In this document: in pieces, positions 1 to 64,000 of the stretch
Position numbering within the stretch: position 1 is the stretch's first letter
Layout of the letters: every line of letters starts with the position of its first letter
Source: an uncultured Clostridia bacterium
Lineage (GTDB): Bacteria > Bacillota > Clostridia > Christensenellales > UBA1242
Direction: 5' to 3'
Assembly: GCA_944383245.1 (NCBI GenBank)
Contig: CALWOU010000001.1
Coordinates: 30,524 to 94,523, forward strand
Length of the DNA stretch: 64,000 nt
Program-made: the position numbers and the translations under genes
Notes under the pieces: generated by a model
What the model saw: the letters and a program-made list of their open reading frames with translations, nothing else
What the model was told of the DNA's origin: nothing
The model's database searches: none

Positions 1-946
1 ACATTAAGAAAATAAATAGGTTTTCTTTCCAAATTTTGTTTTGCTTTAATAGAATAATTAAACCTATACCTGCATTTACCATTAAGCCTGCTACAAGTGA
101 ACCAAACGATAATCCTCCCATTAAAAACAATTCAGTTATAACAACACTAGAAACGCAGTTTGGAATTAGCCCTATAATTATAGCAAGCACAGGTTGCCAA
201 TGCAAACTTGATGCCAAGAAATTAGTTAGCGCCTCTTCGCCAATCCATATTTCTGTTATAAATCCAAACAATAGGTTAATAACCAAAATAAACGCGCTAA
301 TTTTTAAGCAGTGCAAAAGTGGATGAAGCCAATCAAAAGTCTTTTTGCCGACATGGTGGTGGCAACAACCACCGTGAACATCAGACTGTGTTTCTGCATT
401 TATTTCTCCAACGTTACCCTCTAAAACAACTCCACTTGTTTGTTCGTTATGAATATCCTCTTTATCATTTTCATTATGCGAGTGGTCGTCCTCAACCACT
501 TTTTCGTTATGATTGTTTGGCGAAACGTATTCCTTTTTTCGCTTAAATATAACTTTATATAAATACATAGCAAGATAACCAATCAAAATTGCTAGCACTA
601 TTTTTATACCTATCAAAGCGAGCAACCACAAAATGCTATCAGGATTTGAAATCATAAGCGGAATTGCCTCATCGCTTGTGGCAATGTAGACCGCAATAAG
701 CGCGCCAATTGAAACACTTCTGCGCGAATAAAGGTCGGTTGTTACAACTGAAAAACCGCATTGTGGCACGCAACCTAGTAGTGCACCGATAACCGGGCTA
801 GCCTTACCTTTTAAAAACTTATTATTTTGAAATTTTAGCGCGTATTTATATTCAATTAGTTCGATGATATAATAGACAATGAAAAGAAGAGGCAAAAGTT
901 TTGCCGTATCAATCAACGCATCTAAAATAACATCCCAATATTGCAT
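1..946 (-). CDS. Putative metal-ion permease (ArsP_2 / 10TM heavy-metal-exporter-like); 3' end lies beyond the window
   Basis: Absent from the ORF track because it has no in-window stop. ATG at 946..944 follows GAAGAAGG. My translation (MQYWDVILDALIDTAKLLPLLF..CVPQCGFS..PNCVSSV..) stays open for 315 codons down to position 2. Multi-TM protein with a His/Cys-rich loop (HSHNEN..HGGCCHHH). The plus-strand ORFs 36..326 and 319..546 are antisense to it. Confidence 0.6.
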   Translation of the reverse strand, partial: MQYWDVILDALIDTAKLLPLLFIVYYIIELIEYKYALKFQNNKFLKGKASPVIGALLGCVPQCGFSVVTTDLYSRRSVSIGALIAVYIATSDEAIPLMISNPDSILWLLALIGIKIVLAILIGYLAMYLYKVIFKRKKEYVSPNNHNEKVVEDDHSHNENDKEDIHNEQTSGVVLEGNVGEINAETQSDVHGGCCHHHVGKKTFDWLHPLLHCLKISAFILVINLLFGFITEIWIGEEALTNFLASSLHWQPVLAIIIGLIPNCVSSVVITELFLMGGLSFGSLVAGLMVNAGIGLIILLKQNKIWKENLFIFLM

Positions 947-1268
947 AAAACCTTCTTCTTTCTTTACTAATGTGATTAAATAAGCCACTTAAATTTATGT
1001 GTATTTTTTGTGACTAATTAATCTCGTACATTTAAATATGTATCTATGTTGCACACTGATAACATACGCACACAACCACAATCAGTATGGCAAACATAAT
1101 AAGAAACTTCAAAAATTTCATATGGTATTTTACCACATTTTAAAATAAAAATCAATACAAACTATTTAAAAATAAAGAATAAAATAGTTTTTGCAAATAG
1201 TTAACAAAAAGTTTGTACACCAATTTAAATTCAATCAACCTTATATAAATTTTGATTTACAATATATT

Positions 1269-1775
1269 CTAAATAAATCTACAGCAAAAGCAAGCAATAA
1301 TAGCGCACGCAACGTTACAAATTAGTGCAATTGGTATTGTGAGTAATGTTTTTTTCACATTAGTGGAAGCAAAATAAATACTGCTAACGTAGAAAATCGT
1401 GTCACTGCTACCCATTATGACGCTTGCACATTTCCCGATATAACTATCCACACCATAGGTTGAAAAAATATCTCTTAGTAGCACATATGCCGCATTTGAA
1501 CTAAATGGTCTAATTAGTGTCAATTCGCACACTTCTGGAGGTATTCCAATAAGGCGAAAAACAGGTGCTAAAAAATTGCATAGATATCCGCTAAGTCCAC
1601 TTGAACGAAAAAGTTCAACCGCCACAAACATTGCTATTATAAACGGGAGAAGTGAAGCCATAAGGGGAAGCGCGCCTTTTGCCCCTTTAACGAATGCAGA
1701 GTAGGCATCAACTCCCTTAATTAAAGCAAACAGCATTATAAACGCAATTAAAACAGGAATAAATAAATCAGCCAT
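1269..1775 (-). CDS. spmB: Spore maturation protein B-like nucleoside-recognition (Gate) membrane protein
   Basis: Start trimmed to MADLFIPVLIAF (M45 of the track ORF). It overlaps the spmA stop by 8 nt. Multi-TM and paired with spmA as in Firmicutes. Confidence 0.75.
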   Translation of the reverse strand: MADLFIPVLIAFIMLFALIKGVDAYSAFVKGAKGALPLMASLLPFIIAMFVAVELFRSSGLSGYLCNFLAPVFRLIGIPPEVCELTLIRPFSSNAAYVLLRDIFSTYGVDSYIGKCASVIMGSSDTIFYVSSIYFASTNVKKTLLTIPIALICNVACAIIACFCCRFI

Positions 1776-2337
1776 TTTTCTGCCTCTTTTTTCTATAAAT
1801 GCAGGCGACGAGCAATATTCCAAGAATTGTAGGAATAAAGGTTGATACAATTGTTGGCCATAAAATGGCGCTTGGGCTAACACTTCCCGCCACCGCGCGC
1901 ATTCCAATCACTGTGGTTGGAAGAAGTTGAATTCCTGTTGAATTTATAACAACTAACATAATCATTCCACGCGTTGCTTTTTTATCTCCTTTATCCATTC
2001 CCTGCATTGCTTTTATTCCATATGGTGTTGCCGCACTACCTATTCCAATTATGTTTGAGGCAATATTCAAACAAATATTTTTTTCAGTTTCCGCATCTGT
2101 TTTTCCAAATATATATTGCACAGGACGTGATAAAATCTTTGATAGTTTATGGCTTAATTTACAATCATCCATAACCTGCATAATGCCCATCCAAACCGCA
2201 TAAATTCCTATAAATTCTATGCACATTGTAACACCCATTTTAGCGGCTTCCATCATAGTTCCAACCACACTTGAAGGCGAAAAAATTGATAGCATAATTA
2301 GGCTAGAAATTATCATCACAATCCAAATTTTATTCAT
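1768..2337 (-). CDS. spmA: Spore maturation protein A-like nucleoside-recognition membrane protein
   Basis: Start trimmed to MNKIWIVMIISS, a canonical SpmA-type N-terminus. Contains GIGSAATPYGIKAM. Confidence 0.75.
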   Translation of the reverse strand: MNKIWIVMIISSLIMLSIFSPSSVVGTMMEAAKMGVTMCIEFIGIYAVWMGIMQVMDDCKLSHKLSKILSRPVQYIFGKTDAETEKNICLNIASNIIGIGSAATPYGIKAMQGMDKGDKKATRGMIMLVVINSTGIQLLPTTVIGMRAVAGSVSPSAILWPTIVSTFIPTILGILLVACIYRKKRQKNG

Positions 2338-2391
2338 ATAAAAAGTTATGCGAAAACTTGTCCACATATACTAAAATATGGTCAAAATGAA

Positions 2392-2421
2392 ATAAAAAAA
2401 CTAGCCAATTAATGACTAGTT
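2392..2421 (-). terminator. Rho-independent terminator after the TasA-like gene
   Basis: AACTAG..CTAGTT stem followed by a U-run on the minus strand (A7 at 2394..2400 on plus). Confidence 0.6.
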
Positions 2422-2485
2422 GTAATTTTTTTGTTAAATAATAAATTTAATAAAATCTAATTAATATACAATTTATGATAACAAA

Positions 2486-3184
2486 CTATGTGGTTGTAAA
2501 TCTCAAATCGTAATCGTAGGACTCTGAAATCGCATCCATAATAATTTTACACTTATCGTTATTTGACGTGTTTTCATCAATCCACTCATCTAAAGACTCT
2601 GAACTGATTGCATATGCTTGGAACAAAAAGTTTATAGAAGTTTCTTGAAATTCATCTCCAACAGATTCGTGCAATCTCAATTGGTTTTCTGCGATAACTG
2701 TAATTTCCTTATATTCATCAGGTTGTGGATTCAAAGTTATTAAGCATCTATACACATTTTGAGTGCCATTTGCTTCTTGCACGTAAGTATAGTCATACCA
2801 ATCGTTTGACGCACCCTTTATAAGTGGCACGCTATTATCATAGCTAACCAATTCTTCAGTGTCTAATTTATAAACATTTAATTTATACAAAACAGCGATA
2901 TAAATAGGAGTGTTTGAATTGTTATTTATAATCAATGGGGTGTTTTGCAAAAACTCGTTTGGCACAACGTTAACGCCGTTTGAAAGCACCATTTCACTTG
3001 CGCCACTTGCACCACCGTTTTCTTGAAATTGTATGTTTAAATTAGCCATAACAATTCTACCTGTGATTCTATTGCTCCTAAAACTATAATAAGCATAAAC
3101 CCCACCAAAGCCAATAGTAAGCAATAATAGTATTCCAAGAACGATTATAGTTATTGTTTGACCAGATACTTTTTTCTTAACCAT
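2486..3184 (-). CDS. TasA/camelysin-like secreted protein with SipW-cognate-type signal peptide
   Basis: N-terminus is MVKKKVSGQTITIIVLGILLLLTIGFGGVYAYYSF, i.e. KKK, then an h-region, then GG-x-[YF]A[YF][YF]S as in TasA/CalY-type signal peptides. Confidence 0.55.
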   Translation of the reverse strand: MVKKKVSGQTITIIVLGILLLLTIGFGGVYAYYSFRSNRITGRIVMANLNIQFQENGGASGASEMVLSNGVNVVPNEFLQNTPLIINNNSNTPIYIAVLYKLNVYKLDTEELVSYDNSVPLIKGASNDWYDYTYVQEANGTQNVYRCLITLNPQPDEYKEITVIAENQLRLHESVGDEFQETSINFLFQAYAISSESLDEWIDENTSNNDKCKIIMDAISESYDYDLRFTTT

Positions 3185-3439
3185 ATTATCCCCTAATATT
3201 TAAACATTTTATAAAAAAATCGACATTTAAGTCAAACAAAATACGACACATTTATACATATTTTTGTCAATTTATTTTTTTATCAATTTTATTGCGAATT
3301 AACTCAATAAAATTAGAGATATTTTAAAATATAAAACAAAATATTATGGTAATTTTGCTATTTTTTACCATTTTATGATATTTTCATTCAAAAATATTAA
3401 TTTTTATACAAAAACAATTAAAAATTTGTACAAAAGTAT

Positions 3440-3468
3440 TTGATTTTTAAAATAAAAAATTTTATAAT
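3440..3468 (+). promoter_or_regulatory. Candidate SigA-type promoter TTGATT-17-TATAAT ending 6 nt before the GTG start (leaderless-type geometry)
   Basis: TTGATT at 3440..3445, TATAAT at 3463..3468, GTG at 3475. No SD between them. Confidence 0.4.
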
Positions 3469-3474
3469 ATTTTC

Positions 3475-3858
3475 GTGGAATCTGATTTCGATAAATATAG
3501 TAAGTTATTAAGCATTCCAGACGACTTACTTATAGCAAAAATTAAGTACTCTCTCGCACTGCTAGGTATGAGTGAGTCGTATTTTTCGTTCCATTATCTT
3601 GTTACTATTTTGTTAAATTTAATAAAAACACCACAAATTGCAGATGAAACTGTTTTTAAAGACAGTGTGGATTCTATCGCACAAAAATACAAAATCGAAC
3701 CGCGCACAATCAGATACGAACTTGGAAGAATTTTAAATAGTTGCACAAATCCTGAGATAAAATCTAAATCTCAATACAATCTAAAAAATAATGGTGTGTT
3801 AAATAAAATAAGAGTGATTAAAGAATACATCTTAACCACTCTAACTAATATCATCTAA
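3475..3858 (+). CDS. Stand-alone Spo0A C-terminal-domain-like DNA-binding protein (no receiver domain)
   Basis: YFSFHYLVTILLNLI..VDSIAQKYKIEPRTIRYELGRILNS parallels Spo0A [37 protein letters not shown]. GTG start without an SD, so the start is uncertain. Confidence 0.55.
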   Translation: MESDFDKYSKLLSIPDDLLIAKIKYSLALLGMSESYFSFHYLVTILLNLIKTPQIADETVFKDSVDSIAQKYKIEPRTIRYELGRILNSCTNPEIKSKSQYNLKNNGVLNKIRVIKEYILTTLTNII

Positions 3859-4206
3859 AACGAAATTTTTAACCAAATAAATAAACTTGCAACAACTAGG
3901 TTTCTTTTCATTATTCCAAAACTTGCTAAGTTTATTTTTTAATCCTCTATTCCAACGCTTATCACGCAGATTTCTAATGTTCCGCTCAATGGTACACTGA
4001 TTTTTATTGTACTTTTTCGCGAGATAAGGAAATAACTCTTTTGAAAAAGAACGATAGGTTTTTGCTTCATTTATTAGCATATCCATAATGTCCACCAAAT
4101 AATAATAACCAATGTATTCATTAGTTATTCCAAGGTCACCCATTCTCTTTAGTAAGAAATAATTTTTTGAAACTTTTTCTTGGTATTCTTGAATTTTTTT
4201 GCCCAT
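3841..4206 (-). CDS. Stand-alone Spo0A C-terminal-domain-like DNA-binding protein (no receiver domain)
   Basis: LGITNEYIGYYYLVDIMDMLINE..LFPYLAKKYNKNQCTIERNIRNLRDKRWNRG..KPSCCKFIYLV aligns by eye along the whole Spo0A effector domain. Confidence 0.75.
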   Translation of the reverse strand: MGKKIQEYQEKVSKNYFLLKRMGDLGITNEYIGYYYLVDIMDMLINEAKTYRSFSKELFPYLAKKYNKNQCTIERNIRNLRDKRWNRGLKNKLSKFWNNEKKPSCCKFIYLVKNFVLDDIS

Positions 4207-4341
4207 AAATTCCCCTTTTGAGCCTGCAATACTAATTTACCATATTTTGGTAATATAGTCAAATATTTTTGTACAAAAATGTAGATTTTTGAACATTTTT
4301 CTATTTTCGTGACAAAAAAAAGGCATTAAAGCGACAATAGG

Positions 4342-4386
4342 CAAAAAAAATGAGTTGTTAAGAATACTAGTGAAAACATTAACAAC
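4342..4386 (-). terminator. Rho-independent terminator after secG
   Basis: GTTGTTAA(4354..4361)/TTAACAAC(4379..4386) stem followed by U8 on the minus strand. Confidence 0.6.
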
Positions 4387-4446
4387 TTGTTTTTTATAAC
4401 ACCACGATATATTATGGTATCACACTAGAATTAACAACTCAAACTT

Positions 4447-4749
4447 TTAGAACATAGTAGGAATTTTAACAAGTAAGAAATAAATAATACAAAATAAAGC
4501 AACTAAACCAACAAATATATAAATCAACCTAGTTATTCTACCCTCTCTTGAGCCAGATTTATTTAATGAATAGTAACTTTCTTGATTACCTGTTATAACA
4601 TTACCGCCTTGACCGCCACCTGTGATTTGCATAAACACTAACACTATTAACGCCAAAGCAAGTAGGGCAAGGATGACTAAACAAATACGTTCTAAAATAG
4701 GAAAACTTGTGCTAATCCAACCTGGAACGGTTGCCAACAATGTGTTCAT
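4447..4749 (-). CDS. secG: Preprotein translocase subunit SecG
   Basis: Two TM helices flank a Gly-rich loop (FMQITGGGQGGNVITG), with RITRLIYIFVGLVALF C-terminally. Sits downstream of the glycolytic operon as in Bacilli. Confidence 0.7.
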   Translation of the reverse strand: MNTLLATVPGWISTSFPILERICLVILALLALALIVLVFMQITGGGQGGNVITGNQESYYSLNKSGSREGRITRLIYIFVGLVALFCIIYFLLVKIPTMF

Positions 4750-4857
4750 AATTCCTCCAAAACTTAGTAATTATATCATATATTTAAAATATTTTCAAGT
4801 GTTTATTAAAATTATATAAGTAAATATTGAAAATTAATGCGTTTTTTAATGATTTGA

Positions 4858-5082
4858 TTAACTTCGAATGTACGTTATAAATATCATCACTGCAAACACA
4901 ACAAGCGCTAAAATCATAAGACTCACTTTTTCAAATTTTTGTTGCGTTCCATTATATATTTTAAAAAAGCGAAGAATACAAACTAGCATAACCACTAGTA
5001 GCAACATCCAAATTGTTACAAACCAAATAGTGTCTAATTCTTGCAAAAAATTAACAAATCTATTATATAATGAAGTCCACAT
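4858..5082 (-). CDS. Small two-TM membrane protein, unknown function
   Basis: 74 aa with two hydrophobic helices. SD AAAGGA lies upstream of the ATG. Confidence 0.45.
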   Translation of the reverse strand: MWTSLYNRFVNFLQELDTIWFVTIWMLLLVVMLVCILRFFKIYNGTQQKFEKVSLMILALVVFAVMIFITYIRS

Positions 5083-5148
5083 ATTTTTTCCTTTCTACTA
5101 ATCTAGCAAAAAATTAGCATTTTGTCAAGATAGAATGAATATTTATTG

Positions 5149-6627
5149 CTATTTATTGTGCACTATCAACGTTTTTCCTTCAAATATTGGATTAGGTTTA
5201 ACTTGCATCAAATCTAGCATTGTTGGAGCAACATCTTTCAACCCACCGTAGCGCGACATTTTATGTTCAACATTATCCACAACAACGCACAGCACTCTAT
5301 TTGTTGTGTGTGCCATATGCGGTTCGCCCGAAGGGGTACGCATTGTTTCGCTATTTCCGTGGTCGGCAGTAATTAACACAAAATAATCTTTTTTCTTTAC
5401 TTTTTCTAACACTTTTTTAACACACACATCTAAATATTCGATCGCTTTTTTCGTTGCCTCGTAATCGCCTGTATGACCTATCATATCTGGGTTAGAGAAG
5501 TTTACTATAATCGCGTCATATTTTTTATCAATCGCTTTTAAAACTTGGTCTGTTATCTCTTTTGCACGCATTTTAGGTGTTTCATTAAATCTTTCCACTT
5601 TTAGTGACGGAACGTGCACTCTATCTTCCCCTTCAAATAGTTTTTCTCTCCCGCCATTTAAAAAATAAGTTACGTGCGCATATTTTGTGCTCTCGCTAAT
5701 TTTAATTTGCTTTAAACCGAGTTTGGACAAATGTTCGGACAATGTGCCTTCTACATTTTTATGAGTGTAGATTGGAGTAGCGCTTGTTCCGCCAACTTCT
5801 GCCATTGTTACAAGCGCGCAACCTAAACTTTCACACATTTTAACAATCTGGCGCAGTCTATCTTCGCGAAAATTAAAAAAGAATAAACAATCATTTTTCG
5901 TGACTGCACTAGATTCTTTTGTTTGCACGTGAGTTGGCACAATATATTGGTCGGTATTATTAATTTTATGCTGACTTATTATATATTTTTCCACCTCATC
6001 ACTTTTTAAACCGCCTTGTGAAAACATAGCATCCATTCCTTGCTTTGTGCGGTCAAGGTTGTTTTCTCTATCCATTGCATACAATCTTCCGCCAATGCTT
6101 GCAATCTCACAGTTTTTATAATGGCTAATTTCTTTTTTGACTTGTTTTAGATATTTTAAACTATCGTGAATGCCTGAATCTCTGCCGTCTGTTATAAGGT
6201 GCAAAAAAATGTTTTTTGCGTAACTAGAAAAAAGTTTGATTAAAGCAAACGCGTGCGCTATGTCTGAATGGATGCGTTTATCGCTCATAAGACCAATAAG
6301 GTGCAAATTTCCGTGATTTTTCTTTAAAGATTTGGCAACACTCAATAATTTTTCATTTTTAAAAAACTCGCCTGAATTTATATCGTCGTGTATTTTTTTA
6401 GAAGTTGACGGAACAATTCTACCCGCACCGATTGTGGTGTGGCCAACCTCACTGCCTCCCATTTCGCCAGCAAATTGACCTACTGCCTCTCCGTCCGTTT
6501 TTAATAATGAATGTGAGAGTGTGTGCAACATATCAAGAGTTGGAGAGTCTGCATTTTTCACTGCGTTATATTCGCCCGCTTTACCTTCGCCGTAGCCATC
6601 TAATATCAATAAAATACCTTTTTTCAC
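5149..6627 (-). CDS. gpmI: 2,3-bisphosphoglycerate-independent phosphoglycerate mutase
   Basis: ILDGYG, SEVGHTTIGAGR and ITADHGN motifs. GTG start overlaps the tpiA stop (GTGA). Confidence 0.93.
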   Translation of the reverse strand: MKKGILLILDGYGEGKAGEYNAVKNADSPTLDMLHTLSHSLLKTDGEAVGQFAGEMGGSEVGHTTIGAGRIVPSTSKKIHDDINSGEFFKNEKLLSVAKSLKKNHGNLHLIGLMSDKRIHSDIAHAFALIKLFSSYAKNIFLHLITDGRDSGIHDSLKYLKQVKKEISHYKNCEIASIGGRLYAMDRENNLDRTKQGMDAMFSQGGLKSDEVEKYIISQHKINNTDQYIVPTHVQTKESSAVTKNDCLFFFNFREDRLRQIVKMCESLGCALVTMAEVGGTSATPIYTHKNVEGTLSEHLSKLGLKQIKISESTKYAHVTYFLNGGREKLFEGEDRVHVPSLKVERFNETPKMRAKEITDQVLKAIDKKYDAIIVNFSNPDMIGHTGDYEATKKAIEYLDVCVKKVLEKVKKKDYFVLITADHGNSETMRTPSGEPHMAHTTNRVLCVVVDNVEHKMSRYGGLKDVAPTMLDLMQVKPNPIFEGKTLIVHNK

Positions 6628-7337
6628 GCATCCACCCCTTTAACTATTTTTTTAAATTCTTCTAACTTTTGTGAGACACCGCCAAGTAAAAATCCGTCGG
6701 CAATCGAATTTGTTAAGTCAGTAAAATTATCTCCATTTATACTTCCGCCATACAAAACTTTTGTATTTACTAGCAATTTAGCAGTTGTTTTTATAAGTTT
6801 TACCGCTTTATCTATATCTTTAATAGTTGGAAGTTTTCCCGTTCCGATTGACCAAACGGGTTCGTAGGCAAAAATTACCTCTTTAGTTTTTTCTATTCCG
6901 CTTTTATCTATTGCTTTTAAAACCGCTTTAACTTGCGTTTTAACAAGCGATAAACCCTCTTCTTTATTATTCTCACCAACGCAAATAATCGGCGTTATAT
7001 CGTGATTTAACGCGTTAATAACCTTATTTGCCACCATATCGTCAGTTTCTCCAATTGCTCGCCTCTCGCTATGACCAATAATTGCATAGCACACATTAAA
7101 TTCTTTTAGCATTAACGGGCTAATTTCGCCTGTTGATTTGTTGTTGATAAATTGAGATATGTTTTGGCAACCTAAACTTATCGATTTGTTTTTCAATTTA
7201 ACAATAGGCAGATAAAGAAAAGGTGGACACAAAACAATTTTTGTGTCCCTCAATTTCAATTTATTTAAAATGTTTAGCGAACGAAAAAATTTAATATTTC
7301 CGTTCATTTTATAGTTAGCAACAACTAATTTGTGCAT
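6624..7337 (-). CDS. tpiA: Triosephosphate isomerase
   Basis: VVANYKMNG, IIGHSERR and AYEPVWSIGTG motifs. Start trimmed to M8 behind the SD AGGGGTG. Confidence 0.93.
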   Translation of the reverse strand: MHKLVVANYKMNGNIKFFRSLNILNKLKLRDTKIVLCPPFLYLPIVKLKNKSISLGCQNISQFINNKSTGEISPLMLKEFNVCYAIIGHSERRAIGETDDMVANKVINALNHDITPIICVGENNKEEGLSLVKTQVKAVLKAIDKSGIEKTKEVIFAYEPVWSIGTGKLPTIKDIDKAVKLIKTTAKLLVNTKVLYGGSINGDNFTDLTNSIADGFLLGGVSQKLEEFKKIVKGVDA

Positions 7338-7344
7338 AACACCC

Positions 7345-8526
7345 CTAAATATCTTCAATCATTTCAACGCAAGGAAGTTTTTTGCCTTGCAAAAGCATTA
7401 ACGAAGCGCCTCCACCTGTTGAAATATGCGTAACTTTTTTGGCATATCCTAGCGATTGAATGGCAGCAACACTATCTCCTCCGCCTATAACTGAAATTGC
7501 TTTACTTTTTGCCACATATTTTGCGATTTTATTTGTTCCACGTTTAAATTTCTCATATTCATAAACGCCAAGTGGACCATTCCAAACGATAGTTTTTGCC
7601 TTTTTGATTTCCTTTTTGAACATTTTTATAGTTTTTGGTCCTATATCCATACCTTGATAATCGTCGGCAAAGAAACCGCTATTAAATAGTTTGCTTTCTG
7701 CGTCCTCGCTAAACTCTTTAGCGCCAATATTATCAATTGGAAGAATAATTTTAACTCCTTTTTCTTTAGCGCGGTCATAAATCTCTTTAGCAAGGTCAAT
7801 TTTTGTGTTATCCAAGATAGACATACCGATATTTCCACCAATTGCCTTGATAAACGTGTATGCCATACCGCCACCGATTAAAATAGTGTCCACCTTATCG
7901 AGCAAGTTTTCAATAACAGGAAGTTTGTCAGAAACTTTAGCACCACCAAGAATTGCCACGAAAGGATGCTCGGGTTTAGTTAGCACTTTATCGAAAATTC
8001 TAAGTTCTTCTTCCACCAAAAATCCACAAACTGCAGGAATAAATTGCGCTATTCCGTAAGTTGATGCGTGTTTTCTATGCGCGGTAGCGAATGCTTCAAG
8101 CACAAATATATCTGCAAGGCTTGCTAACTTTTTTGCAAACGACTCAGTGTTTTTCTCTTCTTCTTTGTAAAACCTAATGTTTTCAAGCATTAGAATATCG
8201 CCACTTTTCATATTATTGACCATTTCTAAAGTGGATTTGCTTTTTACATCCTCTGCAAAAGAAATTGGCTTGTCCATAAGTTTACTTAATCTAGCTAGAA
8301 CTGGTCTAAGCGAGAGTTTAGGGTCTACCTGACCATTTGGTCTACCTAAATGAGAGCACAAAATAACTTTTGCTCCGTGGTCAATTAAATAATTGATTGT
8401 TGGAAGAGTGGAAACAATTCGTGTGTCATCCATAATCTTCAATTCTGAATTCATTGGAACGTTATAGTCCACCCTAACAAAAACGCGTTTATTAGACACA
8501 TCGATATCTCTTATGGTTTTTTTCAT
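7345..8526 (-). CDS. pgk: Phosphoglycerate kinase
   Basis: RVDYNVP, CSHLGRP and STGGGASL motifs. Confidence 0.95.
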   Translation of the reverse strand: MKKTIRDIDVSNKRVFVRVDYNVPMNSELKIMDDTRIVSTLPTINYLIDHGAKVILCSHLGRPNGQVDPKLSLRPVLARLSKLMDKPISFAEDVKSKSTLEMVNNMKSGDILMLENIRFYKEEEKNTESFAKKLASLADIFVLEAFATAHRKHASTYGIAQFIPAVCGFLVEEELRIFDKVLTKPEHPFVAILGGAKVSDKLPVIENLLDKVDTILIGGGMAYTFIKAIGGNIGMSILDNTKIDLAKEIYDRAKEKGVKIILPIDNIGAKEFSEDAESKLFNSGFFADDYQGMDIGPKTIKMFKKEIKKAKTIVWNGPLGVYEYEKFKRGTNKIAKYVAKSKAISVIGGGDSVAAIQSLGYAKKVTHISTGGGASLMLLQGKKLPCVEMIEDI

Positions 8527-8672
8527 ATCAACTCCATATTTTGTGTGTTATAGTTTTTTATAAAGTTAGTTTTAAAAAAGTGAATTTTTATTACAATTTG
8601 ACTTACTTTTTAACTAAAATATTAAATTCTATTGCATAGTATTATATGAGTTTATTATATCACAACAAAAAA

Positions 8673-9188
8673 TTATTTCAAAATAATTTTTGAATATTTA
8701 TTAAATTTTCTCTTGATTTTGCCATTTTGCACTAAACAAAGCCCAAATTTATCGCAAAAAACATAAACTTTTCGTAACGAGCAGTGTGAAGCAATAGGAT
8801 ATATACGCCTATTGGAAAGTATAATTTTATTCTCGGCATTAGACGTGCAACTATCACTTCCAACAACAAATCGTTTGTTTTTTATTGAAATAAATGCGCC
8901 TTTACTTGCTGGTTTAAGTGTTATTGTGTTACCGTCACAAACTAGTATTGATTTTTTTATTGTTCCTCTATCTAGTACATTCACACCCGCCACAACAATT
9001 GCTTTTAACCTTTTTGCAATAGTTATCAACTCAGGTTTTACAATTGCACAATCCGAGTTTTCAATGTGCAAATCGTAATCGTAAATTACACCAAAATTAA
9101 AAACTAATAAATCGCACCTATTTAATTTTAAATAATGGTTTAAATAAAATGACTTATAACTGCCACCACACACAAAAATAATTTTCAT
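8673..9188 (-). CDS. Hypothetical protein
   Basis: 171-aa ORF with no motif I recognise. Cys-rich and basic C-terminus. Confidence 0.4.
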   Translation of the reverse strand: MKIIFVCGGSYKSFYLNHYLKLNRCDLLVFNFGVIYDYDLHIENSDCAIVKPELITIAKRLKAIVVAGVNVLDRGTIKKSILVCDGNTITLKPASKGAFISIKNKRFVVGSDSCTSNAENKIILSNRRIYPIASHCSLRKVYVFCDKFGLCLVQNGKIKRKFNKYSKIILK

Positions 9189-9433
9189 AAAACATAATAT
9201 GAAAATTTAGTATATTATGCAATTTTAATATAATTCCTTTTGTTTTTTATATAATATAATAACTTAATATGTTTTTGTAAAAATACATAAACATTTTTAG
9301 TTATAAATTAATTATAAGAATATTTAATCGTATTTAATCTACAAATAAATAAAAAATATTTTAATATTGGGGCTATATAAATCAAAAATTTTACTTTCCT
9401 TAATTATATAAATAAGTTAAATTCAAACTTATT

Positions 9434-9754
9434 TTAAATACAATCAACTGACACATTCAAAACTTCTTCAATGCTATGATTTTTTATGTAATAAACTACA
9501 TTTTTGCCCGTTCTATCCGCGTCCACGATATCTAGTGATTTCAAAATTTTAAGTTGGTGGCTAACAGTTGTTTGGTTTATATTTAACACATCCACTATGT
9601 CACTTACGCAAAGCGCTTTCATCGTTAGAAGAATTATGATTTTAAGCCGTGTTGCGTCGCTAAAAGCATAATAAAAATTAGATAAACTTCTAATATCGGC
9701 ACTGCTTGGCATAAATTTTTTTAATTTATATATATCTTCTAATTCAATATTCAT
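9434..9754 (-). CDS. ArsR/SmtB-family winged-helix transcriptional regulator
   Basis: FSDATRLKIIILL..LCVSDIVDVLNINQTTVSHQLKILKSLDIV..GKNVVYY. Only one Cys sits where ArsR has CVC. Confidence 0.85.
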   Translation of the reverse strand: MNIELEDIYKLKKFMPSSADIRSLSNFYYAFSDATRLKIIILLTMKALCVSDIVDVLNINQTTVSHQLKILKSLDIVDADRTGKNVVYYIKNHSIEEVLNVSVDCI

Positions 9755-9790
9755 ATTTTCATTTTAGCACAATACAAAATAATAGAAAAA

Positions 9791-9818
9791 TATTCACAAA
9801 ATCTAATTTTGACGAATA
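9791..9818. promoter_or_regulatory. Imperfect inverted repeat, candidate ArsR-family operator
   Basis: TATTCACAAAAT-cta-ATTTTGACGAATA. Half sites match 11 positions with one indel. It overlaps a TTGACG -35-like hexamer (9809..9814) facing the small plus-strand ORF. Confidence 0.45.
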
Positions 9819-9855
9819 AATAAGATAAACAAATTATTTTGTATAAGGAGGACGA

Positions 9856-10038
9856 ATGAACAATCCATTTTACATACTCTTTGCTATACTCATTGCTGTA
9901 ATTGCGCAAGCCACAAACACTAATCTTGCAAATAACACCTCAATTTTACTACTACTTCTTCTAGCTCTCGGCGCATACGGAAACAATAACAACAATAATA
10001 ACTGCTATGTGTTCGGTCAACAAAGAAGTTTCGTTTAA
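9856..10038 (+). CDS. Small membrane peptide with poly-Asn tract
   Basis: Strong SD AAGGAGG lies 4 nt (GACG + A, i.e. 9852..9855) upstream of the ATG. 60 aa with two hydrophobic segments, then GNNNNNNNCYVFGQQRSFV. Confidence 0.5.
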   Translation: MNNPFYILFAILIAVIAQATNTNLANNTSILLLLLLALGAYGNNNNNNNCYVFGQQRSFV

Positions 10039-10078
10039 AAAATAAGATATATAAACTTTAACTTTTTATATATCTTAT
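10037..10078 (-). terminator. Terminator hairpin after trpS (shared with the small plus-strand ORF)
   Basis: Perfect 14-bp stem ATAAGATATATAAA/TTTATATATCTTAT (10042..10055 / 10065..10078) followed by a U-run on the minus strand. Confidence 0.55.
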
Positions 10079-10083
10079 AGATG

Positions 10084-11079
10084 TTAAATTAACCCCATTG
10101 CATCTTTTGCTTTTCTTATAACTACTTTTGCAACCTTTTTTGCCTTTTTTGCACCCATTTCAGCAATTTCTATCAATTTTTTTGGATTTTTTATAAGTTC
10201 CAGATACTTTTCTCTTATTGGAGCTATGACATTAATAACGGCTTCAGTTGTGCGTTTTTTTAGTGCACCATAACCTGAACCTTTTAATTCGTTAATTACC
10301 TCTTCTATAGGTTTATTTTCACATGCTGAAATTATCGTTAATAAATTACTCACTCCTGGTTGATTTTTCTCATCATAAGCAATATTATTTAAACTATCAG
10401 TTACCGCCCTTTTAATCTTTCTAGTGATTTCTTCGTCACTATCTTTTAAATAAATTACGTTATTTGGATCATCTCCTGATTTACCCATTTTACTAGTTGG
10501 GTCTTGCAAGCCTTTAATACGTGCACCGACTGTCGGGATTACTGCTTTTGGTATAACAAATGTGTCTTTAAATTTATGATTGAAACGATTTGCTATATCA
10601 CGTGCTAATTCTACGTGTTGCACTTGGTCTTCCCCAACAGGTACAATGTTTGTGTTATACAATAAAATGTCCGCAGCCATCAAAATAGGATAGGTAAATA
10701 GAGCAGTTGTTATACCTTTTTCGCCCTTTGCTACATGATCCTTATACTGTGTCATTCTACTTGCTTCACCCATCATTGTATTACAATTTAACAACCAAGT
10801 GAGTTCAGTATGTTCACTAACCATTGACTGAATATAAACAGTTGCTTTTTCAGGGTTCAAACCGCAAGCTAAAAACATAGCAAATTGTTCAAGAGTGCGT
10901 TCTTTCACAAATTCTGCTTTTAAATCAATAGTGTGGGCATGCAAGTTGGCAATACAAAAATAACAATTATATTTATCCATTAAACCAATCCAGTTTTTAA
11001 TAGCACCCAAATAATTACCTATTGTTAAATTACCAGTTGGCTTTGTTGCACTATATAAAACTTGTTTTTTTGTTGCCAT
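10084..11079 (-). CDS. trpS: Tryptophan--tRNA ligase
   Basis: TGNLTIGNYLGA (HIGH-class region) and KMGKS motifs. Start trimmed to MATKKQ behind the SD TAGGAG. Confidence 0.93.
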   Translation of the reverse strand: MATKKQVLYSATKPTGNLTIGNYLGAIKNWIGLMDKYNCYFCIANLHAHTIDLKAEFVKERTLEQFAMFLACGLNPEKATVYIQSMVSEHTELTWLLNCNTMMGEASRMTQYKDHVAKGEKGITTALFTYPILMAADILLYNTNIVPVGEDQVQHVELARDIANRFNHKFKDTFVIPKAVIPTVGARIKGLQDPTSKMGKSGDDPNNVIYLKDSDEEITRKIKRAVTDSLNNIAYDEKNQPGVSNLLTIISACENKPIEEVINELKGSGYGALKKRTTEAVINVIAPIREKYLELIKNPKKLIEIAEMGAKKAKKVAKVVIRKAKDAMGLI

Positions 11080-11123
11080 ATAAAAAACTCCTATCAATAA
11101 TGTAATATTTTTAGATATTAAAT

Positions 11124-11153
11124 ATTATAAAAATAAATTAGATTATTTGTCAA
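11124..11153 (-). promoter_or_regulatory. Candidate trpS promoter TTGACA-18-TATAAT
   Basis: tgtcaa at 11148..11153 and attata at 11124..11129 on the plus strand. Leaves a leader of only about 40 nt. Confidence 0.5.
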
Positions 11154-11342
11154 GCAAACTAGGAGAATTAGATTTTAATCATTCGTACTTTTAATAACCT
11201 TACAAATTTAATTATTAAAAAACACAATTGAATTATTTTATCAATTGCGTTTTTAATTGATAGAAATGAGTGTCTATCAGTTATAACAATATCTTCTTCA
11301 CTTTTTTATAAACTGACCATTTTTTTCCTTAATTCTAGTATA

Positions 11343-11351
11343 CCCCCCCCC
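11343..11351. repeat. C9 homopolymer (G9 on the minus strand) in an AT-rich spacer
   Basis: tacccccccccttaac, read directly. Confidence 0.9.
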
Positions 11352-11503
11352 TTAACAAAAAAATCAAGTATTTTTCATTATATTTTTACAAATTTATAAT
11401 TTTTTTTAAAAATTATTACATTCATACAACTATGACTAACGTAAACCTTAATTATTCTTGTAAAAATATTTTTACATTTTATTATTTCAACAAAACTTTC
11501 CAC

Positions 11504-11533
11504 AAAAAAAATCTCGCGTGTGCGAGATTTTTT
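11504..11533 (-). terminator. Rho-independent terminator after tuf
   Basis: ATCTCGC-gtgt-GCGAGAT flanked by an A7 run and a T run. Sits directly after the tuf stop. Confidence 0.85.
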
Positions 11534-11541
11534 GTTGATTA

Positions 11542-12744
11542 TTAACCAATGATTTCAGATACAACACCTGAACCAACTGTTCTACCGCCTTCACGGATAG
11601 CGAATCTCATACCTTTTTCAATAGCGATTGGGTGAATAAGTTCGATTTCCATAGAAACGTTATCACCTGGCATAACCATTTCAACTCCTTGAGGAAGTTT
11701 GATTGAACCTGTGATGTCGCAAGTACGGCAGAAGAATTGAGGGCGATAACCATTGAAGAATGGAGTGTGACGTCCGCCTTCTTCTTTCTTCAAGCAGTAA
11801 ACTTCTGCTTTAAATTTAGTGTGTGGAGTGATTGTTCCTGGTTTAGCAAGAACTTGACCACGTTCGATTTCGCTACGTTGCAAACCACGGATTAAAAGAC
11901 CAGCATTATCACCTGAACGAGCTTCGTCTAGTGACTTTCTGAACATTTCAATACCTGTGATAACAACTTGACGAGTAGGCTTAATACCAACTAATTCAAG
12001 AGTATCGTTAAGTTTAACAACACCACGTTCTACTCTACCTGTTGCAACAGTTCCACGACCAGTGATTGTGAACACGTCTTCAACCGGCATTAAGAAAGGT
12101 TTATCTGTATCACGAACAGGATCTGGAATGTAAGCATCAACAGCTTCCATCAATTCGTTGATGCAAGCGCAAGCTGGATCATCAACTTTACCAGCAGATG
12201 CAGCCTCTAATGCTTTCAATGCAGAACCACGGATAATAGGAGTGTCATCGCCTGGGAAACCATAAGATGAAAGCAATTCTCTAATTTCCATCTCAACAAG
12301 GTCGATAAGGTCTGGGTCATCAACCAAATCGGTTTTATTTAAGAATACAACAATGTAAGGAACACCAACTTGACGAGCAAGCAAAATGTGTTCTTTAGTT
12401 TGAGGCATTGGACCATCAGTTGCAGCAACAACAAGGATAGCACCATCCATTTGAGCAGCACCAGTGATCATGTTTTTAACGTAGTCTGCGTGTCCTGGGC
12501 AGTCTACGTGTGCGTAGTGACGTTTTGCAGTTTCATATTCTACGTGTGAAGTGTTAATTGTGATACCACGTGCTTTCTCTTCTGGGCTCTTATCGATTTC
12601 GTCATATCTCATTTTTTGAGCTTGACCTTTAGCAGCAAGAACCATAGTGATAGCAGCAGTTAAAGTTGTTTTACCGTGGTCAACGTGACCAATAGTACCA
12701 ATATTAACATGTGGTTTAATTCTTTCAAATTTAGCTTTTGCCAT
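11542..12744 (-). CDS. tuf: Elongation factor Tu
   Basis: [18 protein letters not shown] and NKTD motifs. 400 aa. Confidence 0.98.
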
Positions 12745-12778
12745 ATTTTCATTTCTCCTTTATTATTAATACCTTATT

Positions 12779-12808
12779 ATTTTACTTTATATTTTACAAT
12801 TAAGTCAA
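12779..12808 (-). promoter_or_regulatory. Candidate internal tuf promoter TTGACT-18-TAAAAT
   Basis: Lies in the 116-bp fusA-tuf spacer. agtcaa at 12803..12808 and atttta at 12779..12784 on the plus strand. Confidence 0.45.
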
Positions 12809-12860
12809 GCAAATTATAATATGTTTTTTTAAAATTTTTCTTAACTTAACCTTATTTTTA

Positions 12861-14948
12861 TTAGTTGTTACCTTCTAATTTCTTTCTATCGCCAATAATT
12901 TTATCTGCGATATTCTTTGGGCATTCAGCATAGTGGTCAGGAACCATAGTGAATTGTCCCCTTCCTTGAGTTGAACCACGAAGGTCAGTTGAATAACCGA
13001 ACATTTCAGAAAGTGGAACTTCTGCGTGAATCACTTGACCGCCGAATTTTGCCTCAGTGCCTGTAAGCACACCACGGCGAGAAGTAAGTCCACCCATAAC
13101 AGCGCCAAGATATTCGTCTGGCACGTTAACTTCAACCTTCATAATAGGTTCAAGTAGCACAGGGTCGGCCTTTTTCATAGCCTCTTTAAATGCAAGTGAA
13201 CCTGCAATCTTAAATGCCATTTCGCTTGAATCGACATCGTGGAATGAGCCATCATAAACTGTAACTTTAAAGTCAACAGTTTCATAACCTGCTAACACAC
13301 CTGAACGTTTTGCCTCTTGAATACCGGCATCAATTGGTGGAATAAATTCTTTAGGAATAGCACCACCAACGACAGTGCTTTCAAAGATATAACCTTTATC
13401 TCTTTCAAGCGGTTCCATTTTGATTTTACAGTGACCATATTGACCACGACCACCTGATTGTTTGATATACTTACCTTCTGCTTCAACTGCTTTGCGAATT
13501 GTTTCTTTATATGCAACTTGAGGTTTACCAACTGTAACCTCAACGTTAAATTCACGTTTCATTCTATCAACTAGAATATCAAGGTGCAATTCGCCCATAC
13601 CGGCTATGATTGTTTGACCGGTTTGTTGATCAGTGTATGCCTTAAATGTTGGGTCTTCTTCCATAAGTTTTTGAAGAGCAATGGCAAGTTTTTCTTGCGC
13701 TTGCTTATCTTTTGGCTCGATTGCTTGTTGAATAACAGGTTGCATAAACTCCATTTCTTCTAATTTGATTGGATGATTTTCGTCGCAAAGAGTGTCGCCT
13801 GTTCCTGTGTTTTTAAGACCAACTACCGCACAAATATCTCCTGATAAAACTTCGTCAATATCAGTTCTGTGATTTGCGTGCATATGAAGCAAACGTCCAA
13901 CACGTTCTTTTTTATCCTTGTTTGCGTTTAAAACGTAACTACCAGCAGACAATTTACCGCTATAAACACGAATAAATGTGATACGACCAACATAAGGGTC
14001 AGTGGCAATTTTGAATGCAAGGGCTGCGAATGGTTCGTTGTCATCATTATTACGTTCTACTACCTCGCCGTCCAATTTAGTTCCTTTAATAGGTGGAACA
14101 TCGATTGGGCTTGGCATATAGTCAACAATAGCATCAAGCAATTCTTGAATACCTTTGTTTCTTGCAGCAGTTCCACAAAGCACAGGGAACATTTTTAACG
14201 AACAAGTTGCCTTTCTAATGCCCTTTTTCAATTCGTCGTTTGTGATTTCTTCACCTGCAAAGAACTTTTCAAGCAATTCGTCGTCAGTTTCAGCAACTGC
14301 TTCAACCATTTTTTGCCTATATTCTTTTGCTTGTTCTACCATATCCGCTGGAATTTCTTCTTCTCTAACGTCTTTTCCAAGGTCATCATAGAAAACGTAT
14401 GCTTTCATTTTAATAAGGTCAATAATTCCCCTAAATGATGCCTCTTGACCAATTGGTAATTGAAGAGGAACAGCATTTGCACCAAGGTTATTTCTAATAC
14501 TTTCAACAGCCTTTAAGAAGTTTGCATCGTTGATATCCATTTTATTGATAAAGCACATTCTTGGAACGTTGAATTTAGATGCTTGGCGCCAAACGTTTTC
14601 GCTCTGCGCTTGTACACCATTACGCGCGCTAAACAATGCAACAGCACCATCCAAAACCTTTAATGAACGTTCAACTTCAACTGTGAAGTCAACGTGCCCT
14701 GGAGTGTCGATAATGTTGATTGTGCAGTCTTGCCATTGACAAGTAGTACAAGCAGATGTGATTGTAATACCACGTTCTTGTTCTTGCGCCATCCAGTCCA
14801 TAGTTGCTTCACCATCGTGCACTTCGCCGATTTTGTGGTTTACACCTGTGTAGAACAAAATACGTTCAGTTGTTGTTGTTTTACCGGTATCGATGTGCGC
14901 CATAATACCAATATTTCTAATTTTTTCTAATGGTACAGTTCTAGCCAT
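12861..14948 (-). CDS. fusA: Elongation factor G
   Basis: [12 protein letters not shown] and DTPGHVDF motifs. 695 aa. Confidence 0.98.
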
Positions 14949-14963
14949 TTAATCCCCCTTATA

Positions 14964-15434
14964 TTACCAACGAAAGTGAGCAAATGCCTTGTTAGCCTCT
15001 GCTTGCCTATGCATATCATCGCGCTTTTTAATTGCACCACCTGTTTGGTTGAATGCATCCACAATTTCAGCGCCAAGACGTGCTTGCATTCCGCGTTCAT
15101 TGCGTTTTCTAGCACACATAACTAGCCAACGAATTGCTAGTGTTTGTTGCCTATCTGCGCTAACTTCTAGTGGAACTTGATAGTTCGCACCACCAACGCG
15201 CCTTGCCTTTGTTTCCAACTTTGGTTTGATATTTTCGATTGCTGTGGTTAGCACGTTCATTGCGTCATCGTTTAACTTTTCGCTAGCATTTTTCATTGCG
15301 CTATAAACGATAGATTGAGCAATACCCTTCTTGCCATCCTTCATAACTTGATTGATAATTTTTGTAACCAATGTTGAGTTGTAAAGTGGGTCTGGCAATA
15401 CCTCGCGCTTAACCGCTCTATTTCTTCTAGACAT
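14964..15434 (-). CDS. rpsG: 30S ribosomal protein S7
   Basis: [27 protein letters not shown]. Confidence 0.97.
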
Positions 15435-15656
15435 ATTTTCTCCTTATATATTTATTACTTAAATTAAAATTTTGAAACTATAAAATAAATTTTTTATATT
15501 TAACTTCTAATCTTCGACTCATTTTCAGTTATTATACCTTAATTTAGACTCACGAATTTTTATAGTAATCTTAAAAAATGTACCAACTAAGATATATTAA
15601 TAGTCCTATTCAGGAAAATGAGTAATGAGAGAAAACCAAGGCTCACTCTCATATAA

Positions 15657-15725
15657 AAGCGGGACAACACCTGTAAACTGAGTTTTGCCTAGGCAAAACG
15701 ATGATAGAAGGTGATTGAACCGCTT
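15657..15725 (-). promoter_or_regulatory. Three-tier stem-loop immediately after the rpsL stop (terminator/attenuator or r-protein operator candidate)
   Basis: On the minus-strand RNA, AAGCGG pairs with CCGCUU (6 bp). CAAUCACCU pairs with AGGUGUUG (8 bp, one bulge). The apical 18-nt perfect palindrome is GUUUUGCCUAGGCAAAAC (15682..15699). UUAUAU follows the structure. Confidence 0.5.
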
Positions 15726-15728
15726 GGA

Positions 15729-16100
15729 TTATTTTGGTCGTTTTGCGCCATATTTACTTCTACCTTGCTTACGTTTTTGCACAGCAGCAGTATCTAGCGC
15801 GCCACGAACAACGTGATATCTAACACCTGGTAGGTCAGGAACACGACCGCCTCTAACAAGCACTACGTTGTGTTCTTGCAAGTTGTGACCTTCACCTGGG
15901 ATGTAGCAAGTAGTTTCTTTACCCGTTGAAAGACGAACTCTACAAATTTTACGTAAAGCTGAGTTAGGTTTTTTAGGTGTGGTGGTGGTAACAGTTAAGC
16001 AAACTCCACGTTTTTGTGGGCAAGAATCAAGCAAAATAGATTGGCTTTTATCAACTTGTTTAACTCTACCTCTTCTCACTAATTGATTGACTGTAGGCAT
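15729..16100 (-). CDS. rpsL: 30S ribosomal protein S12
   Basis: [22 protein letters not shown]. Confidence 0.98.
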
Positions 16101-16187
16101 TTAATCCTCCTTATAAATTTTAAATTGCAACCTCTTTTTGGGTTTCCCCAAGTATAGACAAAGCAGCATTTTGTACAATACTGATTA

Positions 16188-16216
16188 ATTATAACAAAAC
16201 ACAATCAAATTGTCAA
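16188..16216 (-). promoter_or_regulatory. Consensus SigA-type promoter of rpsL: TTGACA-17-TATAAT
   Basis: tgtcaa at 16211..16216 and attata at 16188..16193 on the plus strand, with an exact 17-nt spacer. Confidence 0.75.
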
Positions 16217-16384
16217 TGGATTATGAAAATTTAATTAAGATTTTTTTGTATATTTTAGTGTAAACTATGTTCAACACTAAATTTTTATAAAAAGATGAAA
16301 AAATGTGTTAAAATCGTTATGAATAATCTAAGAAAATTGATAAAATGTTAACATAAAATATTTACTTTTTATGAGGAGTAAAAT

Positions 16385-16603
16385 ATGAAGAATTCAGAAG
16401 ACAAAGCAAGGAAATGTATATATCGCGTTGCTTATGACAAAGAAAATAGAAAGTGGCTTATTAAAAAGGACGGAGCAAAACGTACAATAGATTCATATCA
16501 CACAAAAGAAGAGGCAATGGAAAGAGTTAAAGAATTGTGTGAAAAGTATGATCTCAATTACGTTGTGCATAAAAAAGACGGCAAATTTCAAAAGAAAAAA
16601 TAA
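16385..16603 (+). CDS. DUF2188-like small protein
   Basis: YRVAYDKENRKWLIKKDGAKRTIDSYHTKEEAMERVKEL..VVHKKDGKFQ fits the pattern of the small conserved DUF2188 family. SD GAGGAG. Confidence 0.6.
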   Translation: MKNSEDKARKCIYRVAYDKENRKWLIKKDGAKRTIDSYHTKEEAMERVKELCEKYDLNYVVHKKDGKFQKKK

Positions 16604-16618
16604 ACAATATAAAGTCTT

Positions 16619-16644
16619 AAAAAACTCTCACGTGAGAGTTTTTT
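16619..16644 (+). terminator. Rho-independent terminator after the DUF2188 gene
   Basis: AAAACTCTC-acgt-GAGAGTTTT followed by a T-run. Confidence 0.75.
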
Positions 16645-16648
16645 GCAC

Positions 16649-16683
16649 AAAAAAGACCAAAGTTTTAAACTAAATTTGGTCTT
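16649..16683 (-). terminator. Rho-independent terminator after rplQ (end of the alpha operon)
   Basis: AAGACCAAA/TTTGGTCTT stem followed by U6 on the minus strand. Confidence 0.7.
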
Positions 16684-16700
16684 TTTGTTTTATATAAAAA

Positions 16701-17210
16701 TTAAACCAACTCAATGATTGCCATTTGAGCATTATCGCCTTTACGTAGACCTGTTTTGATTATTCTAGTGTATCCACCAAAAGAACCTAATTCTTTAGCG
16801 CGCGCCGCATACTTTGGAGCAAGCACGTTGAAGATTTTTTCCAAAAGTGGATTTTTAATTTTTTCAGTTCTAGCGATATAATCTGATTTTTTCTCACCTG
16901 GTCTGCGCTCTTCTTTAACTGAATATGTTTTAGCCATAATCTTTCTTCTAGCAGCAAGTTTCTTTGGTCCGTCGTTCATAACTTCACGAGCAACCTTTTC
17001 ACCCTTTTTATTTACTGAATATTTGGTTACAGTTATAACATCTTCGTAAGAATTTATAGCAAGAGTTAAAAGTTTTTCAACATAACTTTTAAGAGATTTA
17101 GCCCTAGCGAGAGTTGTTTCAATTCTACCTTTCCAAAGAAGGTCAGTTGCTTGATTGCGCATTATTGCCAACCTTTCTTCGGTAGGACGTCCTAATTGTT
17201 TCACTTGCAT
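16701..17210 (-). CDS. rplQ: 50S ribosomal protein L17 (long form with central insertion)
   Basis: N- and C-terminal L17 blocks (LGRP..RNQATDLL..RIETT..AK and GGYTRIIK..RKGDNAQMAIIELV) are separated by about 50 extra residues. Confidence 0.9.
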   Translation of the reverse strand: MQVKQLGRPTEERLAIMRNQATDLLWKGRIETTLARAKSLKSYVEKLLTLAINSYEDVITVTKYSVNKKGEKVAREVMNDGPKKLAARRKIMAKTYSVKEERRPGEKKSDYIARTEKIKNPLLEKIFNVLAPKYAARAKELGSFGGYTRIIKTGLRKGDNAQMAIIELV

Positions 17211-17233
17211 ATTTTTCTCCTTAAATTTTAATT

Positions 17234-18190
17234 TTAGTAATTATCGTTTCCTTCAAGAGTTATACCATAAGATTCTAGTTTAGCAATAACTTCTTCCATA
17301 GATTTAGCACCCATATTGCGCACTTTCATCATTTCTGCGCGACTCTTTTTAGCAAGGTCGCCAACAGTTTCGATACCAGCACGTTTCAAGCAGTTATAAC
17401 TTCTTACGCTAAGTTCCATTTCTTCGATAGGTTTTTCGAATAATTTGGTTCTTTCATCTTCTTTTCTTGCAACTAAGATGTTAACGCCGTCCATACCCTC
17501 AACAAGTTCAACGAACATTGTTGCGTAGTCGTTAATAAGTTTTGCAGAAAGTGCGATAACTTCTTTTGCAGTTACAGTTCCACGAGTTTGAACATCTAGC
17601 ACCAATTTATCGAAATCAAGGTTTCTACCAACACGGCTAGATTGCACCTCAAAACTAACGCGTTTCACAGGGGTGAACAATGCGTCGATTGCAATAAAGT
17701 CCACTTCATCTGAGAAATTTTTGTTTTGACTAGCTGGAACATAACCTCTTCCACGACCTACATACATTGTGATATCAAGGTCTGCGTCATCATCTATTGT
17801 GCAAATGTATTGATCTGGGTTCATAATAGTGATTCCATCTTCACATACAATATCTTTAGCATAAATTGTTGCAGGGCCTTTCTTATTTAATGTGATTACG
17901 CCTTTAAAATCTTCATCTGTTGACTCAGTTTTAACAGCAACAGTTTTTAAATTTAAGATAATGTCTGGCACGTCCTCAGTTATACCTTTAATAGTTGAAA
18001 ATTCGTGCAAAACACCTTTAATTTTAACGCCAACTATAGCTGCTCCTGGAAGCGAACTCAAAAGTGTTCTACGTAGCATATTTCCGATAGTAACACCAAA
18101 ACCTTTTTCCAAAGGTTCAACTGTTACAACTGCGTGTGCTCCATTATCTAGTTCTTCCAAAGATATTTTTGGTTTTTCGATTTTCATCAT
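17234..18190 (-). CDS. rpoA: DNA-directed RNA polymerase subunit alpha
   Basis: LEKGFGVTIGNMLRR and the C-terminal domain ELSVRSYNCLKRAGI. Start is probably the ATGATG behind the SD GGAGAG; the track start 18205 is less likely. Confidence 0.95.
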   Translation of the reverse strand: MMKIEKPKISLEELDNGAHAVVTVEPLEKGFGVTIGNMLRRTLLSSLPGAAIVGVKIKGVLHEFSTIKGITEDVPDIILNLKTVAVKTESTDEDFKGVITLNKKGPATIYAKDIVCEDGITIMNPDQYICTIDDDADLDITMYVGRGRGYVPASQNKNFSDEVDFIAIDALFTPVKRVSFEVQSSRVGRNLDFDKLVLDVQTRGTVTAKEVIALSAKLINDYATMFVELVEGMDGVNILVARKEDERTKLFEKPIEEMELSVRSYNCLKRAGIETVGDLAKKSRAEMMKVRNMGAKSMEEVIAKLESYGITLEGNDNY

Positions 18191-18204
18191 AATTTTCTCT
18201 CCCA

Positions 18205-18822
18205 TTATCTTGAATAATATTCTACAATTAAGTGCTCTTGAATGTTAAGGTCAATATCATCTCTTTCTGGCAATGCCAACACTTTACCTGTTAGAGTTTC
18301 AGTGTTCATTTCTAACCATTTTGGAGTGCTAATTTTTGCACCTTTTATAACGTTAAACATTTCAAGATTTTGTTTATTTTCCTTAACTGCAATCACGTCA
18401 CCAACTTTAACTTGATAAGAAGGAATATTAACCTTTTTACCGTTAACTGTGATATGACCGTGGTTCACAATTTGCCTTGACTCTGTTCTAGAAGAGCCTA
18501 AACCTAGGCGATAAACCACATTATCCAATCTTAGTTCAAGCATTTTAAGAAGTGCCCAACCTGTTGATTCTTTACTCTTAGTTGCTTTTTCGTAATATAA
18601 TCTAAATTGTTTTTCAAGTAAGCCGTAAGCGCGTCTAACTTTTTGTTTTTCTCTAAGTTGCATTCCATACTCGCTAACTTTCTTACGAGTGTTAGTGTGT
18701 GGACCTGGCGCAACCGGACGTTTATCAAACGAACATTTTGTTAAGCATCTTTCACCTTTTAAGAAAAGTTTAACACCTTCTCTACGGCATTGCTTACAAT
18801 CTGGACTTGTATTTTTTGCCAT
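18205..18822 (-). CDS. rpsD: 30S ribosomal protein S4 (Cys-containing N-terminus)
   Basis: CKQCRREG..CLTKC, then the S4 domain LDNVVYRLGL. Confidence 0.96.
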   Translation of the reverse strand: MAKNTSPDCKQCRREGVKLFLKGERCLTKCSFDKRPVAPGPHTNTRKKVSEYGMQLREKQKVRRAYGLLEKQFRLYYEKATKSKESTGWALLKMLELRLDNVVYRLGLGSSRTESRQIVNHGHITVNGKKVNIPSYQVKVGDVIAVKENKQNLEMFNVIKGAKISTPKWLEMNTETLTGKVLALPERDDIDLNIQEHLIVEYYSR

Positions 18823-18830
18823 ATTTCCTC

Positions 18831-19220
18831 CTATAACCTTCTTCTCTTAGGTGGTCTGCATCCGTTGTGAGCGATTGGAGATACGTCTTTAATCATTGTA
18901 ACTTGAAGACCAGCGCTACCAACCGCGCGAATTGCAGCTTCCCTTGCGTTGCCCGCACCTTTAACATAAATTGCCACTTTAGTGATACCGAATTGAGCCA
19001 CATCTTTAAGGCATGCCTCAACTGCGCTTTGAGCAGCGAATGGAGTTGTCTTTTTAGCACCGCGGTTACCTAGAGCGCCCGCACTTGATTGTGCTAAAGT
19101 ATTTCCTTGACTATCAGTTAAAGTTACAAGCGTGTTGTTAGAGTTAGCGAAAATATGCACAGCGCCTTCGCCACCACTAACTACTTTTTTCTTCTTTTTA
19201 GTTTCTTTTTTTGTAGCCAT
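18831..19220 (-). CDS. rpsK: 30S ribosomal protein S11
   Basis: IFANSNNTLVTLTD..NGCRPPKRRRL. Confidence 0.97.
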   Translation of the reverse strand: MATKKETKKKKKVVSGGEGAVHIFANSNNTLVTLTDSQGNTLAQSSAGALGNRGAKKTTPFAAQSAVEACLKDVAQFGITKVAIYVKGAGNAREAAIRAVGSAGLQVTMIKDVSPIAHNGCRPPKRRRL

Positions 19221-19234
19221 TTAATTACTCCTTA

Positions 19235-19603
19235 TTATTTTTTCTTATTTGCTATTGTTTTTCTTGGACCTTTGCGTGTGCGAGCATTCTGCTTGCTAGA
19301 TTGACCACGAACCGGTAAATTAGCAATGTGACGAAGCCCACGGTAGCATCTGATCTCTTTTAAACGTTTAATGTCAAGAGCGACGTCTTTTCTCTTTTCT
19401 CCTTCAACCACGAAGTGTGCGTCAATATACTTACGGATTGCAGCAACTTCTTCTTCGGTTAAATCTTTCACTCTTGTGTCTGGATTGATACCTGTTTCTT
19501 TTAAGATTTTGTTTGAACTAACCCTACCGATACCATAGATATAAGTAAGACCAATTTCAACTCTTTTTTCGTTTGGTAAATCCACACCTGCTATACGTGC
19601 CAT
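19235..19603 (-). CDS. rpsM: 30S ribosomal protein S13
   Basis: [18 protein letters not shown]. Confidence 0.97.
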
Positions 19604-19767
19604 TCTTTCCTCCTTGATGAATTAATTTATTTTCCTTTTTGAAGGATAAAATCAATAGATATTTGCGCCAATATAACGCATAAATTATTTTCTCATAACA
19701 CCAAAATGCCGCGAGATGTTATGCTTGTTTTCAAAATTAAACGAAAAATTAATTACAACTAGTGTAA

Positions 19768-19881
19768 TTAACCTTGACGTTGTTTGTGCTTAGGTTTAAC
19801 GCATATAACCATAACTCTTCCGTTACGTTTAATGACTTTACACTTTTCGCACATAGGTTTAACTGATGGGCGTACTTTCAT
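19768..19881 (-). CDS. rpmJ: 50S ribosomal protein L36 (zinc-binding form)
   Basis: Not in the track (37 aa). My translation is [46 protein letters not shown] lies upstream. Confidence 0.93.
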
Positions 19882-20080
19882 TTTGAACTCCTTTTTAGAT
19901 CTTTTTAAGGCAGTTGCCTTATTTTAGGCATTCTGACAAAATGCCGAATTTTATAATTAAATTTATTTAGTTAATTTTAGCAACATTAAAATTTAAACAT
20001 AAATTTTAGTTGCTATATCGTTACGATAAATCGTGAACGTCTATCGACACTTTGGCAAAATGCCTTGTGTTGAACCTAAA

Positions 20081-20302
20081 TTAGTTTTTATTGCGCCAAA
20101 CAATTCTGCCTTTGGTTAGGTCGTATGGGCTCATTTCAACTTTAACTTTATCGCCAATCAAAACACGAATTTTGTTGGCGCGAAGTTTTCCAGAAATGTA
20201 GGCAGTAATGCAATGACCATTCATAATTTCAACTTTGAAATTGCCGTTTGGTAAAACATCAACAACCTCACCTTCAGCATCAATTACATCTTCTTTAGAC
20301 AT
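20081..20302 (-). CDS. infA: Translation initiation factor IF-1
   Basis: [36 protein letters not shown]. Confidence 0.96.
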
Positions 20303-20310
20303 ATCTCTCC

Positions 20311-20583
20311 TTATTCTAAATTATTTTTATACGCATTGATTAATTTGTATAACTCAGCATTTGTAATCGTTGGCGAATTTAATCGTTTTAGCAAGTTTTC
20401 ATCCTTTGCAACAAACTTGACGTGTTTAGGATTTTTGCGTTTTGGATAGCCAATTTTTCGCGATCTACCATTAATTATAGCAAGAAAACCAAATTTGTCA
20501 ATAGATAGCACTAAAAATAACTTATTTTTGTCGTGCCCAGACAGTGATTGAACTATATCTCCCGCTTGAAATAAATTATCCAT
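20311..20583 (-). CDS. KOW-domain small RNA-binding protein
   Basis: 90 aa with [21 protein letters not shown] (KOW-like). Sits between map and infA, as in Clostridia-type clusters. Confidence 0.6.
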
Positions 20584-20607
20584 ATTTCTCCTAAAAATTT
20601 CTTTGCA

Positions 20608-21354
20608 CTACAATGTTAAGATTTCCACACCGTCTTTTGTGATTAAAACAGTGTTTTCATAGTGCGCACTAGGTTTGCCGTCTTGTGTTGTGACCGTCCA
20701 ATCATTATCTTCAAGGTATACGTCGCGCTTACCGAGAGTACTCATTGGTTCTATTGCAAGTGTCATACCTTCTTCAAGCACAATGCCTGAATTGTATTTT
20801 CCGTAGTTTGGAACGAGCGGGTCTTCGTGAAGATGAGTGCCAACACCATGACCGCAAAGTTCTCTAACAACTCCATAACCACGACTTTCCAAGTAAACTT
20901 GAATTTTGTGACTTATGTGACCTAATCTTGAACCTGCTTTTATATCTTTAATACCTTCAAAGAATGATTGTTTGGTTGCTTCAATTAAATTTGAATTTTC
21001 GATTGAGATGTTACCAACCGGAAATGTTCTAGCAGCATCGCTATGATACCCTTCATAAATAACACCGCAATCGATACTAATTATATCTCCCTCTTTTAGA
21101 GGAATATCTGAGCAAAATCCGTGCACAACTTGTGCATTTAGGCTAGCACAAATTGTGTAAGGAAATCCCTCATAGTTTAAAAAGGAAGGTGTTGCGCCTT
21201 GTGATATAATGTAGTTATAGGCCAAATCATTAAGGCGCTGAGTGGTTTGGCCAGGATAGATTGATTTCTCCAATAAATCGAGTGTTTGTTTTAAAATTTT
21301 ACCCGACTTACGCATTTTTTCAATCTGTTCAGAATTTTTAATTGTTATGCTCAT
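20608..21354 (-). CDS. map: Type I methionine aminopeptidase
   Basis: VVHGF..DCG..YHSDAARTF..GHGVG..EPM motifs. Confidence 0.95.
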   Translation of the reverse strand: MSITIKNSEQIEKMRKSGKILKQTLDLLEKSIYPGQTTQRLNDLAYNYIISQGATPSFLNYEGFPYTICASLNAQVVHGFCSDIPLKEGDIISIDCGVIYEGYHSDAARTFPVGNISIENSNLIEATKQSFFEGIKDIKAGSRLGHISHKIQVYLESRGYGVVRELCGHGVGTHLHEDPLVPNYGKYNSGIVLEEGMTLAIEPMSTLGKRDVYLEDNDWTVTTQDGKPSAHYENTVLITKDGVEILTL

Positions 21355-21964
21355 TTATAATCCTTAAGCAAGTTTCGGCAACCTGGTCTGGTGTGCCACT
21401 TGCGTCAACTTCAAATAAAACATTATCTTTTTTATACTTTTCAATTAATGGATAAGTATTTTTATAGAATCCTTCAAAACGTTTGTTAATGCTATCTATT
21501 GTATCATCGAATCTTTGCTCTAGTTTTCCACCACAATTCGGGCAAATCGTTGTCTTTATTCGCTTTGAATTGCAAACTTGACCACATTTTGAGCAAGTTA
21601 GACGCGATAAAATTCTATCAACTGCAACTTCTTTTGTTAGATTGAGATAAATCACAATGTCTGGCTTAGATAATTTATCTAGTGCAATTGCTTGCTCCAT
21701 ATCGCGAGGGAACCCGTCAAACACGGTTATCTTTTTATTGTTGGATTTCATTTTTTTCTTTAAAATGTCCATAACAATATCGAGTTCAACCAAGCCACCA
21801 CTCATTTGAATTTCTTTAATATGTTTGCCAAGAGATGAACCCGTTGCAACCTCATCGCGAAGAAGTTGACCAGTTGAAATAACATTTAAATCTAAATGTT
21901 TTTCTAAACTTGTAACTAACGTGCCCTTACCAGAGCCTTGAATTCCAATTAATACAATATTCAT
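21338..21964 (-). CDS. adk: Adenylate kinase (zinc-lid form)
   Basis: GIQGSGKGT P-loop. The lid is CSKCGQVCN..CPNCGG. Confidence 0.93.
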   Translation of the reverse strand: MNIVLIGIQGSGKGTLVTSLEKHLDLNVISTGQLLRDEVATGSSLGKHIKEIQMSGGLVELDIVMDILKKKMKSNNKKITVFDGFPRDMEQAIALDKLSKPDIVIYLNLTKEVAVDRILSRLTCSKCGQVCNSKRIKTTICPNCGGKLEQRFDDTIDSINKRFEGFYKNTYPLIEKYKKDNVLFEVDASGTPDQVAETCLRIINEHNN

Positions 21965-21972
21965 TTTAACCC

Positions 21973-23280
21973 CTATTTTAAAAATCCTCTATAATTTTTC
22001 ATAAGCATTTGCGCTTCTAGCTGTTTATCAAATTCGAGAGCCACTGAAACTACGATTAACATACCTGTTGCACTGAATGCGCTATTTAATCCACCTGTTC
22101 CAATTGCTGTGAATAAAAGTGTTGGAATAAGTGCCATAAACGCAAGGAATATTGCGCCAAATAGTGTGATTTTCTTATTTATCCCTTTCAAGTATTGTGC
22201 AGTAGGTTTACCTGGGCGAATACCCGTTATAAATCCGCCATTTTGTTGAATTTGACGAGCAATTTCATCTGGGTCGAAGTTGAGCATTGTGTAAAAGTAA
22301 GCAAATGCCAAAATTAAAAGTGACAATACAATTGAATAAATCCACGTGCCCGTTCCAAGCCAATTGTTCCACCAAGTGATGAACGCATTGGTTGAATTAG
22401 GCGCGAATATACTCATTAACATTTGAGGGAATGCTAGAATTGATGTTGCGAAAATGATAGGCATAACACCGTTTGCATTAACTCTTATTGGAATGTAGGT
22501 TGATTGACCGCCATACATTTTTCTACCTTTAACTTGTTTTGCATATTGAACAGGGACTTTTCTCTCGCCTCCGTCCACAAAAACAACCAAAGCAAATATA
22601 GCAATCAAAGCCACCACGAATAACACCAATTGCCAGATAGCGGTTTGAGTTGTTTCTCCGCCTACTGCAAGGTTTCTGAATGTTCCCATAATAGCAGTTG
22701 CTGCGCTTGACAAGATACCCACAAAGATTAGAAGTGACATACCATTGCCAATTCCAATTTCAGTGATTTTTTCGCCAAGCCAAACTGTGAACATTGCACC
22801 AGCAACAAGCATCAACACAACGAATGTGTAGAACACCCAAGCCTGACCACCAAACATGGTTAAATCAGCATATTCTGCTTGACCAAAACCAACAGCGATT
22901 GCAATTGCTTGCGCGGTTGCAATAATTAATGCTGCAACTTTAGTGTACAAACTAAGTTTCTTCCTTCCGTCCGCACCCTCTTTAGCATATCTTTGCCAAC
23001 TAGGAATAACGGCTGCTAGAAGTTGAATAATAATTGATGCTGTGATATATGGCGAAACACCGAGTGCCAAGAATGAACCTTGTGATAATGCGCCACCGCT
23101 CACTGCACTAAGCAAACTTAAAAATGTGTTATTTTCAACATTCAAACCAAGTGCTTCGCTATCAATTCCCGGAATTGGAATCCAACAACCAACGCGGTAG
23201 ATAAAAAGTAATAATAAGGTTAGTAAAATCTTATTTCTTACTTCTTTAATTTTGAATGCGTCAGCTAATGTTTTAAACAT
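21973..23280 (-). CDS. secY: Preprotein translocase subunit SecY
   Basis: 435 aa, 10-TM pattern, positioned between rplO and adk. Confidence 0.96.
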   Translation of the reverse strand: MFKTLADAFKIKEVRNKILLTLLLLFIYRVGCWIPIPGIDSEALGLNVENNTFLSLLSAVSGGALSQGSFLALGVSPYITASIIIQLLAAVIPSWQRYAKEGADGRKKLSLYTKVAALIIATAQAIAIAVGFGQAEYADLTMFGGQAWVFYTFVVLMLVAGAMFTVWLGEKITEIGIGNGMSLLIFVGILSSAATAIMGTFRNLAVGGETTQTAIWQLVLFVVALIAIFALVVFVDGGERKVPVQYAKQVKGRKMYGGQSTYIPIRVNANGVMPIIFATSILAFPQMLMSIFAPNSTNAFITWWNNWLGTGTWIYSIVLSLLILAFAYFYTMLNFDPDEIARQIQQNGGFITGIRPGKPTAQYLKGINKKITLFGAIFLAFMALIPTLLFTAIGTGGLNSAFSATGMLIVVSVALEFDKQLEAQMLMKNYRGFLK

Positions 23281-23726
23281 TATACCTCCTCTACGTTGCC
23301 ACCTTGTGCTAAAATTTTCTCTTTTGCTGATGAAGTGAACTTATTTGCCTTAACTTTTAATGCAACAGTAAGTTCGCCATTGCCTAAAATTTTAACTCCG
23401 TCTTTTTCTATTTTAGACAAAATGCCTGCGTCTAATAATTTAAGTGCGTCAACCTCAGTATCTTTTTCAAACACATTCAATGCGCTAACATTAACAGTTG
23501 AATACACTTTTTTAAATTTAGCATTAGTAAATCCCTTGATAGGAATTCTTCTATATAATGGGTTTTGACCACCTTCAAAACCAGGGCGAACGCCACCGCC
23601 TGAACGTGCGTTTTGACCCTTGTGACCTTTACCAGAGGTTTTTCCAACACCTGAACCGATACCGCGACCTAATCTTTTTTTAGATTGTTTCTCGCCTTGT
23701 GCGTTTTTTAAATCGTGTATATACAT
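23280..23726 (-). CDS. rplO: 50S ribosomal protein L15
   Basis: [26 protein letters not shown]. Its TAA stop overlaps the secY ATG (TAATG). Confidence 0.96.
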
Positions 23727-23736
23727 AATCTCTCCT

Positions 23737-23934
23737 TTACGCCTCTTCTTCCACTTTCAATAAGTGATTAACTTTGAAGATGCTACCTCTTATGCAATCG
23801 TTATCTGGAAGGACCCTCGTTTGACCAAGTTTTTTAAATCCTAGTGCCTCAACGATTTTGGCTTGACGTTTGTCGTAACCTGTAGGGCTTTTAACTAGAG
23901 TAACTTTAATTGTTTTAACTTGTTTCTTTGCCAT
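23737..23934 (-). CDS. rpmD: 50S ribosomal protein L30
   Basis: [20 protein letters not shown]. Confidence 0.93.
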
Positions 23935-23942
23935 AAGTCCTC

Positions 23943-24461
23943 CTAAATTTCTTCAACTGACTTTCCGCGAAGAAGAGCCACTTGTTCTTTTGTTCTTAAA
24001 CCTTTAAGACCATTTAATGTTGCCCTAACAACGTTGATTTTATCAGTTGAACCATAAATTTTTGCTGTGATATCAGTGTAACCAGCCATTTCGAACACAA
24101 TACGAGCAGCACCACCAGCAATTAATCCTCTACCTTTTTTACTTGGTAGCATTTTAACGCTAGTCTTTGCAAACTTACCGATAGTTTCGTGTGGTATAGT
24201 GCCTTCAATAATTGGAACGTTAATCAATGCTTTTTTAGCAGCTTTTGTTGCCTTGTCGATAGCCTGAGGAACTTCACGTGCTTTGCCGATTCCCATTCCG
24301 ACTCTGCCTTTTTTATCTCCAACCACCACAAGAGCAGACATACGCATAGTGCGTCCGCCTTTAACGACTTTAGCAACACGTCTAACACCGATTAATCTTT
24401 TATCAAACTCGTCTTTAACTTCTTCTCTTGGCTTTCTAAATTCACGTTTTTGTTGTGCCAT
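23943..24461 (-). CDS. rpsE: 30S ribosomal protein S5
   Basis: [23 protein letters not shown]. Confidence 0.97.
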
Positions 24462-24470
24462 AATCTCTCC

Positions 24471-24839
24471 TTAAAATTTCAAGCCACCGGCTCTTGCGCC
24501 GTCTGCTAATTCTTTAACTCTTCCGGTGTAAAGATATCCACCTCTATCGAACACGACTTCAGTGATTTTCTTTTTCAAAGCAAGTTTAGCGATTTGTTCG
24601 CCAACATATTTTGCTTGCTCTAAATTTGTCATATTTTTGATTTTTTCTGCAACATCTTTTTGAGTTGTGTTGCAAGCAACTAATGTTACGCCTTTAGTGT
24701 CATCGATGATTTGTGCATAGATGTGATTTAAACTTCTATATACGCATAATCTTGGGCAAGCGGTAGTTCCAGCCAAGTTATGACGGATTTTTACGTGACG
24801 TTTAACGCGTTTACTATTTTTATTAATCTTGTTAATCAT
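24471..24839 (-). CDS. rplR: 50S ribosomal protein L18
   Basis: [30 protein letters not shown]. Confidence 0.96.
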
Positions 24840-24850
24840 AACCTAACCTC

Positions 24851-25396
24851 CTACTTTTTCTTACCAGCGGCCTTACCAGGTTTTAAGATTACAGGCTCAC
24901 TAGTGTAGTGAATGCCATAACCGTGATAAGGTTCGATTGGACGTAAATCTTTAATTTTTGCAGCAACTGCGCCAACAAGTTGTTTATCAGCACCGCAAAC
25001 AAGAATTGTGTTGTTATCTGGAACTTCAAGTTTAATACCTTCCTCTTCAACCACTTCAACAGGATGGCTAAGTCCAAGGTTCATAACTAGTTTGTTGCCT
25101 TGTTTTGTTAGTTTGTAACCAACACCTTGAACGGTTAAAGATTTTTTAAATCCCTCATTAACACCTATAACCATATTGTGGATAAGTTGACGATAAAGAC
25201 CTTGCTTCATATTAGAATCTTTAGTTTCGTCGTTTCTAGTGACAAACACTTCGTTATTTTCAACTTTAACAGTTACATTTTTTGAAACTTCTTGAGTTAA
25301 AGTGCCTAATTTTCCTTTAACTGTTACAACTGAGCCGTTAACTTCGACAGTTACGCCGTTAGGTATAGCGATAGGTAATTTTCCAATTCTAGACAT
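24851..25396 (-). CDS. rplF: 50S ribosomal protein L6
   Basis: MSRIGKLPI. Start trimmed to the ATG behind the SD GGAGG. Confidence 0.96.
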   Translation of the reverse strand: MSRIGKLPIAIPNGVTVEVNGSVVTVKGKLGTLTQEVSKNVTVKVENNEVFVTRNDETKDSNMKQGLYRQLIHNMVIGVNEGFKKSLTVQGVGYKLTKQGNKLVMNLGLSHPVEVVEEEGIKLEVPDNNTILVCGADKQLVGAVAAKIKDLRPIEPYHGYGIHYTSEPVILKPGKAAGKKK

Positions 25397-25405
25397 ATCC
25401 ACCTC

Positions 25406-25804
25406 CTACCATACATAGGCGATAACTTCGCCACCGACATTTAGTTTTCTTGCGTTTTTATCTGTGATAATTCCCTTGCTTGTTGAAATTATAGCAATTC
25501 CAAGGCCGTTAAGAACTTTTGGCAATTCTTCAGAGTTAGCATAAATTCTAAGACCTGGTTTGCTTATTCTTTTAAGCCCTTGAATAACTTTTTCGCCATT
25601 AGGACCATATTTAAGAGTAATTTCAATCATATTAACTTTGTTTTCAACCACTGACTTATAATCGGTTATAAAACCTTCATTTTTCAAAATTTCAGCGATT
25701 GCAAGTTTTGTTTTTGATTGAGGAACTAACACGCTATCTTGCTTATTTGCGTTCGCATTACGAATACGAGTAAGCATATCTGCGATTGGGTCTATAGTGT
25801 ACAT
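25406..25804 (-). CDS. rpsH: 30S ribosomal protein S8
   Basis: [13 protein letters not shown]. Confidence 0.97.
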
Positions 25805-25816
25805 ATTTCTCTCCTT

Positions 25817-26002
25817 TTACCAACTAGCCTTTTTAACGCCAGGGATTTCTCCTTTACTTGCCAAATTTCTAAAACAAATTCTGCAAATACCATATTTTTT
25901 AAGCACGGCATGAGGACGTCCGCAAATAGAACATCTCGTGTATTCGCGAGATTTGAATTTTTGAGGTCTTTGTTGTTTATTTATCATTGCTTTTCTTGCC
26001 AT
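25817..26002 (-). CDS. rpsN: 30S ribosomal protein S14 type Z (zinc-binding)
   Basis: 61 aa with [22 protein letters not shown]. Confidence 0.96.
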
Positions 26003-26011
26003 AATTCACTC

Positions 26012-26569
26012 CTACTTTGCCTTCTTGAATGGCACGCCCATTAAGCGCAACAATTCAAGTGCTTCATTATCAGTCTTCGCTGTTGTGACAATCATAATAT
26101 CGAAACCGCGAACTGCATCGATTTTATCATACACAATTTCAGGGAAGATAATTTGTTCTTTCACACCGAAAGAATAGTTTCCGCGTCCGTCAAACGAAGT
26201 TGTGCTAAGTCCTTGGAAGTCTCTCACACGTGGAAGTGCAACTGAGATAAGTCTATCAAAGAATTCGTACATCTTCTCGCCACGAAGAGTTACTTTCGCA
26301 CCGATTTTTTGACCTTCACGAAGTTTGAAGTTTGCCACTGATTTTTTAGCAACAGTAACAACTGCTTTTTGACCTGCAATTAAACTTAATTCGTCAACTG
26401 CAGTGTTGAAAGTTTTTGCATTGTCTTTTTCTTTACCAAGACGAAGGCTTAAAACGATTTTGTCGATTTTTGGGATTTCCATAACATTTTTATAACCAAA
26501 TTTATCGACTAATTCCTTTTTAACCACTTCGTTATAGTATGCATGACGTCTATTAATCTCTTTATTCAT
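26012..26569 (-). CDS. rplE: 50S ribosomal protein L5
   Basis: Positioned between L24 and S14. Contains [11 protein letters not shown] and [10 protein letters not shown]. Confidence 0.96.
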
Positions 26570-26583
26570 TAGTCATACTCCTT

Positions 26584-26955
26584 TTAAGCCTTCTTACTGC
26601 TTTTAGCAGTTTTCTTTGCTGTAGTTTTTGTGCTTGCTTTAGCATCTAATTTAGCACCGCATTTTTTGCAAACGCGCACTGATTTTTCATTTTCAATCAC
26701 GTGAGAAACGCGAGTAGCTTTTTTGCAAACAGGGCATACTACTTGAACGTTTGAAACGTCGATAGCACCCTCTGTTTTTAAAATTCCGCCCTTGTCGTCT
26801 TTACTGCGAGGTTTACGATGATGAGATTGAATGTTTACATTTGCAACAACCACTCTACCGTCTTGCCTATTAACCTCTAAAACTTCGCCTGTTTTTCCAG
26901 CATCTTTTCCAGCAAGAACAAGAACATTGTCGCCTTTTTTAACGCTTAATTTCAT
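26584..26955 (-). CDS. rplX: 50S ribosomal protein L24 with Cys4 ribbon and K/A-rich tail
   Basis: KOW motif KKGDNVLVLAGKDAGKTG, then CPVC-x18-CKKC, then the tail AKASTKTTAKKTAKSSKKA. Confidence 0.95.
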   Translation of the reverse strand: MKLSVKKGDNVLVLAGKDAGKTGEVLEVNRQDGRVVVANVNIQSHHRKPRSKDDKGGILKTEGAIDVSNVQVVCPVCKKATRVSHVIENEKSVRVCKKCGAKLDAKASTKTTAKKTAKSSKKA

Positions 26956-26964
26956 CTTTTCCTC

Positions 26965-27333
26965 CTATATAACCTCTGGTGCAAGTGAAATTATTTGCAT
27001 AAATCCCTTTGCACGAAGTTCTCTTGCTATTGGTCCAAACACACGAGTGCCACGTGGTGCTTTTTGCTTGTCGATTAAAACTGCCGCGTTTTCATCAAAT
27101 TTGATTGAACTACCGTCAGCACGTTCAATTCCTTTTTTAGAACGAACGATAACTGCCATAACAACATCACCTTTTTTCACTTTTCCGTCTGGATCTGCTT
27201 TTTTAACAGAGGCAACAATGACATCGCCAATGTTAGCATATTTTCTAACTGAACCGCCTAAGCAACGGATGCACATAATTTTCTTTGCGCCACTGTTGTC
27301 AGCCACGTTCAAAGTTGATAATGGTTGAATCAT
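26965..27333 (-). CDS. rplN: 50S ribosomal protein L14
   Basis: [18 protein letters not shown]. Start trimmed to the ATG behind the SD TAGGAGG. Confidence 0.97.
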
Positions 27334-27343
27334 AATCTGCCTC

Positions 27344-27598
27344 CTATTTAGCCCTTTCAACGATAGATAGAAGCCTGAAGTATTTATCCTTGCTTAGTGG
27401 ACGGCATTCTACAATTGTTACAGTGTCGCCAACGCGTGCTTCATTCTTTTCGTCGTGTGCTTTATATTTTTTAGTGTAAGTTGTGTATTTCTTATAAATT
27501 GGGTGTTTTTTCTTGCTGGTTACCAAAACAGTAATAGTCTTGTCCATCTTGTCAGAAACAACAACACCTTGAATTGTCTTGTGGTTTACTTTTTCCAT
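27344..27598 (-). CDS. rpsQ: 30S ribosomal protein S17
   Basis: [25 protein letters not shown]. Confidence 0.96.
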
Positions 27599-27601
27599 AT
27601 A

Positions 27602-27799
27602 CTACTCCTTTGCCCCAGCTGTTTTTTGTTTAAGAGCGGTTTTCACTCTCGCAATGTTTTTCTTAACAATTCTAATTCTAGAAGTGTCTTGCAATTGACC
27701 AACTTTATTTTGGAAAGTGAGGTTGAAAAGTTCACTTCTAAGTTTGCTTTCTTCGTCGGTCAACTCTTTTACTGATAAGTTTTGATAATTATTCTTCAT
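27602..27799 (-). CDS. rpmC: 50S ribosomal protein L29
   Basis: [20 protein letters not shown]. The ATG at 27799 is preferred over the upstream GTG at 27808. Confidence 0.93.
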
Positions 27800-28226
27800 T
27801 GTTTTCACCGCCTTTTTCCTTACGCACTACGCGTGTTTTACAAGGAAGTTTGTGTGAAGCAAGCCTTAAAGCCTCTAAGCAAATTTCTTCGCTTGGACCA
27901 CTCACTTCTAATATTACTCTATCACGTTTAACAACTGCAACGTGACCAACTTGCGCACCTTTACCACTACCCATACGAGTGTCGGCAGGTTTTTTAGTGA
28001 TAGGTTTGTCTGGGAAAACTTTTATCCAAACTTTACCACCACGTTTCATATATCTATTGATAGCAACACGTGCTGCTTCTAATTGATTAGGAGTCATCCA
28101 GCATGGTTCGGTTGCTTGAAGGCCATAATCGCCATAAACAACTTTACTACCACGGATTGCACGTCCCGTCATTCTTCCACGATGTTGCTTTCTTCTTTTT
28201 TCTCTTTTTGGAATTAGCATACCCAT
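27789..28226 (-). CDS. rplP: 50S ribosomal protein L16
   Basis: [15 protein letters not shown]. The start may be M1 (28226) or the canonical M3 (28220). Confidence 0.96.
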
Positions 28227-28227
28227 A

Positions 28228-28902
28228 CTAGTTTTCTCCTTTCTTATGATTTACTGAACTTTGAGAAACTTTACCTAAAATTTCGCCTTTATTGATCCAA
28301 ACTTTAACGCCAAGTACACCGAAAGTTGTGTGTGCTTCAACACAAGCATAGTCAATATTTGCTCTGATTGTGTGAAGAGGAAGGCTACCATCACTAAAAT
28401 GTTCACTTCTAGCGATTTCAGCGCCGTCAAGTCTGCCAGACACCATAGTTTTAACACCTTCAGCCCCAGCACGCATAACTCTTTGCATAGCAGACTTCAT
28501 AACGCGCCTAAATTGAGCACGTTTTTCAAGTTGAGAAGCGATTGACTCTGCAACTAGTTTTGCATCTAAATCTGGATTTTTAAGTTCAACGATATTAACG
28601 TTCACTTTTTTAGCATTAGATAATTTCTCAATATTTTTCTTTAATTGTTCAACACCTGCGCCCTTTTGACCAATTAAAACACCAGGTTTAGCAGTTGAAA
28701 TTGTAACTGTTACTGAATCTGCTGTTCTTTCAATCAAAACGTTAGATATTGCGCAATTTTTATATTCTTTAAGGATGTACTTACGGATGACATTGTCTTC
28801 CTTAATGTTTTTTGCTATATCTTTCTTGTCTGCGTACCAAAACGAATTCCACGTTTTATTGATACCAACTCTTAGTCCATTTGGATTAACTTTTTGTCCC
28901 AT
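28228..28902 (-). CDS. rpsC: 30S ribosomal protein S3
   Basis: [15 protein letters not shown] domain. Confidence 0.97.
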
Positions 28903-28906
28903 ACTC

Positions 28907-29296
28907 TTACTCCTTACTATCTAGCACAACTTTAATGTGGCTAGTTCTTGTTGCAATTCTATTCATTCCGCCTTTACCACGCGCATAGATTTTATAAACG
29001 TTAACAGGGCCTGAACCAAGAATTACTTCTGCAAGATACAAATCGTGAACATTCATTCCTTTGTTGTGTTCTGCGTTTGCTCCAGCGGATTTAACAACCT
29101 TTAATAGGATTGCTGCTGCATCGTGTGGCATATTGGATAAAATTGCCACAGCATCGTCATAACTCTTGCCTTTAACTTGGTCGATAACGATTTTGGCTTT
29201 TGTAGGAGAAAGCCTAACGAAACGAACACTAGCATAAGGGCGAGTTTCTTTGTTTGCTTTAATTAATTCTGCTTTTTCTCTAATTCTTTTTGCCAT
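28907..29296 (-). CDS. rplV: 50S ribosomal protein L22
   Basis: Position, and RLSPTKAKIVIDQVKGK. Confidence 0.95.
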   Translation of the reverse strand: MAKRIREKAELIKANKETRPYASVRFVRLSPTKAKIVIDQVKGKSYDDAVAILSNMPHDAAAILLKVVKSAGANAEHNKGMNVHDLYLAEVILGSGPVNVYKIYARGKGGMNRIATRTSHIKVVLDSKE

Positions 29297-29305
29297 AATT
29301 CACTC

Positions 29306-29578
29306 CTACTTCTTAGCCTCTTTTTGCTTGTGACCTTTAAAGGTTCTTGTTGGAGCAAATTCGCCCAACTTGTGACCAACCATATCGACAGTGCAATATA
29401 CAGGTATATGTTTTCTTCCATTGTGAACAGCGATTGTGTGGCCTACGAATTCAGGATAGATAGTGCTAGATCTAGACCAAGTTTTAACGGCCTTTTTCTC
29501 GCCTTTACTATTCATCTCCTCAATACGAGCCATAAGCTTTGCTTCCACATATGGTTTTTTCTTTAAACTTCTACTCAT
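29306..29578 (-). CDS. rpsS: 30S ribosomal protein S19
   Basis: [20 protein letters not shown]. Confidence 0.97.
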
Positions 29579-29586
29579 AATCTCTC

Positions 29587-30426
29587 CTACTTAGCTTTCG
29601 CTCTTTTGACAATTAACTTGTCAGAAGCTTTTTTCTGTTTTCTTGTCTTATAACCAAGGGCTGGTTTACCCCAAGGTGTAACAGGTCCTGCGTGACCGAC
29701 CGGTGACTTACCTTCACCACCACCGTGTGGGTGATCTACCGGGTTCATTGCAGATCCACGAACACTTGGACGAATTCCAAGGTGACGACTCTTTCCTGCC
29801 TTACCAAGAGAAATAATTTCTCTTTCTTCGTTACCAATTTCACCGATAGTTGCACGGCAATTAATTGGAACTTTTCTCATTTCGCCTGATGGCAAACGAA
29901 CAGTTGCGAATGCACCTTCTTTTGCCATAAGTTGAGCAGATAGTCCTGCACTTCTAACCATTTGACCGCCACGATTTGGTTGCAATTCGATGTTGTGAAT
30001 TTTGCTACCTAGTGGAATTTCAGAAAGTGGAAGTGCGTTTCCTGGCTTAATTTCAGCACCGACACCACTCATAACTTTATCGCCAACATTTAAGCCTTTT
30101 GGAGCGATGATATATCTCTTTTCGCCGTCAGCATAAACAAGCAAAGCGATGAAAGCAGTTCTATTTGGGTCGTATTGAATGCTGTCTACACGAGCCACAA
30201 TTCCGTCTTTATTGCGTTTGAAATCGATAATACGATATTTTGTTCTATTACCGCCACCGATATTTCTAACAGTGATTTTACCTTGAGCGTTACGTCCGCC
30301 TGTTTTTTTCTTTGTTCCAATTAAACTTGCAGGAACAACTGCGTTTTTAGTTAAAACATCTTTATATTGGATTGTTTTCTTGCCTCTTTGTCCAGGAGTT
30401 ACTGGATTATAACTTTTAATAGCCAT
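29587..30426 (-). CDS. rplB: 50S ribosomal protein L2
   Basis: [24 protein letters not shown]. Start trimmed to the ATG behind the SD AAGGAG. Confidence 0.97.
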
Positions 30427-30439
30427 ATTCAATCTCCTT

Positions 30440-30742
30440 TTAGTTCAAGCTCTCGAAGAATGCGATAGCCTTTGATTCAGGTTTTAAGAAAACAACTGCT
30501 TTCTTGTAATCGCTTGTTCTACCAATAACTTTACCATTTTTTGTTCTTCTAGTTTTTGTTGTACCTTTCACTCTGATTGTGTTAACACGTGCCACTTGAA
30601 CCTCAAAAAGTTCTTCAACAGCCTTTTTGATTTCAACTTTGTTAGCATCAAGTTTAACTAAGAAAGTGTACACCTTATTTGGGAAGCCTGCGTATGATTT
30701 CTCTGTCATAATAGGCTTCAAGATGATTTCTTGCGCGTTCAT
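30440..30742 (-). CDS. rplW: 50S ribosomal protein L23
   Basis: Position, and [10 protein letters not shown]. Confidence 0.95.
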
Positions 30743-31365
30743 TATACGTATGCCTCCTCTAATTTCTTAATTGCGTTTTTATCGAAAACAAGATATGTGT
30801 TTTCAACAATGTCTGCAACGTTTAAAAGCATTGCGTCCTCACAAGACACTTTTTGAATGTTACCTGTTGCGCGGATGACGTTATCGTTCTTTCCGTCAGT
30901 AACAATAATTGTGCGCCTATTTAGACCAAATGTTTTTAAGAAGTTGCTAGCCTCTTTTGTTTTTGCGTTTTCAAAGTTGATTTTGTCTAAGATAACAACT
31001 TCGTTTTGCCTAATCTTTTCAGATAATGCTGAAGCGAACGCGATATCGCGCATTTTCTTATTTATCTTTTGACTAAAATCTCTTGGCTTTGGTGCAAACA
31101 CTACACCACCGCCCACGAATTGTGGAGCGCTCTTTTCGTCGTGACGGGCATTACCTGTGCCTTTTTGACGATAGATTTTCTTCTTACTAGTGTTAATTTC
31201 GCTACGAGTTAAGGTTGATTTTGTTCCTTGACGAGCATTGTTGTGCAAAGCAACAACAACTTGGTGAACTAATGGCTCATTATATTCAGCGCCAAACACC
31301 ATATCGTTTAGAGTGATTGAACCAACCTCTTCTTTATTCATATTATAAACTTTAAGTTTTGCCAT
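30742..31365 (-). CDS. rplD: 50S ribosomal protein L4
   Basis: RQGTKSTLTRSEI..KKIYRQKGTGNAR. Confidence 0.96.
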   Translation of the reverse strand: MAKLKVYNMNKEEVGSITLNDMVFGAEYNEPLVHQVVVALHNNARQGTKSTLTRSEINTSKKKIYRQKGTGNARHDEKSAPQFVGGGVVFAPKPRDFSQKINKKMRDIAFASALSEKIRQNEVVILDKINFENAKTKEASNFLKTFGLNRRTIIVTDGKNDNVIRATGNIQKVSCEDAMLLNVADIVENTYLVFDKNAIKKLEEAYV

Positions 31366-31376
31366 AGTTAACTCCT

Positions 31377-32009
31377 TTAAGCCTTCACAGCGGACTTAAT
31401 AGTAACTATTGATTTTTTAGGTCCAGGGATAGCACCCTTAACTAAAATTAAGTTTCTATCTGCGTCCACGCGCACAACTTTAAGATTTTGTATTGTAACT
31501 GCCTCGTGACCATATTGACCAGGCATCTTTTTACCTTTAAACACTCTGCTTGGTGTTGAGTTAGCACCCATTGAACCAACTTCGCGGTGAACAGGACCAA
31601 CACCGTGTGTCATTTTAAGTCTGTGATGATTCCAACGTTTGATAACACCTGAGAATCCGTGACCTTTTGTGACTCCAGAAACGTCAACAAGATCCCCCTC
31701 TTTGAACATATCAGCCTTAATTTCTTGACCAAGGGCGAATTTTGTTACGTCGTCGTATCTAAATTCTTTTAAAACTCTTTTTGCGTCAATGCCAGCTTTT
31801 TTAAAAGTGCCTGCTTGACTTTTGTTTACATTCTTTGCTTTAACTTCGCCGAATGCTAGTTGAACTGAATTGTAGCCATCCACATCTTCAGTTTTGATTT
31901 GTGACACATAGCAAGGACCAGCCTCGATAACTGTTACAGGCTCAACTCTTCCGTCGTCCATAAACACTTGCGTCATACCAACTTTTCTACCTATGATTGC
32001 TTTTTCCAC
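31377..32009 (-). CDS. rplC: 50S ribosomal protein L3
   Basis: IGRKVGMTQVF..TKGHGFSGVIKRW. Confidence 0.97.
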   Translation of the reverse strand: MEKAIIGRKVGMTQVFMDDGRVEPVTVIEAGPCYVSQIKTEDVDGYNSVQLAFGEVKAKNVNKSQAGTFKKAGIDAKRVLKEFRYDDVTKFALGQEIKADMFKEGDLVDVSGVTKGHGFSGVIKRWNHHRLKMTHGVGPVHREVGSMGANSTPSRVFKGKKMPGQYGHEAVTIQNLKVVRVDADRNLILVKGAIPGPKKSIVTIKSAVKA

Positions 32010-32018
32010 AGTGCCCTC

Positions 32019-32327
32019 CTATAATTCCACTTTAATGTCCACACCGCTTGGCACGTTCATTTTTAAAACAGTGTCAATAGCTTTTTGGTTTGGTGCGTAA
32101 ACATCAATAAGCCTAAAATGTGTGCGAGATTCGAATTGCTCGCGTGAATCCTTGTTAACGTGAGTTGAACGAAGGATTGTTACCACTTCTTTCTTTGTTG
32201 GAAGTGGAATTGGTCCAGACACTTTGCATCCAGACTTTGTTGCAGTGTCAAGAATTCTTGAAACCACATTCTCGATTAAACCTGTATCATATGAAGCAAG
32301 TTTGATTCTGATTTTTCTTGTTGCCAT
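32019..32327 (-). CDS. rpsJ: 30S ribosomal protein S10
   Basis: KIRIKLASYD..SGPIPLPTK. Confidence 0.97.
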   Translation of the reverse strand: MATRKIRIKLASYDTGLIENVVSRILDTATKSGCKVSGPIPLPTKKEVVTILRSTHVNKDSREQFESRTHFRLIDVYAPNQKAIDTVLKMNVPSGVDIKVEL

Positions 32328-32589
32328 TTTTCTCTCCTTTCTTTACTTAGCAATTAAACCGGAAAATCTTAAACACTTCTAAAGTTTAGCACGGTAGTAT
32401 GCAATTATCCATTTACACTTGCACGCGTTTACACCAAGCCGTGTGTTAAGTGCTAATTCTCAAAAATAAATAAGGCTCAACACCTTTATTTTGCCGGTCG
32501 CTCTAACGAACATATGGTAAGCACAAATTCCCACCAGCAACCTGTTTTGCTGTTGCAACCTTGTGCCGTAACCCACAATTAGCAATGTT
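32328..32589 (-). promoter_or_regulatory. Long (~255 nt) 5' leader of the S10 operon with internal hairpins
   Basis: Lies between the promoter (32590..32618) and the rpsJ ATG. Contains GCACAA..TTGTGC and CAGCAA..TTGCTG stems, and a weak AU-rich hairpin plus AUUUUUG at 32461..32492. Confidence 0.45.
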
Positions 32590-32618
32590 ATTTTATCAAA
32601 CAACTAAATCTTTGTCAA
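32590..32618 (-). promoter_or_regulatory. S10-operon promoter TTGACA-17-TAAAAT
   Basis: tgtcaa at 32613..32618 and atttta at 32590..32595 on the plus strand. Confidence 0.65.
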
Positions 32619-32859
32619 CACTTTTTTAAAAATTTTTTAAAATATTTTTATAATTTTAATTTGCTTATTTTTTTAATGATACCTCATTGTTGACATAGTT
32701 AACAAATAATCGCGCGCACGCGTATATAAATAAGGTAAAATAATGAGTAAATATCAATTAATAATTTGTAATAAATAAATGGCAATTAATAATTAGTTAT
32801 GATTAAAGATAAAAATTATATATTACTCAAAAGTTTTTTAAAAATTTTTAAAAAAGGTA

Positions 32860-32888
32860 TTTACAAACAAAAAAATATGTGTTAAAAT
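32860..32888 (+). promoter_or_regulatory. Promoter TTTACA-17-TAAAAT with TGTG -16 element
   Basis: tttaca at 32860..32865 and taaaat at 32883..32888. The same ATGTGTTAAAATC 13-mer also occurs upstream of the DUF2188 gene (about 16303..16315). Confidence 0.55.
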
Positions 32889-32926
32889 CATAGCGAATTA
32901 AAAAATTTATAATTTAGGAGAAAAAT

Positions 32927-33400
32927 ATGGCTGAATTTGATAAAAATAAATCAGAAATGGCAAAAAAGTTAGGTAGAATTAACGAAGCAGAATTATTTAA
33001 TAGATATTTCATTGCTGATGAAAGTGTTAAAAATGATCCTAACTTAAATGATAAATTGGCGGATGAATATAACACTATTGTTGACAGTCAAACCGGAAAC
33101 AATTTAAATTTTAGATTTATTTACAATCTTGCGCCTAAAACTTCAAATGCCTTGGCATCAATGCTAGCAACAAATATTTTATCTAACTCCGCTCTTTTAG
33201 GATACAAGTTAAATACCTATGCCATTTTAGAAGATTTTGAAAAATTTTTAAAAGAAAACCCAAAAGAAACTGTGCTAGCATCCTCTAGAGACCCTAAGGC
33301 TTTACCAACTGAATATTTAAAAGGTCTTATTAGATACTTTAGAGATGATTTATTGCAACCTACAATAACCTGGTATGTTAACAGCTCATTAAGCGTTTAA
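32927..33400 (+). CDS. Hypothetical protein (157 aa)
   Basis: SD AGGAG 7 nt upstream, no signal peptide, no recognisable motif. Confidence 0.5.
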   Translation: MAEFDKNKSEMAKKLGRINEAELFNRYFIADESVKNDPNLNDKLADEYNTIVDSQTGNNLNFRFIYNLAPKTSNALASMLATNILSNSALLGYKLNTYAILEDFEKFLKENPKETVLASSRDPKALPTEYLKGLIRYFRDDLLQPTITWYVNSSLSV

Positions 33401-33414
33401 ATTAAATAGTGTAT

Positions 33415-33443
33415 AAAAAATTGACCAAATTGGTCAATTTTTT
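33415..33443. terminator. Bidirectional terminator between convergent orphan genes
   Basis: Perfect 13-bp stem AAAAAATTGACCA-aat-TGGTCAATTTTTT. Confidence 0.8.
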
Positions 33444-33445
33444 AT

Positions 33446-35101
33446 TTAAAAGGATGGTTCAATCTCAACATTTACACCTCTCTCATTTTCAACCTTTATA
33501 TCAGTAGATTGTGAAATGTTTGTATTTATTTGATTTGAGTTACCTTTCGTATCAATCAAATCAAGGTCATCAGTATTTATAGTTGTTCTTGCTCGTTGAG
33601 CATTTGTTGATGCTTGTTTATCTTGTTTAGTGGCAGAGCCTATTATCGATTTATGCTCATTATAATTAGTTGCGACGTCCACTCTATTGTTAGTTACACT
33701 TGAACTTGAGGTTGAAAAACTTGTTGACGTGGTAGTGCCTTGCTCTTTTTTTTCTTCCTTTTTCTTTTTGCCTCCACCGCCTTTTCCGCCAGAACCTCCA
33801 CTCTTTGTGGCTCCTTTTTTATTTAATGAAGGTTTTGCGCTTGCGTTTGATTTTGTTTGCTCGGCTGAATTTTCTTTAACCGCTTCTGATTTTGTTTCTT
33901 TTTGTTTAGTTTGCTCTTTAACCTCGGTTTGAGTTTGTTCTTCCGTCATAGCGAGAATATCAATGCCAAACTCATCCAGCGCCATTTTTAATTTTGATTT
34001 ACTTGATATTTTTTCATCTTTGTTGCCACTAACTATCGCGCCAATTAGCCCAACAGTTGCCAAACGCTTACCAGATAGCAACCTAACCGCATTAAATTGC
34101 ACTCTGTTTATTGCATTTCTTTCTGCCTCGATATATTCCTTTGCGAGTTCATTTAGCGGGCGATTTTCTTCGCCATTTGTTTTTAAACGAACAATAGGAG
34201 GTATGTTTTTTTCAATGTCATCCGAACTGTCAAACAAATTTTCTTCTACAATTTCTAAACGTTCGCCAATTTTGTTGTTGTAATTTACTTTTGCGTTGTG
34301 GATTTCGCTATTAAACTCTTTTTTCTCATCGTCTGTTAAAACTGATTTATTTTCTTCGATTTTTTGCGTGATAACTTCGTTTAACGTTTTTGCAAAATTT
34401 GGTTTATCAAATTTAATAAATCTATTATTTTCTTTCAATGCAGACTTTATCGCTGAATCGGTTGCTTTTTTAAGTTTTGGATAGTGAGTTAAAATTTCAA
34501 ACACATCTGTTGCGTATTCAGACTCAATCTCTTCAATCTCTTCCTCTTTATCTAGCAACATTTTATTAGCAACAAGATTTTCTTTAAAACGGTTTACTAT
34601 TAAACTATATAAAACAGCGATAGTTTCTTCATCCATTTTAAACACATCTTCCGCCTCGCCCTCAGTGGTTGATATATTCCAGCGATTGTATAAAATTGTT
34701 TTATCTACCTCGCCACTCGTTTCAACCTCATCTAAAAGATATTCGTTTATGTTGCTATACACACCACTATTTTGCTTATTGTTCGCCTCATAATTTAATT
34801 TTTCAACAAGAGTGAGTGTTGCGCGTTCGCCTTCAAATGTTACTAAAAAACTTATTTGCTTATCTAACTTTAAATTTGAAACACAAATATCTATATTGTC
34901 AATAGTTTCAACAATATATTTTTTCATATTTATTAATTCTTTAACAAGGTCTGGGTCAACCACATAATTGCCTTCACTATCAAAATCGCCCAACATAAAA
35001 CCCGAAATTGTGTGGCGCAAATTATTGAACTTTAAATATTCAATATCTGCAATATCTTCAACATATCCTAATTCGCTATCTAATTTTTGATACTTTGCCA
35101 T
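33446..35101 (-). CDS. Hypothetical acidic protein with disordered G/K- and S/T-rich tail (551 aa)
   Basis: No signal peptide or TM helix. E/K-rich helical body. Tail contains KSGGSGGKGGGGKKKKEEKKEQGTTTSTSFSTSSSS. Confidence 0.5.
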   Translation of the reverse strand: MAKYQKLDSELGYVEDIADIEYLKFNNLRHTISGFMLGDFDSEGNYVVDPDLVKELINMKKYIVETIDNIDICVSNLKLDKQISFLVTFEGERATLTLVEKLNYEANNKQNSGVYSNINEYLLDEVETSGEVDKTILYNRWNISTTEGEAEDVFKMDEETIAVLYSLIVNRFKENLVANKMLLDKEEEIEEIESEYATDVFEILTHYPKLKKATDSAIKSALKENNRFIKFDKPNFAKTLNEVITQKIEENKSVLTDDEKKEFNSEIHNAKVNYNNKIGERLEIVEENLFDSSDDIEKNIPPIVRLKTNGEENRPLNELAKEYIEAERNAINRVQFNAVRLLSGKRLATVGLIGAIVSGNKDEKISSKSKLKMALDEFGIDILAMTEEQTQTEVKEQTKQKETKSEAVKENSAEQTKSNASAKPSLNKKGATKSGGSGGKGGGGKKKKEEKKEQGTTTSTSFSTSSSSVTNNRVDVATNYNEHKSIIGSATKQDKQASTNAQRARTTINTDDLDLIDTKGNSNQINTNISQSTDIKVENERGVNVEIEPSF

Positions 35102-35220
35102 AAGCCTCTCCCTAAATTTTTTAAAATTTCAAGGTGTTGTATTTTATTTTTTTTATTATAACATAAATTAGACAAATTTCAAACAAATAGCACAAATTTT
35201 TATTATATTTATTTCGTTTT

Positions 35221-35389
35221 ATTTTTTTAATAAAATTGTTTTTTAATAATTAGATTTTCAACAAATTTTTAAATTTTATTAAATTTTTTTAATTTTTTTC
35301 TGTATTTTTTAAATTTTTTAGCATTTTTTATTAATTTTTTAAAAAATTTTTATTTTTTTAGAAAACAAAAAAGAAGATTAATTTGAACT
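35221..35389. repeat. Phased T-tract array (A-tracts on the coding strand)
   Basis: T5-T7 runs recur about every 8-12 bp (e.g. atttttttaatttttttctgtattttttaaattttttagcattttttattaatttttt). Confidence 0.7.
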
Positions 35390-36460
35390 TTAATCTTCTT
35401 GCATCGCTAATTTCTTTTGTTGGTCGGCAATCGTGAGTGCGTCAATCATCTCATCAAGGTCGCCATCCATAAACGCATTTATATCATATAACGACAAACC
35501 AATTCTATGGTCGGTCACTCTACCTTGTGGGAAGTTATACGTTCTTATACGTTCACTTCTATCACCCGTGCCAACTTGGCTTTTTCTATTTTCTTTATAT
35601 TCCGCTTCTTTTTGTTGTTGATAATAGTCAAACACTTTGGCACGCAAAATATTGAATGCTTTTTCTTTATTTTGGGTTTGGCTTCGTTCATCCTGGCAGG
35701 ATACAACAATTCCGGTAGGAAAGTGAGTTATTCTGATTGCCGAGTCTGTTTTGTTAACTTTTTGACCACCAGCACCACTTGAACGGAAAATATCAATTCT
35801 AATATCTTTTTCGTCAATTTTAACATCTGCATCTTCCATTTCAGGCAAAATCGCAACAGTTACTGTTGAAGTGTGCACCCTTCCTTGGCTTTCAGTTTCA
35901 GGCACGCGTTGCACTCTATGAACACCCGACTCATATTTAAATCTAGCATACGCATTTTTTCCTTTAATTAGCGCTTGCACTTCTTTAACTCCGCCAAGTT
36001 CGGTTTCTTCTATGTTTAGTATTTCCATTTTATATTTGTGGCTATCGCAATACATTTGGTACATTCTAAGAAGTGAGTGAGCAAATAATGCGCTTTCTTC
36101 TCCGCCTGCACCACCACGAATTTCAAGTATAACATTTTTAGAATCGTTTTCATCTTTTGGAAGCATTAAAATTTTCAATTTCTCAACACTTTCATCCATT
36201 TTCTCTTTTGAAGATAACGATTCTTCTTTCAACATTTCGCGCATATCAGGGTCGGTTTCGCTTTTTAGCATTTCATTTGCGTCGCAGTAGTCTTTTTCAC
36301 ATTTTAAATAATTTTCATATTCTTCCATTAGTTCTTGTAATGACGCGTGTTCTTTCACTTTTGCTTGCCATAGTTTATTGTCGGCAATAATATCAGGATC
36401 GGCAATTTCGCGAGTGAGAGTATCAAATCTTTCCTTTATAACTTTTAACTTTTCAATCAT
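35390..36460 (-). CDS. prfA: Peptide chain release factor 1
   Basis: SGAGGQKVNKT (GGQ) and the RF1-type tripeptide region RVPETES. Confidence 0.95.
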   Translation of the reverse strand: MIEKLKVIKERFDTLTREIADPDIIADNKLWQAKVKEHASLQELMEEYENYLKCEKDYCDANEMLKSETDPDMREMLKEESLSSKEKMDESVEKLKILMLPKDENDSKNVILEIRGGAGGEESALFAHSLLRMYQMYCDSHKYKMEILNIEETELGGVKEVQALIKGKNAYARFKYESGVHRVQRVPETESQGRVHTSTVTVAILPEMEDADVKIDEKDIRIDIFRSSGAGGQKVNKTDSAIRITHFPTGIVVSCQDERSQTQNKEKAFNILRAKVFDYYQQQKEAEYKENRKSQVGTGDRSERIRTYNFPQGRVTDHRIGLSLYDINAFMDGDLDEMIDALTIADQQKKLAMQED

Positions 36461-36650
36461 TTTTATTTCCTTTTTTTAAAAAATTTTAAATTTTGCTTAT
36501 TTTTATATGTTTTTTTTAAATTTTTTTTACGTTTTTTAATAACTTTTTGAAATTTTTAATATTTTTTATTTTAATTTTTTAGTTTTATTTTTGATGATTT
36601 TATTTTTAATTTTTGTTAGTTTCTAAAATTATTTTTTTAAATATAATAAC
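36461..36650. repeat. Phased T-tract array between prmC and prfA
   Basis: 190 bp made almost entirely of T4-T8 runs separated by 2-6 nt. Confidence 0.7.
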
Positions 36651-37463
36651 TTAATTTTTAAACACTAGCACGCGGTCATTTCCGCCGTAGTCTTTAACGC
36701 ATTCAATAAAATTAAAATCAGTGAATAATGATGTTACTAAATATTTTTGTTCGTCTCCAATTTCTAAAATAAGATAGCCGTTTTCGTTTAGGTGTTTTTT
36801 TGCATTATTGTGGATGATGTTATAAAATTTAAGTCCTAATTCGCCACCATCTAAAGCGATACGTGGGTCGTGGTCTTTAACTTCCAAATCCAATTCATCT
36901 ATATCATCCGAAGCAATATATGGCGGATTAGATATGATTAAATCAAATTTATTTTCAATTTTATCAAACATATCTGAATGAATAAAATTGATTTCCGCTT
37001 GTAAATTTTTCGCGTTAAGTTTTGCTATTTTAAGCGCTTTTGTGGATATATCACTTGCCGTTACATCAACATTTGCATTTTTCTTAACCGCTATTGCAAG
37101 GCACCCTGAACCTGTGCATAAATCCAACACAGATTTTAGATTGTTCTCTTTTATAATTTTCAATGCTTTTTCAACTAAAATCTCGCTATCACTTCGCGGT
37201 GTGAGCACGTTTTCATCAACCACAAATTCTAGCCCATAAAAATACTTTTTTTTGAAAATTTTATCAATCGGTTTACCTTGTAGTCTCTCTTTTGCAAAAT
37301 CTTGAATGCTTTGAAATTGCGAGTTTGAAATTTCATCTATTAAATTAAGTTCTGTGTGTGAAACGTTTAAAACTTCAGCAATGATGAAATCTGCATCAAT
37401 ACTATCAATATTGTTATTTTCAAACTCTGTTTTTAAAGATTTCCTCACATCATTTAATTTCAT
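36651..37463 (-). CDS. prmC: Release-factor glutamine N5-methyltransferase
   Basis: LDLCTGSGCLAI (SAM site) and IISNPPYI motifs. Start trimmed to MKLNDV behind the SD AGGAGAG. Confidence 0.9.
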   Translation of the reverse strand: MKLNDVRKSLKTEFENNNIDSIDADFIIAEVLNVSHTELNLIDEISNSQFQSIQDFAKERLQGKPIDKIFKKKYFYGLEFVVDENVLTPRSDSEILVEKALKIIKENNLKSVLDLCTGSGCLAIAVKKNANVDVTASDISTKALKIAKLNAKNLQAEINFIHSDMFDKIENKFDLIISNPPYIASDDIDELDLEVKDHDPRIALDGGELGLKFYNIIHNNAKKHLNENGYLILEIGDEQKYLVTSLFTDFNFIECVKDYGGNDRVLVFKN

Positions 37464-37573
37464 AAACTCTCCTAAACAACAAATAAAAAAGCGTGCCAAT
37501 ATTTGCGAATTTATTTTCTAGCAATTGCCAAAAAATTAATAAACATACGCAAAAAAGACACGCTAAATCTAAG

Positions 37574-37792
37574 CTATTTTAGTTTGTATTTATGTTTGAA
37601 ACTTTCTACTCTACCTTTAGTGTCAACTAACTTTTGTTGACCTGTAAAGAATGGGTGACATTTATCGCAAACTTCAAGTTTAACAGTGTCGCCTGGTTTT
37701 GTGCCTGGTTTAGCAGTTTTACCTGCAAATTCAGCACCACAAGCGCATACGAATGTTACATCCACATAGTTTGGTTGAATATCTTTTTGCAT
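37574..37792 (-). CDS. rpmE: 50S ribosomal protein L31 (Cys-containing form)
   Basis: MQKDIQPNY..CACG..CDKCHPFFTG. Confidence 0.95.
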   Translation of the reverse strand: MQKDIQPNYVDVTFVCACGAEFAGKTAKPGTKPGDTVKLEVCDKCHPFFTGQQKLVDTKGRVESFKHKYKLK

Positions 37793-37833
37793 ACTCTTCT
37801 CCTTTTTAACTAAATTTTGCTTTTTAAAGCAAA

Positions 37834-37877
37834 CGAAAAGGCAAAATAACCATTTTACTTAAAATAGTTTTTGCCTT
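37834..37877 (-). terminator. Candidate terminator after murC
   Basis: AAGGCAAAA/TTTTGCCTT 9-bp stem with only a weak U-run (UUUCG). Confidence 0.4.
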
Positions 37878-37921
37878 AATAGTTCATAGCGATATGATTA
37901 TACATTAAAGAAACGATTTTG

Positions 37922-39181
37922 TCAACTGTTTTTGCAATAACTTTTTATAATCTTTTTTGCAACTTCATCAACATCTCCCGCTCCAATGAAAGCAACAGCA
38001 TCAAACTCTGGAATAATTTTGGTTAGTTTTTTACCCGTTGCCACATATTTTACGTTTGAATTTACCTTTTTAATCTCTTGATACAATTCGTAAGCAGATT
38101 TGCCTGCACTTCTCTTTTCTCTTGCCGGATATTCCTTAAAAATATACAAATTATCCACATTTTTAAACACTTTAACGAACTCTTGCAAAAAGTTTTTTGT
38201 GCGAGAATAAGTGTGCGGTTGAAAGACTATAAGGCAATTAGTATAATCTAGTTTAAATGTTTCAATGAAATTTTTTATCTCAGTTGGATGATGTGCATAA
38301 TCTATGAAAATTTTTGTGTTTTTAATTCTTCCAATCTCTTCATATCTTCTAGGAATACTAGAAAAAGACGATACTGCCTTTAAAATATTTTTTTCGTCAA
38401 GATCTAAACTTTTTGTTACAGCATAAGCAAGCGCTATATTTCTTTGATTATACTCGCCTTTTAGTTTGGTTTTAAATTTTAATTCTGATGATACAAAATT
38501 AATATTTTTATGACGTAATAAAAATTTTGTCGATTCATCTAAATATACAAATCTAGATTTTGCACGCTTTAAAAATGTTAAAAATGCGTTTTTTAAATTA
38601 AATAAACTTTTATAACTATCCATATGTTCTGGCTCGATATTGCTGACTACCGATATATCTGGTTTCAAAGATAAAAAACTTTTGTTATACTCACACGCTT
38701 CCACCACCAAATAGTCATCATTTAACTCAAATCGTGGTGCAAAAACGTCTGCTCCGATATGGCAGGAAACCTTTTTGTTTGAAAGGCGCAAAATTTCATA
38801 AATTAGGCTTGCTGTTGTGCTTTTTCCGTGCGTGCCAGCAACTGCTATAACGCATTTAAACTGCGCGCATAATTCGCCTAAAACTTCTGCCCTATCTTTA
38901 ATAGGAATACCCTTATTTTTTAGTGCAATTATGTATTTATCATCGTTTTTTATAGCACCGGTTTTTATAGCAAAATTCACGTCTAAAAATTTCTTATTAA
39001 ATCTAGTTGTAACTTTAATGCCTGAATTTTCGCACAACTTTGTGTACGAATTTCGTTTTCTATCATAGCCGTAAACATTGTAACCCACGTGTTTATATGC
39101 GACGGCTAATTGATGCATACTGACTCCACCTATTCCTAAAAACAAAACAGATTTTTCAATAATTTTATTCATTTTTTTCAC
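37922..39181 (-). CDS. murC: UDP-N-acetylmuramate--L-alanine ligase
   Basis: LGIGGVSMHQLA and AGTHGKSTT motifs. Confidence 0.88.
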   Translation of the reverse strand: MKKMNKIIEKSVLFLGIGGVSMHQLAVAYKHVGYNVYGYDRKRNSYTKLCENSGIKVTTRFNKKFLDVNFAIKTGAIKNDDKYIIALKNKGIPIKDRAEVLGELCAQFKCVIAVAGTHGKSTTASLIYEILRLSNKKVSCHIGADVFAPRFELNDDYLVVEACEYNKSFLSLKPDISVVSNIEPEHMDSYKSLFNLKNAFLTFLKRAKSRFVYLDESTKFLLRHKNINFVSSELKFKTKLKGEYNQRNIALAYAVTKSLDLDEKNILKAVSSFSSIPRRYEEIGRIKNTKIFIDYAHHPTEIKNFIETFKLDYTNCLIVFQPHTYSRTKNFLQEFVKVFKNVDNLYIFKEYPAREKRSAGKSAYELYQEIKKVNSNVKYVATGKKLTKIIPEFDAVAFIGAGDVDEVAKKIIKSYCKNS

Positions 39182-39332
39182 CTAATTATTTTTATGAATT
39201 TATTTTCAAATAAGTTAGTATGCAGTTAAAAATAATTAATTATATTGCAAAAACTATTTATAAAAAACTAAAATTTTATAGCAAAACAAATCAATTATTG
39301 TTAAAAAATTTTATAAAACTATGTTAAAACGT

Positions 39333-39361
39333 TTGCGTTTAAATTTTATTTTAGTTAAAAT
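39333..39361 (+). promoter_or_regulatory. Candidate spoVG promoter TTGCGT-17-TAAAAT
   Basis: Hexamers at 39333..39338 and 39356..39361. Confidence 0.5.
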
Positions 39362-39406
39362 ATTAGTAACTACTAAAATGTAGAATCTATTAAAAGGGAA
39401 AGGTGA

Positions 39407-39673
39407 ATGAATTTGAATATCACAGACGTTAGAATTAAATTGGTTGCCAAGGAAGATAGCAAATTAAAAGCCATCGCCTCTTTCACTATTGATGAAGTAT
39501 TTGTTGTTCACGACGTGAAAGTTTTAGAGGGTAACAATGGATTGTACATCAAAATGCCTCAAAAACAATCGCCAAACGGTGAATATAGAGATATTGCTCA
39601 TCCAACCAACACTGAAACAAGAGAACAAATTAGTTCCGCTGTATTGTCTGCTTACGAAAGCGCAAAACAATAA
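39407..39673 (+). CDS. spoVG: Septation protein SpoVG
   Basis: ITDVRIKLV..LKAIASFTIDEVFVVHDVKVLEG.NGLYIKMP. Confidence 0.93.
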   Translation: MNLNITDVRIKLVAKEDSKLKAIASFTIDEVFVVHDVKVLEGNNGLYIKMPQKQSPNGEYRDIAHPTNTETREQISSAVLSAYESAKQ

Positions 39674-39681
39674 AGCAAAAA

Positions 39682-39706
39682 ATCTGCCGAGTGGCAGATT
39701 TTTTTA
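39682..39706 (+). terminator. Rho-independent terminator after spoVG
   Basis: ATCTGCC-gagt-GGCAGAT followed by T7. Confidence 0.85.
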
Positions 39707-39845
39707 TTAAATTTTAATAAGCAGAGTTAAGAAATAGAAATTTAATAAATAAGAAATAAAAATTAAAATATTATGTAACAAATAACTAATAATCTAATAA
39801 CCAAATAATTTAACAAATTTTTTTATAAATATTTATCTTATCAAC

Positions 39846-39875
39846 TAAAAAAGTCGGAGATTATCCGACTTTTTG
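39846..39875 (-). terminator. Rho-independent terminator after the 1,082-aa GLUG gene
   Basis: AGTCGGA-gatta-TCCGACT flanked by A/T runs. Confidence 0.8.
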
Positions 39876-39882
39876 TTTATTG

Positions 39883-42800
39883 TTAGTTTATAATTGAAAG
39901 CCTTATTCCGCTACCTTCAACCCAAGTGTTTAAAGTGAAATCAAATTCAAGAGTTTTAGAGTAACTTACCCTATTATCTGGGTCGGTTAGGTTGAATGAA
40001 CCTTTGAAACTTGCTGCATTATTGAAGTCTGAATTATTAACAGTTTTAATGAAACTACTATTTGCTGAGTTCTCATAATCAGTCATCCACCAATTACCGA
40101 AACCTAAAATATTAAATGACGTACGGATATAACTTTCACCATACTCAATTCCGTTTGATGAAGCAGCCTCAGTGTTGATAACCACGTGTTGCATACTTCC
40201 CGCAACTGAATCTTGTTGATACAAGTTGAAGTAGAAATTACCACTATTTGCAAAATCACTGCCTTGTCTATAATCAAACCAAGTATCTCTATAGAACTTT
40301 CCATAACCATCTAATGTGCTATTGACTGTTGCATATCTAAAACTTGCACCATCTGGGAAGATTAGCACAATTAAAGAGGTTACAGTGTTATTATTTGCAC
40401 CAACTAAGTTGCTATTTAATTGAACGTTTGAAATGTCGCCTGTTAAGATATATGCAGCGCCTGCAACATATTTATCGCCCGAGATTGTGTTGCGAGACAA
40501 TTCTTTTGTTAAATCGTTGTATCTACCAACATAAACTTGGTCAACCACTGCACCACAATTTCCAGCCGTTACATTGTTATTTGCAAAGTCAAAGTCACCC
40601 ATTTGAACAACAATACCAGCAACATTATTTCCGTAGATATCAGATGTTACAATAGAAGAAGTGATTTCTGAATCAGTATTTGAATTTAATGCCACAAGTC
40701 CGCCAACAAAGTGGTCTTTTCCATTGATTAGTGAACCAATAGTGTCAACATACACTTTTACACCACTAATTCTAGCATTATTTTCTGCTGCTGCACCGCC
40801 GATATATAGTCTATCAGCCGAAACACCACTAGCAATTGAAATGCCCTCGCCTGTGATTGTTGTGTTTAAAATTGTGTTGTTATTTGTTCCAGCAATACCA
40901 CCAATATAGTTTGTTGCGGTTGTGCTTTGAACGTTTACATCAATTTCAAGATTTACATTTTCGATAGTGCCATCGTTTAATCCTACCACACCACCAATTC
41001 TAGCATTTCCAACATTTGAACTTAAATTTACTATTACATTACCTGTGATGTTATTAACTCTATCCGCGTTTTGACCTACCACACCACCAACTCTAGAAAT
41101 ACCATAAATAGTTGAATTATTGACTGTAGAATTTTCGATTATACCGCTATTATTTACACCAACAAGTCCACCAACATTAACAAGTGTAGCAGAACTTGAA
41201 ACGGTTAAATTATTAACTTCAACATCTCTTACAATTGAATTGTTATCCATCGTTCCAACAATTCCACCAAAGTTGTTAATATCTTCAACAATTTCATTTG
41301 AGAAGTTAACCACTATATTAGAAATTTCTGAACTTGAATTTGCGGTGGTTGAGAACATACGCCCTGCAACTGCACCAACATTTGTAGCATTGATTGTTGT
41401 TGTAACTTCATCTAGTGTCACATTGGTTACTGTGCTATTATCTAAATATGTGAATAATCCAGCATCTGAGCCATTTCCACCACTCATCAATTTTAAACCA
41501 GTGATTGTGTGACCATTTCCGTTAAATACCGAATTTACAAGTGCCACAGGAGTGTAGTTTAATTTTGTTAAATCAATATCTGTTTGAAGAGATATTTTCA
41601 TTCCTGTTATAACACCATTCACAGCATTCACATTGATAAAGTCGATAAATGCTTGACTGTTGTTTTCAAGAGTGTCATCAATATCACCAACATTGTCTTC
41701 AGTTAAATCTTTTAATAGATATTGACTAGATAATGAACTTAAACTTGAAGTTGTCATATTAAGTTCTGGAACTGCACCTGGAGCGAGTGTCCAAGCAGAA
41801 CTATCCCACAAAACTTTTGAAGATTGACTAACTGCATAGAATACATAATCAGTTGGAGTAAGAGTTGCCACAGCATCTTGCATTGAAGCAAATTCTCTAA
41901 CTAAATATAACGAATTTATTTCATTAAAATATGTGTCACATAAATCTGCATCGTTTCTTATTGCGACAACACCATTAGTTGCAACAATATTTCCAGCAAG
42001 GTGATATAATGGTTGGTCAATATTCGCATTATAATTTGTTGCTTTTTCAATTGTTGAGATAAATGACGCATTGTCTGTGCCAACTAAAGCCGAATTTGAA
42101 AGTGACTCATAAATTGCACCAAGGTTTGTGTCTATTGTAAATTTTCCAACAAAACCAGCAATATCGCCTGTTGCATTTGCGCTTGTTATAGTTGAATTTG
42201 CGCTAGTTGCTTGAATTGTTCCTATATCTAGTGCACCAACAAGTCCGCCCGCTGTAACATTAATAGTGCCAGCATTAGCATTGCCTAAAGTAATGCTTAC
42301 ATTTTCAGTTAAACTTGTAGATAATTTTGAAGTTGAACCTGTAAGTGCACCAATCACACCACCTGTTACACTGCTATCTTTCAAGTTCGTGATATTAGCG
42401 CTATTTACAAACACATTTGAGATAACCGAATTATTTGCAAGTCCTGTTAAAGCGCCTGCGTAATCATAACTTCCGCTAATTGTTGCGTTATTTAAATATA
42501 AGTTAGTTACGTTTGCATTATTAAATGAATAGAATAGACCTGCATTTGCATAATCAGTGCTAGTTAAATTTAATCCACTGATTGTGTGATTATTTCCGTT
42601 AAACGAACCTGAGAAACCAACCCAAGTGTCTGTTGAATAATTGTAACCAATTGGTTGGAATGATTGAGATAGAGAAATATCTCTTAATAGCAAATAGTGT
42701 GAATCAAGTGTGAAACTATCTCCAATTTTTTCTAAATCCGCTTGATTTTCTATATAGTAAGGATATTCCTCTGTTCCATTACCAATGTGCACACTAATCT

Positions 42801-43131
42801 TAAATTCTGGGCAACGTTCATTAGTTGTTGTTATAACTAAAGTTGTTTCGCCACCATTTAATGCAGTGTAGTAACCTTTTTCTTCATCAAAGTTTATCAT
42901 ACTTTGAACTAGCGGTCCACCTGCGTTATAATTGAATGTGGTGTTTCTATAACTATAAGGACGATTGATAACAATATCTAAATCTTCCAAACTTACAACG
43001 TCGCCAACGTTGCAATAGATTTCTTTTGTGTTAATACTAATTGTTTCGTCATCGCGCATAAAATAATATGTAGTAAGTCCTAAACTTACTCCCACCACAA
43101 TGACAACTAGGAAAATTAAAAATTTCTTCAT
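39883..43131 (-). CDS. Surface protein with N-terminal signal anchor, Ig-like module and GLUG-motif repeats (1,082 aa)
   Basis: Starts MKKFLIFLVVIVVGVSLGL. Module start is FSGSFNGNNHTISGLNL..AGLFY. About 13 repeats of type VGGLVGVNNSG, VGGVVGQNADR, IGGVVGLNDG and IGGIAGTNNN. Confidence 0.8.
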   Translation of the reverse strand: MKKFLIFLVVIVVGVSLGLTTYYFMRDDETISINTKEIYCNVGDVVSLEDLDIVINRPYSYRNTTFNYNAGGPLVQSMINFDEEKGYYTALNGGETTLVITTTNERCPEFKISVHIGNGTEEYPYYIENQADLEKIGDSFTLDSHYLLLRDISLSQSFQPIGYNYSTDTWVGFSGSFNGNNHTISGLNLTSTDYANAGLFYSFNNANVTNLYLNNATISGSYDYAGALTGLANNSVISNVFVNSANITNLKDSSVTGGVIGALTGSTSKLSTSLTENVSITLGNANAGTINVTAGGLVGALDIGTIQATSANSTITSANATGDIAGFVGKFTIDTNLGAIYESLSNSALVGTDNASFISTIEKATNYNANIDQPLYHLAGNIVATNGVVAIRNDADLCDTYFNEINSLYLVREFASMQDAVATLTPTDYVFYAVSQSSKVLWDSSAWTLAPGAVPELNMTTSSLSSLSSQYLLKDLTEDNVGDIDDTLENNSQAFIDFINVNAVNGVITGMKISLQTDIDLTKLNYTPVALVNSVFNGNGHTITGLKLMSGGNGSDAGLFTYLDNSTVTNVTLDEVTTTINATNVGAVAGRMFSTTANSSSEISNIVVNFSNEIVEDINNFGGIVGTMDNNSIVRDVEVNNLTVSSSATLVNVGGLVGVNNSGIIENSTVNNSTIYGISRVGGVVGQNADRVNNITGNVIVNLSSNVGNARIGGVVGLNDGTIENVNLEIDVNVQSTTATNYIGGIAGTNNNTILNTTITGEGISIASGVSADRLYIGGAAAENNARISGVKVYVDTIGSLINGKDHFVGGLVALNSNTDSEITSSIVTSDIYGNNVAGIVVQMGDFDFANNNVTAGNCGAVVDQVYVGRYNDLTKELSRNTISGDKYVAGAAYILTGDISNVQLNSNLVGANNNTVTSLIVLIFPDGASFRYATVNSTLDGYGKFYRDTWFDYRQGSDFANSGNFYFNLYQQDSVAGSMQHVVINTEAASSNGIEYGESYIRTSFNILGFGNWWMTDYENSANSSFIKTVNNSDFNNAASFKGSFNLTDPDNRVSYSKTLEFDFTLNTWVEGSGIRLSIIN

Positions 43132-43162
43132 ATTCTTCCCCTTTTTTCGTTTTGTTACAACT

Positions 43163-43190
43163 ATTATACCCTATTTAATAAATTTGTCAA
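43163..43190 (-). promoter_or_regulatory. Promoter TTGACA-16-TATAAT of the 1,082-aa GLUG gene
   Basis: tgtcaa at 43185..43190 and attata at 43163..43168. SD AAGGGGAAG precedes the ATG at 43131. Confidence 0.6.
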
Positions 43191-43345
43191 TACCCTTTTT
43201 TTAATTTTTTTAATGTATTTTTATTAGGATTTTTCATTAAATACAACAAAATTAACAAAAATTTTTCAAAATTTTCAATTTTTCCACCATTTTTCATCAT
43301 TTTTGCACACTTTTTAACACAATTTTTTAATTTTTATTTATTTTG
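43190..43345. repeat. Helically phased T5 tracts upstream of that promoter
   Basis: tttttccacca / tttttcatca / tttttgcacac / tttttaacacaa / ttttttaa / tttttattta, with spacings of 8-12 bp. Confidence 0.75.
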
Positions 43346-43380
43346 ACAATCTTGAAGATTCTTTATAATTTGTTTTTTAT

Positions 43381-43848
43381 TTATTGCAACCAATATCTAC
43401 CGGTTGTTTCTTCCCATATATCTTTTAAAGGTCTACCTTCGACTTTAGCATTATTTTTAAAGTCATCTTTTGTTTTAAAAATGGAAATTTCTCCTGTTTT
43501 TGAATTATAAAGTTTAATATTATTATCAATTTCACTTTTACCGACAAGTTCAACTTCAAAACGCGTACCATTATATACAAACTGTGTTTCACTGTAAAAA
43601 AACAATGCATCTATAAATTCATCAAGGTTTGGTTCAAAAGGCTTCCCTTTGATATAAAGTTGTTTAGCTTTGTTTAGTGAAATTAAGTTTGGATATACAA
43701 CGTTATTAGGATTTTCATCAGTTAAAAAGTTATTTTTCCATTTGCAATATGGGCAATTACCTTGGTCGTAAATATCTTTTTTTATAAACTTTCCACAAAC
43801 TGAACAGGGTTTATCAAAAATTTCATCGTAAATACTTTTATTTTCCAT
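43381..43848 (-). CDS. Zinc-ribbon (CxxC..CxxC) protein, unknown function
   Basis: CSVCGK-x15-CPYCKWKNN, then a roughly 110-aa domain. Start chosen at the second ATG, 4 nt after the SD GGAGG; 43851 is also possible. Confidence 0.5.
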   Translation of the reverse strand: MENKSIYDEIFDKPCSVCGKFIKKDIYDQGNCPYCKWKNNFLTDENPNNVVYPNLISLNKAKQLYIKGKPFEPNLDEFIDALFFYSETQFVYNGTRFEVELVGKSEIDNNIKLYNSKTGEISIFKTKDDFKNNAKVEGRPLKDIWEETTGRYWLQ

Positions 43849-43916
43849 CATACCTCCTTTTAACAATAATTATTATTTATTTCACTATTTAGGAGAAAGA
43901 ATAGCATATCTCAGCT

Positions 43917-46133
43917 TTAATAGTTTTGGGAAAATTCGTCGATGAGGAAATCTTTTAGCATTGTGTAACGTTTTTGAGTGTAGTTGTTGTGAATCATACG
44001 CGCCAAAATTTGTTTTGAACCAACAAGCACAACCGCCTTTTTTGCACGCGTTATTGCTGTATACAACAAATTTCTAGTGATAATAATAGGCGCACCTGGA
44101 ACAAGCGGAATAACCACACAATCAAATTCACTTCCTTGACTTTTATGAATAGTGATAGCATAAGCAAGCACAATTTGATAAAGGTCAGTTTTTGCGTATT
44201 TGCAGATTTTTCCGTCGTCAAAACGGACGGTTGTTTCGTGAGTGTCTGGCTCAATTTTTGTGATATAGCCAATATCTCCATTAAAAACACCTGTACCCTC
44301 TTGCAACATCCCGTTTTCTTCATATTTGACGTATGTTTGTTCGTAGTTATTAACAGTTTGCATAATCTTATCGCCGACGTGAAATTTTGTTGCCTCACTT
44401 CCAACTTCAAGCCCTTGAAAATATGGATTGATTGTCATCTGTAAACGTTTGTTTAAATTATCTATTCCGCATGGACCCGCTTTCATAGGCGCTAAAACTT
44501 GAATTTCTTCTGGCTTGTAACCAAAATATTTTGGTAGCCTTGTTGTTACCAAATCGATAATTGTTTCACTGTTAGTTTGAAGGTCTTTGCCCGGCTCATA
44601 GAAAAAATCCTTGCTAGAGTTATCTATAATTGGCATTTTACCGCTGTTGATTAGGTGTGCATTTGTGATAATCAAACTATCGTTATCTTGCCTATATATG
44701 TTTACTAAATGCGTGGTGTAAATTTTCTTACTTTCAATTAAATCACGAAGAACATTCCCTGCGCCAACACTTGGAAGTTGGTCTTTATCTCCAACTAAAA
44801 TTAGCCTAGTTGTGCTTTTAGTCGCCTTTAGAAGATGATAAAATAGGTTGACGTCAACCATACTCATTTCATCCACAATTATAACGTCTGCATCAATTGG
44901 ATTATCTTGATTCCTATGGAAAAAACCCTCTCCGTCACTTGTATTCATCTCTAGCGCTCTATGAATAGTTTTTGCTTCCATTTTGCTACTTTCAGTTAAT
45001 CTTTTTGATGCCCTTCCCGTTGGCGCACACAATAGAACTTTTTTATTCAACTCTTTAAACATTTCCAATATGCACCTGACAATTGTTGTTTTTCCTGTTC
45101 CTGGACCACCTGTAATAATTGAAACGCCTTTTTTAAGGCTATTTAAAACTGCGTCCGTCTGCTCGCCATTTAATTGGATTTTATTTATTCGTTGATATAA
45201 ATTTATGCTGTCTAAAAAATTGATTTTTTCTTCAAATTGATTGTATGAAAGTTTGTATAACTTCTTTGATATATACTTTTCTTGAAAATAAAATTTTGTG
45301 AGCATACAAACATCTTCGCCGTGATATGGAAAATTTTTAACCATTCCTTCAATTTGCAAAAATTCAGCACACCTTTCAACTAAATTGTATTCACTTTCGC
45401 CAAAATTTAAAATTTCAATGCAGTTTTGAATAAGTGTTGTTTTTGGTAAGAACGTGTGACCCTCTCGCTCGCTTGCTGTTTTTAATGTGTAGATAAGACC
45501 TGCTTTTATTCTGTTTTCTCCCATAGGGTCAATTCCAAGTTTTATCGCAATTTTATCTGCCGTTGCAAAACCTATACCGTCCACATCTTCAATCAATTGG
45601 TATGGGTTATTTTTCACAATTTCAATCGTCTTTTCCTTATATATGTTGAAAATTTTAATTGCAGTGTTTGTGGATATGAAATGTGACTGCAAAAACATAA
45701 TTGCATTTTGCATTTCTTTCATTTCATTGTACGCATTAGAAATTTCAATCGCCTTTTGTTTGCTTATACCTTTGATTTTACTAAGTTTAATAGGATTAAA
45801 TTCAAGTACGGCAAGAGTGTCTTGCTTAAATTCATCCACAATTCGCTTTGCTGTAACCGGTCCAATTCCATAAATAAGCCCGCTAGACAAATACTTTTCA
45901 ATCGCTGGAAGCGTGGTTGGTTCAACAACTTTTGCCTCTTTCACACTATATTGTTCACCAAACTTTTTATTCACAACAAATTCGCCATCCAACTCCAAAG
46001 TTTGACCTTCGTACACTTCTGGTAATGTTCCAACCGCTGTTAATTTTTTATTATTATAAATAAGACCTAAAACTGTGTAACCATTTTCAGGATTTCTAAA
46101 AACTATATTTTCAACTGTGCCAACTATTTTCAT
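43917..46133 (-). CDS. recD2: RecD2-type SF1B ATP-dependent DNA helicase
   Basis: N-terminus VENIVFRNPENGYTVL. Walker A is ITGGPGTGKTT. Also DEMSMVD and TIHKSQGSEF. Confidence 0.9.
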   Translation of the reverse strand: MKIVGTVENIVFRNPENGYTVLGLIYNNKKLTAVGTLPEVYEGQTLELDGEFVVNKKFGEQYSVKEAKVVEPTTLPAIEKYLSSGLIYGIGPVTAKRIVDEFKQDTLAVLEFNPIKLSKIKGISKQKAIEISNAYNEMKEMQNAIMFLQSHFISTNTAIKIFNIYKEKTIEIVKNNPYQLIEDVDGIGFATADKIAIKLGIDPMGENRIKAGLIYTLKTASEREGHTFLPKTTLIQNCIEILNFGESEYNLVERCAEFLQIEGMVKNFPYHGEDVCMLTKFYFQEKYISKKLYKLSYNQFEEKINFLDSINLYQRINKIQLNGEQTDAVLNSLKKGVSIITGGPGTGKTTIVRCILEMFKELNKKVLLCAPTGRASKRLTESSKMEAKTIHRALEMNTSDGEGFFHRNQDNPIDADVIIVDEMSMVDVNLFYHLLKATKSTTRLILVGDKDQLPSVGAGNVLRDLIESKKIYTTHLVNIYRQDNDSLIITNAHLINSGKMPIIDNSSKDFFYEPGKDLQTNSETIIDLVTTRLPKYFGYKPEEIQVLAPMKAGPCGIDNLNKRLQMTINPYFQGLEVGSEATKFHVGDKIMQTVNNYEQTYVKYEENGMLQEGTGVFNGDIGYITKIEPDTHETTVRFDDGKICKYAKTDLYQIVLAYAITIHKSQGSEFDCVVIPLVPGAPIIITRNLLYTAITRAKKAVVLVGSKQILARMIHNNYTQKRYTMLKDFLIDEFSQNY

Positions 46134-46425
46134 AATTTTATTTTACTACAAATAATTTTTAAAATCAATCCAATTAAAAATTATTATTTAATTTTGAATA
46201 TTTATTTAAAAAAATTAAAATTATTAAAGATAATAAAAAATCAAAAAAATAATAAAAATTATTAAAAATGCTATTTTTAAGTTAAAAAAATAGAAAAATA
46301 ACTAATTTTTTTCCTATTTTTTGAAAATTTTTTAATATTTTTAATTTTATTTTCAATTAATTTTTATAATTTTTTTATTATAAATTTAATTTGTTTTTTA
46401 TTTTAAATTAGTTTGTTTTTTTATT
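46134..46425. repeat. A-tract half followed by T-tract half, 292-bp spacer
   Basis: The 46190..46270 region is rich in A5-A7 runs on the plus strand. The 46300..46425 region is rich in T5-T7 runs. Confidence 0.6.
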
Positions 46426-47214
46426 TTATGAGTTAGGTAACTGTATGATTTTCTTTCTAACTTCTTCAAAATCACCTAGAACACTATGCGCGAAGGTTAA
46501 AATATAAATGCACTTTGCGCCCGCATTTTTTAGAATTTTACTAATTTCATTTGTGGTTGCACCCGTTGTAAACACGTCATCAATTAGTAATATACTTTTA
46601 TCTTTAATAGTGTTTTTAAAAGGTTTAATAAATTGATATGCGTTAGTCACATTTTCTTTTCTATCTTTAATGTCAAGTAGCGCTTGGCGAGCATTGTCTT
46701 TTATTTTCTTAATGCAATCAATGTATGGAATTTCCACCGCCTCACTCACTTTTAATGCAATCTCTTTTGATTGATTAAAACGCCTTACTTTTTCTCTATT
46801 TTCGTGAAGTGGCACTGCAGTTATATAGTCCACATTTATTCCCCAAGTTATAAACCTTTCGGTTAAATATTTTGCCATCGGCTCACTTAAAAATTTGCGA
46901 TTTTCTAATTTGTAGTTGTGCACTAAATTAACAACATCATCCATATAAATAAACACACTTTTTGCTTCGTCAAAATAATAGCTATTCATATTCCTTTTGC
47001 AAGTTAAACATACACCCGTGTTATTATCTTCAATTAGTCCTCCACATTTAGGACAACCGTGAATAATAAAAGGAAGTTTATTTAAGCATTCGACGCACGT
47101 GTCATTATGCGCTAATTCATTTAATTCTTCGCTACAAAAAATACATTTAATATGACGCGGATAAATAATATCTAAAATATTTTCTTTAAATTTTTTCCAA
47201 TCAACCTTTTTCAT
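46426..47214 (-). CDS. comFC: ComF-family protein (double zinc ribbon + phosphoribosyltransferase fold)
   Basis: CIFCSE..CVECL..CPKCGG..CLTC, then LLIDDVFTTGATTNE. Confidence 0.85.
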   Translation of the reverse strand: MKKVDWKKFKENILDIIYPRHIKCIFCSEELNELAHNDTCVECLNKLPFIIHGCPKCGGLIEDNNTGVCLTCKRNMNSYYFDEAKSVFIYMDDVVNLVHNYKLENRKFLSEPMAKYLTERFITWGINVDYITAVPLHENREKVRRFNQSKEIALKVSEAVEIPYIDCIKKIKDNARQALLDIKDRKENVTNAYQFIKPFKNTIKDKSILLIDDVFTTGATTNEISKILKNAGAKCIYILTFAHSVLGDFEEVRKKIIQLPNS

Positions 47215-47370
47215 TTTTCCTCATCGGTAAAATTATTTTTTAAAAAATTTTTATTTTTTTAATTTTTTTATTAAAATTTAACTATTTTTTAGTATTTTTT
47301 TCAATTTTTTTGATAATTTTTTCTTTTTTAATATTTTTTAGTTTTTTAATGTTTTTATGTTATATTAGAC
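47215..47370. repeat. Phased T6-T7 tract array upstream of comFC
   Basis: ttttttagta / tttttttcaa / tttttttgataa / ttttttc / ttttttaata / ttttttag / ttttttaatg. Confidence 0.75.
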
Positions 47371-47483
47371 TTTTAAATATTTTAAAATTTAAAAATATAT
47401 TTACTATGTTTTATTTTTTTCATTGTTGTATTATATTGTTTTATTTAATTCTTGGTTTTAGTTATCCTTAGTATTTATTTTTT

Positions 47484-47540
47484 GACTACCTCTCCGTCGC
47501 GACTTTGTCGCGCCACCTCCCCTTGCAAGGGTAGGCAAGA
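47484..47540. other. Isolated GC-rich hairpin island in an AT-rich spacer
   Basis: gactacctctccgtCGCGACtttGTCGCGccacctcCCCTTGCAAGGGtaggcaag. One perfect 6-bp stem with a 3-nt loop, plus a perfect 12-nt palindrome. Confidence 0.6.
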
Positions 47541-47580
47541 TTATAAGAGTAATTTTATTTTATATTTCTACACTAATAGT

Positions 47581-47907
47581 TTATTTTTCTACAATAAAAT
47601 AAAATGAATTCTGATCTTGTGGTAGTTTTGCGTAGCGGTATAAAATATCAAAATAACTATCTTTTTCTAAATCTATATTAAGCTTTTTATTCATAAGTGG
47701 ATTAAAAATTAGTTTATCCACAAATTCGGTGAAAAAGTATGGCAATTTTTTATATGTTTTTTTATCTACGTTCATCAACTCAAAATCAATAAAACCATAT
47801 TGAGTTTTAAATTTTTGTATGTCTCTAAGTGAAGTGTAGATATAAAGATTGTCTTTTTTTTCAATTTCGCCAATTGAAAAATCTTTATAGCAAACTTTTA
47901 TTTTCAT
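47581..47907 (-). CDS. HipA N-terminal-subdomain-like small protein (HipS-like candidate)
   Basis: MKIKVCYKDFSIGEIEKKDNLYIY..KKLPYFFTEFVDKLI..DSYFDILYRYAKLPQDQNSFYF parallels HipA residues 1-100 (LVTWMNNQRVGEL..FNFFDNLLPD..PFDLLSEIGRDSVGAV). The ATG sits 6 nt after GGAGG, inside the kinase 3' end. Confidence 0.55.
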   Translation of the reverse strand: MKIKVCYKDFSIGEIEKKDNLYIYTSLRDIQKFKTQYGFIDFELMNVDKKTYKKLPYFFTEFVDKLIFNPLMNKKLNIDLEKDSYFDILYRYAKLPQDQNSFYFIVEK

Positions 47908-49474
47908 CACCCACCTCCACTATTCCTAATTTTTTATCATATCTTAAACCTATCTTTTCAAGCATACTTTCATCTTGATAATTCTTGCTTTTTCTTATCA
48001 AAGCATTGAAACATTTAAGATATTTTTTTAATAATTTTTTGGTTTCTTTCAACTCTTTTTCTTGATCTAAAGAAAGATTCGTTTTTTCTTCCATATCTCT
48101 AACCCAAGCGCGCAATTCTTTAAAAGATGAATATTGAAGTGAGAAATCTGTTCGGGCATAATATTTTGATTTACTTTTATCTTGTTTTCTTGTATAAAAC
48201 ACTGAAGGGTCATCAAGTAAAAAATATTTCAATTGATCATAAGTTCTATGATAAACAATTCTCCTATCCATTGCCATCATTAGAGAAGTGGTGTTATATT
48301 TCTTACGTTTTTCATCTAAAATTTGTTTTGCTTTTTTAACCTCTTCAGAATCTAAATTATTTAACAATTCTTCGCATTCATCATACCATTTCCAAGTTGC
48401 CAATTCGCCTTTTGTTTGTTGCGTGAAATTTTTATAACTATAACTGTAACTTTCATCATTAAAATAATTGTCAAGATCGGCAGCAAAATATTGCAAAATT
48501 TTAGCAAATTCTTCAGGCGAATACTCATCTTTATGTCTTTGTATAACCGCATAAGTGACCTCTAGCGGAATGTATTGTACACCATCACGCCTAAATCTGC
48601 ACTGCTTAATTTTATCTTTTACGTTGGCTTGTGTTTTTTCTTTCCAACTATCTAATTCTTGCCTTGAAAATAGCGCATTTAAACCATAATAATTTTCAAA
48701 TTCCTCAATAGTTTCTTCAAACTTTTCACCAAAAAGTGTTTGAAATTTAATCAACATATCCTTATACGTTGAATTTAACAATTTTTGCTGTTCCATTCCA
48801 TAAATTTTGCAATCGTTAGGGCTTAATTTATACAATTTTGAATAAACTCTCAAAAAAGCATTAGCATTATCATAAATTGGTGCTAAATCAAGTTTTCTTA
48901 CTCCGTTTTCTTCTTTAATCACAAATGCCAAGTTTTCAGAGTGCCTATCTCTTTGGTTTATTAGATAGTCAAAGCAGGAAAGTTTATTTAATTTTTCTAT
49001 TAGTTCTTCGCGATTGATTTCAACACCTATTGTTTTTTTTGTTCTAAACATAATTGTATCCATAACCTCGCTTGACGTGGTTGATGACGAAGTGCTATCA
49101 ATATATCCGCCAAAATTATCATACATAAAATGCTCACCAAAATCGGGAGATATTATTCCAATCGCCTGTTGAATATGGTCAATTGCAAGTTTGCAGTCCA
49201 CACAATCAATGCCGACCTTCTTTGCAATAAACGATGTGAGAAGTTCAGCAAAAATTTCGTGTTGAGCATTTAGCGCGCCAAGTGTTGGATACTTAATGAA
49301 ATAACGTTTGCCATTAATCGTTATAAATTTGCTTGCCGTTATGCCTGTTTTTGAACTGAATTCTTCATTTTTTTCTTCAACAAAAACTACACCTGGTCTA
49401 GTAATACCATTTATATCAGCCACTTTTCTTTCAAATAATTTATCTTTTAAGCCTTCGTATAATTCTATATTCAT
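47885..49474 (-). CDS. HipA-like Ser/Thr kinase core lacking N-subdomain 1, with a ~300-aa K/E-rich C-terminal extension
   Basis: FDYLINQRDRHSENLAFV (D-x-H-x-x-N catalytic loop) and LAPIYDNANAF (Mg-binding D). KRYFIKYP..NAQHEIFAELLTSFIAKKVGI matches the HipA core layout. Confidence 0.7.
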   Translation of the reverse strand: MNIELYEGLKDKLFERKVADINGITRPGVVFVEEKNEEFSSKTGITASKFITINGKRYFIKYPTLGALNAQHEIFAELLTSFIAKKVGIDCVDCKLAIDHIQQAIGIISPDFGEHFMYDNFGGYIDSTSSSTTSSEVMDTIMFRTKKTIGVEINREELIEKLNKLSCFDYLINQRDRHSENLAFVIKEENGVRKLDLAPIYDNANAFLRVYSKLYKLSPNDCKIYGMEQQKLLNSTYKDMLIKFQTLFGEKFEETIEEFENYYGLNALFSRQELDSWKEKTQANVKDKIKQCRFRRDGVQYIPLEVTYAVIQRHKDEYSPEEFAKILQYFAADLDNYFNDESYSYSYKNFTQQTKGELATWKWYDECEELLNNLDSEEVKKAKQILDEKRKKYNTTSLMMAMDRRIVYHRTYDQLKYFLLDDPSVFYTRKQDKSKSKYYARTDFSLQYSSFKELRAWVRDMEEKTNLSLDQEKELKETKKLLKKYLKCFNALIRKSKNYQDESMLEKIGLRYDKKLGIVEVGDENKSLL

Positions 49475-49480
49475 ACAATA

Positions 49481-49509
49481 ATTTTAAACTATATGTGTGA
49501 ATTTGTCAA
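49481..49509 (-). promoter_or_regulatory. Proximal promoter TTGACA-17-TAAAAT ending 6 nt before the kinase ATG (leaderless-type)
   Basis: tgtcaa at 49504..49509, atttta at 49481..49486, ATG at 49474..49472. No SD. Confidence 0.5.
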
Positions 49510-49523
49510 TTTAAAATTAATTT

Positions 49524-49551
49524 GTTATAACTTATATGTGTAAATTGTCAA
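49524..49551 (-). promoter_or_regulatory. Distal duplicated promoter TTGACA-16-TATAAC
   Basis: Lies within the second copy of the ~27-nt direct repeat (49534..49560 versus 49491..49517). Confidence 0.4.
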
Positions 49552-49602
49552 TTTTAAAATAAGTTTAAAATTAGATTTATAATAAATTGTAAATTGAAAA
49601 AT

Positions 49603-49628
49603 AAAAAAATGCCACGAACTGTGGCATT
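49603..49628 (-). terminator. Rho-independent terminator after rplL
   Basis: AATGCCAC-gaact-GTGGCATT followed by U7 on the minus strand. Confidence 0.85.
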
Positions 49629-49644
49629 TTGATAGCATAAAAGA

Positions 49645-50016
49645 TTATTTAAGTTCAACTGTAGCGCCTGCGTCTTCCAAAGACTTTTTAAGTGCTTCAG
49701 CGTCTGCTTTTGGAGCATTTTCTTTAACAGTTGCAGGAGCGCCTTCAACCATTGCTTTTGCTTCCATAAGACCAAGACCTGTTGCTTCACGAACAGCCTT
49801 GATAACAGCGATTTTGTTTGCGCCAATTTCTTTAAGCACAACATTGAATTCAGTTTTCTCTTCAACTGCTGGAGCAGCCTCACCTGCTACTGCTGGACCT
49901 GCAACAACTGCAGCGGCTGCGCTAACACCGAATTCTTCTTCTAATGCTTTAACTAACTCGTTTAATTCAACGGCAGTTTTAGTTTTGATTTCTTCAACGA
50001 TTTCTTGAGTTGTCAT
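49645..50016 (-). CDS. rplL: 50S ribosomal protein L7/L12
   Basis: Ala-rich hinge, then the C-terminal domain [20 protein letters not shown]. Confidence 0.97.
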
Positions 50017-50133
50017 TCTAAATTTTCTCCTTTTAATATTTTTGTTTTTTAGTCTAACTTTAGACTTAACTTTTTTATGTTTATCAAATTACAAATAAAT
50101 TGAGTTTTATGAAAAACATAAAATTTGGCCTAA

Positions 50134-50625
50134 TTATTCTGCTTTTTTCTCTGCGATGGCTTTGAATGCACGAGCAAGACCAGACACTGGTGCATTGAGG
50201 ACATACAATAGTTGAGCCACAAGTTGCTCTTTTCCTGGGATTGATGCAAGTGTGATAATTTCTTGATCGCTTACAGCTTTTCCGTTCACTAAACCTGCTT
50301 TGATTGAAAGAGTTGTGTAGTCTTTCATAGCTTGCTTAATGTTTCTAGGAGCGCTTGTTTCATCTTCCATTCCGAATGCAAAAGCGGTTGTTCCGTTTAG
50401 CGCTTCGTCTAAACCTGTGATGCCAAGTTGTTCGCACGCTTTTTTGAAAAGTGTGTTTTTAATAACTTTGTAAACAACATTCTTTTCACGGAAGTTTTTT
50501 CTAAGCGCTGTGTCGCTAGCAACTGTGATTCCGCGATAGTCAACCAAAACAACTGATTTGCTGTTAGAAATTAAATTCTTAATTTCTTCCACCGCATTCT
50601 TTTTGATTTCAAGATTTGCTGACAC
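50134..50625 (-). CDS. rplJ: 50S ribosomal protein L10
   Basis: VLVDYRGITVA..LR. GTG start 6 nt after the SD AAGGAGG. Confidence 0.95.
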   Translation of the reverse strand: MSANLEIKKNAVEEIKNLISNSKSVVLVDYRGITVASDTALRKNFREKNVVYKVIKNTLFKKACEQLGITGLDEALNGTTAFAFGMEDETSAPRNIKQAMKDYTTLSIKAGLVNGKAVSDQEIITLASIPGKEQLVAQLLYVLNAPVSGLARAFKAIAEKKAE

Positions 50626-50799
50626 TTTGTTTCCTCCTTTATGCTATTTATTAAATAAAAATTCCTCTTGCCTAAGACAAAAGGAATCAAACAAACTCAT
50701 TTACATTCTTTTCTCTTTCCTACACAAGAAAATAGAAAATATCTATTTTTACCTTTAAACTTGTGGTCTTTGGCGATGAAATTTTATTTAACTTTTGTT
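50626..50799 (-). promoter_or_regulatory. rplJ 5' leader (candidate L10-leader autoregulatory RNA)
   Basis: About 170 nt between the promoter and the GTG. The position matches the L10/L12-binding leader known in Firmicutes. I did not verify the structure. Confidence 0.4.
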
Positions 50800-50828
50800 A
50801 TTTTATACTAAAAAACTTAAATTGTCAA
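50800..50828 (-). promoter_or_regulatory. rplJ promoter TTGACA-17-TAAAAT
   Basis: tgtcaa at 50823..50828 and atttta at 50800..50805. Confidence 0.6.
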
Positions 50829-50990
50829 CTAGTTTTATAAAATTTTTCACAATTTTTCTAAATTTAGCGCCAATGTCATTATTTAGTGGCAATCTCATTA
50901 ATAATCTATAAATTTGCTAATGATTTAGACAAAATTTACTTTCTAAATACCCGCTTACGATAAATTGCCATACAATTTTAAATTCACCTA

Positions 50991-51019
50991 TTGACAAATC
51001 TTTATATCGTTGATATAAT
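50991..51019 (+). promoter_or_regulatory. Consensus promoter TTGACA-17-TATAAT for the lipoprotein gene
   Basis: Exact hexamers at 50991..50996 and 51014..51019. Confidence 0.7.
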
Positions 51020-51153
51020 AATGATGAGTTACAATTTGTTGTGTTAATTAGTTAAAAAAATTTATATTTTAAATAAAATTTTTCTAGAAATTATATTAAC
51101 ACACAAACATTTTACTTAAATCTTAATATTCTGGATAAATAAAGGAGTAAATT

Positions 51154-52200
51154 ATGAGTTTAATCAGTAAAATCACAGAAAAACTAAAAAACCCCACAAA
51201 TGGAAAAATTTTAAGGAAAGGTGTGGCAAGCGTGGCGCTCGCTTCAACGTTGGCGCTTTCTGGTTGCTCGGGGTTAGCATCAATATTTAATCCTAATAAT
51301 GGGCAAACTAACAATCCAAATATTGATAACGATAACCAAACGCAAATTGGTGGTGACGGAAGCGCAACCACCCCAGAAGAAGATCTTAGCGGTTTTAGCC
51401 AAATCACATACAACCTATTAGAAAATAGCTATTATAGAAATTTAATGGAAAATTATAGTTCAAAACAATCAGGTAGAGAATCTCAAATCTATGATCCAGT
51501 TCCTTATGGATTTTTGCAAAGTGAAGGATACAATATTGAAAGAATAAAAAATGATGAATTGGAATGTGATTCAATACCATATAGAAAAGACGGCGAAGAA
51601 AATAGTTTATATATAGCACTAAGAGTGGAAACCAACGCTCAAACTCCATATTACACTTGTTATACTTTAAAATATGAACTATCCAATCTAGAGATGTCTG
51701 ATTTTCATTATCTTCATATTAACACACTTTTTGAAGCTCCTTTATTTGTTCAAGAATTATCTTATCAAAAAACTCCTGTGGTTGAATCAGAAGCTAGCAT
51801 GACTATTGATTCATATAATGAGATATTGAAATCTTTACTCAGATATGACAATGTTTCATCAGATTTATTTGGTCATAAAAATTTAACAATTGATATAATT
51901 AAATTTTCTGTTCCAAACAATACACTAGAATTACAAATGAGACCGGCAAGTAGCGACAATGTTGTTGCTATTTCTTCTATAAGAACGGCTTATCTAATTC
52001 CTGGATTTCTAGGTCAAGAAGTTTCATCAGTTTATGATAATGTATATTCATATCCATACAGCGTTACATTTGAAAATCAAGATGATATGAATTATTATTT
52101 AAATAATTATGAATCAGTTACATACTATGACACGCAAAATAAATTTTTAACACAATATTATCTATACGATATGATTATGGAAGGAAAGACTAAATATTAA
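51154..52200 (+). CDS. Lipoprotein, unknown function (348 aa)
   Basis: Lipobox VALASTLALSGC. SD AAAGGAG. The mature part has no recognisable motif. Confidence 0.65.
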   Translation: MSLISKITEKLKNPTNGKILRKGVASVALASTLALSGCSGLASIFNPNNGQTNNPNIDNDNQTQIGGDGSATTPEEDLSGFSQITYNLLENSYYRNLMENYSSKQSGRESQIYDPVPYGFLQSEGYNIERIKNDELECDSIPYRKDGEENSLYIALRVETNAQTPYYTCYTLKYELSNLEMSDFHYLHINTLFEAPLFVQELSYQKTPVVESEASMTIDSYNEILKSLLRYDNVSSDLFGHKNLTIDIIKFSVPNNTLELQMRPASSDNVVAISSIRTAYLIPGFLGQEVSSVYDNVYSYPYSVTFENQDDMNYYLNNYESVTYYDTQNKFLTQYYLYDMIMEGKTKY

Positions 52201-52213
52201 TAAATGGCAGTAT

Positions 52214-52248
52214 AAAAAAATAAACGGTTTTTAAACCGTTTATTTTTT
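52214..52248. terminator. Bidirectional terminator between the lipoprotein gene and the giant gene
   Basis: AAAAATAAACGGTTT/AAACCGTTTATTTTT stem. Confidence 0.8.
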
Positions 52249-52266
52249 GTTTAAACAATGATTTGA

Positions 52267-55200
52267 TTAAGCTAAAACAACAATTCCACCAGTGTTTATT
52301 TCGTCACGTATTTCATTATTTGGATTGCCTTCATCATCTAGACCATCTACAAATGTTAAATATACTGTTCCACCACCTATTGAAATGCTTACTGATTCTG
52401 TGAAATAATATGCTCCGCCTATAGTTGAAGTTGGGAATGTATGTCCATCAAATAATCCAGGTTGCAAAATATTATCTATTGTTTGTGAATCATCGGTTAA
52501 ATATTTGTAACGAGTGAATAGTTGAATTTCGTTATTGGTTAAGAATTTATTGAGGTTATACATTTCGTCAATTTCGTTTGACACCAACGAACTAACTGCC
52601 AAAACACCATTTTGCAAAGAATAAGAACTAGATAATGCATATAGCGTATTATTTTTCACTTTATAGTTATAATCAACTCTATATTGATATTCATCTGTTA
52701 CTAATGTGCTAGGCTCGTAATCTGTTGGATCGTCTATGTAGTAATTAGATGAATTACTGCTATTTAAGAAATTTTTAAAATCAGTTAAATTATTTATTTC
52801 TCGAACACCTCCGTTGCTATTATAGAAAGTAAGTTTGTAACCCACTTTAAACAAATCATTATAGGTTTCATCCAAAATTTGATTATAAATACCTTTTACT
52901 GTTTCGCCATCAAATTCTGTTTCAAACATTTCATATCCACCATCGTAATAATAGTAAGTAGCGTTTTGTGTGATAGATATAGAGCTATCGGTAGCCGTTA
53001 TTGTGTAATAATTACTATCTTGAGCAGAACCTGTGAATGCAGTTTCATAAGGATTAGTAAATGAATATGGATAGATTTCAACCCAAACGCTATTGCTTGA
53101 TGAAGTTATTATTTCATTTATTTCAAATGCTCCTTCAACTGGGTCATCTTGAATATGTTCGATTTTGTAATAACCATATTCAACCATAGGTTCTCCGTTT
53201 TGATCGGTGGTACTGTGTGAACCTTGGATATAATCAATGCCAGGATTTCCATCAGGTTGAATGGTGCCTGCCCAAGTGAATTCTGCATATTTTTTCAAAG
53301 TGCCGTACATACCTATCCTTGCATAATATGCATTTTTCATATATGAGTAACCCTCATAATATGTTGTTGTGCGCTCTTGCCCAAATTCTCCACCTGTTAT
53401 TGTGAATGAACCATTACTTTCTTGAGGCAGATTACTTGATATCGTTTCATCGAAATAGAATGTTACAGGTCGATTATCTATATATGCCTTTAAATCTGCA
53501 GTTATTCCTGTTCCCCATGGCTCACCATTAACATAAAAGTTGCCGTTTCCTCTATCTTCTAATTTATTTCCATGGTTAGGTGTATATGTATACCCGTTAT
53601 CGGTAGTATAAGAACCTCTAATATAATACAAGTTATCATACAAAATATATTCGCCAGGATTTAACTCTGATAAATCTGCTAAAATTTGAGTTGGAGCATA
53701 TTCAACTTCAACACCGGCAGCAATTTTATAATAAGCGCCGTTATGATAAATATAATAACGATAAATATTACCAGTTTTTGTTTGTCCATTTTCAGTAAAC
53801 TCAAATGTGCCAGGTTGTGTTCTTGGATCTGAACTTTCTGTAATAGTGATATCTCTATTAGGCGCATTTCCTGAAGTTGTTTCTAGTGAATTGTTTAACA
53901 CCACGTTAACTGTGCTTGTCGTTATTGTAGGATCAACATATAAATAGTAGTTATCATAATAATCTGCAGGTCTAACTGATGAATAGTAAACATACACCAT
54001 TCCACCATATGAAGCTAAATTTTCATCGATAAAATTTATATTCCCATCACTATTATACAAAATTCTCTTGCTATAAGTTTGTGACATTAATCCAAGACTT
54101 TGATCCATTTTTTCAAAATAGGTTGTTTTTGCCATCATGTTAGCATTAACTGCAATGTTATATGTTGACATAACTAATACACCAATTCCTACACCAAGCG
54201 CAGGGGCAGCAAACCATACAGGAATAAATGCTAATCCCCATCCTCCAAGAGGAATACTTGCTAAAATAATAACTAACCCGGCAAGAATAGCTGTTATAAT
54301 GCTCAATATATCTACTTGTGGATCTGGGAAGATATTTTCTGCGATTGTGGTATTCGCTCCATTTACATTAAATACACTTCCGTCTTTTGGTAATTTTATT
54401 GCATCGTCAGGTAAGTCTGAACTTATTGTTTTATTATTATAAACTGTTAAAAATATAAAATACACACCGTCATAACCAGATGGTCCATCAAGATCATATT
54501 CGCCATTATAATAACCTACATTATAAACCAAAAATGCTAGGTCAATATCTGTCTGTCCATCTCCACCAAGCGTTGGAGCTCCATAATGTATTTCATAGAA
54601 TGGTTTGCTTAGGCTTTTTCTATCATTATTGGCATTAGGTGTTGCTGCACGTGTTTCATCGCCATATTGCCAATTAAAATAAGTTAATCCATTAAATTGG
54701 CTATTATTTCCGTGATTTAGGTCTATATAAAAGGTTTGAGAATTTGAATTGGCGCCGGTAATCCAGTCGCCTACCGCTTCCCACCATTGCTTTGTTTCTT
54801 GTTCATCATAATATGGGAAAGCATATCCTCCTTCTGAAGAAGTGTAAGGCGTGGCGACACCAATTGCTGAATATAGAGTTGGATAATCTTCCATTTCTTC
54901 ATATATTGTGTAAACAATATAATCATCATCATAGATGTTATTTGTCACGTGATCATTGCCTGGTTGAATAGCAAGGTCGTCTCTTCCAGATAGACCGAGG
55001 TTTGCGATTGTGCCGACTTTGGTTATGTTGGCTGCGTCGTAAACAACTGCGATTGAATCCCAACCAACAGAATTTTCGCTATTAGGATTTTCTTCTTTTG
55101 GAATGTTTCTTTGGAGTTTTCTAAATGTTGTGTATTCCTTTGCCCAACCTGAGATTGCGCCCGATTGCATATCGGCTGCGTCGTTGCCTGTTGGTTTAAC

Positions 55201-58200
55201 ATTTGAATTTATTGCAGTGTTATTTAAAGGACTTGATTTTGGAACAGTTTTGCTTGCTGAAATTTGGAATGTATCCAAATTCACATAGTAGGCTTGAGCA
55301 ATTAAGTTTATGTATTCGCTATTAGAATCGTCATAACTGAAACTGCTTGAACCATCCGCATAATTTGAATTTTCGATCGTGTTAATTGTGAATGGATAGT
55401 TATGAGTGCCTTGAACTGTTACTTCTCTTCTGTTGTCAGTTCCGCCTTTAGCAACTTTTAGCATACCAACAAGTCCACCAAAGTTGGTTGCAACATCTTG
55501 ATCTCCACCTATTATTAGACCATCAACATGGTTAGTGATTATCTGACCGGTGGAAGTCATTGTTTCTTGTGTTAGATTACCTTCCAATCTTCCGATAAGT
55601 CCGCCGATATAGTATGAATTGTTAGTGCTAAGAGAGATGCCAACCCTAACAGGATTATCTTGACTTTCTGTATTTAAAGCTAAAATTTGAATTACAGATG
55701 CATCTCCTTTCAACTTTCCGAACAATCCGCCAACATACATTCCATTGATAATAGCAAGATTAGTGGTTTCCTCTCCAACTGTTATTGAGCTAGGCTGAAT
55801 GTTGATTTCGGTAGTTGCCGACTCGCTATTTGATTTTACTTTGATATTAGCATTCGAGAAATTTGAAAGTGTATCATTAGTTTCTGGCATTCCCAATCCA
55901 CCAATAACACCGCCAACATTGTAAGCACCTGAAATATTAACATCACCTAACAAGTTTGGCAACAACACTTGCTCGCCAACTGTACCGCTTGTTGTGGTAT
56001 CATACAAGTAATAACCATAGAACGTGCCGACATTGACACCTGAATATGCCTGAATATCAACAGAAATGTTATTTGTGCTTGCGTTATTTTCAACATCGCT
56101 AGCAAGCGCAGACATATTAACCGAACCAATAAATCCACCAAAACCAGTTTGAATATCATTAAAATCAGGTTTTTTAATTTGATTTGAATCAGTTGGATTG
56201 GTTACTATTCGTGAATAATCAAAAGGTACGTCTGTTTTTATATAATCATTATTTTCTTGTGAATCTCCAACCATTAAACTTGCCATATTATTTGAAATTG
56301 TGGAAATAGTGCTTGAAGTGTCATTATCGGTTGAACTTGGTGCTTGAACACCTTCTTCTGACGAAGTGACTAAAACATCCAAAACATTGTTATACTTAAC
56401 TTCGCTAGAAGATACAAGCGTACCTATAAATCCACCTACGCTTGTTGGAACGTAATACTTCCACCTTGACGATGCTGTATTAGTGCTTTCATTAATAATT
56501 AATTCACGTTGTGCAAAATAAACGCCTTTAACTTCGCTTGAACTATCTTTTGCACCAACAATGCTATTTCTTATTGTTGTGCCACCTTGGACATAGCCAA
56601 CTAATCCACCGACACTCGCGTTTCCGTAAACATTACCTTGAGATAGGATTGAATCGATTGTTCCGCCCGTCATCAAACCGACTGCACCGCCAACGTTTAA
56701 CACTCCGTATACGTTTGATTCTGATGAAGATGCTTCTGTATATAATCCGAATGAGTTTCCTAGAATATCGTAATAAACATTTTCATTCTCTTGGTCTGTG
56801 TCAAACTTATAATTCGAATTACCAGAATCTGAATATATTCCACTTTCAGTTTTGTAATCCTTTCCATTTATCTCATTTGGAATGCCACTAGTTAAGTAGC
56901 CTTTATCCATATTTCCGATTACACCACCAACGTTTTGATAACCGGATATCATTGAATTATTTTTTAATGCGTATAAATAGACATCTTCTTCTACTCCACC
57001 GATATTTCCTATAACTCCGCCAACATTTATGCTCTTATAGCCATAGTAACTACCTACACCACCATTTTCATATAAGAATATGTTGTTGTCCTTATTATCA
57101 TCTATAGAATTGTACCAACTCCTATATTCAGGAGAGGTTGTTATCCTTCCCTCATTTGTTAACTTAGCAGCGACAGAACCTTCAAACAATCCAACCACAC
57201 CACCAACATTGACAATTTTCACATCTGAAACCGTTAGTTTTTCTTCGCCTGGTGTTCTAAAATTTATGTTAATTTGATTTTTGTTTTTTATTTCTTGCAT
57301 TGTGCGAGTGTTTCCATCTTCATTTTCTGAATATAAGAACAATTCGCTAGATTCGCCAGATTCGCTAGATTTGCTAGATTTGAATTTACCAAACAATCCA
57401 CCCCAATTTTGAAGAGTGAGAGGGAAGTCTGAGTCCGCTTGTGGAGTTGTAAGAGTTGCATAAGCATCGTCTGAAGCTAAGAAGTTCCAATAAGTTTTTG
57501 CTTCAACATCTTGGTTATTCCAATTGAAGTCTATTATTTCATTAATGTTTCCGCTAACCAAACCAATTGCTCCACCAACGTTTGTTACACCGGTGATTTC
57601 AACTTCATAGTTTCCTAAATTTTCATTGTTAATGTTGATTTTTCCGCCTGCATATGCACCTATAATTCCGCCAACATTGTAGCCATTGACTGTTAATTTT
57701 GTGTTAATTGAATCGTTATTGCCATCCTCTGAGCCTAAAGAAGCTTCAATTGTTCCATTCAGCATTTTTCCAACCAACACACCGTAACCACTATTTTCTT
57801 CAATCGATTCATCGGACAACACTTCCTCTACGTCAATTATGATTTCATCGTTATTTCCGCCGTGACTAAATCCTGAGATAGTAACATTGCCCTTAACCAA
57901 CTTTGCAACCAACAAGCCAAAGTAACTTTCAATTGTTTGATTATCGTCCTCGTCCGTTTGCGCTTTGGCTACAATATTTGTCACTTCGCTTGATGCTATA
58001 GAGCAATTTTCAATTGTCACAGATCCACCGTTTGCCTCACCGATTAGTCCGCCAAAACTATTAATGTAGAGTATGTTTCTTTCAGAAATTGAAGGAGAAA
58101 CAATAACTTCGTTTATTCCAGCTGAACTAGTCACAGTGCTTTCGCTAGTAGGCTCTATTGTTTGACCAACAAGTCCGCCAAGCATTTTAACTGCAATGTC

Positions 58201-61200
58201 CTCGTCTCCTGCGTGAAGATTAATAATTGTGTTGCCACCATTAATTGTTCCGCTTGACATTTGACCTATTAAGCCACCAGCATAATTTATCTGACCAAAT
58301 TTTGCGTGCCATTCAACATTTGGGTTATCATCTGAATCAATTGTGATCGTTCCGCCACTCATTCTGCCCGCTATTAGGCCCGCACTATTTGCTGAATCTA
58401 ACTCAAACGATGCAGTTTCTTCATCTGGCACAATTGTTGAGAAGTTTGTAATAGTTATATCTCCTGAAATAATTTCGCCGAATAATGCACCGATATAGTT
58501 GCCATTATCTGCTGTATTTTCCACTCCAAGACCTGTTATTTGGCTAATTTTCTCACGATTTTCAGCAACAAAACTAATATTTGCAACTGTGATTGAATTG
58601 TTTTGAGTTGGATCAATATTCTCTAGGTTAGTTGAATTAACTGTAACACCTAACGCACCGCTATTTTCTAAGTTGAGGAAATTTCCAAGTTTAATGTAGC
58701 CAATATATGCGTTATTTATATTAGTTAGTAAGCCATTGTGAGAAAGGTTTGTGATAGTTACAGCATCATCCAAACTTTCACTTTCGCTAGTTAAACCAGT
58801 GAATTTAAAGTTTTTATTAGATATTAATAGTCCATTAAATTTGTTTTGACCAGCGACATTATAATATAAATCAGAATCTCCAAAATTAGTATCTCTACCT
58901 ATTGCATTCCAATTTGTTGTGATATTTTGGTTATTGTTTATTCCGTCTAAATCATAGATAATCATATAATTTAGGCAGGTTGAAACAAATTCGCTCTCAA
59001 GAGTTGAATCATATGCATTTTTATTTACCCTAGTCAATCCTTGAATACTTGACAACACTCCTAAATGAGGAATTTTAAACACGTTATTCATTATTGAAGT
59101 ATCGGTTGCGCCGTTTGAGAAGTTGTTGATATCTAATTTAACATTTAAGTTTGCATCCTTGTTATCATCGTCCATATCACTTGTGATAGAACCCGTGCCT
59201 GTATACAATTGATGTGCTAAAGAATTTACCGTCCATTCGTTTTCAGTGGTGGTTGTAGACATCAATTTATTATCTCTTAGGATTGGATAGTTATAGTTGT
59301 AGCCATAAGTTTCAGCATATGGATTGATATAATAATTTACCACACCGTTGTTTGTTACAGAGTTGATAACAGTGTACCAATTTCCGTCCAAGAAAGGTTC
59401 GTTATCCTCATTTGTAACCTTCATAATATTTAAAGTGTCTGTTGCAACTAAACTTCCATTATTAATACCAATTGAATCATTCGATTCTATATTTGCAAGG
59501 CTATCGATGTAGTTCTTACTACCCACAAAACCTGTAGCAGATGCGTTAGAATCTAATTGATAATAATAACTATTTCCTCCCTCAGAAATATTTTCAACAA
59601 CACCCGCCATATAAGTGTTATAAACATATCCGTCTTCAACATAACCTATCATACCTGCTGCAGGATACTCATTATTGATATAACCTGTGAAATACGCATT
59701 TTGCAAGTTTCCATTGTTGTGCGCGATAAGTCCAGAAGTAAGTCCTGCACTTGTTAATAATATTTCGGCAGATGAATAGATATTTGAAGCAAAGCCTGAA
59801 TTTCTACCTATTATTAATCCTAAATCGCTTGATCTGCCTACTTCAATATTCAAGCCAACGCCTTGAACTGATAAGTTGTATGCAACACCTGAGTTTTGAC
59901 CAATAATTAAGCCAATTACATCATCATTGGAATTTAATATTACGTTTGTTGTGTCTGCCCCGCTTGTTAAATTGATATGAATATTTGATATCGCACTCTT
60001 ATCGTTTACGTTTGCAAATATACCTGTGTACGAATCCATCGTTGATAAATTTGAAGCGTTTAGTTGATAATCGTTTTCACGATCACCGCCAATAATAAAT
60101 CCGTTAATCTCTCCGTTATTATAACCATTGATTGCTTGAAGAGTTGTTACATTTGAACTAATCAAGTAATATGCGTAAGTGCTTGATATTAAATCGTATG
60201 AAGAGTTATTGTTTTCTATTACATATGGATTTAAAATGCTTCCTTGATTATACTGATATCCACTAGGCCCTGGCTTCAAAACAGAATGATTGATTAACAT
60301 CTGTTGCAAACTTGTGATATATGGCACTTTTGAACCAAGTTCAGACCATAGGTTAATCTCTTGATTACTTACGAAATTTCCGTTGTAATTATTCGTTGCG
60401 TTAACTAAAGTGTAAACCGGAATATTATATCCAACATTATCGTTTTGTGTTGTTAATGCTAAATCTGAAGAATAGTAAACATCTGTAATTGTGTTAGTGT
60501 TATTCTCGCCACCTCCCACAAAACCATACAACGCGCCCGAACTTACATAAGGTAAACTATTTCCAACAAGGTTATTTAAGAATATGCTAACTAGAGATAT
60601 AACTCTATTTAATTCTATCCTAGCGCTTGAACCCATTAATCCGCCTAAACGAATTACAGAACTACCAGCAATATAACCCGCGTTTTTAGGATAAATTCTT
60701 CCGACTGCAATTGAATCGGTGATTATAGCACTGTTTGCCGAACCAACAATTCCGCCAGCATATATTATATTAGTTGATTGTGAACCAATTTGTGCTTCTT
60801 CAACATATGCCATACTTTCACTTATAGAAACTGATGAACTTTGGTCTGCATTAGCAACAATTCCGCCATAGTAAATTGCAGATATGCTGTTTTCAGCGCC
60901 AAATGTGTTTACATTTCCTCTAAATAGATTTTGTTCTATATTCACTGTTGAAGTGTTCGCCTCAATATATCCCACTCCAAGCGAAACGTTTGCTAGCGTG
61001 CTAACACTCATTTCGCTTAAGTTAATATCTGCTGTTACTCCATTTAATCTAATAGGAGAATTAGACATAGCTCCACTTTGGTTAAAATATCCAATCAAAC
61101 CAGCAACATTTATATTGCTTCCAGCTGTTCCTGAAAGCTCTGATTGTGAACCTACTAGGCTTACATCTGCCAAAATTGTTGATGAAGATATACTAGAATC

Positions 61201-64000
61201 TACACTATAACCTATTGCGCCACCAACAGACATATACACATTCGCATTGATATTATTTGAATTTACAGTTATATCAACCTTTTGCGAGCTTAGATTTACA
61301 TCCAAATTTCCAAGACGAGCTGATGAAATTGACGCATTAGACGCATATCCCACTAGTCCGCCAACATACATAGGTTGACTTACATTGTCGTCAGCGGTTA
61401 ATGTAAATGATATTGTGCCATCGTCGTTTGATGTTGGACCAACATATGAAGATAAAATTGTCATATTTGAAGTGTAACCATTTTCATTTTCGCCAGTTTC
61501 TAAATCTCCACCACTTCCAATACTACGTACTGCACTTCCAACTAGTCCTCCGAACATAATTGCATCGCCCGTGTCATCCACAGTTGCGTTAACGTTACCA
61601 ACAAATGAACAACTTAAAATATTGCTATCTGTTGCGTATCCTACAATTCCACCAAAACCAGAAATTGAATTATTAGCATTTTGAATCATATATGGAATTT
61701 CGTCCGTCTCTTGATTAGATACACTTACACTTAAATTTGTGAATAATGAACCGGTATCTCTTGCTGAAACTCCGCCAAACATTTGAACGGTTGTGTTAAT
61801 TTGAACGGCTGATGGAACACTTATTGAATTTCTGCCCGTGTATGCTCCATTCCACTTAAAATTAATATTTCTAATTGTTGAATTTTCGGTTGATCTAAAG
61901 AAACCTGAATTCTCATTTCTAACTGTGTTGATAAACAATCCATACAATCTTGGAGTGCCTCCATTTGGCAACTCACCAACTAACACACCTGTGAAGTCAA
62001 CAGGTAGAACATAGTTGCTACCTTGTGCATTGCACCAATCGGACATATTAATGTCGTCAATAATTTTGAAATATCCGTCTGGATTATTAATAATCTCTTC
62101 AAAATCGCTTGCACTATCAATTTCAATATAGTTGCTTGCACCTTTATCTAACAATAATGGATAGTATTTTGTTGGGTCAAGTGTCCAATACTCTTCGCTC
62201 CAACCTGAGAACACTTCATAGAATATTGTCGCTTGCTCATTATTATCACCATAAATATCAAACAAGTCATCAAGGTCAATATTGTTTGAAGAATTTGATA
62301 AACTATTTTCTATTATATTTTGTTCGTTTAAATCAACAGTATATTCAACAAGTCCAGAGTAGACGTATGCAAGTGTTGAACTGTTTTCTGAAGTGATATA
62401 TTGTACATTGCTTGTATCTTCTAAATAGTCTGCTGAAATGTAATCAAATGTTACGTCGTCACCAAATTCACTTATCTTGCTATCATCTAAAAGCAAGGTT
62501 GAGAATGTGAAGCGAACATCGGTGTTTTGACTAGAAATATTCATTAATCGTTGTGCGATTGCTTCGTATTGCATATCATTTCGTGAAATGTGTGATCCAA
62601 TCTTTCCAACACCGTAAGCCGAACCCACTAAACCAGCAACATCGCTATACATATCTATGTTGTAGTCTAAATTGATATATGGAACAGCATAAGAATACAC
62701 AATTCTTGATGAATAACTTGAACCTATCAATCCTCCTACAACTTCGCCTGTTTTAATGCTTGCTTTGCTGTAAACTGAATTATAGTTTCCGCCAATGCTA
62801 AGACCAACAAGACCGCCGACATAGCCATAACCTTCTAGTAAATTTTGATTTCCATATTCGCCGTCTAATGTTGCCTCGCCGTTACGTAAATCGGTTACGT
62901 ATTTACCGAATGCGGTGTCGTAATCATACTGAGTTTCTTCTGGTGCGCTCACTTGAGAAGCAGTAATATCACCCATAGAAACTGCGAACAAACCGCCTGT
63001 TGCTTTTTGACCAAGAATTAGGTTTGTTGAGCCAACAATAAATTTAACGCGCAACGCATCTGTTTCGTCATTGATGTAGCCTGCAACACCACCAGCATAG
63101 TCTGCTTGTATGTTTCCGTTGTTGTTTGACCTATCATACATTTCAGTGCCTAACACATTGATATATGAGAAGTTAAATTCAACATTTTCTCTTTCAGTTA
63201 TGTCAACTACACCTGCAATACCGCCAGCATAAGATAATGTTCTAACATAATCATCATAATTGCCATAACTTAATATGCCAATATTTTTCATTGTGTTGAA
63301 GTCGGCTTCGTTGTAGTACAAATAGTAACTAGAATCAGTGTTAACCGCTCTAACACTTAGGTTCGAATCTATGCCATAAATTAAACTTGAACCTGTGATT
63401 CTACCAGCAAGTCCGCCTGCAAAGTTTTTGCCAGCAATAGTTGTGCTAGATCCGTCCAAACTTATGTTAATAATTGCCGAATTGTTTATTCTACCAGCAA
63501 GTCCACCCGAATTTTGAACGCTTACCGAACTGAATTGGTCATCTGTTTGACTTGTTGACACAAAGTTCAAATTCAAGTTTTTAATGTATGCATTTTCAAC
63601 GCGCGCAAATAGACCGATATCTACCGCACTTGTTGCATCCAAAACATCTAGGTAGATTCCGCTTATAGTCATTCCGTTACCTTCAATGCTTGTAACTGCT
63701 CTATTATTAACGTCGCCAAGTGTGAAGTTAACCCTAGTTTGAATGGCGCGAGAATCTGAAGCAAAGTCAATGTTATCGACAAATCTCACATAACCTGTCA
63801 TACTGCGGTTAGTTTCGGTTGAATTTTGAGTCATTATCTCGTTAAATTCGTCCACATTTCTAATTATGTGTGGATTATTTGCGCTTCCTGGCTCATAATT
63901 TACCGCGTTGGTGTAATTATAAACGACATAATCTTCTTCATCAGTTGTGCCAATGAAATACCTGTAACTATGTGCGACTAAGTTTGCATTTGTTAATTCT
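52267..64000 (-). CDS. Giant GLUG-repeat surface protein, N-terminus beyond the window (at least 3,911 codons in-window)
   Basis: The track lists 52267..63855 from a GTG. My in-frame translation of 63856..63999 (..ELTNANLVAHSYRYFIGTTDEEDYVVYNYTNAVNYEPGSANNPHIIRN-VDEF..) has no stop. At least 45 repeats of type [VFA]GG[LIVA][LIVA]G (VGGLVGYASNA, AGGLIGQMSSG, VGGVIGNMDKG..). Double TM at 54160..54309. Confidence 0.85.
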   Translation of the reverse strand, partial: ELTNANLVAHSYRYFIGTTDEEDYVVYNYTNAVNYEPGSANNPHIIRNVDEFNEIMTQNSTETNRSMTGYVRFVDNIDFASDSRAIQTRVNFTLGDVNNRAVTSIEGNGMTISGIYLDVLDATSAVDIGLFARVENAYIKNLNLNFVSTSQTDDQFSSVSVQNSGGLAGRINNSAIINISLDGSSTTIAGKNFAGGLAGRITGSSLIYGIDSNLSVRAVNTDSSYYLYYNEADFNTMKNIGILSYGNYDDYVRTLSYAGGIAGVVDITERENVEFNFSYINVLGTEMYDRSNNNGNIQADYAGGVAGYINDETDALRVKFIVGSTNLILGQKATGGLFAVSMGDITASQVSAPEETQYDYDTAFGKYVTDLRNGEATLDGEYGNQNLLEGYGYVGGLVGLSIGGNYNSVYSKASIKTGEVVGGLIGSSYSSRIVYSYAVPYINLDYNIDMYSDVAGLVGSAYGVGKIGSHISRNDMQYEAIAQRLMNISSQNTDVRFTFSTLLLDDSKISEFGDDVTFDYISADYLEDTSNVQYITSENSSTLAYVYSGLVEYTVDLNEQNIIENSLSNSSNNIDLDDLFDIYGDNNEQATIFYEVFSGWSEEYWTLDPTKYYPLLLDKGASNYIEIDSASDFEEIINNPDGYFKIIDDINMSDWCNAQGSNYVLPVDFTGVLVGELPNGGTPRLYGLFINTVRNENSGFFRSTENSTIRNINFKWNGAYTGRNSISVPSAVQINTTVQMFGGVSARDTGSLFTNLSVSVSNQETDEIPYMIQNANNSISGFGGIVGYATDSNILSCSFVGNVNATVDDTGDAIMFGGLVGSAVRSIGSGGDLETGENENGYTSNMTILSSYVGPTSNDDGTISFTLTADDNVSQPMYVGGLVGYASNASISSARLGNLDVNLSSQKVDITVNSNNINANVYMSVGGAIGYSVDSSISSSTILADVSLVGSQSELSGTAGSNINVAGLIGYFNQSGAMSNSPIRLNGVTADINLSEMSVSTLANVSLGVGYIEANTSTVNIEQNLFRGNVNTFGAENSISAIYYGGIVANADQSSSVSISESMAYVEEAQIGSQSTNIIYAGGIVGSANSAIITDSIAVGRIYPKNAGYIAGSSVIRLGGLMGSSARIELNRVISLVSIFLNNLVGNSLPYVSSGALYGFVGGGENNTNTITDVYYSSDLALTTQNDNVGYNIPVYTLVNATNNYNGNFVSNQEINLWSELGSKVPYITSLQQMLINHSVLKPGPSGYQYNQGSILNPYVIENNNSSYDLISSTYAYYLISSNVTTLQAINGYNNGEINGFIIGGDRENDYQLNASNLSTMDSYTGIFANVNDKSAISNIHINLTSGADTTNVILNSNDDVIGLIIGQNSGVAYNLSVQGVGLNIEVGRSSDLGLIIGRNSGFASNIYSSAEILLTSAGLTSGLIAHNNGNLQNAYFTGYINNEYPAAGMIGYVEDGYVYNTYMAGVVENISEGGNSYYYQLDSNASATGFVGSKNYIDSLANIESNDSIGINNGSLVATDTLNIMKVTNEDNEPFLDGNWYTVINSVTNNGVVNYYINPYAETYGYNYNYPILRDNKLMSTTTTENEWTVNSLAHQLYTGTGSITSDMDDDNKDANLNVKLDINNFSNGATDTSIMNNVFKIPHLGVLSSIQGLTRVNKNAYDSTLESEFVSTCLNYMIIYDLDGINNNQNITTNWNAIGRDTNFGDSDLYYNVAGQNKFNGLLISNKNFKFTGLTSESESLDDAVTITNLSHNGLLTNINNAYIGYIKLGNFLNLENSGALGVTVNSTNLENIDPTQNNSITVANISFVAENREKISQITGLGVENTADNGNYIGALFGEIISGDITITNFSTIVPDEETASFELDSANSAGLIAGRMSGGTITIDSDDNPNVEWHAKFGQINYAGGLIGQMSSGTINGGNTIINLHAGDEDIAVKMLGGLVGQTIEPTSESTVTSSAGINEVIVSPSISERNILYINSFGGLIGEANGGSVTIENCSIASSEVTNIVAKAQTDEDDNQTIESYFGLLVAKLVKGNVTISGFSHGGNNDEIIIDVEEVLSDESIEENSGYGVLVGKMLNGTIEASLGSEDGNNDSINTKLTVNGYNVGGIIGAYAGGKININNENLGNYEVEITGVTNVGGAIGLVSGNINEIIDFNWNNQDVEAKTYWNFLASDDAYATLTTPQADSDFPLTLQNWGGLFGKFKSSKSSESGESSELFLYSENEDGNTRTMQEIKNKNQININFRTPGEEKLTVSDVKIVNVGGVVGLFEGSVAAKLTNEGRITTSPEYRSWYNSIDDNKDNNIFLYENGGVGSYYGYKSINVGGVIGNIGGVEEDVYLYALKNNSMISGYQNVGGVIGNMDKGYLTSGIPNEINGKDYKTESGIYSDSGNSNYKFDTDQENENVYYDILGNSFGLYTEASSSESNVYGVLNVGGAVGLMTGGTIDSILSQGNVYGNASVGGLVGYVQGGTTIRNSIVGAKDSSSEVKGVYFAQRELIINESTNTASSRWKYYVPTSVGGFIGTLVSSSEVKYNNVLDVLVTSSEEGVQAPSSTDNDTSSTISTISNNMASLMVGDSQENNDYIKTDVPFDYSRIVTNPTDSNQIKKPDFNDIQTGFGGFIGSVNMSALASDVENNASTNNISVDIQAYSGVNVGTFYGYYLYDTTTSGTVGEQVLLPNLLGDVNISGAYNVGGVIGGLGMPETNDTLSNFSNANIKVKSNSESATTEINIQPSSITVGEETTNLAIINGMYVGGLFGKLKGDASVIQILALNTESQDNPVRVGISLSTNNSYYIGGLIGRLEGNLTQETMTSTGQIITNHVDGLIIGGDQDVATNFGGLVGMLKVAKGGTDNRREVTVQGTHNYPFTINTIENSNYADGSSSFSYDDSNSEYINLIAQAYYVNLDTFQISASKTVPKSSPLNNTAINSNVKPTGNDAADMQSGAISGWAKEYTTFRKLQRNIPKEENPNSENSVGWDSIAVVYDAANITKVGTIANLGLSGRDDLAIQPGNDHVTNNIYDDDYIVYTIYEEMEDYPTLYSAIGVATPYTSSEGGYAFPYYDEQETKQWWEAVGDWITGANSNSQTFYIDLNHGNNSQFNGLTYFNWQYGDETRAATPNANNDRKSLSKPFYEIHYGAPTLGGDGQTDIDLAFLVYNVGYYNGEYDLDGPSGYDGVYFIFLTVYNNKTISSDLPDDAIKLPKDGSVFNVNGANTTIAENIFPDPQVDILSIITAILAGLVIILASIPLGGWGLAFIPVWFAAPALGVGIGVLVMSTYNIAVNANMMAKTTYFEKMDQSLGLMSQTYSKRILYNSDGNINFIDENLASYGGMVYVYYSSVRPADYYDNYYLYVDPTITTSTVNVVLNNSLETTSGNAPNRDITITESSDPRTQPGTFEFTENGQTKTGNIYRYYIYHNGAYYKIAAGVEVEYAPTQILADLSELNPGEYILYDNLYYIRGSYTTDNGYTYTPNHGNKLEDRGNGNFYVNGEPWGTGITADLKAYIDNRPVTFYFDETISSNLPQESNGSFTITGGEFGQERTTTYYEGYSYMKNAYYARIGMYGTLKKYAEFTWAGTIQPDGNPGIDYIQGSHSTTDQNGEPMVEYGYYKIEHIQDDPVEGAFEINEIITSSSNSVWVEIYPYSFTNPYETAFTGSAQDSNYYTITATDSSISITQNATYYYYDGGYEMFETEFDGETVKGIYNQILDETYNDLFKVGYKLTFYNSNGGVREINNLTDFKNFLNSSNSSNYYIDDPTDYEPSTLVTDEYQYRVDYNYKVKNNTLYALSSSYSLQNGVLAVSSLVSNEIDEMYNLNKFLTNNEIQLFTRYKYLTDDSQTIDNILQPGLFDGHTFPTSTIGGAYYFTESVSISIGGGTVYLTFVDGLDDEGNPNNEIRDEINTGGIVVLA

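Follow-up and report, generated by a model that had tools for sequence, protein, structure and literature searches.

The analysed stretch of DNA (64 kb, hereafter the window) belongs to Ca. Onthoplasma of the GTDB family UBA1242 (Christensenellales), with genomes of less than 1 Mb. Two open reading frames lie at the locus as they had been placed in the initial annotation, gene A at 3475..3858 on the plus strand (127 aa, GTG start) and gene B at 3841..4206 on the minus strand (121 aa, ATG start). They converge, their 3' ends share 18 bp (3841-3858), and both are receiver-less, the flanking intergenic regions of ~240 and ~290 bp, with promoters and terminators directly ahead of the genes, leaving no room for a receiver domain. 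The neighbouring genes are pgk, tpiA, gpmI, secG, tex, spmA and spmB, in a synteny that is conserved across species and runs from tex or secG through the A/B pair to p232-spmAB. The conserved neighbour p232 (2486..3184, minus strand), divergent from A and a possible target, has a predicted N-terminal membrane or signal segment, which may resemble SipW-type (TasA/camelysin) signal peptides, and it had no match in Pfam, NCBIfam or PHROG. An Rfam scan of the 64-kb window at the gathering threshold also gave no match.

Gene B is predicted to encode a Spo0A_C-family transcription factor that binds DNA. It matched the Pfam Spo0A_C model (PF08769) with 67.5 bits (E 1.2e-18, profile positions 5-101 of 104) against a gathering threshold of 25 bits, and the profile of its family matched 1LQ1/1FC3 in the PDB at E ~1e-12 (5e-13). 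The match to TIGR02875, the NCBIfam equivalog model for Spo0A, was limited to model positions 156-251 and reached 49.2 bits, below the cut-off of 200. The AlphaFold model of B (pLDDT 90.9) shows a helical effector fold with an HTH, and in Foldseek all seven of its top matches were Spo0A-C (1lq1_D, TM 0.69/0.77, rmsd 2.4 Å). The motif LFPYLAKKYNKNQCTIERNIRNLRDKRW, quoted in the initial annotation as the clearest point of resemblance, was found in this minus-strand frame and does align with Spo0A; the recognition-helix motif (V/I)ER.IR is present in B (CTIERNIRN) and aligns with VERAIRH of Spo0A. Over 22 diverse B-family members TIERNIRN is nearly constant, with E74, R75, I77 and R78 invariant, and all 100 of the B-family clusters are without a receiver domain, having lengths of 78-170 aa and PF08769 as their only domain. 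A conserved Shine-Dalgarno region, AAAAGGGGAAT, precedes the gene at 4209..4219 (minus strand). The ortholog in Ca. Onthoplasma faecipullorum is HJD05360.1, which NCBI names 'sporulation initiation factor Spo0A C-terminal domain-containing protein'.

Gene A is a diverged paralog of B with a predicted Spo0A-C fold. Both proteins had been likened to the effector domain of Spo0A, with the Pfam model proposed as a check, and this check was positive for B and negative for A, which scored 14.6 bits (E 0.033) and gave no match to TIGR02875. Weak or sub-threshold Spo0A_C matches were found in 31 of 44 A-family members (best E 9e-6), and no other family recurred. Since the A-family profile retrieved nothing among PDB sequences, even at E 10, the homology had to come from profile-profile comparison and from the fold. 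In hhalign, the A family aligned with the B family at 89% (E 2e-6), reciprocal HMM matches between the two families ranged from E 1e-4 to 1e-12, and together with the predicted fold these results place the resemblance of A to the Spo0A effector beyond chance. The AlphaFold model of A, built from A sequences only, reached a pLDDT of 88 and, as does the model of B, superposes on the Spo0A effector domain (1fc3_B, TM 0.64/0.78, rmsd 2.8 Å; 1lq1_D, TM 0.59/0.68), the structural comparison that had been proposed as a check; the Foldseek E-values for the A model are not significant. Non-Spo0A structures gave TM scores of at most 0.4, with the exception of one de novo designed protein (0.52), and in BFVD the best matches were phage Spo0A_C proteins (TM 0.56-0.68).

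The two proteins differ in the recognition helix. The (V/I)ER.IR motif is absent from A, where the aligned positions read TIRYELG and are variable among A-family members, and the net charge of its HTH region is zero. DNA binding by A is doubtful because of this uncharged HTH region and variable recognition helix, and the earlier proposal that A is a 0A-box binder is not supported, the E-R..R motif having been lost. A is conserved in 14 close clusters and in 44 representative ones, the representatives all being 66-152 aa long. The A/B convergent pair is kept as a chromosomal module in 12 or more species, and the convergent partner was a B-type gene in all 11 GTDB species loci as well as in every metagenomic relative examined. 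Paralogy, effector fold, convergence, 3' overlap and the leaderless geometry of A are all kept across species.

Both genes are preceded by promoters of the sigma-A type. The promoter of A (3440..3468, plus strand), identical in 12 species, is organised as first described, with TTGATT (3440-3445), a 17-bp spacer and TATAAT (3463-3468) ending 6 nt before the GTG, and no Shine-Dalgarno sequence. Of the 14 species in which the genes are adjacent, 13 have a -10 hexamer (mostly TATAAT) followed after exactly 6 nt by an in-frame ATG or GTG, as does L033, a geometry that points to a leaderless-type start of A. The promoter of B (4234..4262, minus strand) consists of TTGACT, a 17-bp spacer and TAAATT, with a TG upstream of the -10.

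An operator-like box, TTTGTACAAAA, lies 4 nt before the -35 of each promoter, at 3425..3435 (plus strand) for A, where it is found upstream of the gene in 10 of 14 species, and at 4267..4278 (minus strand) for B, where, taken as TTTTGTACAAAA, it is identical on the two strands. Across species the box is located 3-4 nt upstream of the -35 at both promoters and is tandem at B in most of them, with a spacing of ~20-21 bp. Degenerate upstream copies are present in the window, namely TTTATACAAAA (3403..3413, plus strand), 22 bp upstream of the A-promoter box, with T(G/A/T)T(A/T)CAAAA repeats of this kind spaced ~21-22 bp apart in relatives, and AATGTTCAAAA (4287..4297, minus strand), 20 bp upstream of the B-promoter box, at which most other species have a perfect second TTTGTACAAAA. 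The exact 11-mer occurs in the 64 kb only at 3425-3435 and 4267-4278. It is present in the B upstream region at 17 of 17 loci, and a promoter-pattern search picked up its core TTGTACAAAA at 14 of the 17 B promoters. The box is kept at B promoters in lineages without an adjacent A, and the A promoter is without it in L028 and L029. No box was found at further genes in the ~195 kb searched, and these sequences thus define no regulon. In a metagenome collection, a scan for tandem TTGTACAAAA returned at least 120 stretches, mostly contigs of 40-48% GC or iteron-like arrays, and none of the stretches listed carried A or B genes.

The sequence in the box, TGTACAA, differs from the 0A box TGTCGAA in its two central bases. 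Binding to canonical 0A boxes, as originally expected of the pair, is not supported, because the promoters of the pair carry TGTACAA; the canonical TGTCGAA occurs once in the 64-kb window against ~7 expected and not at all at the A/B locus, and it was therefore rejected as the operator of the pair. A converging gene pair with a common control site suggests a self-contained regulatory module for which no phosphorylation signal is needed. We read the locus, with a probability of about 0.6, as a two-gene regulatory module of paralogous receiver-less Spo0A effector-domain proteins in a genome-reduced clostridial lineage.

The boxes could alternatively serve as operators of a different regulator, be it a full-length Spo0A from another locus or a factor of unrelated type, with A and B as its downstream effectors or as competing decoys. 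This is unlikely, but the canonical TGTCGAA is placed non-randomly: L001 and L031 have it in the promoter or leader of rho, and L033 has it at both genes of the pair, in the A promoter as well as the B promoter. This suggests a binder with canonical specificity and, for L033, hints at a second input; UBA1242 genomes are also reported to carry sporulation genes (PMC12306168). Across 17 loci (195 kb), the restriction of the exact box to the promoters of A and B, where it accompanied every B gene, argues for B itself as the binder, as does the near-invariant B recognition helix that parallels the invariance of the box. In addition, TGTACAA alters precisely C4 and G5 of TGTCGAA, which together with G2 are the bases contacted by Spo0A and whose mutation lowers canonical Spo0A binding ~10-fold (PMC3485338). 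A more far-reaching version of the B-centred reading is tentative and has a low probability: in UBA1242 (<1 Mb), B may be the only Spo0A-type regulator, the phosphorelay input having been lost and an expression-driven, auto-regulated circuit of B and A operating through a re-tuned 0A box, TGTACAA. If true, this would be a natural phosphorylation-independent Spo0A governing the remaining sporulation in UBA1242.

The coding 3' ends (3841..3858) overlap by 17-21 bp in most species and by 4 bp in L029; L028 has no overlap, and in L033 the two genes are unlinked, 2.4 kb apart. Within the last codons of A lies an intrinsic-terminator-like hairpin of B with a U-tract (NKIRVIKEYILTTL; 3801..3842, minus strand, z -2.8). 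The corresponding z values are -4.6 in L001 and -3.6 in L015, the latter with a compensated stem change, and since the hairpin is not significant in the distant genera L020 and L029 it is not universal to the module. For A, a weak candidate terminator formed by a long-range stem and a U-run is located inside the 3' part of B (3879..3948, plus strand, -10 kcal/mol, z -2.1), and because of this weakness the A transcript may run ~130 nt or more into B. Such read-through, and the maintenance of the overlap in most species, would be in line with the initial suggestion that the genes are mutually antisense and form a bistable either/or switch. We consider such a switch improbable, as the ORFs overlap by just 18 bp, a good terminator follows the stop codon of B by ~45 nt, L028 has lost the overlap and L033 has the genes apart, and short overlaps are expected at the coding density of these genomes (0.90-0.93). 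Moreover, the same box stands at both promoters, from which co-regulation is predicted, not mutual exclusion.

Both genes and both promoters lie on a ~1-kb cassette (3322..4340) that is inverted in the window species relative to its closest relatives, and parsimony indicates at least two such inversions during evolution. These flips could be taken for an invertible (phase-variable) DNA switch in which orientation sets expression, but this is very improbable and was rejected, as the A and B promoters both move with the cassette, the secG terminator hairpin (4343..4397, minus strand) insulates it from upstream transcription, no recombinase gene is nearby, the flanks carry only weak AT-rich inverted repeats in place of strong ones, and a single orientation was found per species (three conspecific sequences; ~30 contigs of the O. 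faecipullorum group). That A is a spurious frame, an antisense shadow or an ORF kept only through its overlap with the B terminator, might be read from its score below the Pfam cut-off, the annotation of its ortholog HJD05361.1 as a hypothetical protein only and its GTG start without a Shine-Dalgarno sequence, but it is effectively refuted by dN/dS values of 0.11-0.23 over the full length of A, with third-position changes prevailing, which show purifying selection and on which it was rejected, and further contradicted by an ORF of 116-127 aa kept in 14 species down to 35% identity, the confident AlphaFold model and the dedicated, conserved promoter.

For the preferred reading of a module of two receiver-less paralogs, the following mechanism is proposed. 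Having no receiver domain, B would need no phosphorylation. We infer that its targets are the invariant TTTGTACAAAA boxes, which resemble 0A boxes altered at two central base-contacted positions, and that it regulates its own gene through the boxes just upstream of its sigma-A -35, most likely positively since these are placed at about -45 and -66. Through the box at the A promoter, B would also co-regulate or drive A. Gene A may have arisen through an inverted duplication of B together with the B promoter, retaining the fold and losing the E-R..R recognition motif, and would be translated from a leaderless mRNA. Its product could modulate the circuit, acting with B or against it, or it could regulate with a specificity of its own, for instance at p232, which always lies next to the pair.

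A family of uncultured small-genome gut Clostridia keeps a receiver-less version of Spo0A as a core gene, which has a deeply conserved, predicted operator-like box of its own, and one sublineage adds a second and strongly diverged paralog family, A, that is hypothetical in databases; the family assignment for the A proteins is new here. In the searched literature, no description of the A/B pairing, of the shared box or of the leaderless start of A was found. The locus offers a testable case of a signal-gated regulator that may have been rewired to run without signal input, by way of auto-regulation, a paralogous partner and possibly the 3' antisense overlap, and it yields a candidate binding site together with two small proteins suited to in vitro tests.

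In the textbook view, endospore formation is under the phosphorylation-gated master regulator Spo0A, and canonical Spo0A-C domains are highly conserved. B is similar to the effector domain of Bacillus and Clostridioides Spo0A (1FC3, 1LQ1; PF08769) in sequence, predicted fold and the E-R..R motif, and A is similar to it in predicted fold. The promoters of the pair likewise carry 0A-box-like tandem sites just upstream of the sigma-A -35, and the sites at Spo0A-activated promoters such as spoIIG are similarly placed. Auto-regulation is also known for spo0A (PMC3485338). In contrast to canonical Spo0A, A and B have neither receiver nor hinge, B shares only ~25-30% identity with Spo0A-C and stays at 49 bits against the 200-bit equivalog cut-off, and the putative site is TGTACAA, not TGTCGAA. 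Among the proteins that NCBI names 'Spo0A C-terminal domain-containing', the B ortholog is already included, whereas the A family is still annotated as hypothetical.

Phages of the human gut encode truncated, effector-only spo0A homologs (Schwartz et al. 2023, mBio, PMC10294663). Like A and B, these homologs consist of the effector domain alone (~100-160 aa), phosphorelay-independent activity is expected in both cases, and the A model superposes on such phage proteins. Searches with B matched two PHROGs as well as 11 contigs of faecal phages, at 24-31% identity, the PHROG search with A gave no match, and neither B-type (CTIERNIR) nor A-type (NKIRVIK) genes were found in IMG/VR. Unlike the phage genes, A and B belong to the chromosomal core, sit in conserved synteny with housekeeping genes, are inherited vertically across a family and form a paralog pair with a common operator-like box. 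A phage origin of the pair was rejected on the basis of the chromosomal synteny, the IMG/VR result and the distance of the phage-contig matches, and the phage observation of a "truncated spo0A" gains a cellular context.

The closest functional precedents come from B. subtilis sad67, an N-terminally deleted Spo0A described as constitutively active (Ireton et al. 1993, as cited in PMC10294663), and from the isolated Spo0A DNA-binding domain, which binds its targets without phosphorylation (PMC3485338). Since a receiver-less Spo0A effector works unphosphorylated in these two cases, for sad67 according to the citing paper, it is our premise that B is intrinsically active. Both precedents are laboratory constructs, whereas B represents a natural and conserved gene family, the activity of which must depend on its expression level or on partner proteins.

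Two convergent ORFs had been described in the initial annotation, A (3475..3858, plus strand, 127 aa, GTG start) and B (3841..4206, minus strand, 121 aa, ATG start), and the window sequence bears out their positions, their convergence and the 18 bp (3841-3858) common to their coding ends. Apart from A, nearly all genes in the 64-kb window are on the minus strand and have housekeeping roles (pgk, tpiA, gpmI, secG, trpS, tuf/fusA, prfA, recD2 and ribosomal-protein operons). The relatives compared are Ca. Onthoplasma spp., placed in Christensenellales by NCBI and in family UBA1242 by GTDB. Genomes of UBA1242 are ~0.7-1.0 Mb in size, and sporulation genes were reported as unexpected there (PMC12306168).

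For protein B, the Pfam profile of the Spo0A effector domain (Spo0A_C, PF08769) gave 67.5 bits (E 1e-18) with nearly the entire model covered, while the NCBIfam Spo0A equivalog gave 49 bits against a cut-off of 200, with the match confined to the C-terminal third of the model. The B-family profile matched 1LQ1 and 1FC3, structures of the Spo0A effector domain (E about 1e-12), aligning the recognition helix TIERNIRN of B with VERAIRH of Spo0A, and the AlphaFold model of B (pLDDT 91) superposed on 1LQ1 with TM 0.69/0.77. Profile searching recovered 100 clusters of 78-170 aa, all 100 of which contain PF08769 only, indicating that no member has a receiver domain. The B ortholog in Ca. Onthoplasma faecipullorum is named by NCBI as Spo0A C-terminal domain-containing.

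For protein A, annotated as hypothetical by NCBI, the same Pfam profile gave 14.6 bits (E 0.033), below the cut-off, so that the expected Spo0A_C match was obtained for B and not for A. A spurious ORF is ruled out by homologs of 123-127 aa at 64-98% identity and by dN/dS of 0.11-0.23, with changes concentrated at third codon positions; by these comparisons A is a real gene despite the failed cut-off. As judged from sequence and predicted structure, A is a diverged paralog of B. BLASTP aligned the two in register (25% identity across 72 residues), hhalign of the A-family and B-family alignments gave a probability of 89% (E 2e-6), and reciprocal family HMMs matched members of the other family at every locus (E 1e-4 to 1e-12). 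Weak Spo0A_C matches were present in 31 of 44 A-family representatives, with no other recurring Pfam family. The AlphaFold model built from A sequences only (pLDDT 88, pTM 0.84) had Spo0A-C as its only good PDB matches (1fc3_B, TM 0.64/0.78, rmsd 2.8 Å), nearly all others having TM <= 0.4, and in BFVD its only good matches were phage proteins annotated Spo0A_C (TM 0.56-0.68). The Foldseek E-values for A were not significant, but the bona fide B model reached only 1.5e-3 with similar TM-scores, indicating that E-values span a compressed range for a helical domain this small. The A family, searched exhaustively by profile, comprised only 44 representative clusters, all of 66-152 aa. The likeness of both proteins to the Spo0A DNA-binding domain and the lack of a receiver domain, as originally proposed, are thus upheld. 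In A the E-R..R recognition motif is lost (TIRYELG), its positions vary across the family, and the HTH region has no net charge, compared with +7 in B.

A and B are convergent in all relatives examined and in each of the 11 GTDB species representatives that were recovered. Their coding ends overlap by 17-21 bp in most species and by 4 bp in L029; L028 has an 8-bp gap instead. The conserved chromosomal order is [tex or pgk-tpiA-gpmI-secG] - B - A - p232 - spmA - spmB. In the more distant genomes L030 and L031, B occurs without A immediately 3' of tex, and in L033 metG lies between B and A. This makes B the core gene and the older of the two, and A and p232 appear in one sublineage.

The ~1-kb cassette of both genes and their promoters (window ~3322-4340) is flipped relative to identical flanks in the nearest relatives of the window species, L001/L007/L013 (L001 5851-6880), L017 (2909-3916) and L015 (4907-5836). 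The window orientation is common to the conspecific loci L005 and L006 and to the distant L020-L029 and L033. Distances of A, B and flanking proteins gave the order (((L001,L017),window),L015),L020, which together with the orientations implies at least two independent inversions. An invertible switch is argued against, as no recombinase or clear, strong flanking repeat was found around the cassette and no within-species orientation polymorphism was seen among the relatives compared. The pattern is read as that of a self-contained module inverted repeatedly during evolution.

The A promoter (plus strand) consists of TTGATT (3440-3445), a 17-nt spacer and TATAAT (3463-3468), ending 6 nt before the GTG, with no Shine-Dalgarno sequence upstream. 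Among the 14 species in which the genes adjoin, 13 have exactly this 6-nt spacing, as does L033; L017 has an insertion. Most species start A with ATG, the window and O. faecipullorum with GTG. The leaderless-type geometry noted initially therefore persists across species, giving strong comparative support for a leaderless A mRNA.

The B promoter (minus strand) is TTGACT-17-TAAATT, with AAAAGGGGAAT between it and the ATG. Both promoters share a box, TTTGTACAAAA, that lies 3-4 nt upstream of the -35 hexamer, which is TTGACT/A at B and TTGATT at A. In most species the B promoter has two boxes at a spacing of 20-21 bp (31 bp in L030), the distal one having decayed to AATGTTCAAAA in the window's clade, and the box is kept at B promoters of lineages without adjacent A. 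The exact 11-mer is confined to A/B promoters in about 195 kb (17 loci), with sites in the window at 3425-3435 and 4267-4278 only; one-mismatch matches there are not above chance in total. Promoter homology and A/B paralogy together indicate that A arose by inverted duplication of B with its promoter.

Two sequences close to the box (ATTGTACAAAA, 16169; TTTGCACAAAA, 16642) were observed in a 600-bp gap without any ORF >= 110 aa (16101-16700), upstream of gene 15729-16100, which we take to be rpsL from its size and position. Among the metagenome matches listed, four unrelated low-GC contigs without A/B genes (L073, L116, L122 and L140) carry iteron-like tandem arrays of 19-21 bp repeats containing TTGTACAAAA.

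Residue-level DNA contacts of Spo0A were reportedly described by Zhao et al. 2002. At positions 4 and 5 the TGTACAA core of the box departs from TGTCGAA, the 0A box; these are two of the three bases specifically contacted by Spo0A, and mutation of either reduces Spo0A binding about 10-fold (PMC3485338). Phosphorylation is not needed for target binding by the isolated Spo0A DNA-binding domain (PMC3485338), so B should be intrinsically active, with its abundance setting its activity. B is most likely the binder of this putative operator, since its recognition helix and the box are both invariant and the box occurs only at the B and A promoters, just upstream of the -35 hexamer. B would then positively regulate its own promoter and couple expression of A to its own. 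The recognition helix of A is not conserved, which makes A an unlikely binder of an invariant site; a more plausible role is modulation of B or action elsewhere.

A candidate target of A is p232 (2486-3184, minus strand), the divergent neighbour of A in the ancestral orientation. Its promoter in the window has TGTCGAT in the spacer and TGTCGTA just upstream of the -35 hexamer, and p232 is a possible target of the A/B module. The 232-aa protein adjoins the pair in at least 13 species, has a conserved N-terminus (MVKKKxSGQTIxII...LLLLT..FGGVYAYYS) and gave no match in Pfam, NCBIfam or PHROG. Canonical TGTCGAA is rare (n=9 in 195 kb). It occurs in the promoter/leader of a short Rho-like gene (rho) in the distant species L001 (11714, 11807) and L031 (7820) and, in L033, in the promoters of both genes of the pair (1360, 4579), which hints at a second input with canonical Spo0A specificity in the clade, possibly full-length Spo0A.

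At the 3' ends, the B stop is directly followed by a terminator-like hairpin and U-tract (3842-3801, minus strand), within the last codons of A. It beats shuffled sequence significantly in the window, L001 and L015, with a compensated stem change in L015; in L020 and L029 the fold was not significant. The one candidate terminator for A is weak and lies about 20-90 nt inside B. The two transcripts probably share between some tens of nt and about 130 nt, which would allow RNA-level interplay.

Elsewhere in the window, the spmA/spmB-like Gate-domain pair (1269-2367, minus strand; homologs in L001-L033) is 90-97% identical between species in which A, B and p232 next to it show only 40-55% protein identity, an unusually strong conservation. 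An N, G, S, T-rich ORF (52267-63855, minus strand; 3,862 aa, >1% of a genome under 1 Mb) may extend past the window end; it has no Pfam match whatsoever and a single hydrophobic segment near residues 3179-3229, and is probably a giant surface protein. Otherwise unannotated are a 529-aa protein with a weak HipA_C match (47885-49474, minus strand) and a 1,082-aa secreted protein with a marginal Peptidase_M26_N match (39883-43131, minus strand). The window contains no tRNA genes, no Rfam family at the gathering threshold and no detected ribosomal-protein leader motifs despite its large ribosomal-protein operons.

No description of the B family, A family, pairing, box or leaderless start was found in the literature searched. 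Effector-only spo0A homologs are already known in gut phages (PMC10294663), and domain-only annotation exists in NCBI. What appears to be new is a B family that is vertically inherited, part of the core genome and receiver-less throughout in Clostridia with reduced genomes; a second paralog family, A, which lacks annotation and shares the predicted fold; their conserved convergent pairing; an altered 0A-like box common to both promoters; and the conserved, putatively leaderless start geometry of A. The gut-phage genes are phage-borne, whereas the B family is a vertically inherited chromosomal core gene.

What the first reader, a model, noticed from the sequence alone, without database searches (positions are those of the whole stretch)
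52267..54309. Mid-chain double-TM segment followed by a 630-aa Tyr/Asn/Gly-rich distal domain in the giant protein
After more than 3,200 residues of repeats, the protein has two back-to-back hydrophobic helices. These are ILSIITAILAGLVIILASIPLGG (54241..54309) and WGLAFIPVWFAAPALGVGIGVLVMSTY (54160..54240), with essentially no loop between them.

A further 630 residues follow. Their composition (YYxY, NG and TT runs, few charged clusters) looks extracellular and beta-rich rather than cytoplasmic.

A TM hairpin would put both huge domains on the same side of the membrane. That anchors the protein from the middle, rather than by an N-terminal signal anchor, a lipobox or a C-terminal sortase signal. 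No LPxTG is present at the C-terminus. I do not know a described precedent for this architecture among GLUG proteins.
Basis: inference. Interest (0 to 1): 0.55.

Follow-up and report, generated by a model that had tools for sequence, protein, structure and literature searches.

The report
Membrane hairpin anchor in giant surface protein
A giant surface protein of a tiny-genome gut Clostridium (Onthoplasma, family UBA1242) is very probably pinned to its own membrane by a conserved two-helix hairpin near its C-terminal end, followed by a 630-residue outward-facing domain unlike anything described; this is an unusual anchoring variant, not a new kind of system.

Summary
On the minus strand, codons 54241-54309 and 54160-54240 encode two abutting hydrophobic segments. 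They form the only 60-residue uncharged stretch in at least 3,910 residues, and 630 Tyr/Asn/Thr-rich residues follow.

The gene runs off the window, so the N-terminus is unseen. A relative shows about 3,100 more residues upstream, starting with a lipoprotein signal peptide. The hairpin therefore sits at roughly 90% of a protein of about 7,000 aa, not at its middle.

The same layout recurs, collinear and uninterrupted, in about 9 genome loci and 22 database representatives. Those that carry an organism name are Onthoplasma or uncultured-Clostridia MAGs; the representatives carry none. In most relatives the two helices are separated by a loop with 3-14 Lys/Arg and no acidic residues. Both flanks have the Lys-poor composition of this organism's exported proteins. 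This supports an N-out/loop-in/C-out hairpin.

The C-terminal domain has no Pfam, NCBIfam, PHROG, PDB or Foldseek match. AlphaFold models are low-confidence and beta-rich.

A lipoprotein gene is conserved tail-to-tail next to the giant gene.

The closest precedent for a TM pair in GLUG/M26 proteins is the streptococcal Zmp/IgA1 proteases, where the pair is N-terminal.

Verdict: a real feature and a new variant of a known kind. Function is inferred, not shown.

The parts
52267..64000 (-). Giant ORF, 5'-truncated by the window end. At least 3,910 codons plus the stop at 52267-52269.
   Evidence: no stop codon between 63855 and 64000; collinear over 3,909 aa with the Ca. Onthoplasma faecipullorum ortholog (L002) at 48.5% identity.
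54700..63999 (-). N-terminal extracellular repeat region (aa 1-3100 of the in-window frame). It carries 28 GLUG-like GG[LIVFA][LIVFAT]G motifs, the last at aa 2841.
   Evidence: motif count. (Glug 24.4 bits against a cut-off of 20.5; Peptidase_M26_N 26.5 against 27.7, only when scanned in 1,000-aa pieces). (K+R 4.4%, N+T+S 29%).
54310..54699 (-). Conserved juxtamembrane module just before helix 1 (aa 3101-3230). Motifs: GLTYFNW, YFxF..Y.N.T, DGSIFNVNG.
   Evidence: Alignments A1 and A2. tblastn hits in L001, L002 and L003.
54241..54309 (-). Hydrophobic helix 1 (ILSIITAILAGLVIILASIPLGG, aa 3231-3253). Proposed stop-transfer segment running from outside to inside.
   Evidence: Kyte-Doolittle 2.82; crude Hessa sum -3.4 kcal/mol.
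54160..54240 (-). Hydrophobic helix 2 (WGLAFIPVWFAAPALGVGIGVLVMSTY, aa 3254-3280). Proposed re-initiating signal-anchor running from inside to outside. The PLGGWG turn joins it directly to helix 1.
   Evidence: Kyte-Doolittle 2.06; crude Hessa sum +3.1, marginal. A second hydrophobic segment sits at the same place in relatives.
52270..54159 (-). C-terminal 630-aa Tyr-rich, beta-rich orphan domain. Conserved motifs: YYSxxRPxDYY, GYxYMKNAYY, PxSFxNPY, TYYYYEGGY, YNxNKYL, YTRYKY, ESVxVxLGGG, and a terminal G-x-[IV]-x-[IV] strand.
   Evidence: Alignment A2. No family, PDB or fold match. AF2 models are beta-rich with pLDDT 45-48.
51154..52200 (+). Convergent neighbour gene: a 348-aa lipoprotein (lipobox LSGC, Cys38) of unknown fold. 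It is conserved next to the 3' end of the giant gene.
   Evidence: sequence. (found tail-to-tail in L001, L002, L003, L005, L007, L008, L009 and L010). (every ortholog has a lipobox). (no family match).
50991..51019 (+). Promoter-like site with a perfect TTGACA-17-TATAAT and a TG extension, upstream of the lipoprotein gene.
   Evidence: 12 of 12 matches. This is a consensus match only.

Best explanation
**What it is.** The hydrophobic pair is a helical-hairpin anchor in the producer's own cytoplasmic membrane. Its topology is N-out, turn-in, C-out. It belongs to a very large surface protein of a genome-reduced Clostridium: an Onthoplasma-like member of Christensenellales family UBA1242. The protein has at least 3,910 aa in the window and an estimated 7,000 aa in full.

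**Inferred export sequence**
1. An N-terminal lipoprotein signal peptide starts Sec export. This peptide is seen only in a relative.
2. The GLUG-type repeat region is threaded out.
3. Helix 1 stops transfer and partitions into the bilayer.
4. Helix 2 re-inserts as an internal signal-anchor and restarts translocation.
5. The 630-residue Tyr-rich beta domain therefore also ends up outside.

**Proposed roles.** The long repeat region is the exposed, fast-evolving part, probably for adhesion or contact. The conserved juxtamembrane module, the hairpin and the C-terminal domain would form a membrane-proximal base, possibly together with the conserved neighbouring lipoprotein.

**Shown versus inferred**
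- Shown: the sequence features, their conservation, the charge pattern and the composition.
- Inferred: the topology, the export order, and the adhesin and base roles.
For: - **The hydrophobic zone is real and unique.** It is the only such zone in 3,910 aa and far beyond shuffles.
- **Its position is conserved.** A hydrophobic zone sits 610-820 aa from the C-terminus in the open frame of every genome locus that covers this region. In 7 loci that frame exceeds 4,000 aa. It is also present in the independent metagenome proteins P0006, P0009, P0011, P0012, P0013 and P0016. The sequence of the zone itself diverges freely.
- **The loop charge fits the positive-inside rule.** Nine relatives have an inter-helix loop carrying 3-14 K/R and no D/E; in six of them it is 20-45 residues long. 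Hydrophobic moment is 0.45-0.61. The outer flanks carry acidic residues.
- **Composition points outside.** The C-domain has K+R 5.2%, Y 11.1% and N+T+S 27.4%. This matches the window's exported proteins: K+R 4.2% for the 1,082-aa signal-anchored protein and 7.2% for the lipoprotein. Among the 29 ORFs in the window with no N-terminal hydrophobic or export signal, all but two have K+R 12-22%. The exceptions are 8.9% (20608-21354) and 7.3% (26831-27328, a plus-strand ORF inside the minus-strand ribosomal-protein cluster that may not be a gene). The hydrophobic ORFs 1269-1907, 1768-2367 and 21973-23280 were set aside. C-domains of relatives have K+R 5.4-9.9%.
- **A relative has an export signal.** Its N-terminus has a lipobox signal peptide and no other hydrophobic segment in about 3,400 aa. 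One stretch beside the scaffold gap in L011 also scored and was discounted as out-of-frame reading.
- **The gene is continuous.** It reads without interruption in about 9 independent assemblies.
- **It evolves fast.** It is 48.5% identical to the O. faecipullorum ortholog, while RecD2 is 92.5%, L10 89% and L7/L12 99% identical. This is expected for an exposed surface protein.
- **A lipoprotein neighbour is conserved**.
- **Lineage context.** UBA1242 genomes are 0.76-0.92 Mb, lack standard transporters, and are thought to be partner-dependent (PMC12306168).
Against: - In the window's own protein there is no charged loop between the helices, so the positive-inside rule cannot be applied to it directly.
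- Helix 2 contains two Pro and five Gly and is marginal on the crude Hessa sum, at +3.1 kcal/mol.
- In some relatives (L002, L003, L004, L007) the second segment is only weakly hydrophobic, with Kyte-Doolittle means below 1.6.
- No dedicated topology predictor could be run.
- The AlphaFold models are low-confidence (pLDDT 45-48). They show neither a packed hairpin nor contacts between the two outer modules.
- The N-terminus of this particular protein was not seen.
- Adhesion and a base complex with the lipoprotein are pure inference. No fold or family gives the C-domain a function.
Confidence: 0.65

Rival explanations
1. Same export route, but helix 2 is a cleavable internal signal peptide. 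Signal peptidase would cut just after it. The 630-aa domain would then be released, or held non-covalently, as a separate extracellular polypeptide, and the repeat region would stay anchored by helix 1 alone. This is what has been proposed for the second hydrophobic segment of the streptococcal Zmp/IgA1 proteases.
For: - The Zmp precedent: two TM segments, the second proposed to act as a second signal peptide with cleavage site S2 (PMC3518915).
- Small-x-small motifs follow helix 2 in many members: AVNA|N in the window, LIA|S in L002, SIA|S in L005, VLA|S in L008, ALA|Q in L007, SMA|G in L004 and ATA|S in P0011. These were read.
- An Ala 3-4 residues before the conserved Y[YF] motif is present in about 10 of 14 sequences.
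Against: - AxA-like triplets are short and common by chance in Ala/Ser/Val-rich sequence.
- The conserved Ala usually has Q, M or D at position -3, which is a poor fit to the signal-peptidase rule. It also lies 10-13 residues past the hydrophobic core.
- There is no experimental or proteomic evidence.
- Conservation of the two modules as one ORF in all assemblies does not require cleavage.
Confidence: 0.2
2. Single-span anchor. Only helix 1 crosses the membrane. The second segment, and in relatives the Lys-rich amphipathic stretch, lies on the cytoplasmic face. The last 630 residues would then be a cytoplasmic tail domain.
For: - Helix 2 is marginal on the crude Hessa sum.
- The second segment is weakly hydrophobic in L002, L003, L004 and L007.
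- Giant Gram-positive adhesins such as Ebh end with one TM segment and a cytoplasmic tail (my own recall, not tested here).
Against: - The C-domain composition lies outside the 12-22% K+R range of nearly all cytoplasmic proteins in the window, and inside the range of exported ones: K+R 5.2%, here and 5.4-9.9% in relatives, with high Y, N, T and S.
- In the window, L001, L009, P0012 and P0013, the hydrophobic zone is 50-60 uncharged residues. That is too long for one span.
- The domain is beta-rich and acidic and matches no cytoplasmic fold.
Confidence: 0.1
3. The hydrophobic, amphipathic hairpin is not an anchor in the producer. It would be a membrane-insertion device delivered into a partner or host cell membrane, in the manner of translocator or toxin hydrophobic hairpins, by a partner-dependent bacterium.
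For: - UBA1242 is inferred to depend on partner cells and to lack standard transporters (PMC12306168).
- The inter-helix segments of relatives are cationic amphipathic helices with hydrophobic moment 0.5-0.6, a membrane-active character.
- One member gave a very weak SseC-family hit, E = 0.23.
Against: - A helix as hydrophobic as helix 1 (about -3.4 kcal/mol) would be expected to partition into the producer's membrane during Sec export. This rests on established knowledge of SecYEG stop-transfer.
- The SseC hit is not significant and occurs in 1 of 10 members.
- No secretion-system genes are seen next to the gene.
- The window's own protein has no amphipathic loop at all.
Confidence: 0.04
4. 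Assembly artefact or chimeric fusion of two genes at the hydrophobic region.
For: One database homolog (P0002) is called as a separate 878-aa gene.
Against: - That split is a 100-N scaffold gap with duplicated flanks, about 230 aa upstream of the hairpin. P0006 reads through it.
- The frame is continuous through the hairpin in the window and in L002 and L004-L009.
Confidence: 0.01

Closest known systems
Streptococcal M26 zinc metalloproteases (IgA1 protease/ZmpA, ZmpB, ZmpC, ZmpD)
   Same: - Large Gram-positive surface proteins that are the source of the GLUG and Peptidase_M26_N models, which weakly match the repeat region.
- They contain a pair of predicted membrane-spanning hydrophobic segments within the chain, and the polypeptide beyond the second one is exported (PMC3518915).
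   Different: - In Zmp proteins the pair lies near the N-terminus, directly after an LPXTG motif, and precedes the repeats and the protease. Here it lies after more than 3,200 repeat residues (probably more than 6,000) and precedes an orphan domain.
- No LPXTG is present in the in-window part.
- No HEXXH or M26 catalytic-domain hit was found.
Giant Gram-positive surface proteins (Apilactobacillus kunkeei Giant1-5; Ebh-type adhesins)
   Same: - Multi-thousand-residue repeat proteins that take up a large share of a small genome.
- An N-terminal export signal, a long repeat region, and a distinct conserved C-terminal module thought to hold the protein at the cell surface (PMC12863079).
   Different: - Giant1-5 have no TM segment and use SH3b-like wall-binding domains.
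- Ebh-type proteins end with one TM segment and a cytoplasmic tail (my own recall).
- Here there is a two-helix hairpin with a large extracellular domain after it, and no wall-binding domain was detected.
Giant membrane-associated proteins of ultrasmall predatory or episymbiotic bacteria (Omnitrophota 'Archaeovorins' and Dockerin-type giants)
   Same: - Giant genes in small-genome, partner-dependent or predatory lineages.
- A predicted extracellular bulk with TM anchors near the C-terminus in the Dockerin type. Attachment to other cells has been proposed (bioRxiv 10.1101/2023.11.21.568195).
   Different: - Those proteins exceed 30,000 aa, carry many TM segments and SecA-like domains, and have intracellular C-terminal parts.
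- There is no sequence relationship. This family is restricted to a narrow Clostridia clade.

Membership tests
GLUG-motif proteins (Pfam PF07581 Glug; PF05342 Peptidase_M26_N) | A match to the Glug or M26_N model at or above the Pfam gathering score. | tested here: inconclusive
   - Whole 3,910-aa protein: no family at E <= 0.01.
- In 1,000-aa pieces: Glug scores 24.4 bits against a cut-off of 20.5 in the first piece and 15.7 bits in another. M26_N scores 26.5 against 27.7, just below.
- 28 GLUG-like GG[LIVFA][LIVFAT]G motifs by regular expression, none after aa 2841.
M26 Zmp/IgA1 metalloproteases | A zinc-metalloprotease catalytic domain (HEXXH, Peptidase_M26_C). | tested here: not met
   No M26_C or other peptidase model matched, either the whole protein or the pieces.
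M26 Zmp/IgA1 metalloproteases | An N-terminal LPXTG followed directly by two hydrophobic segments. | tested here: not met
   - No LPxTG-like motif occurs in the in-window 3,910 aa.
- The hydrophobic pair lies 630 aa from the C-terminus, not at the N-terminus.
- The N-terminus of this protein is outside the window. The relative L011 starts with a lipobox signal peptide and shows no LPXTG in its first 60 residues.
Sortase-anchored (LPXTG) cell-wall proteins | A C-terminal LPXTG, then a hydrophobic segment, then a short positively charged tail. | tested here: not met
   No LPxTG. The C-terminus is ...EINTGGIVVLA, with no hydrophobic segment or charged tail.
Bacterial lipoproteins (signal peptidase II substrates) | An N-terminal signal peptide ending in a lipobox [LVI][ASTVI][GAS]C. 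| not testable with these tools
   - The N-terminus is outside the window.
- The collinear relative L011 has MRKKFSGIILSILVLCTCFFVTAC|KGK.
- Attempts to extend the window failed.
Helical-hairpin (N-out/C-out) membrane anchor | Two adjacent hydrophobic segments, each long enough to span the bilayer. | tested here: met
   Segments of 23 and 27 residues in 60 uncharged residues. Kyte-Doolittle maxima are 2.82 and 2.06. Helix 2 is marginal on the crude Hessa sum.
Helical-hairpin (N-out/C-out) membrane anchor | A positively charged cytoplasmic connecting loop (positive-inside rule). | tested here: inconclusive
   - The window's protein has no charged loop; the turn is PLGGWG.
- Nine relatives have loops with 3-14 K/R and no D/E: L002, L003, L004, L005, L006, L007, L008, P0011 and P0016.
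Helical-hairpin (N-out/C-out) membrane anchor | Both flanking domains are extracytoplasmic. | tested here: inconclusive
   Compositional evidence only. K+R is 4.4% in the N part and 5.2% in the C part, against 12-22% in nearly all cytoplasmic proteins of the window and 4.2-7.2% in its exported proteins. No topology predictor or experiment was available.
Rhs/YD-repeat or phage tail-fibre/receptor-binding proteins (considered for the Tyr-rich C-domain) | A match to the RHS/YD repeat models, a PHROG family or phage proteins. | tested here: not met
   - No Pfam hit at E <= 1 apart from three single-member noise hits.
- No PHROG hit and no phage tblastn hit.
- The best Foldseek hit (lambda gpJ) had E = 0.04 and probability 0.05, on a low-confidence model.

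The most novel reading that the evidence does not exclude
The conserved unit may be the membrane base of a cell-to-cell attachment structure. The unit consists of the juxtamembrane module, the TM hairpin, the orphan 630-aa Tyr-rich domain and the adjacent lipoprotein. It would let genome-reduced, transporter-poor UBA1242 Clostridia hold on to partner cells, and perhaps draw metabolites from them. That would be a Firmicutes counterpart of the attachment apparatus postulated for Patescibacteria, built on a protein family with no known relatives.
Probability: 0.2. Interest if true: 0.65.

Novelty: new variant of a known kind. Interest (0 to 1): 0.4.

Why it matters
UBA1242/Onthoplasma bacteria are widespread, uncultured gut organisms with genomes of about 0.8-0.9 Mb. 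They are thought to depend on other cells, and nothing is known about how they make contact (PMC12306168; PMC13155120).

A single gene of at least 11.7 kb, probably about 21 kb, would be roughly 1.5-2.5% of such a genome. It is conserved in position beside rplJL and evolves much faster than housekeeping genes. That makes it a prime candidate for the contact interface.

Three findings give concrete handles for metaproteomics, antibody or cryo-ET localisation, and structure prediction:
- the protein is held by an internal hairpin;
- an orphan domain lies outside the cell;
- the gene is paired with a conserved lipoprotein gene.

For protein-export biology, it would be an extreme case of a stop-transfer and restart event occurring after thousands of translocated residues. 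It is not a new principle.

Tried and rejected
- **Alternative genetic code.** Tables 4 and 25 left the ten longest open frames essentially unchanged, so table 11 stands.
- **Pfam on the whole giant protein.** Nothing found.
- **Family scans of the C-terminal module and relatives.** Pfam, NCBIfam and PHROGs gave nothing.
- **PDB sequence profile search.** Nothing found.
- **Phage tblastn.** Nothing found.
- **Two AlphaFold2 runs.** The 811-aa module used 18 sequences and the 630-aa domain used 23. Mean pLDDT was 44.9 and 47.8.
- **Foldseek against the PDB on both models.** No hit at E <= 0.001. The top hits (lambda gpJ, CDTb) have probability <= 0.05 and are not interpretable.
- **Homology between the neighbouring lipoprotein and the C-domain.** hhalign gave probability 1.6%, so this was rejected.
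- **Recovering the missing N-terminus.**
  - A k-mer protein search with the first 700 in-window residues returned only fragments.
  - A metagenome scan with the L011 N-terminus found nothing.
  - An exact-DNA scan with the window's last bases found nothing.
- **Wimley-White octanol scan.** It was too noisy in this aromatic-rich protein to separate the two helices.
- **Gene split at the hairpin.** Rejected.
Full report
**1. What is in the sequence**

The minus strand carries one open frame from the stop at 52267-52269 to the end of the window. The ORF list starts it at a GTG at 63855, but no stop lies between there and base 64000. The gene is therefore cut by the window, which shows only its last 3,910 codons. 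The standard code applies: tables 4 and 25 leave the ten longest open frames essentially unchanged.

Helix 1 is aa 3231-3253 (nt 54241-54309). Helix 2 is aa 3254-3280 (nt 54160-54240). Exactly 630 residues follow.

**2. Is it more than chance?**

Yes.
- This is the only zone in the protein whose 19-residue Kyte-Doolittle mean exceeds 1.6 (maxima 2.82 and 2.06).
- Its 50-residue mean is 2.0. Two thousand shuffles gave 1.03 +/- 0.16 with a maximum of 1.74, and the best 50-mer elsewhere in the protein is 0.81.
- It is the longest stretch without a charged residue: 60 aa, against 32 for the next longest.
- A crude position-independent sum on the Hessa scale (values recalled from memory) gives -3.4 kcal/mol for helix 1 and +3.1 for helix 2. 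The next-best segment anywhere scores +5.3.

Helix 1 is an unambiguous membrane segment. Helix 2 is rich in Gly, Pro and Ala and is marginal on its own. It is credible as the second arm of a hairpin. No DeepTMHMM or TOPCONS was available.

**3. Whose gene is it?**

The neighbours are rplJ-rplL, a HipA-like kinase, ComF, RecD2, a Mur ligase and the ribosomal-protein/EF-G cluster.

A scan of 185,579 species genomes with the C-terminal module found nine loci. The best is Candidatus Onthoplasma faecipullorum. The others are a Ca. Onthoplasma sp. MAG and 'uncultured Clostridia bacterium' MAGs. Gene order is shared. RecD2 is 92.5%, L10 89% and L7/L12 99% identical to O. faecipullorum. The window therefore comes from an Onthoplasma-like organism.

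NCBI places the genus in Christensenellales. GTDB places it in family UBA1242, whose genomes are 0.76-0.92 Mb. These genomes lack several glycolytic enzymes, ATP synthase and standard transporters, and the bacteria are thought to live off partner organisms (PMC12306168; see also PMC13155120).

**4. Is the architecture conserved?**

Yes.
- Seven of the genome loci hold an open frame of more than 4,000 codons running off the 10-kb flank (L003 and L010 lie on short contigs). Every locus that covers this region has a hydrophobic zone 610-820 residues before the C-terminus.
- The window protein aligns collinearly with the O. faecipullorum protein over 3,909 residues at 48.5% identity, and with more distant orthologs at 31-35%.
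- The family is rare. An exhaustive HMMER search of 1.84 billion representative proteins found 22 members. All that I inspected are fragments or C-terminal parts of giant proteins. The k-mer-based searches found only three to five.
- The one homolog called as a separate 878-aa gene (P0002) is split from its upstream 3,314-codon frame by a 100-N scaffold gap with duplicated flanks. P0006 reads through that point.

**5. Topology**

The relatives are more informative here than the window protein.

In L002, L003, L004, L005, L007 and L008, the two hydrophobic segments are separated by a 20-45-residue amphipathic stretch. P0016, L006 and P0011 have shorter loops. All nine loops carry 3-14 Lys/Arg and no Asp or Glu, and the hydrophobic moment is 0.45-0.61. 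The segments just outside the pair carry acidic residues. By the positive-inside rule, this places the connecting loop in the cytoplasm and both long arms outside.

In the window protein the loop has been lost, and the helices abut through a PLGGWG turn. The same is true of its closest C-domain relatives (L001/P0002/P0006) and of L009.

A second, organism-internal line of evidence is composition.
- Among the 29 ORFs in the window with no N-terminal hydrophobic or export signal, all but two have 12-22% Lys+Arg. The exceptions are 20608-21354 at 8.9% and 26831-27328 at 7.3%. The latter is a plus-strand ORF inside the minus-strand ribosomal-protein cluster and may not be a gene.
- The three proteins with clear export signals have 4.2-7.2% Lys+Arg and are rich in Asn, Thr, Ser and Tyr.
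- The repeat region has 4.4% and the C-terminal domain 5.2% Lys+Arg. C-domains of relatives have 5.4-9.9%.

The last 630 residues therefore look exported. I give the N-out/C-out hairpin 0.65, plus 0.2 for the same topology with cleavage after helix 2. I give a single span with a cytoplasmic tail 0.1, because helix 2 is weak in several relatives.

**6. The N-terminus and the word 'mid-chain'**

A relative on ENA scaffold L011 overlaps the first 286 in-window residues at 45% identity and continues collinearly. It has about 3,100 further residues upstream. The frame is interrupted only by a 10-N gap and one frameshift.

It begins MRKKFSGIILSILVLCTCFFVTAC|KGK, a lipoprotein signal peptide. Its roughly 3,400 residues contain no other hydrophobic segment, apart from a stretch beside the scaffold gap that I discounted as out-of-frame reading.

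If the window's protein is similar, it has about 7,000 residues. It would be lipid-anchored at its N-terminus and pinned again by the hairpin at about 90% of its length. This is an extrapolation from one relative. Two attempts to extend the window failed.

**7. The C-terminal domain**

It is well conserved, with these motifs: YYSxxRPxDYY, GYxYMKNAYY, PxSFxNPY, TYYYYEGGY, YNxNKYL, YTRYKY, ESVxVxLGGG, and a terminal G-x-[IV]-x-[IV] strand.

It has no detectable relatives outside this family.
- No Pfam, NCBIfam or PHROG match.
- No PDB sequence match.
- No phage match.

Foldseek found nothing at E <= 0.001. Its function is unknown.

I propose that it forms a membrane- or wall-proximal base together with the conserved 130-residue module just before helix 1. 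This is inference only.

**8. A conserved partner gene**

A 348-aa lipoprotein gene (51154-52200, lipobox LSGC) lies tail-to-tail with the giant gene. It occupies the same position in eight related loci, and every ortholog has a lipobox. It matches no family and is not homologous to the C-domain.

**9. Comparison with known systems**

The repeat region is only weakly GLUG/M26_N-like, and no protease domain is present.

The best precedent for a TM pair inside a GLUG-type protein is the streptococcal Zmp/IgA1 protease family. There, two hydrophobic segments follow an N-terminal LPXTG, and the second is proposed to act as a cleaved internal signal peptide (PMC3518915). Here the pair has a different position and different neighbours. 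No LPXTG is present in the part of the protein seen here.

Other giant Gram-positive surface proteins use wall-binding domains or a single C-terminal span (PMC12863079). Omnitrophota giants have many TM segments and SecA-like domains.

This is therefore a new variant of a known kind, a giant membrane-anchored surface protein, carrying an orphan C-terminal domain family.

**10. Verdict**

- The hairpin interpretation is supported by comparative evidence but remains unproven.
- The claims about the absence of other anchors and the absence of precedent are not supported.
- Interest is moderate. The attraction lies less in the hairpin than in what the whole locus may mean for how genome-reduced gut Clostridia contact other cells.

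Noticed in passing
window 63855-64000 (minus strand): The giant ORF does not start at the GTG listed at 63855. The frame stays open to the window edge, so the protein is N-terminally truncated here. A relative (L011) suggests about 3,100 more residues and a lipoprotein signal peptide.
   Followed up: partly
window 51154-52200 (+): A 348-aa lipoprotein of unknown family, with an unusually long Lys-rich stretch before its signal peptide. It is conserved tail-to-tail with the giant gene in eight related loci. A perfect TTGACA-17-TATAAT promoter-like site lies at 50991-51019.
   Followed up: partly
window 39883-43131 (-): A second large exported protein: 1,082 aa, an N-terminal signal anchor, K+R 4.2%, and a weak Peptidase_M26_N hit (28.6 bits against a cut-off of 27.7). 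It may be a smaller paralog of the giant's repeat region.
   Followed up: no
whole window (ORFs of 150 aa or more): There is a sharp compositional split. Nearly all cytoplasmic proteins have 12-22% Lys+Arg, while proteins with export signals have 4-7% and are rich in Asn, Thr, Ser and Tyr. This could serve as a simple localisation predictor for this lineage.
   Followed up: partly
window 47885-49474 (-) against L002 15318-16892: The HipA-like kinase gene between rplL and comF is only 54% identical to its O. faecipullorum counterpart. The flanking RecD2, L10 and L7/L12 are 89-99% identical. It is a fast-evolving gene in a conserved neighbourhood.
   Followed up: no
L001 9760-9859; L011 6351-6360 and about 10256: Public metagenome scaffolds break these giant genes at N-gaps with duplicated flanks or at frameshifts. 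Gene callers therefore report fragments of 454-2,952 aa. This hides the family's true size and explains why so few members appear in protein databases.
   Followed up: yes
L002, L003, L004, L005, L007, L008 (inter-helix loops): The loops between the two helices in relatives are cationic amphipathic helices that resemble membrane-active peptides, for example QGAKKLLKYVFKQIGKTV with hydrophobic moment 0.60. This loop is entirely absent from the window's protein and from its closest C-domain relatives.
   Followed up: partly
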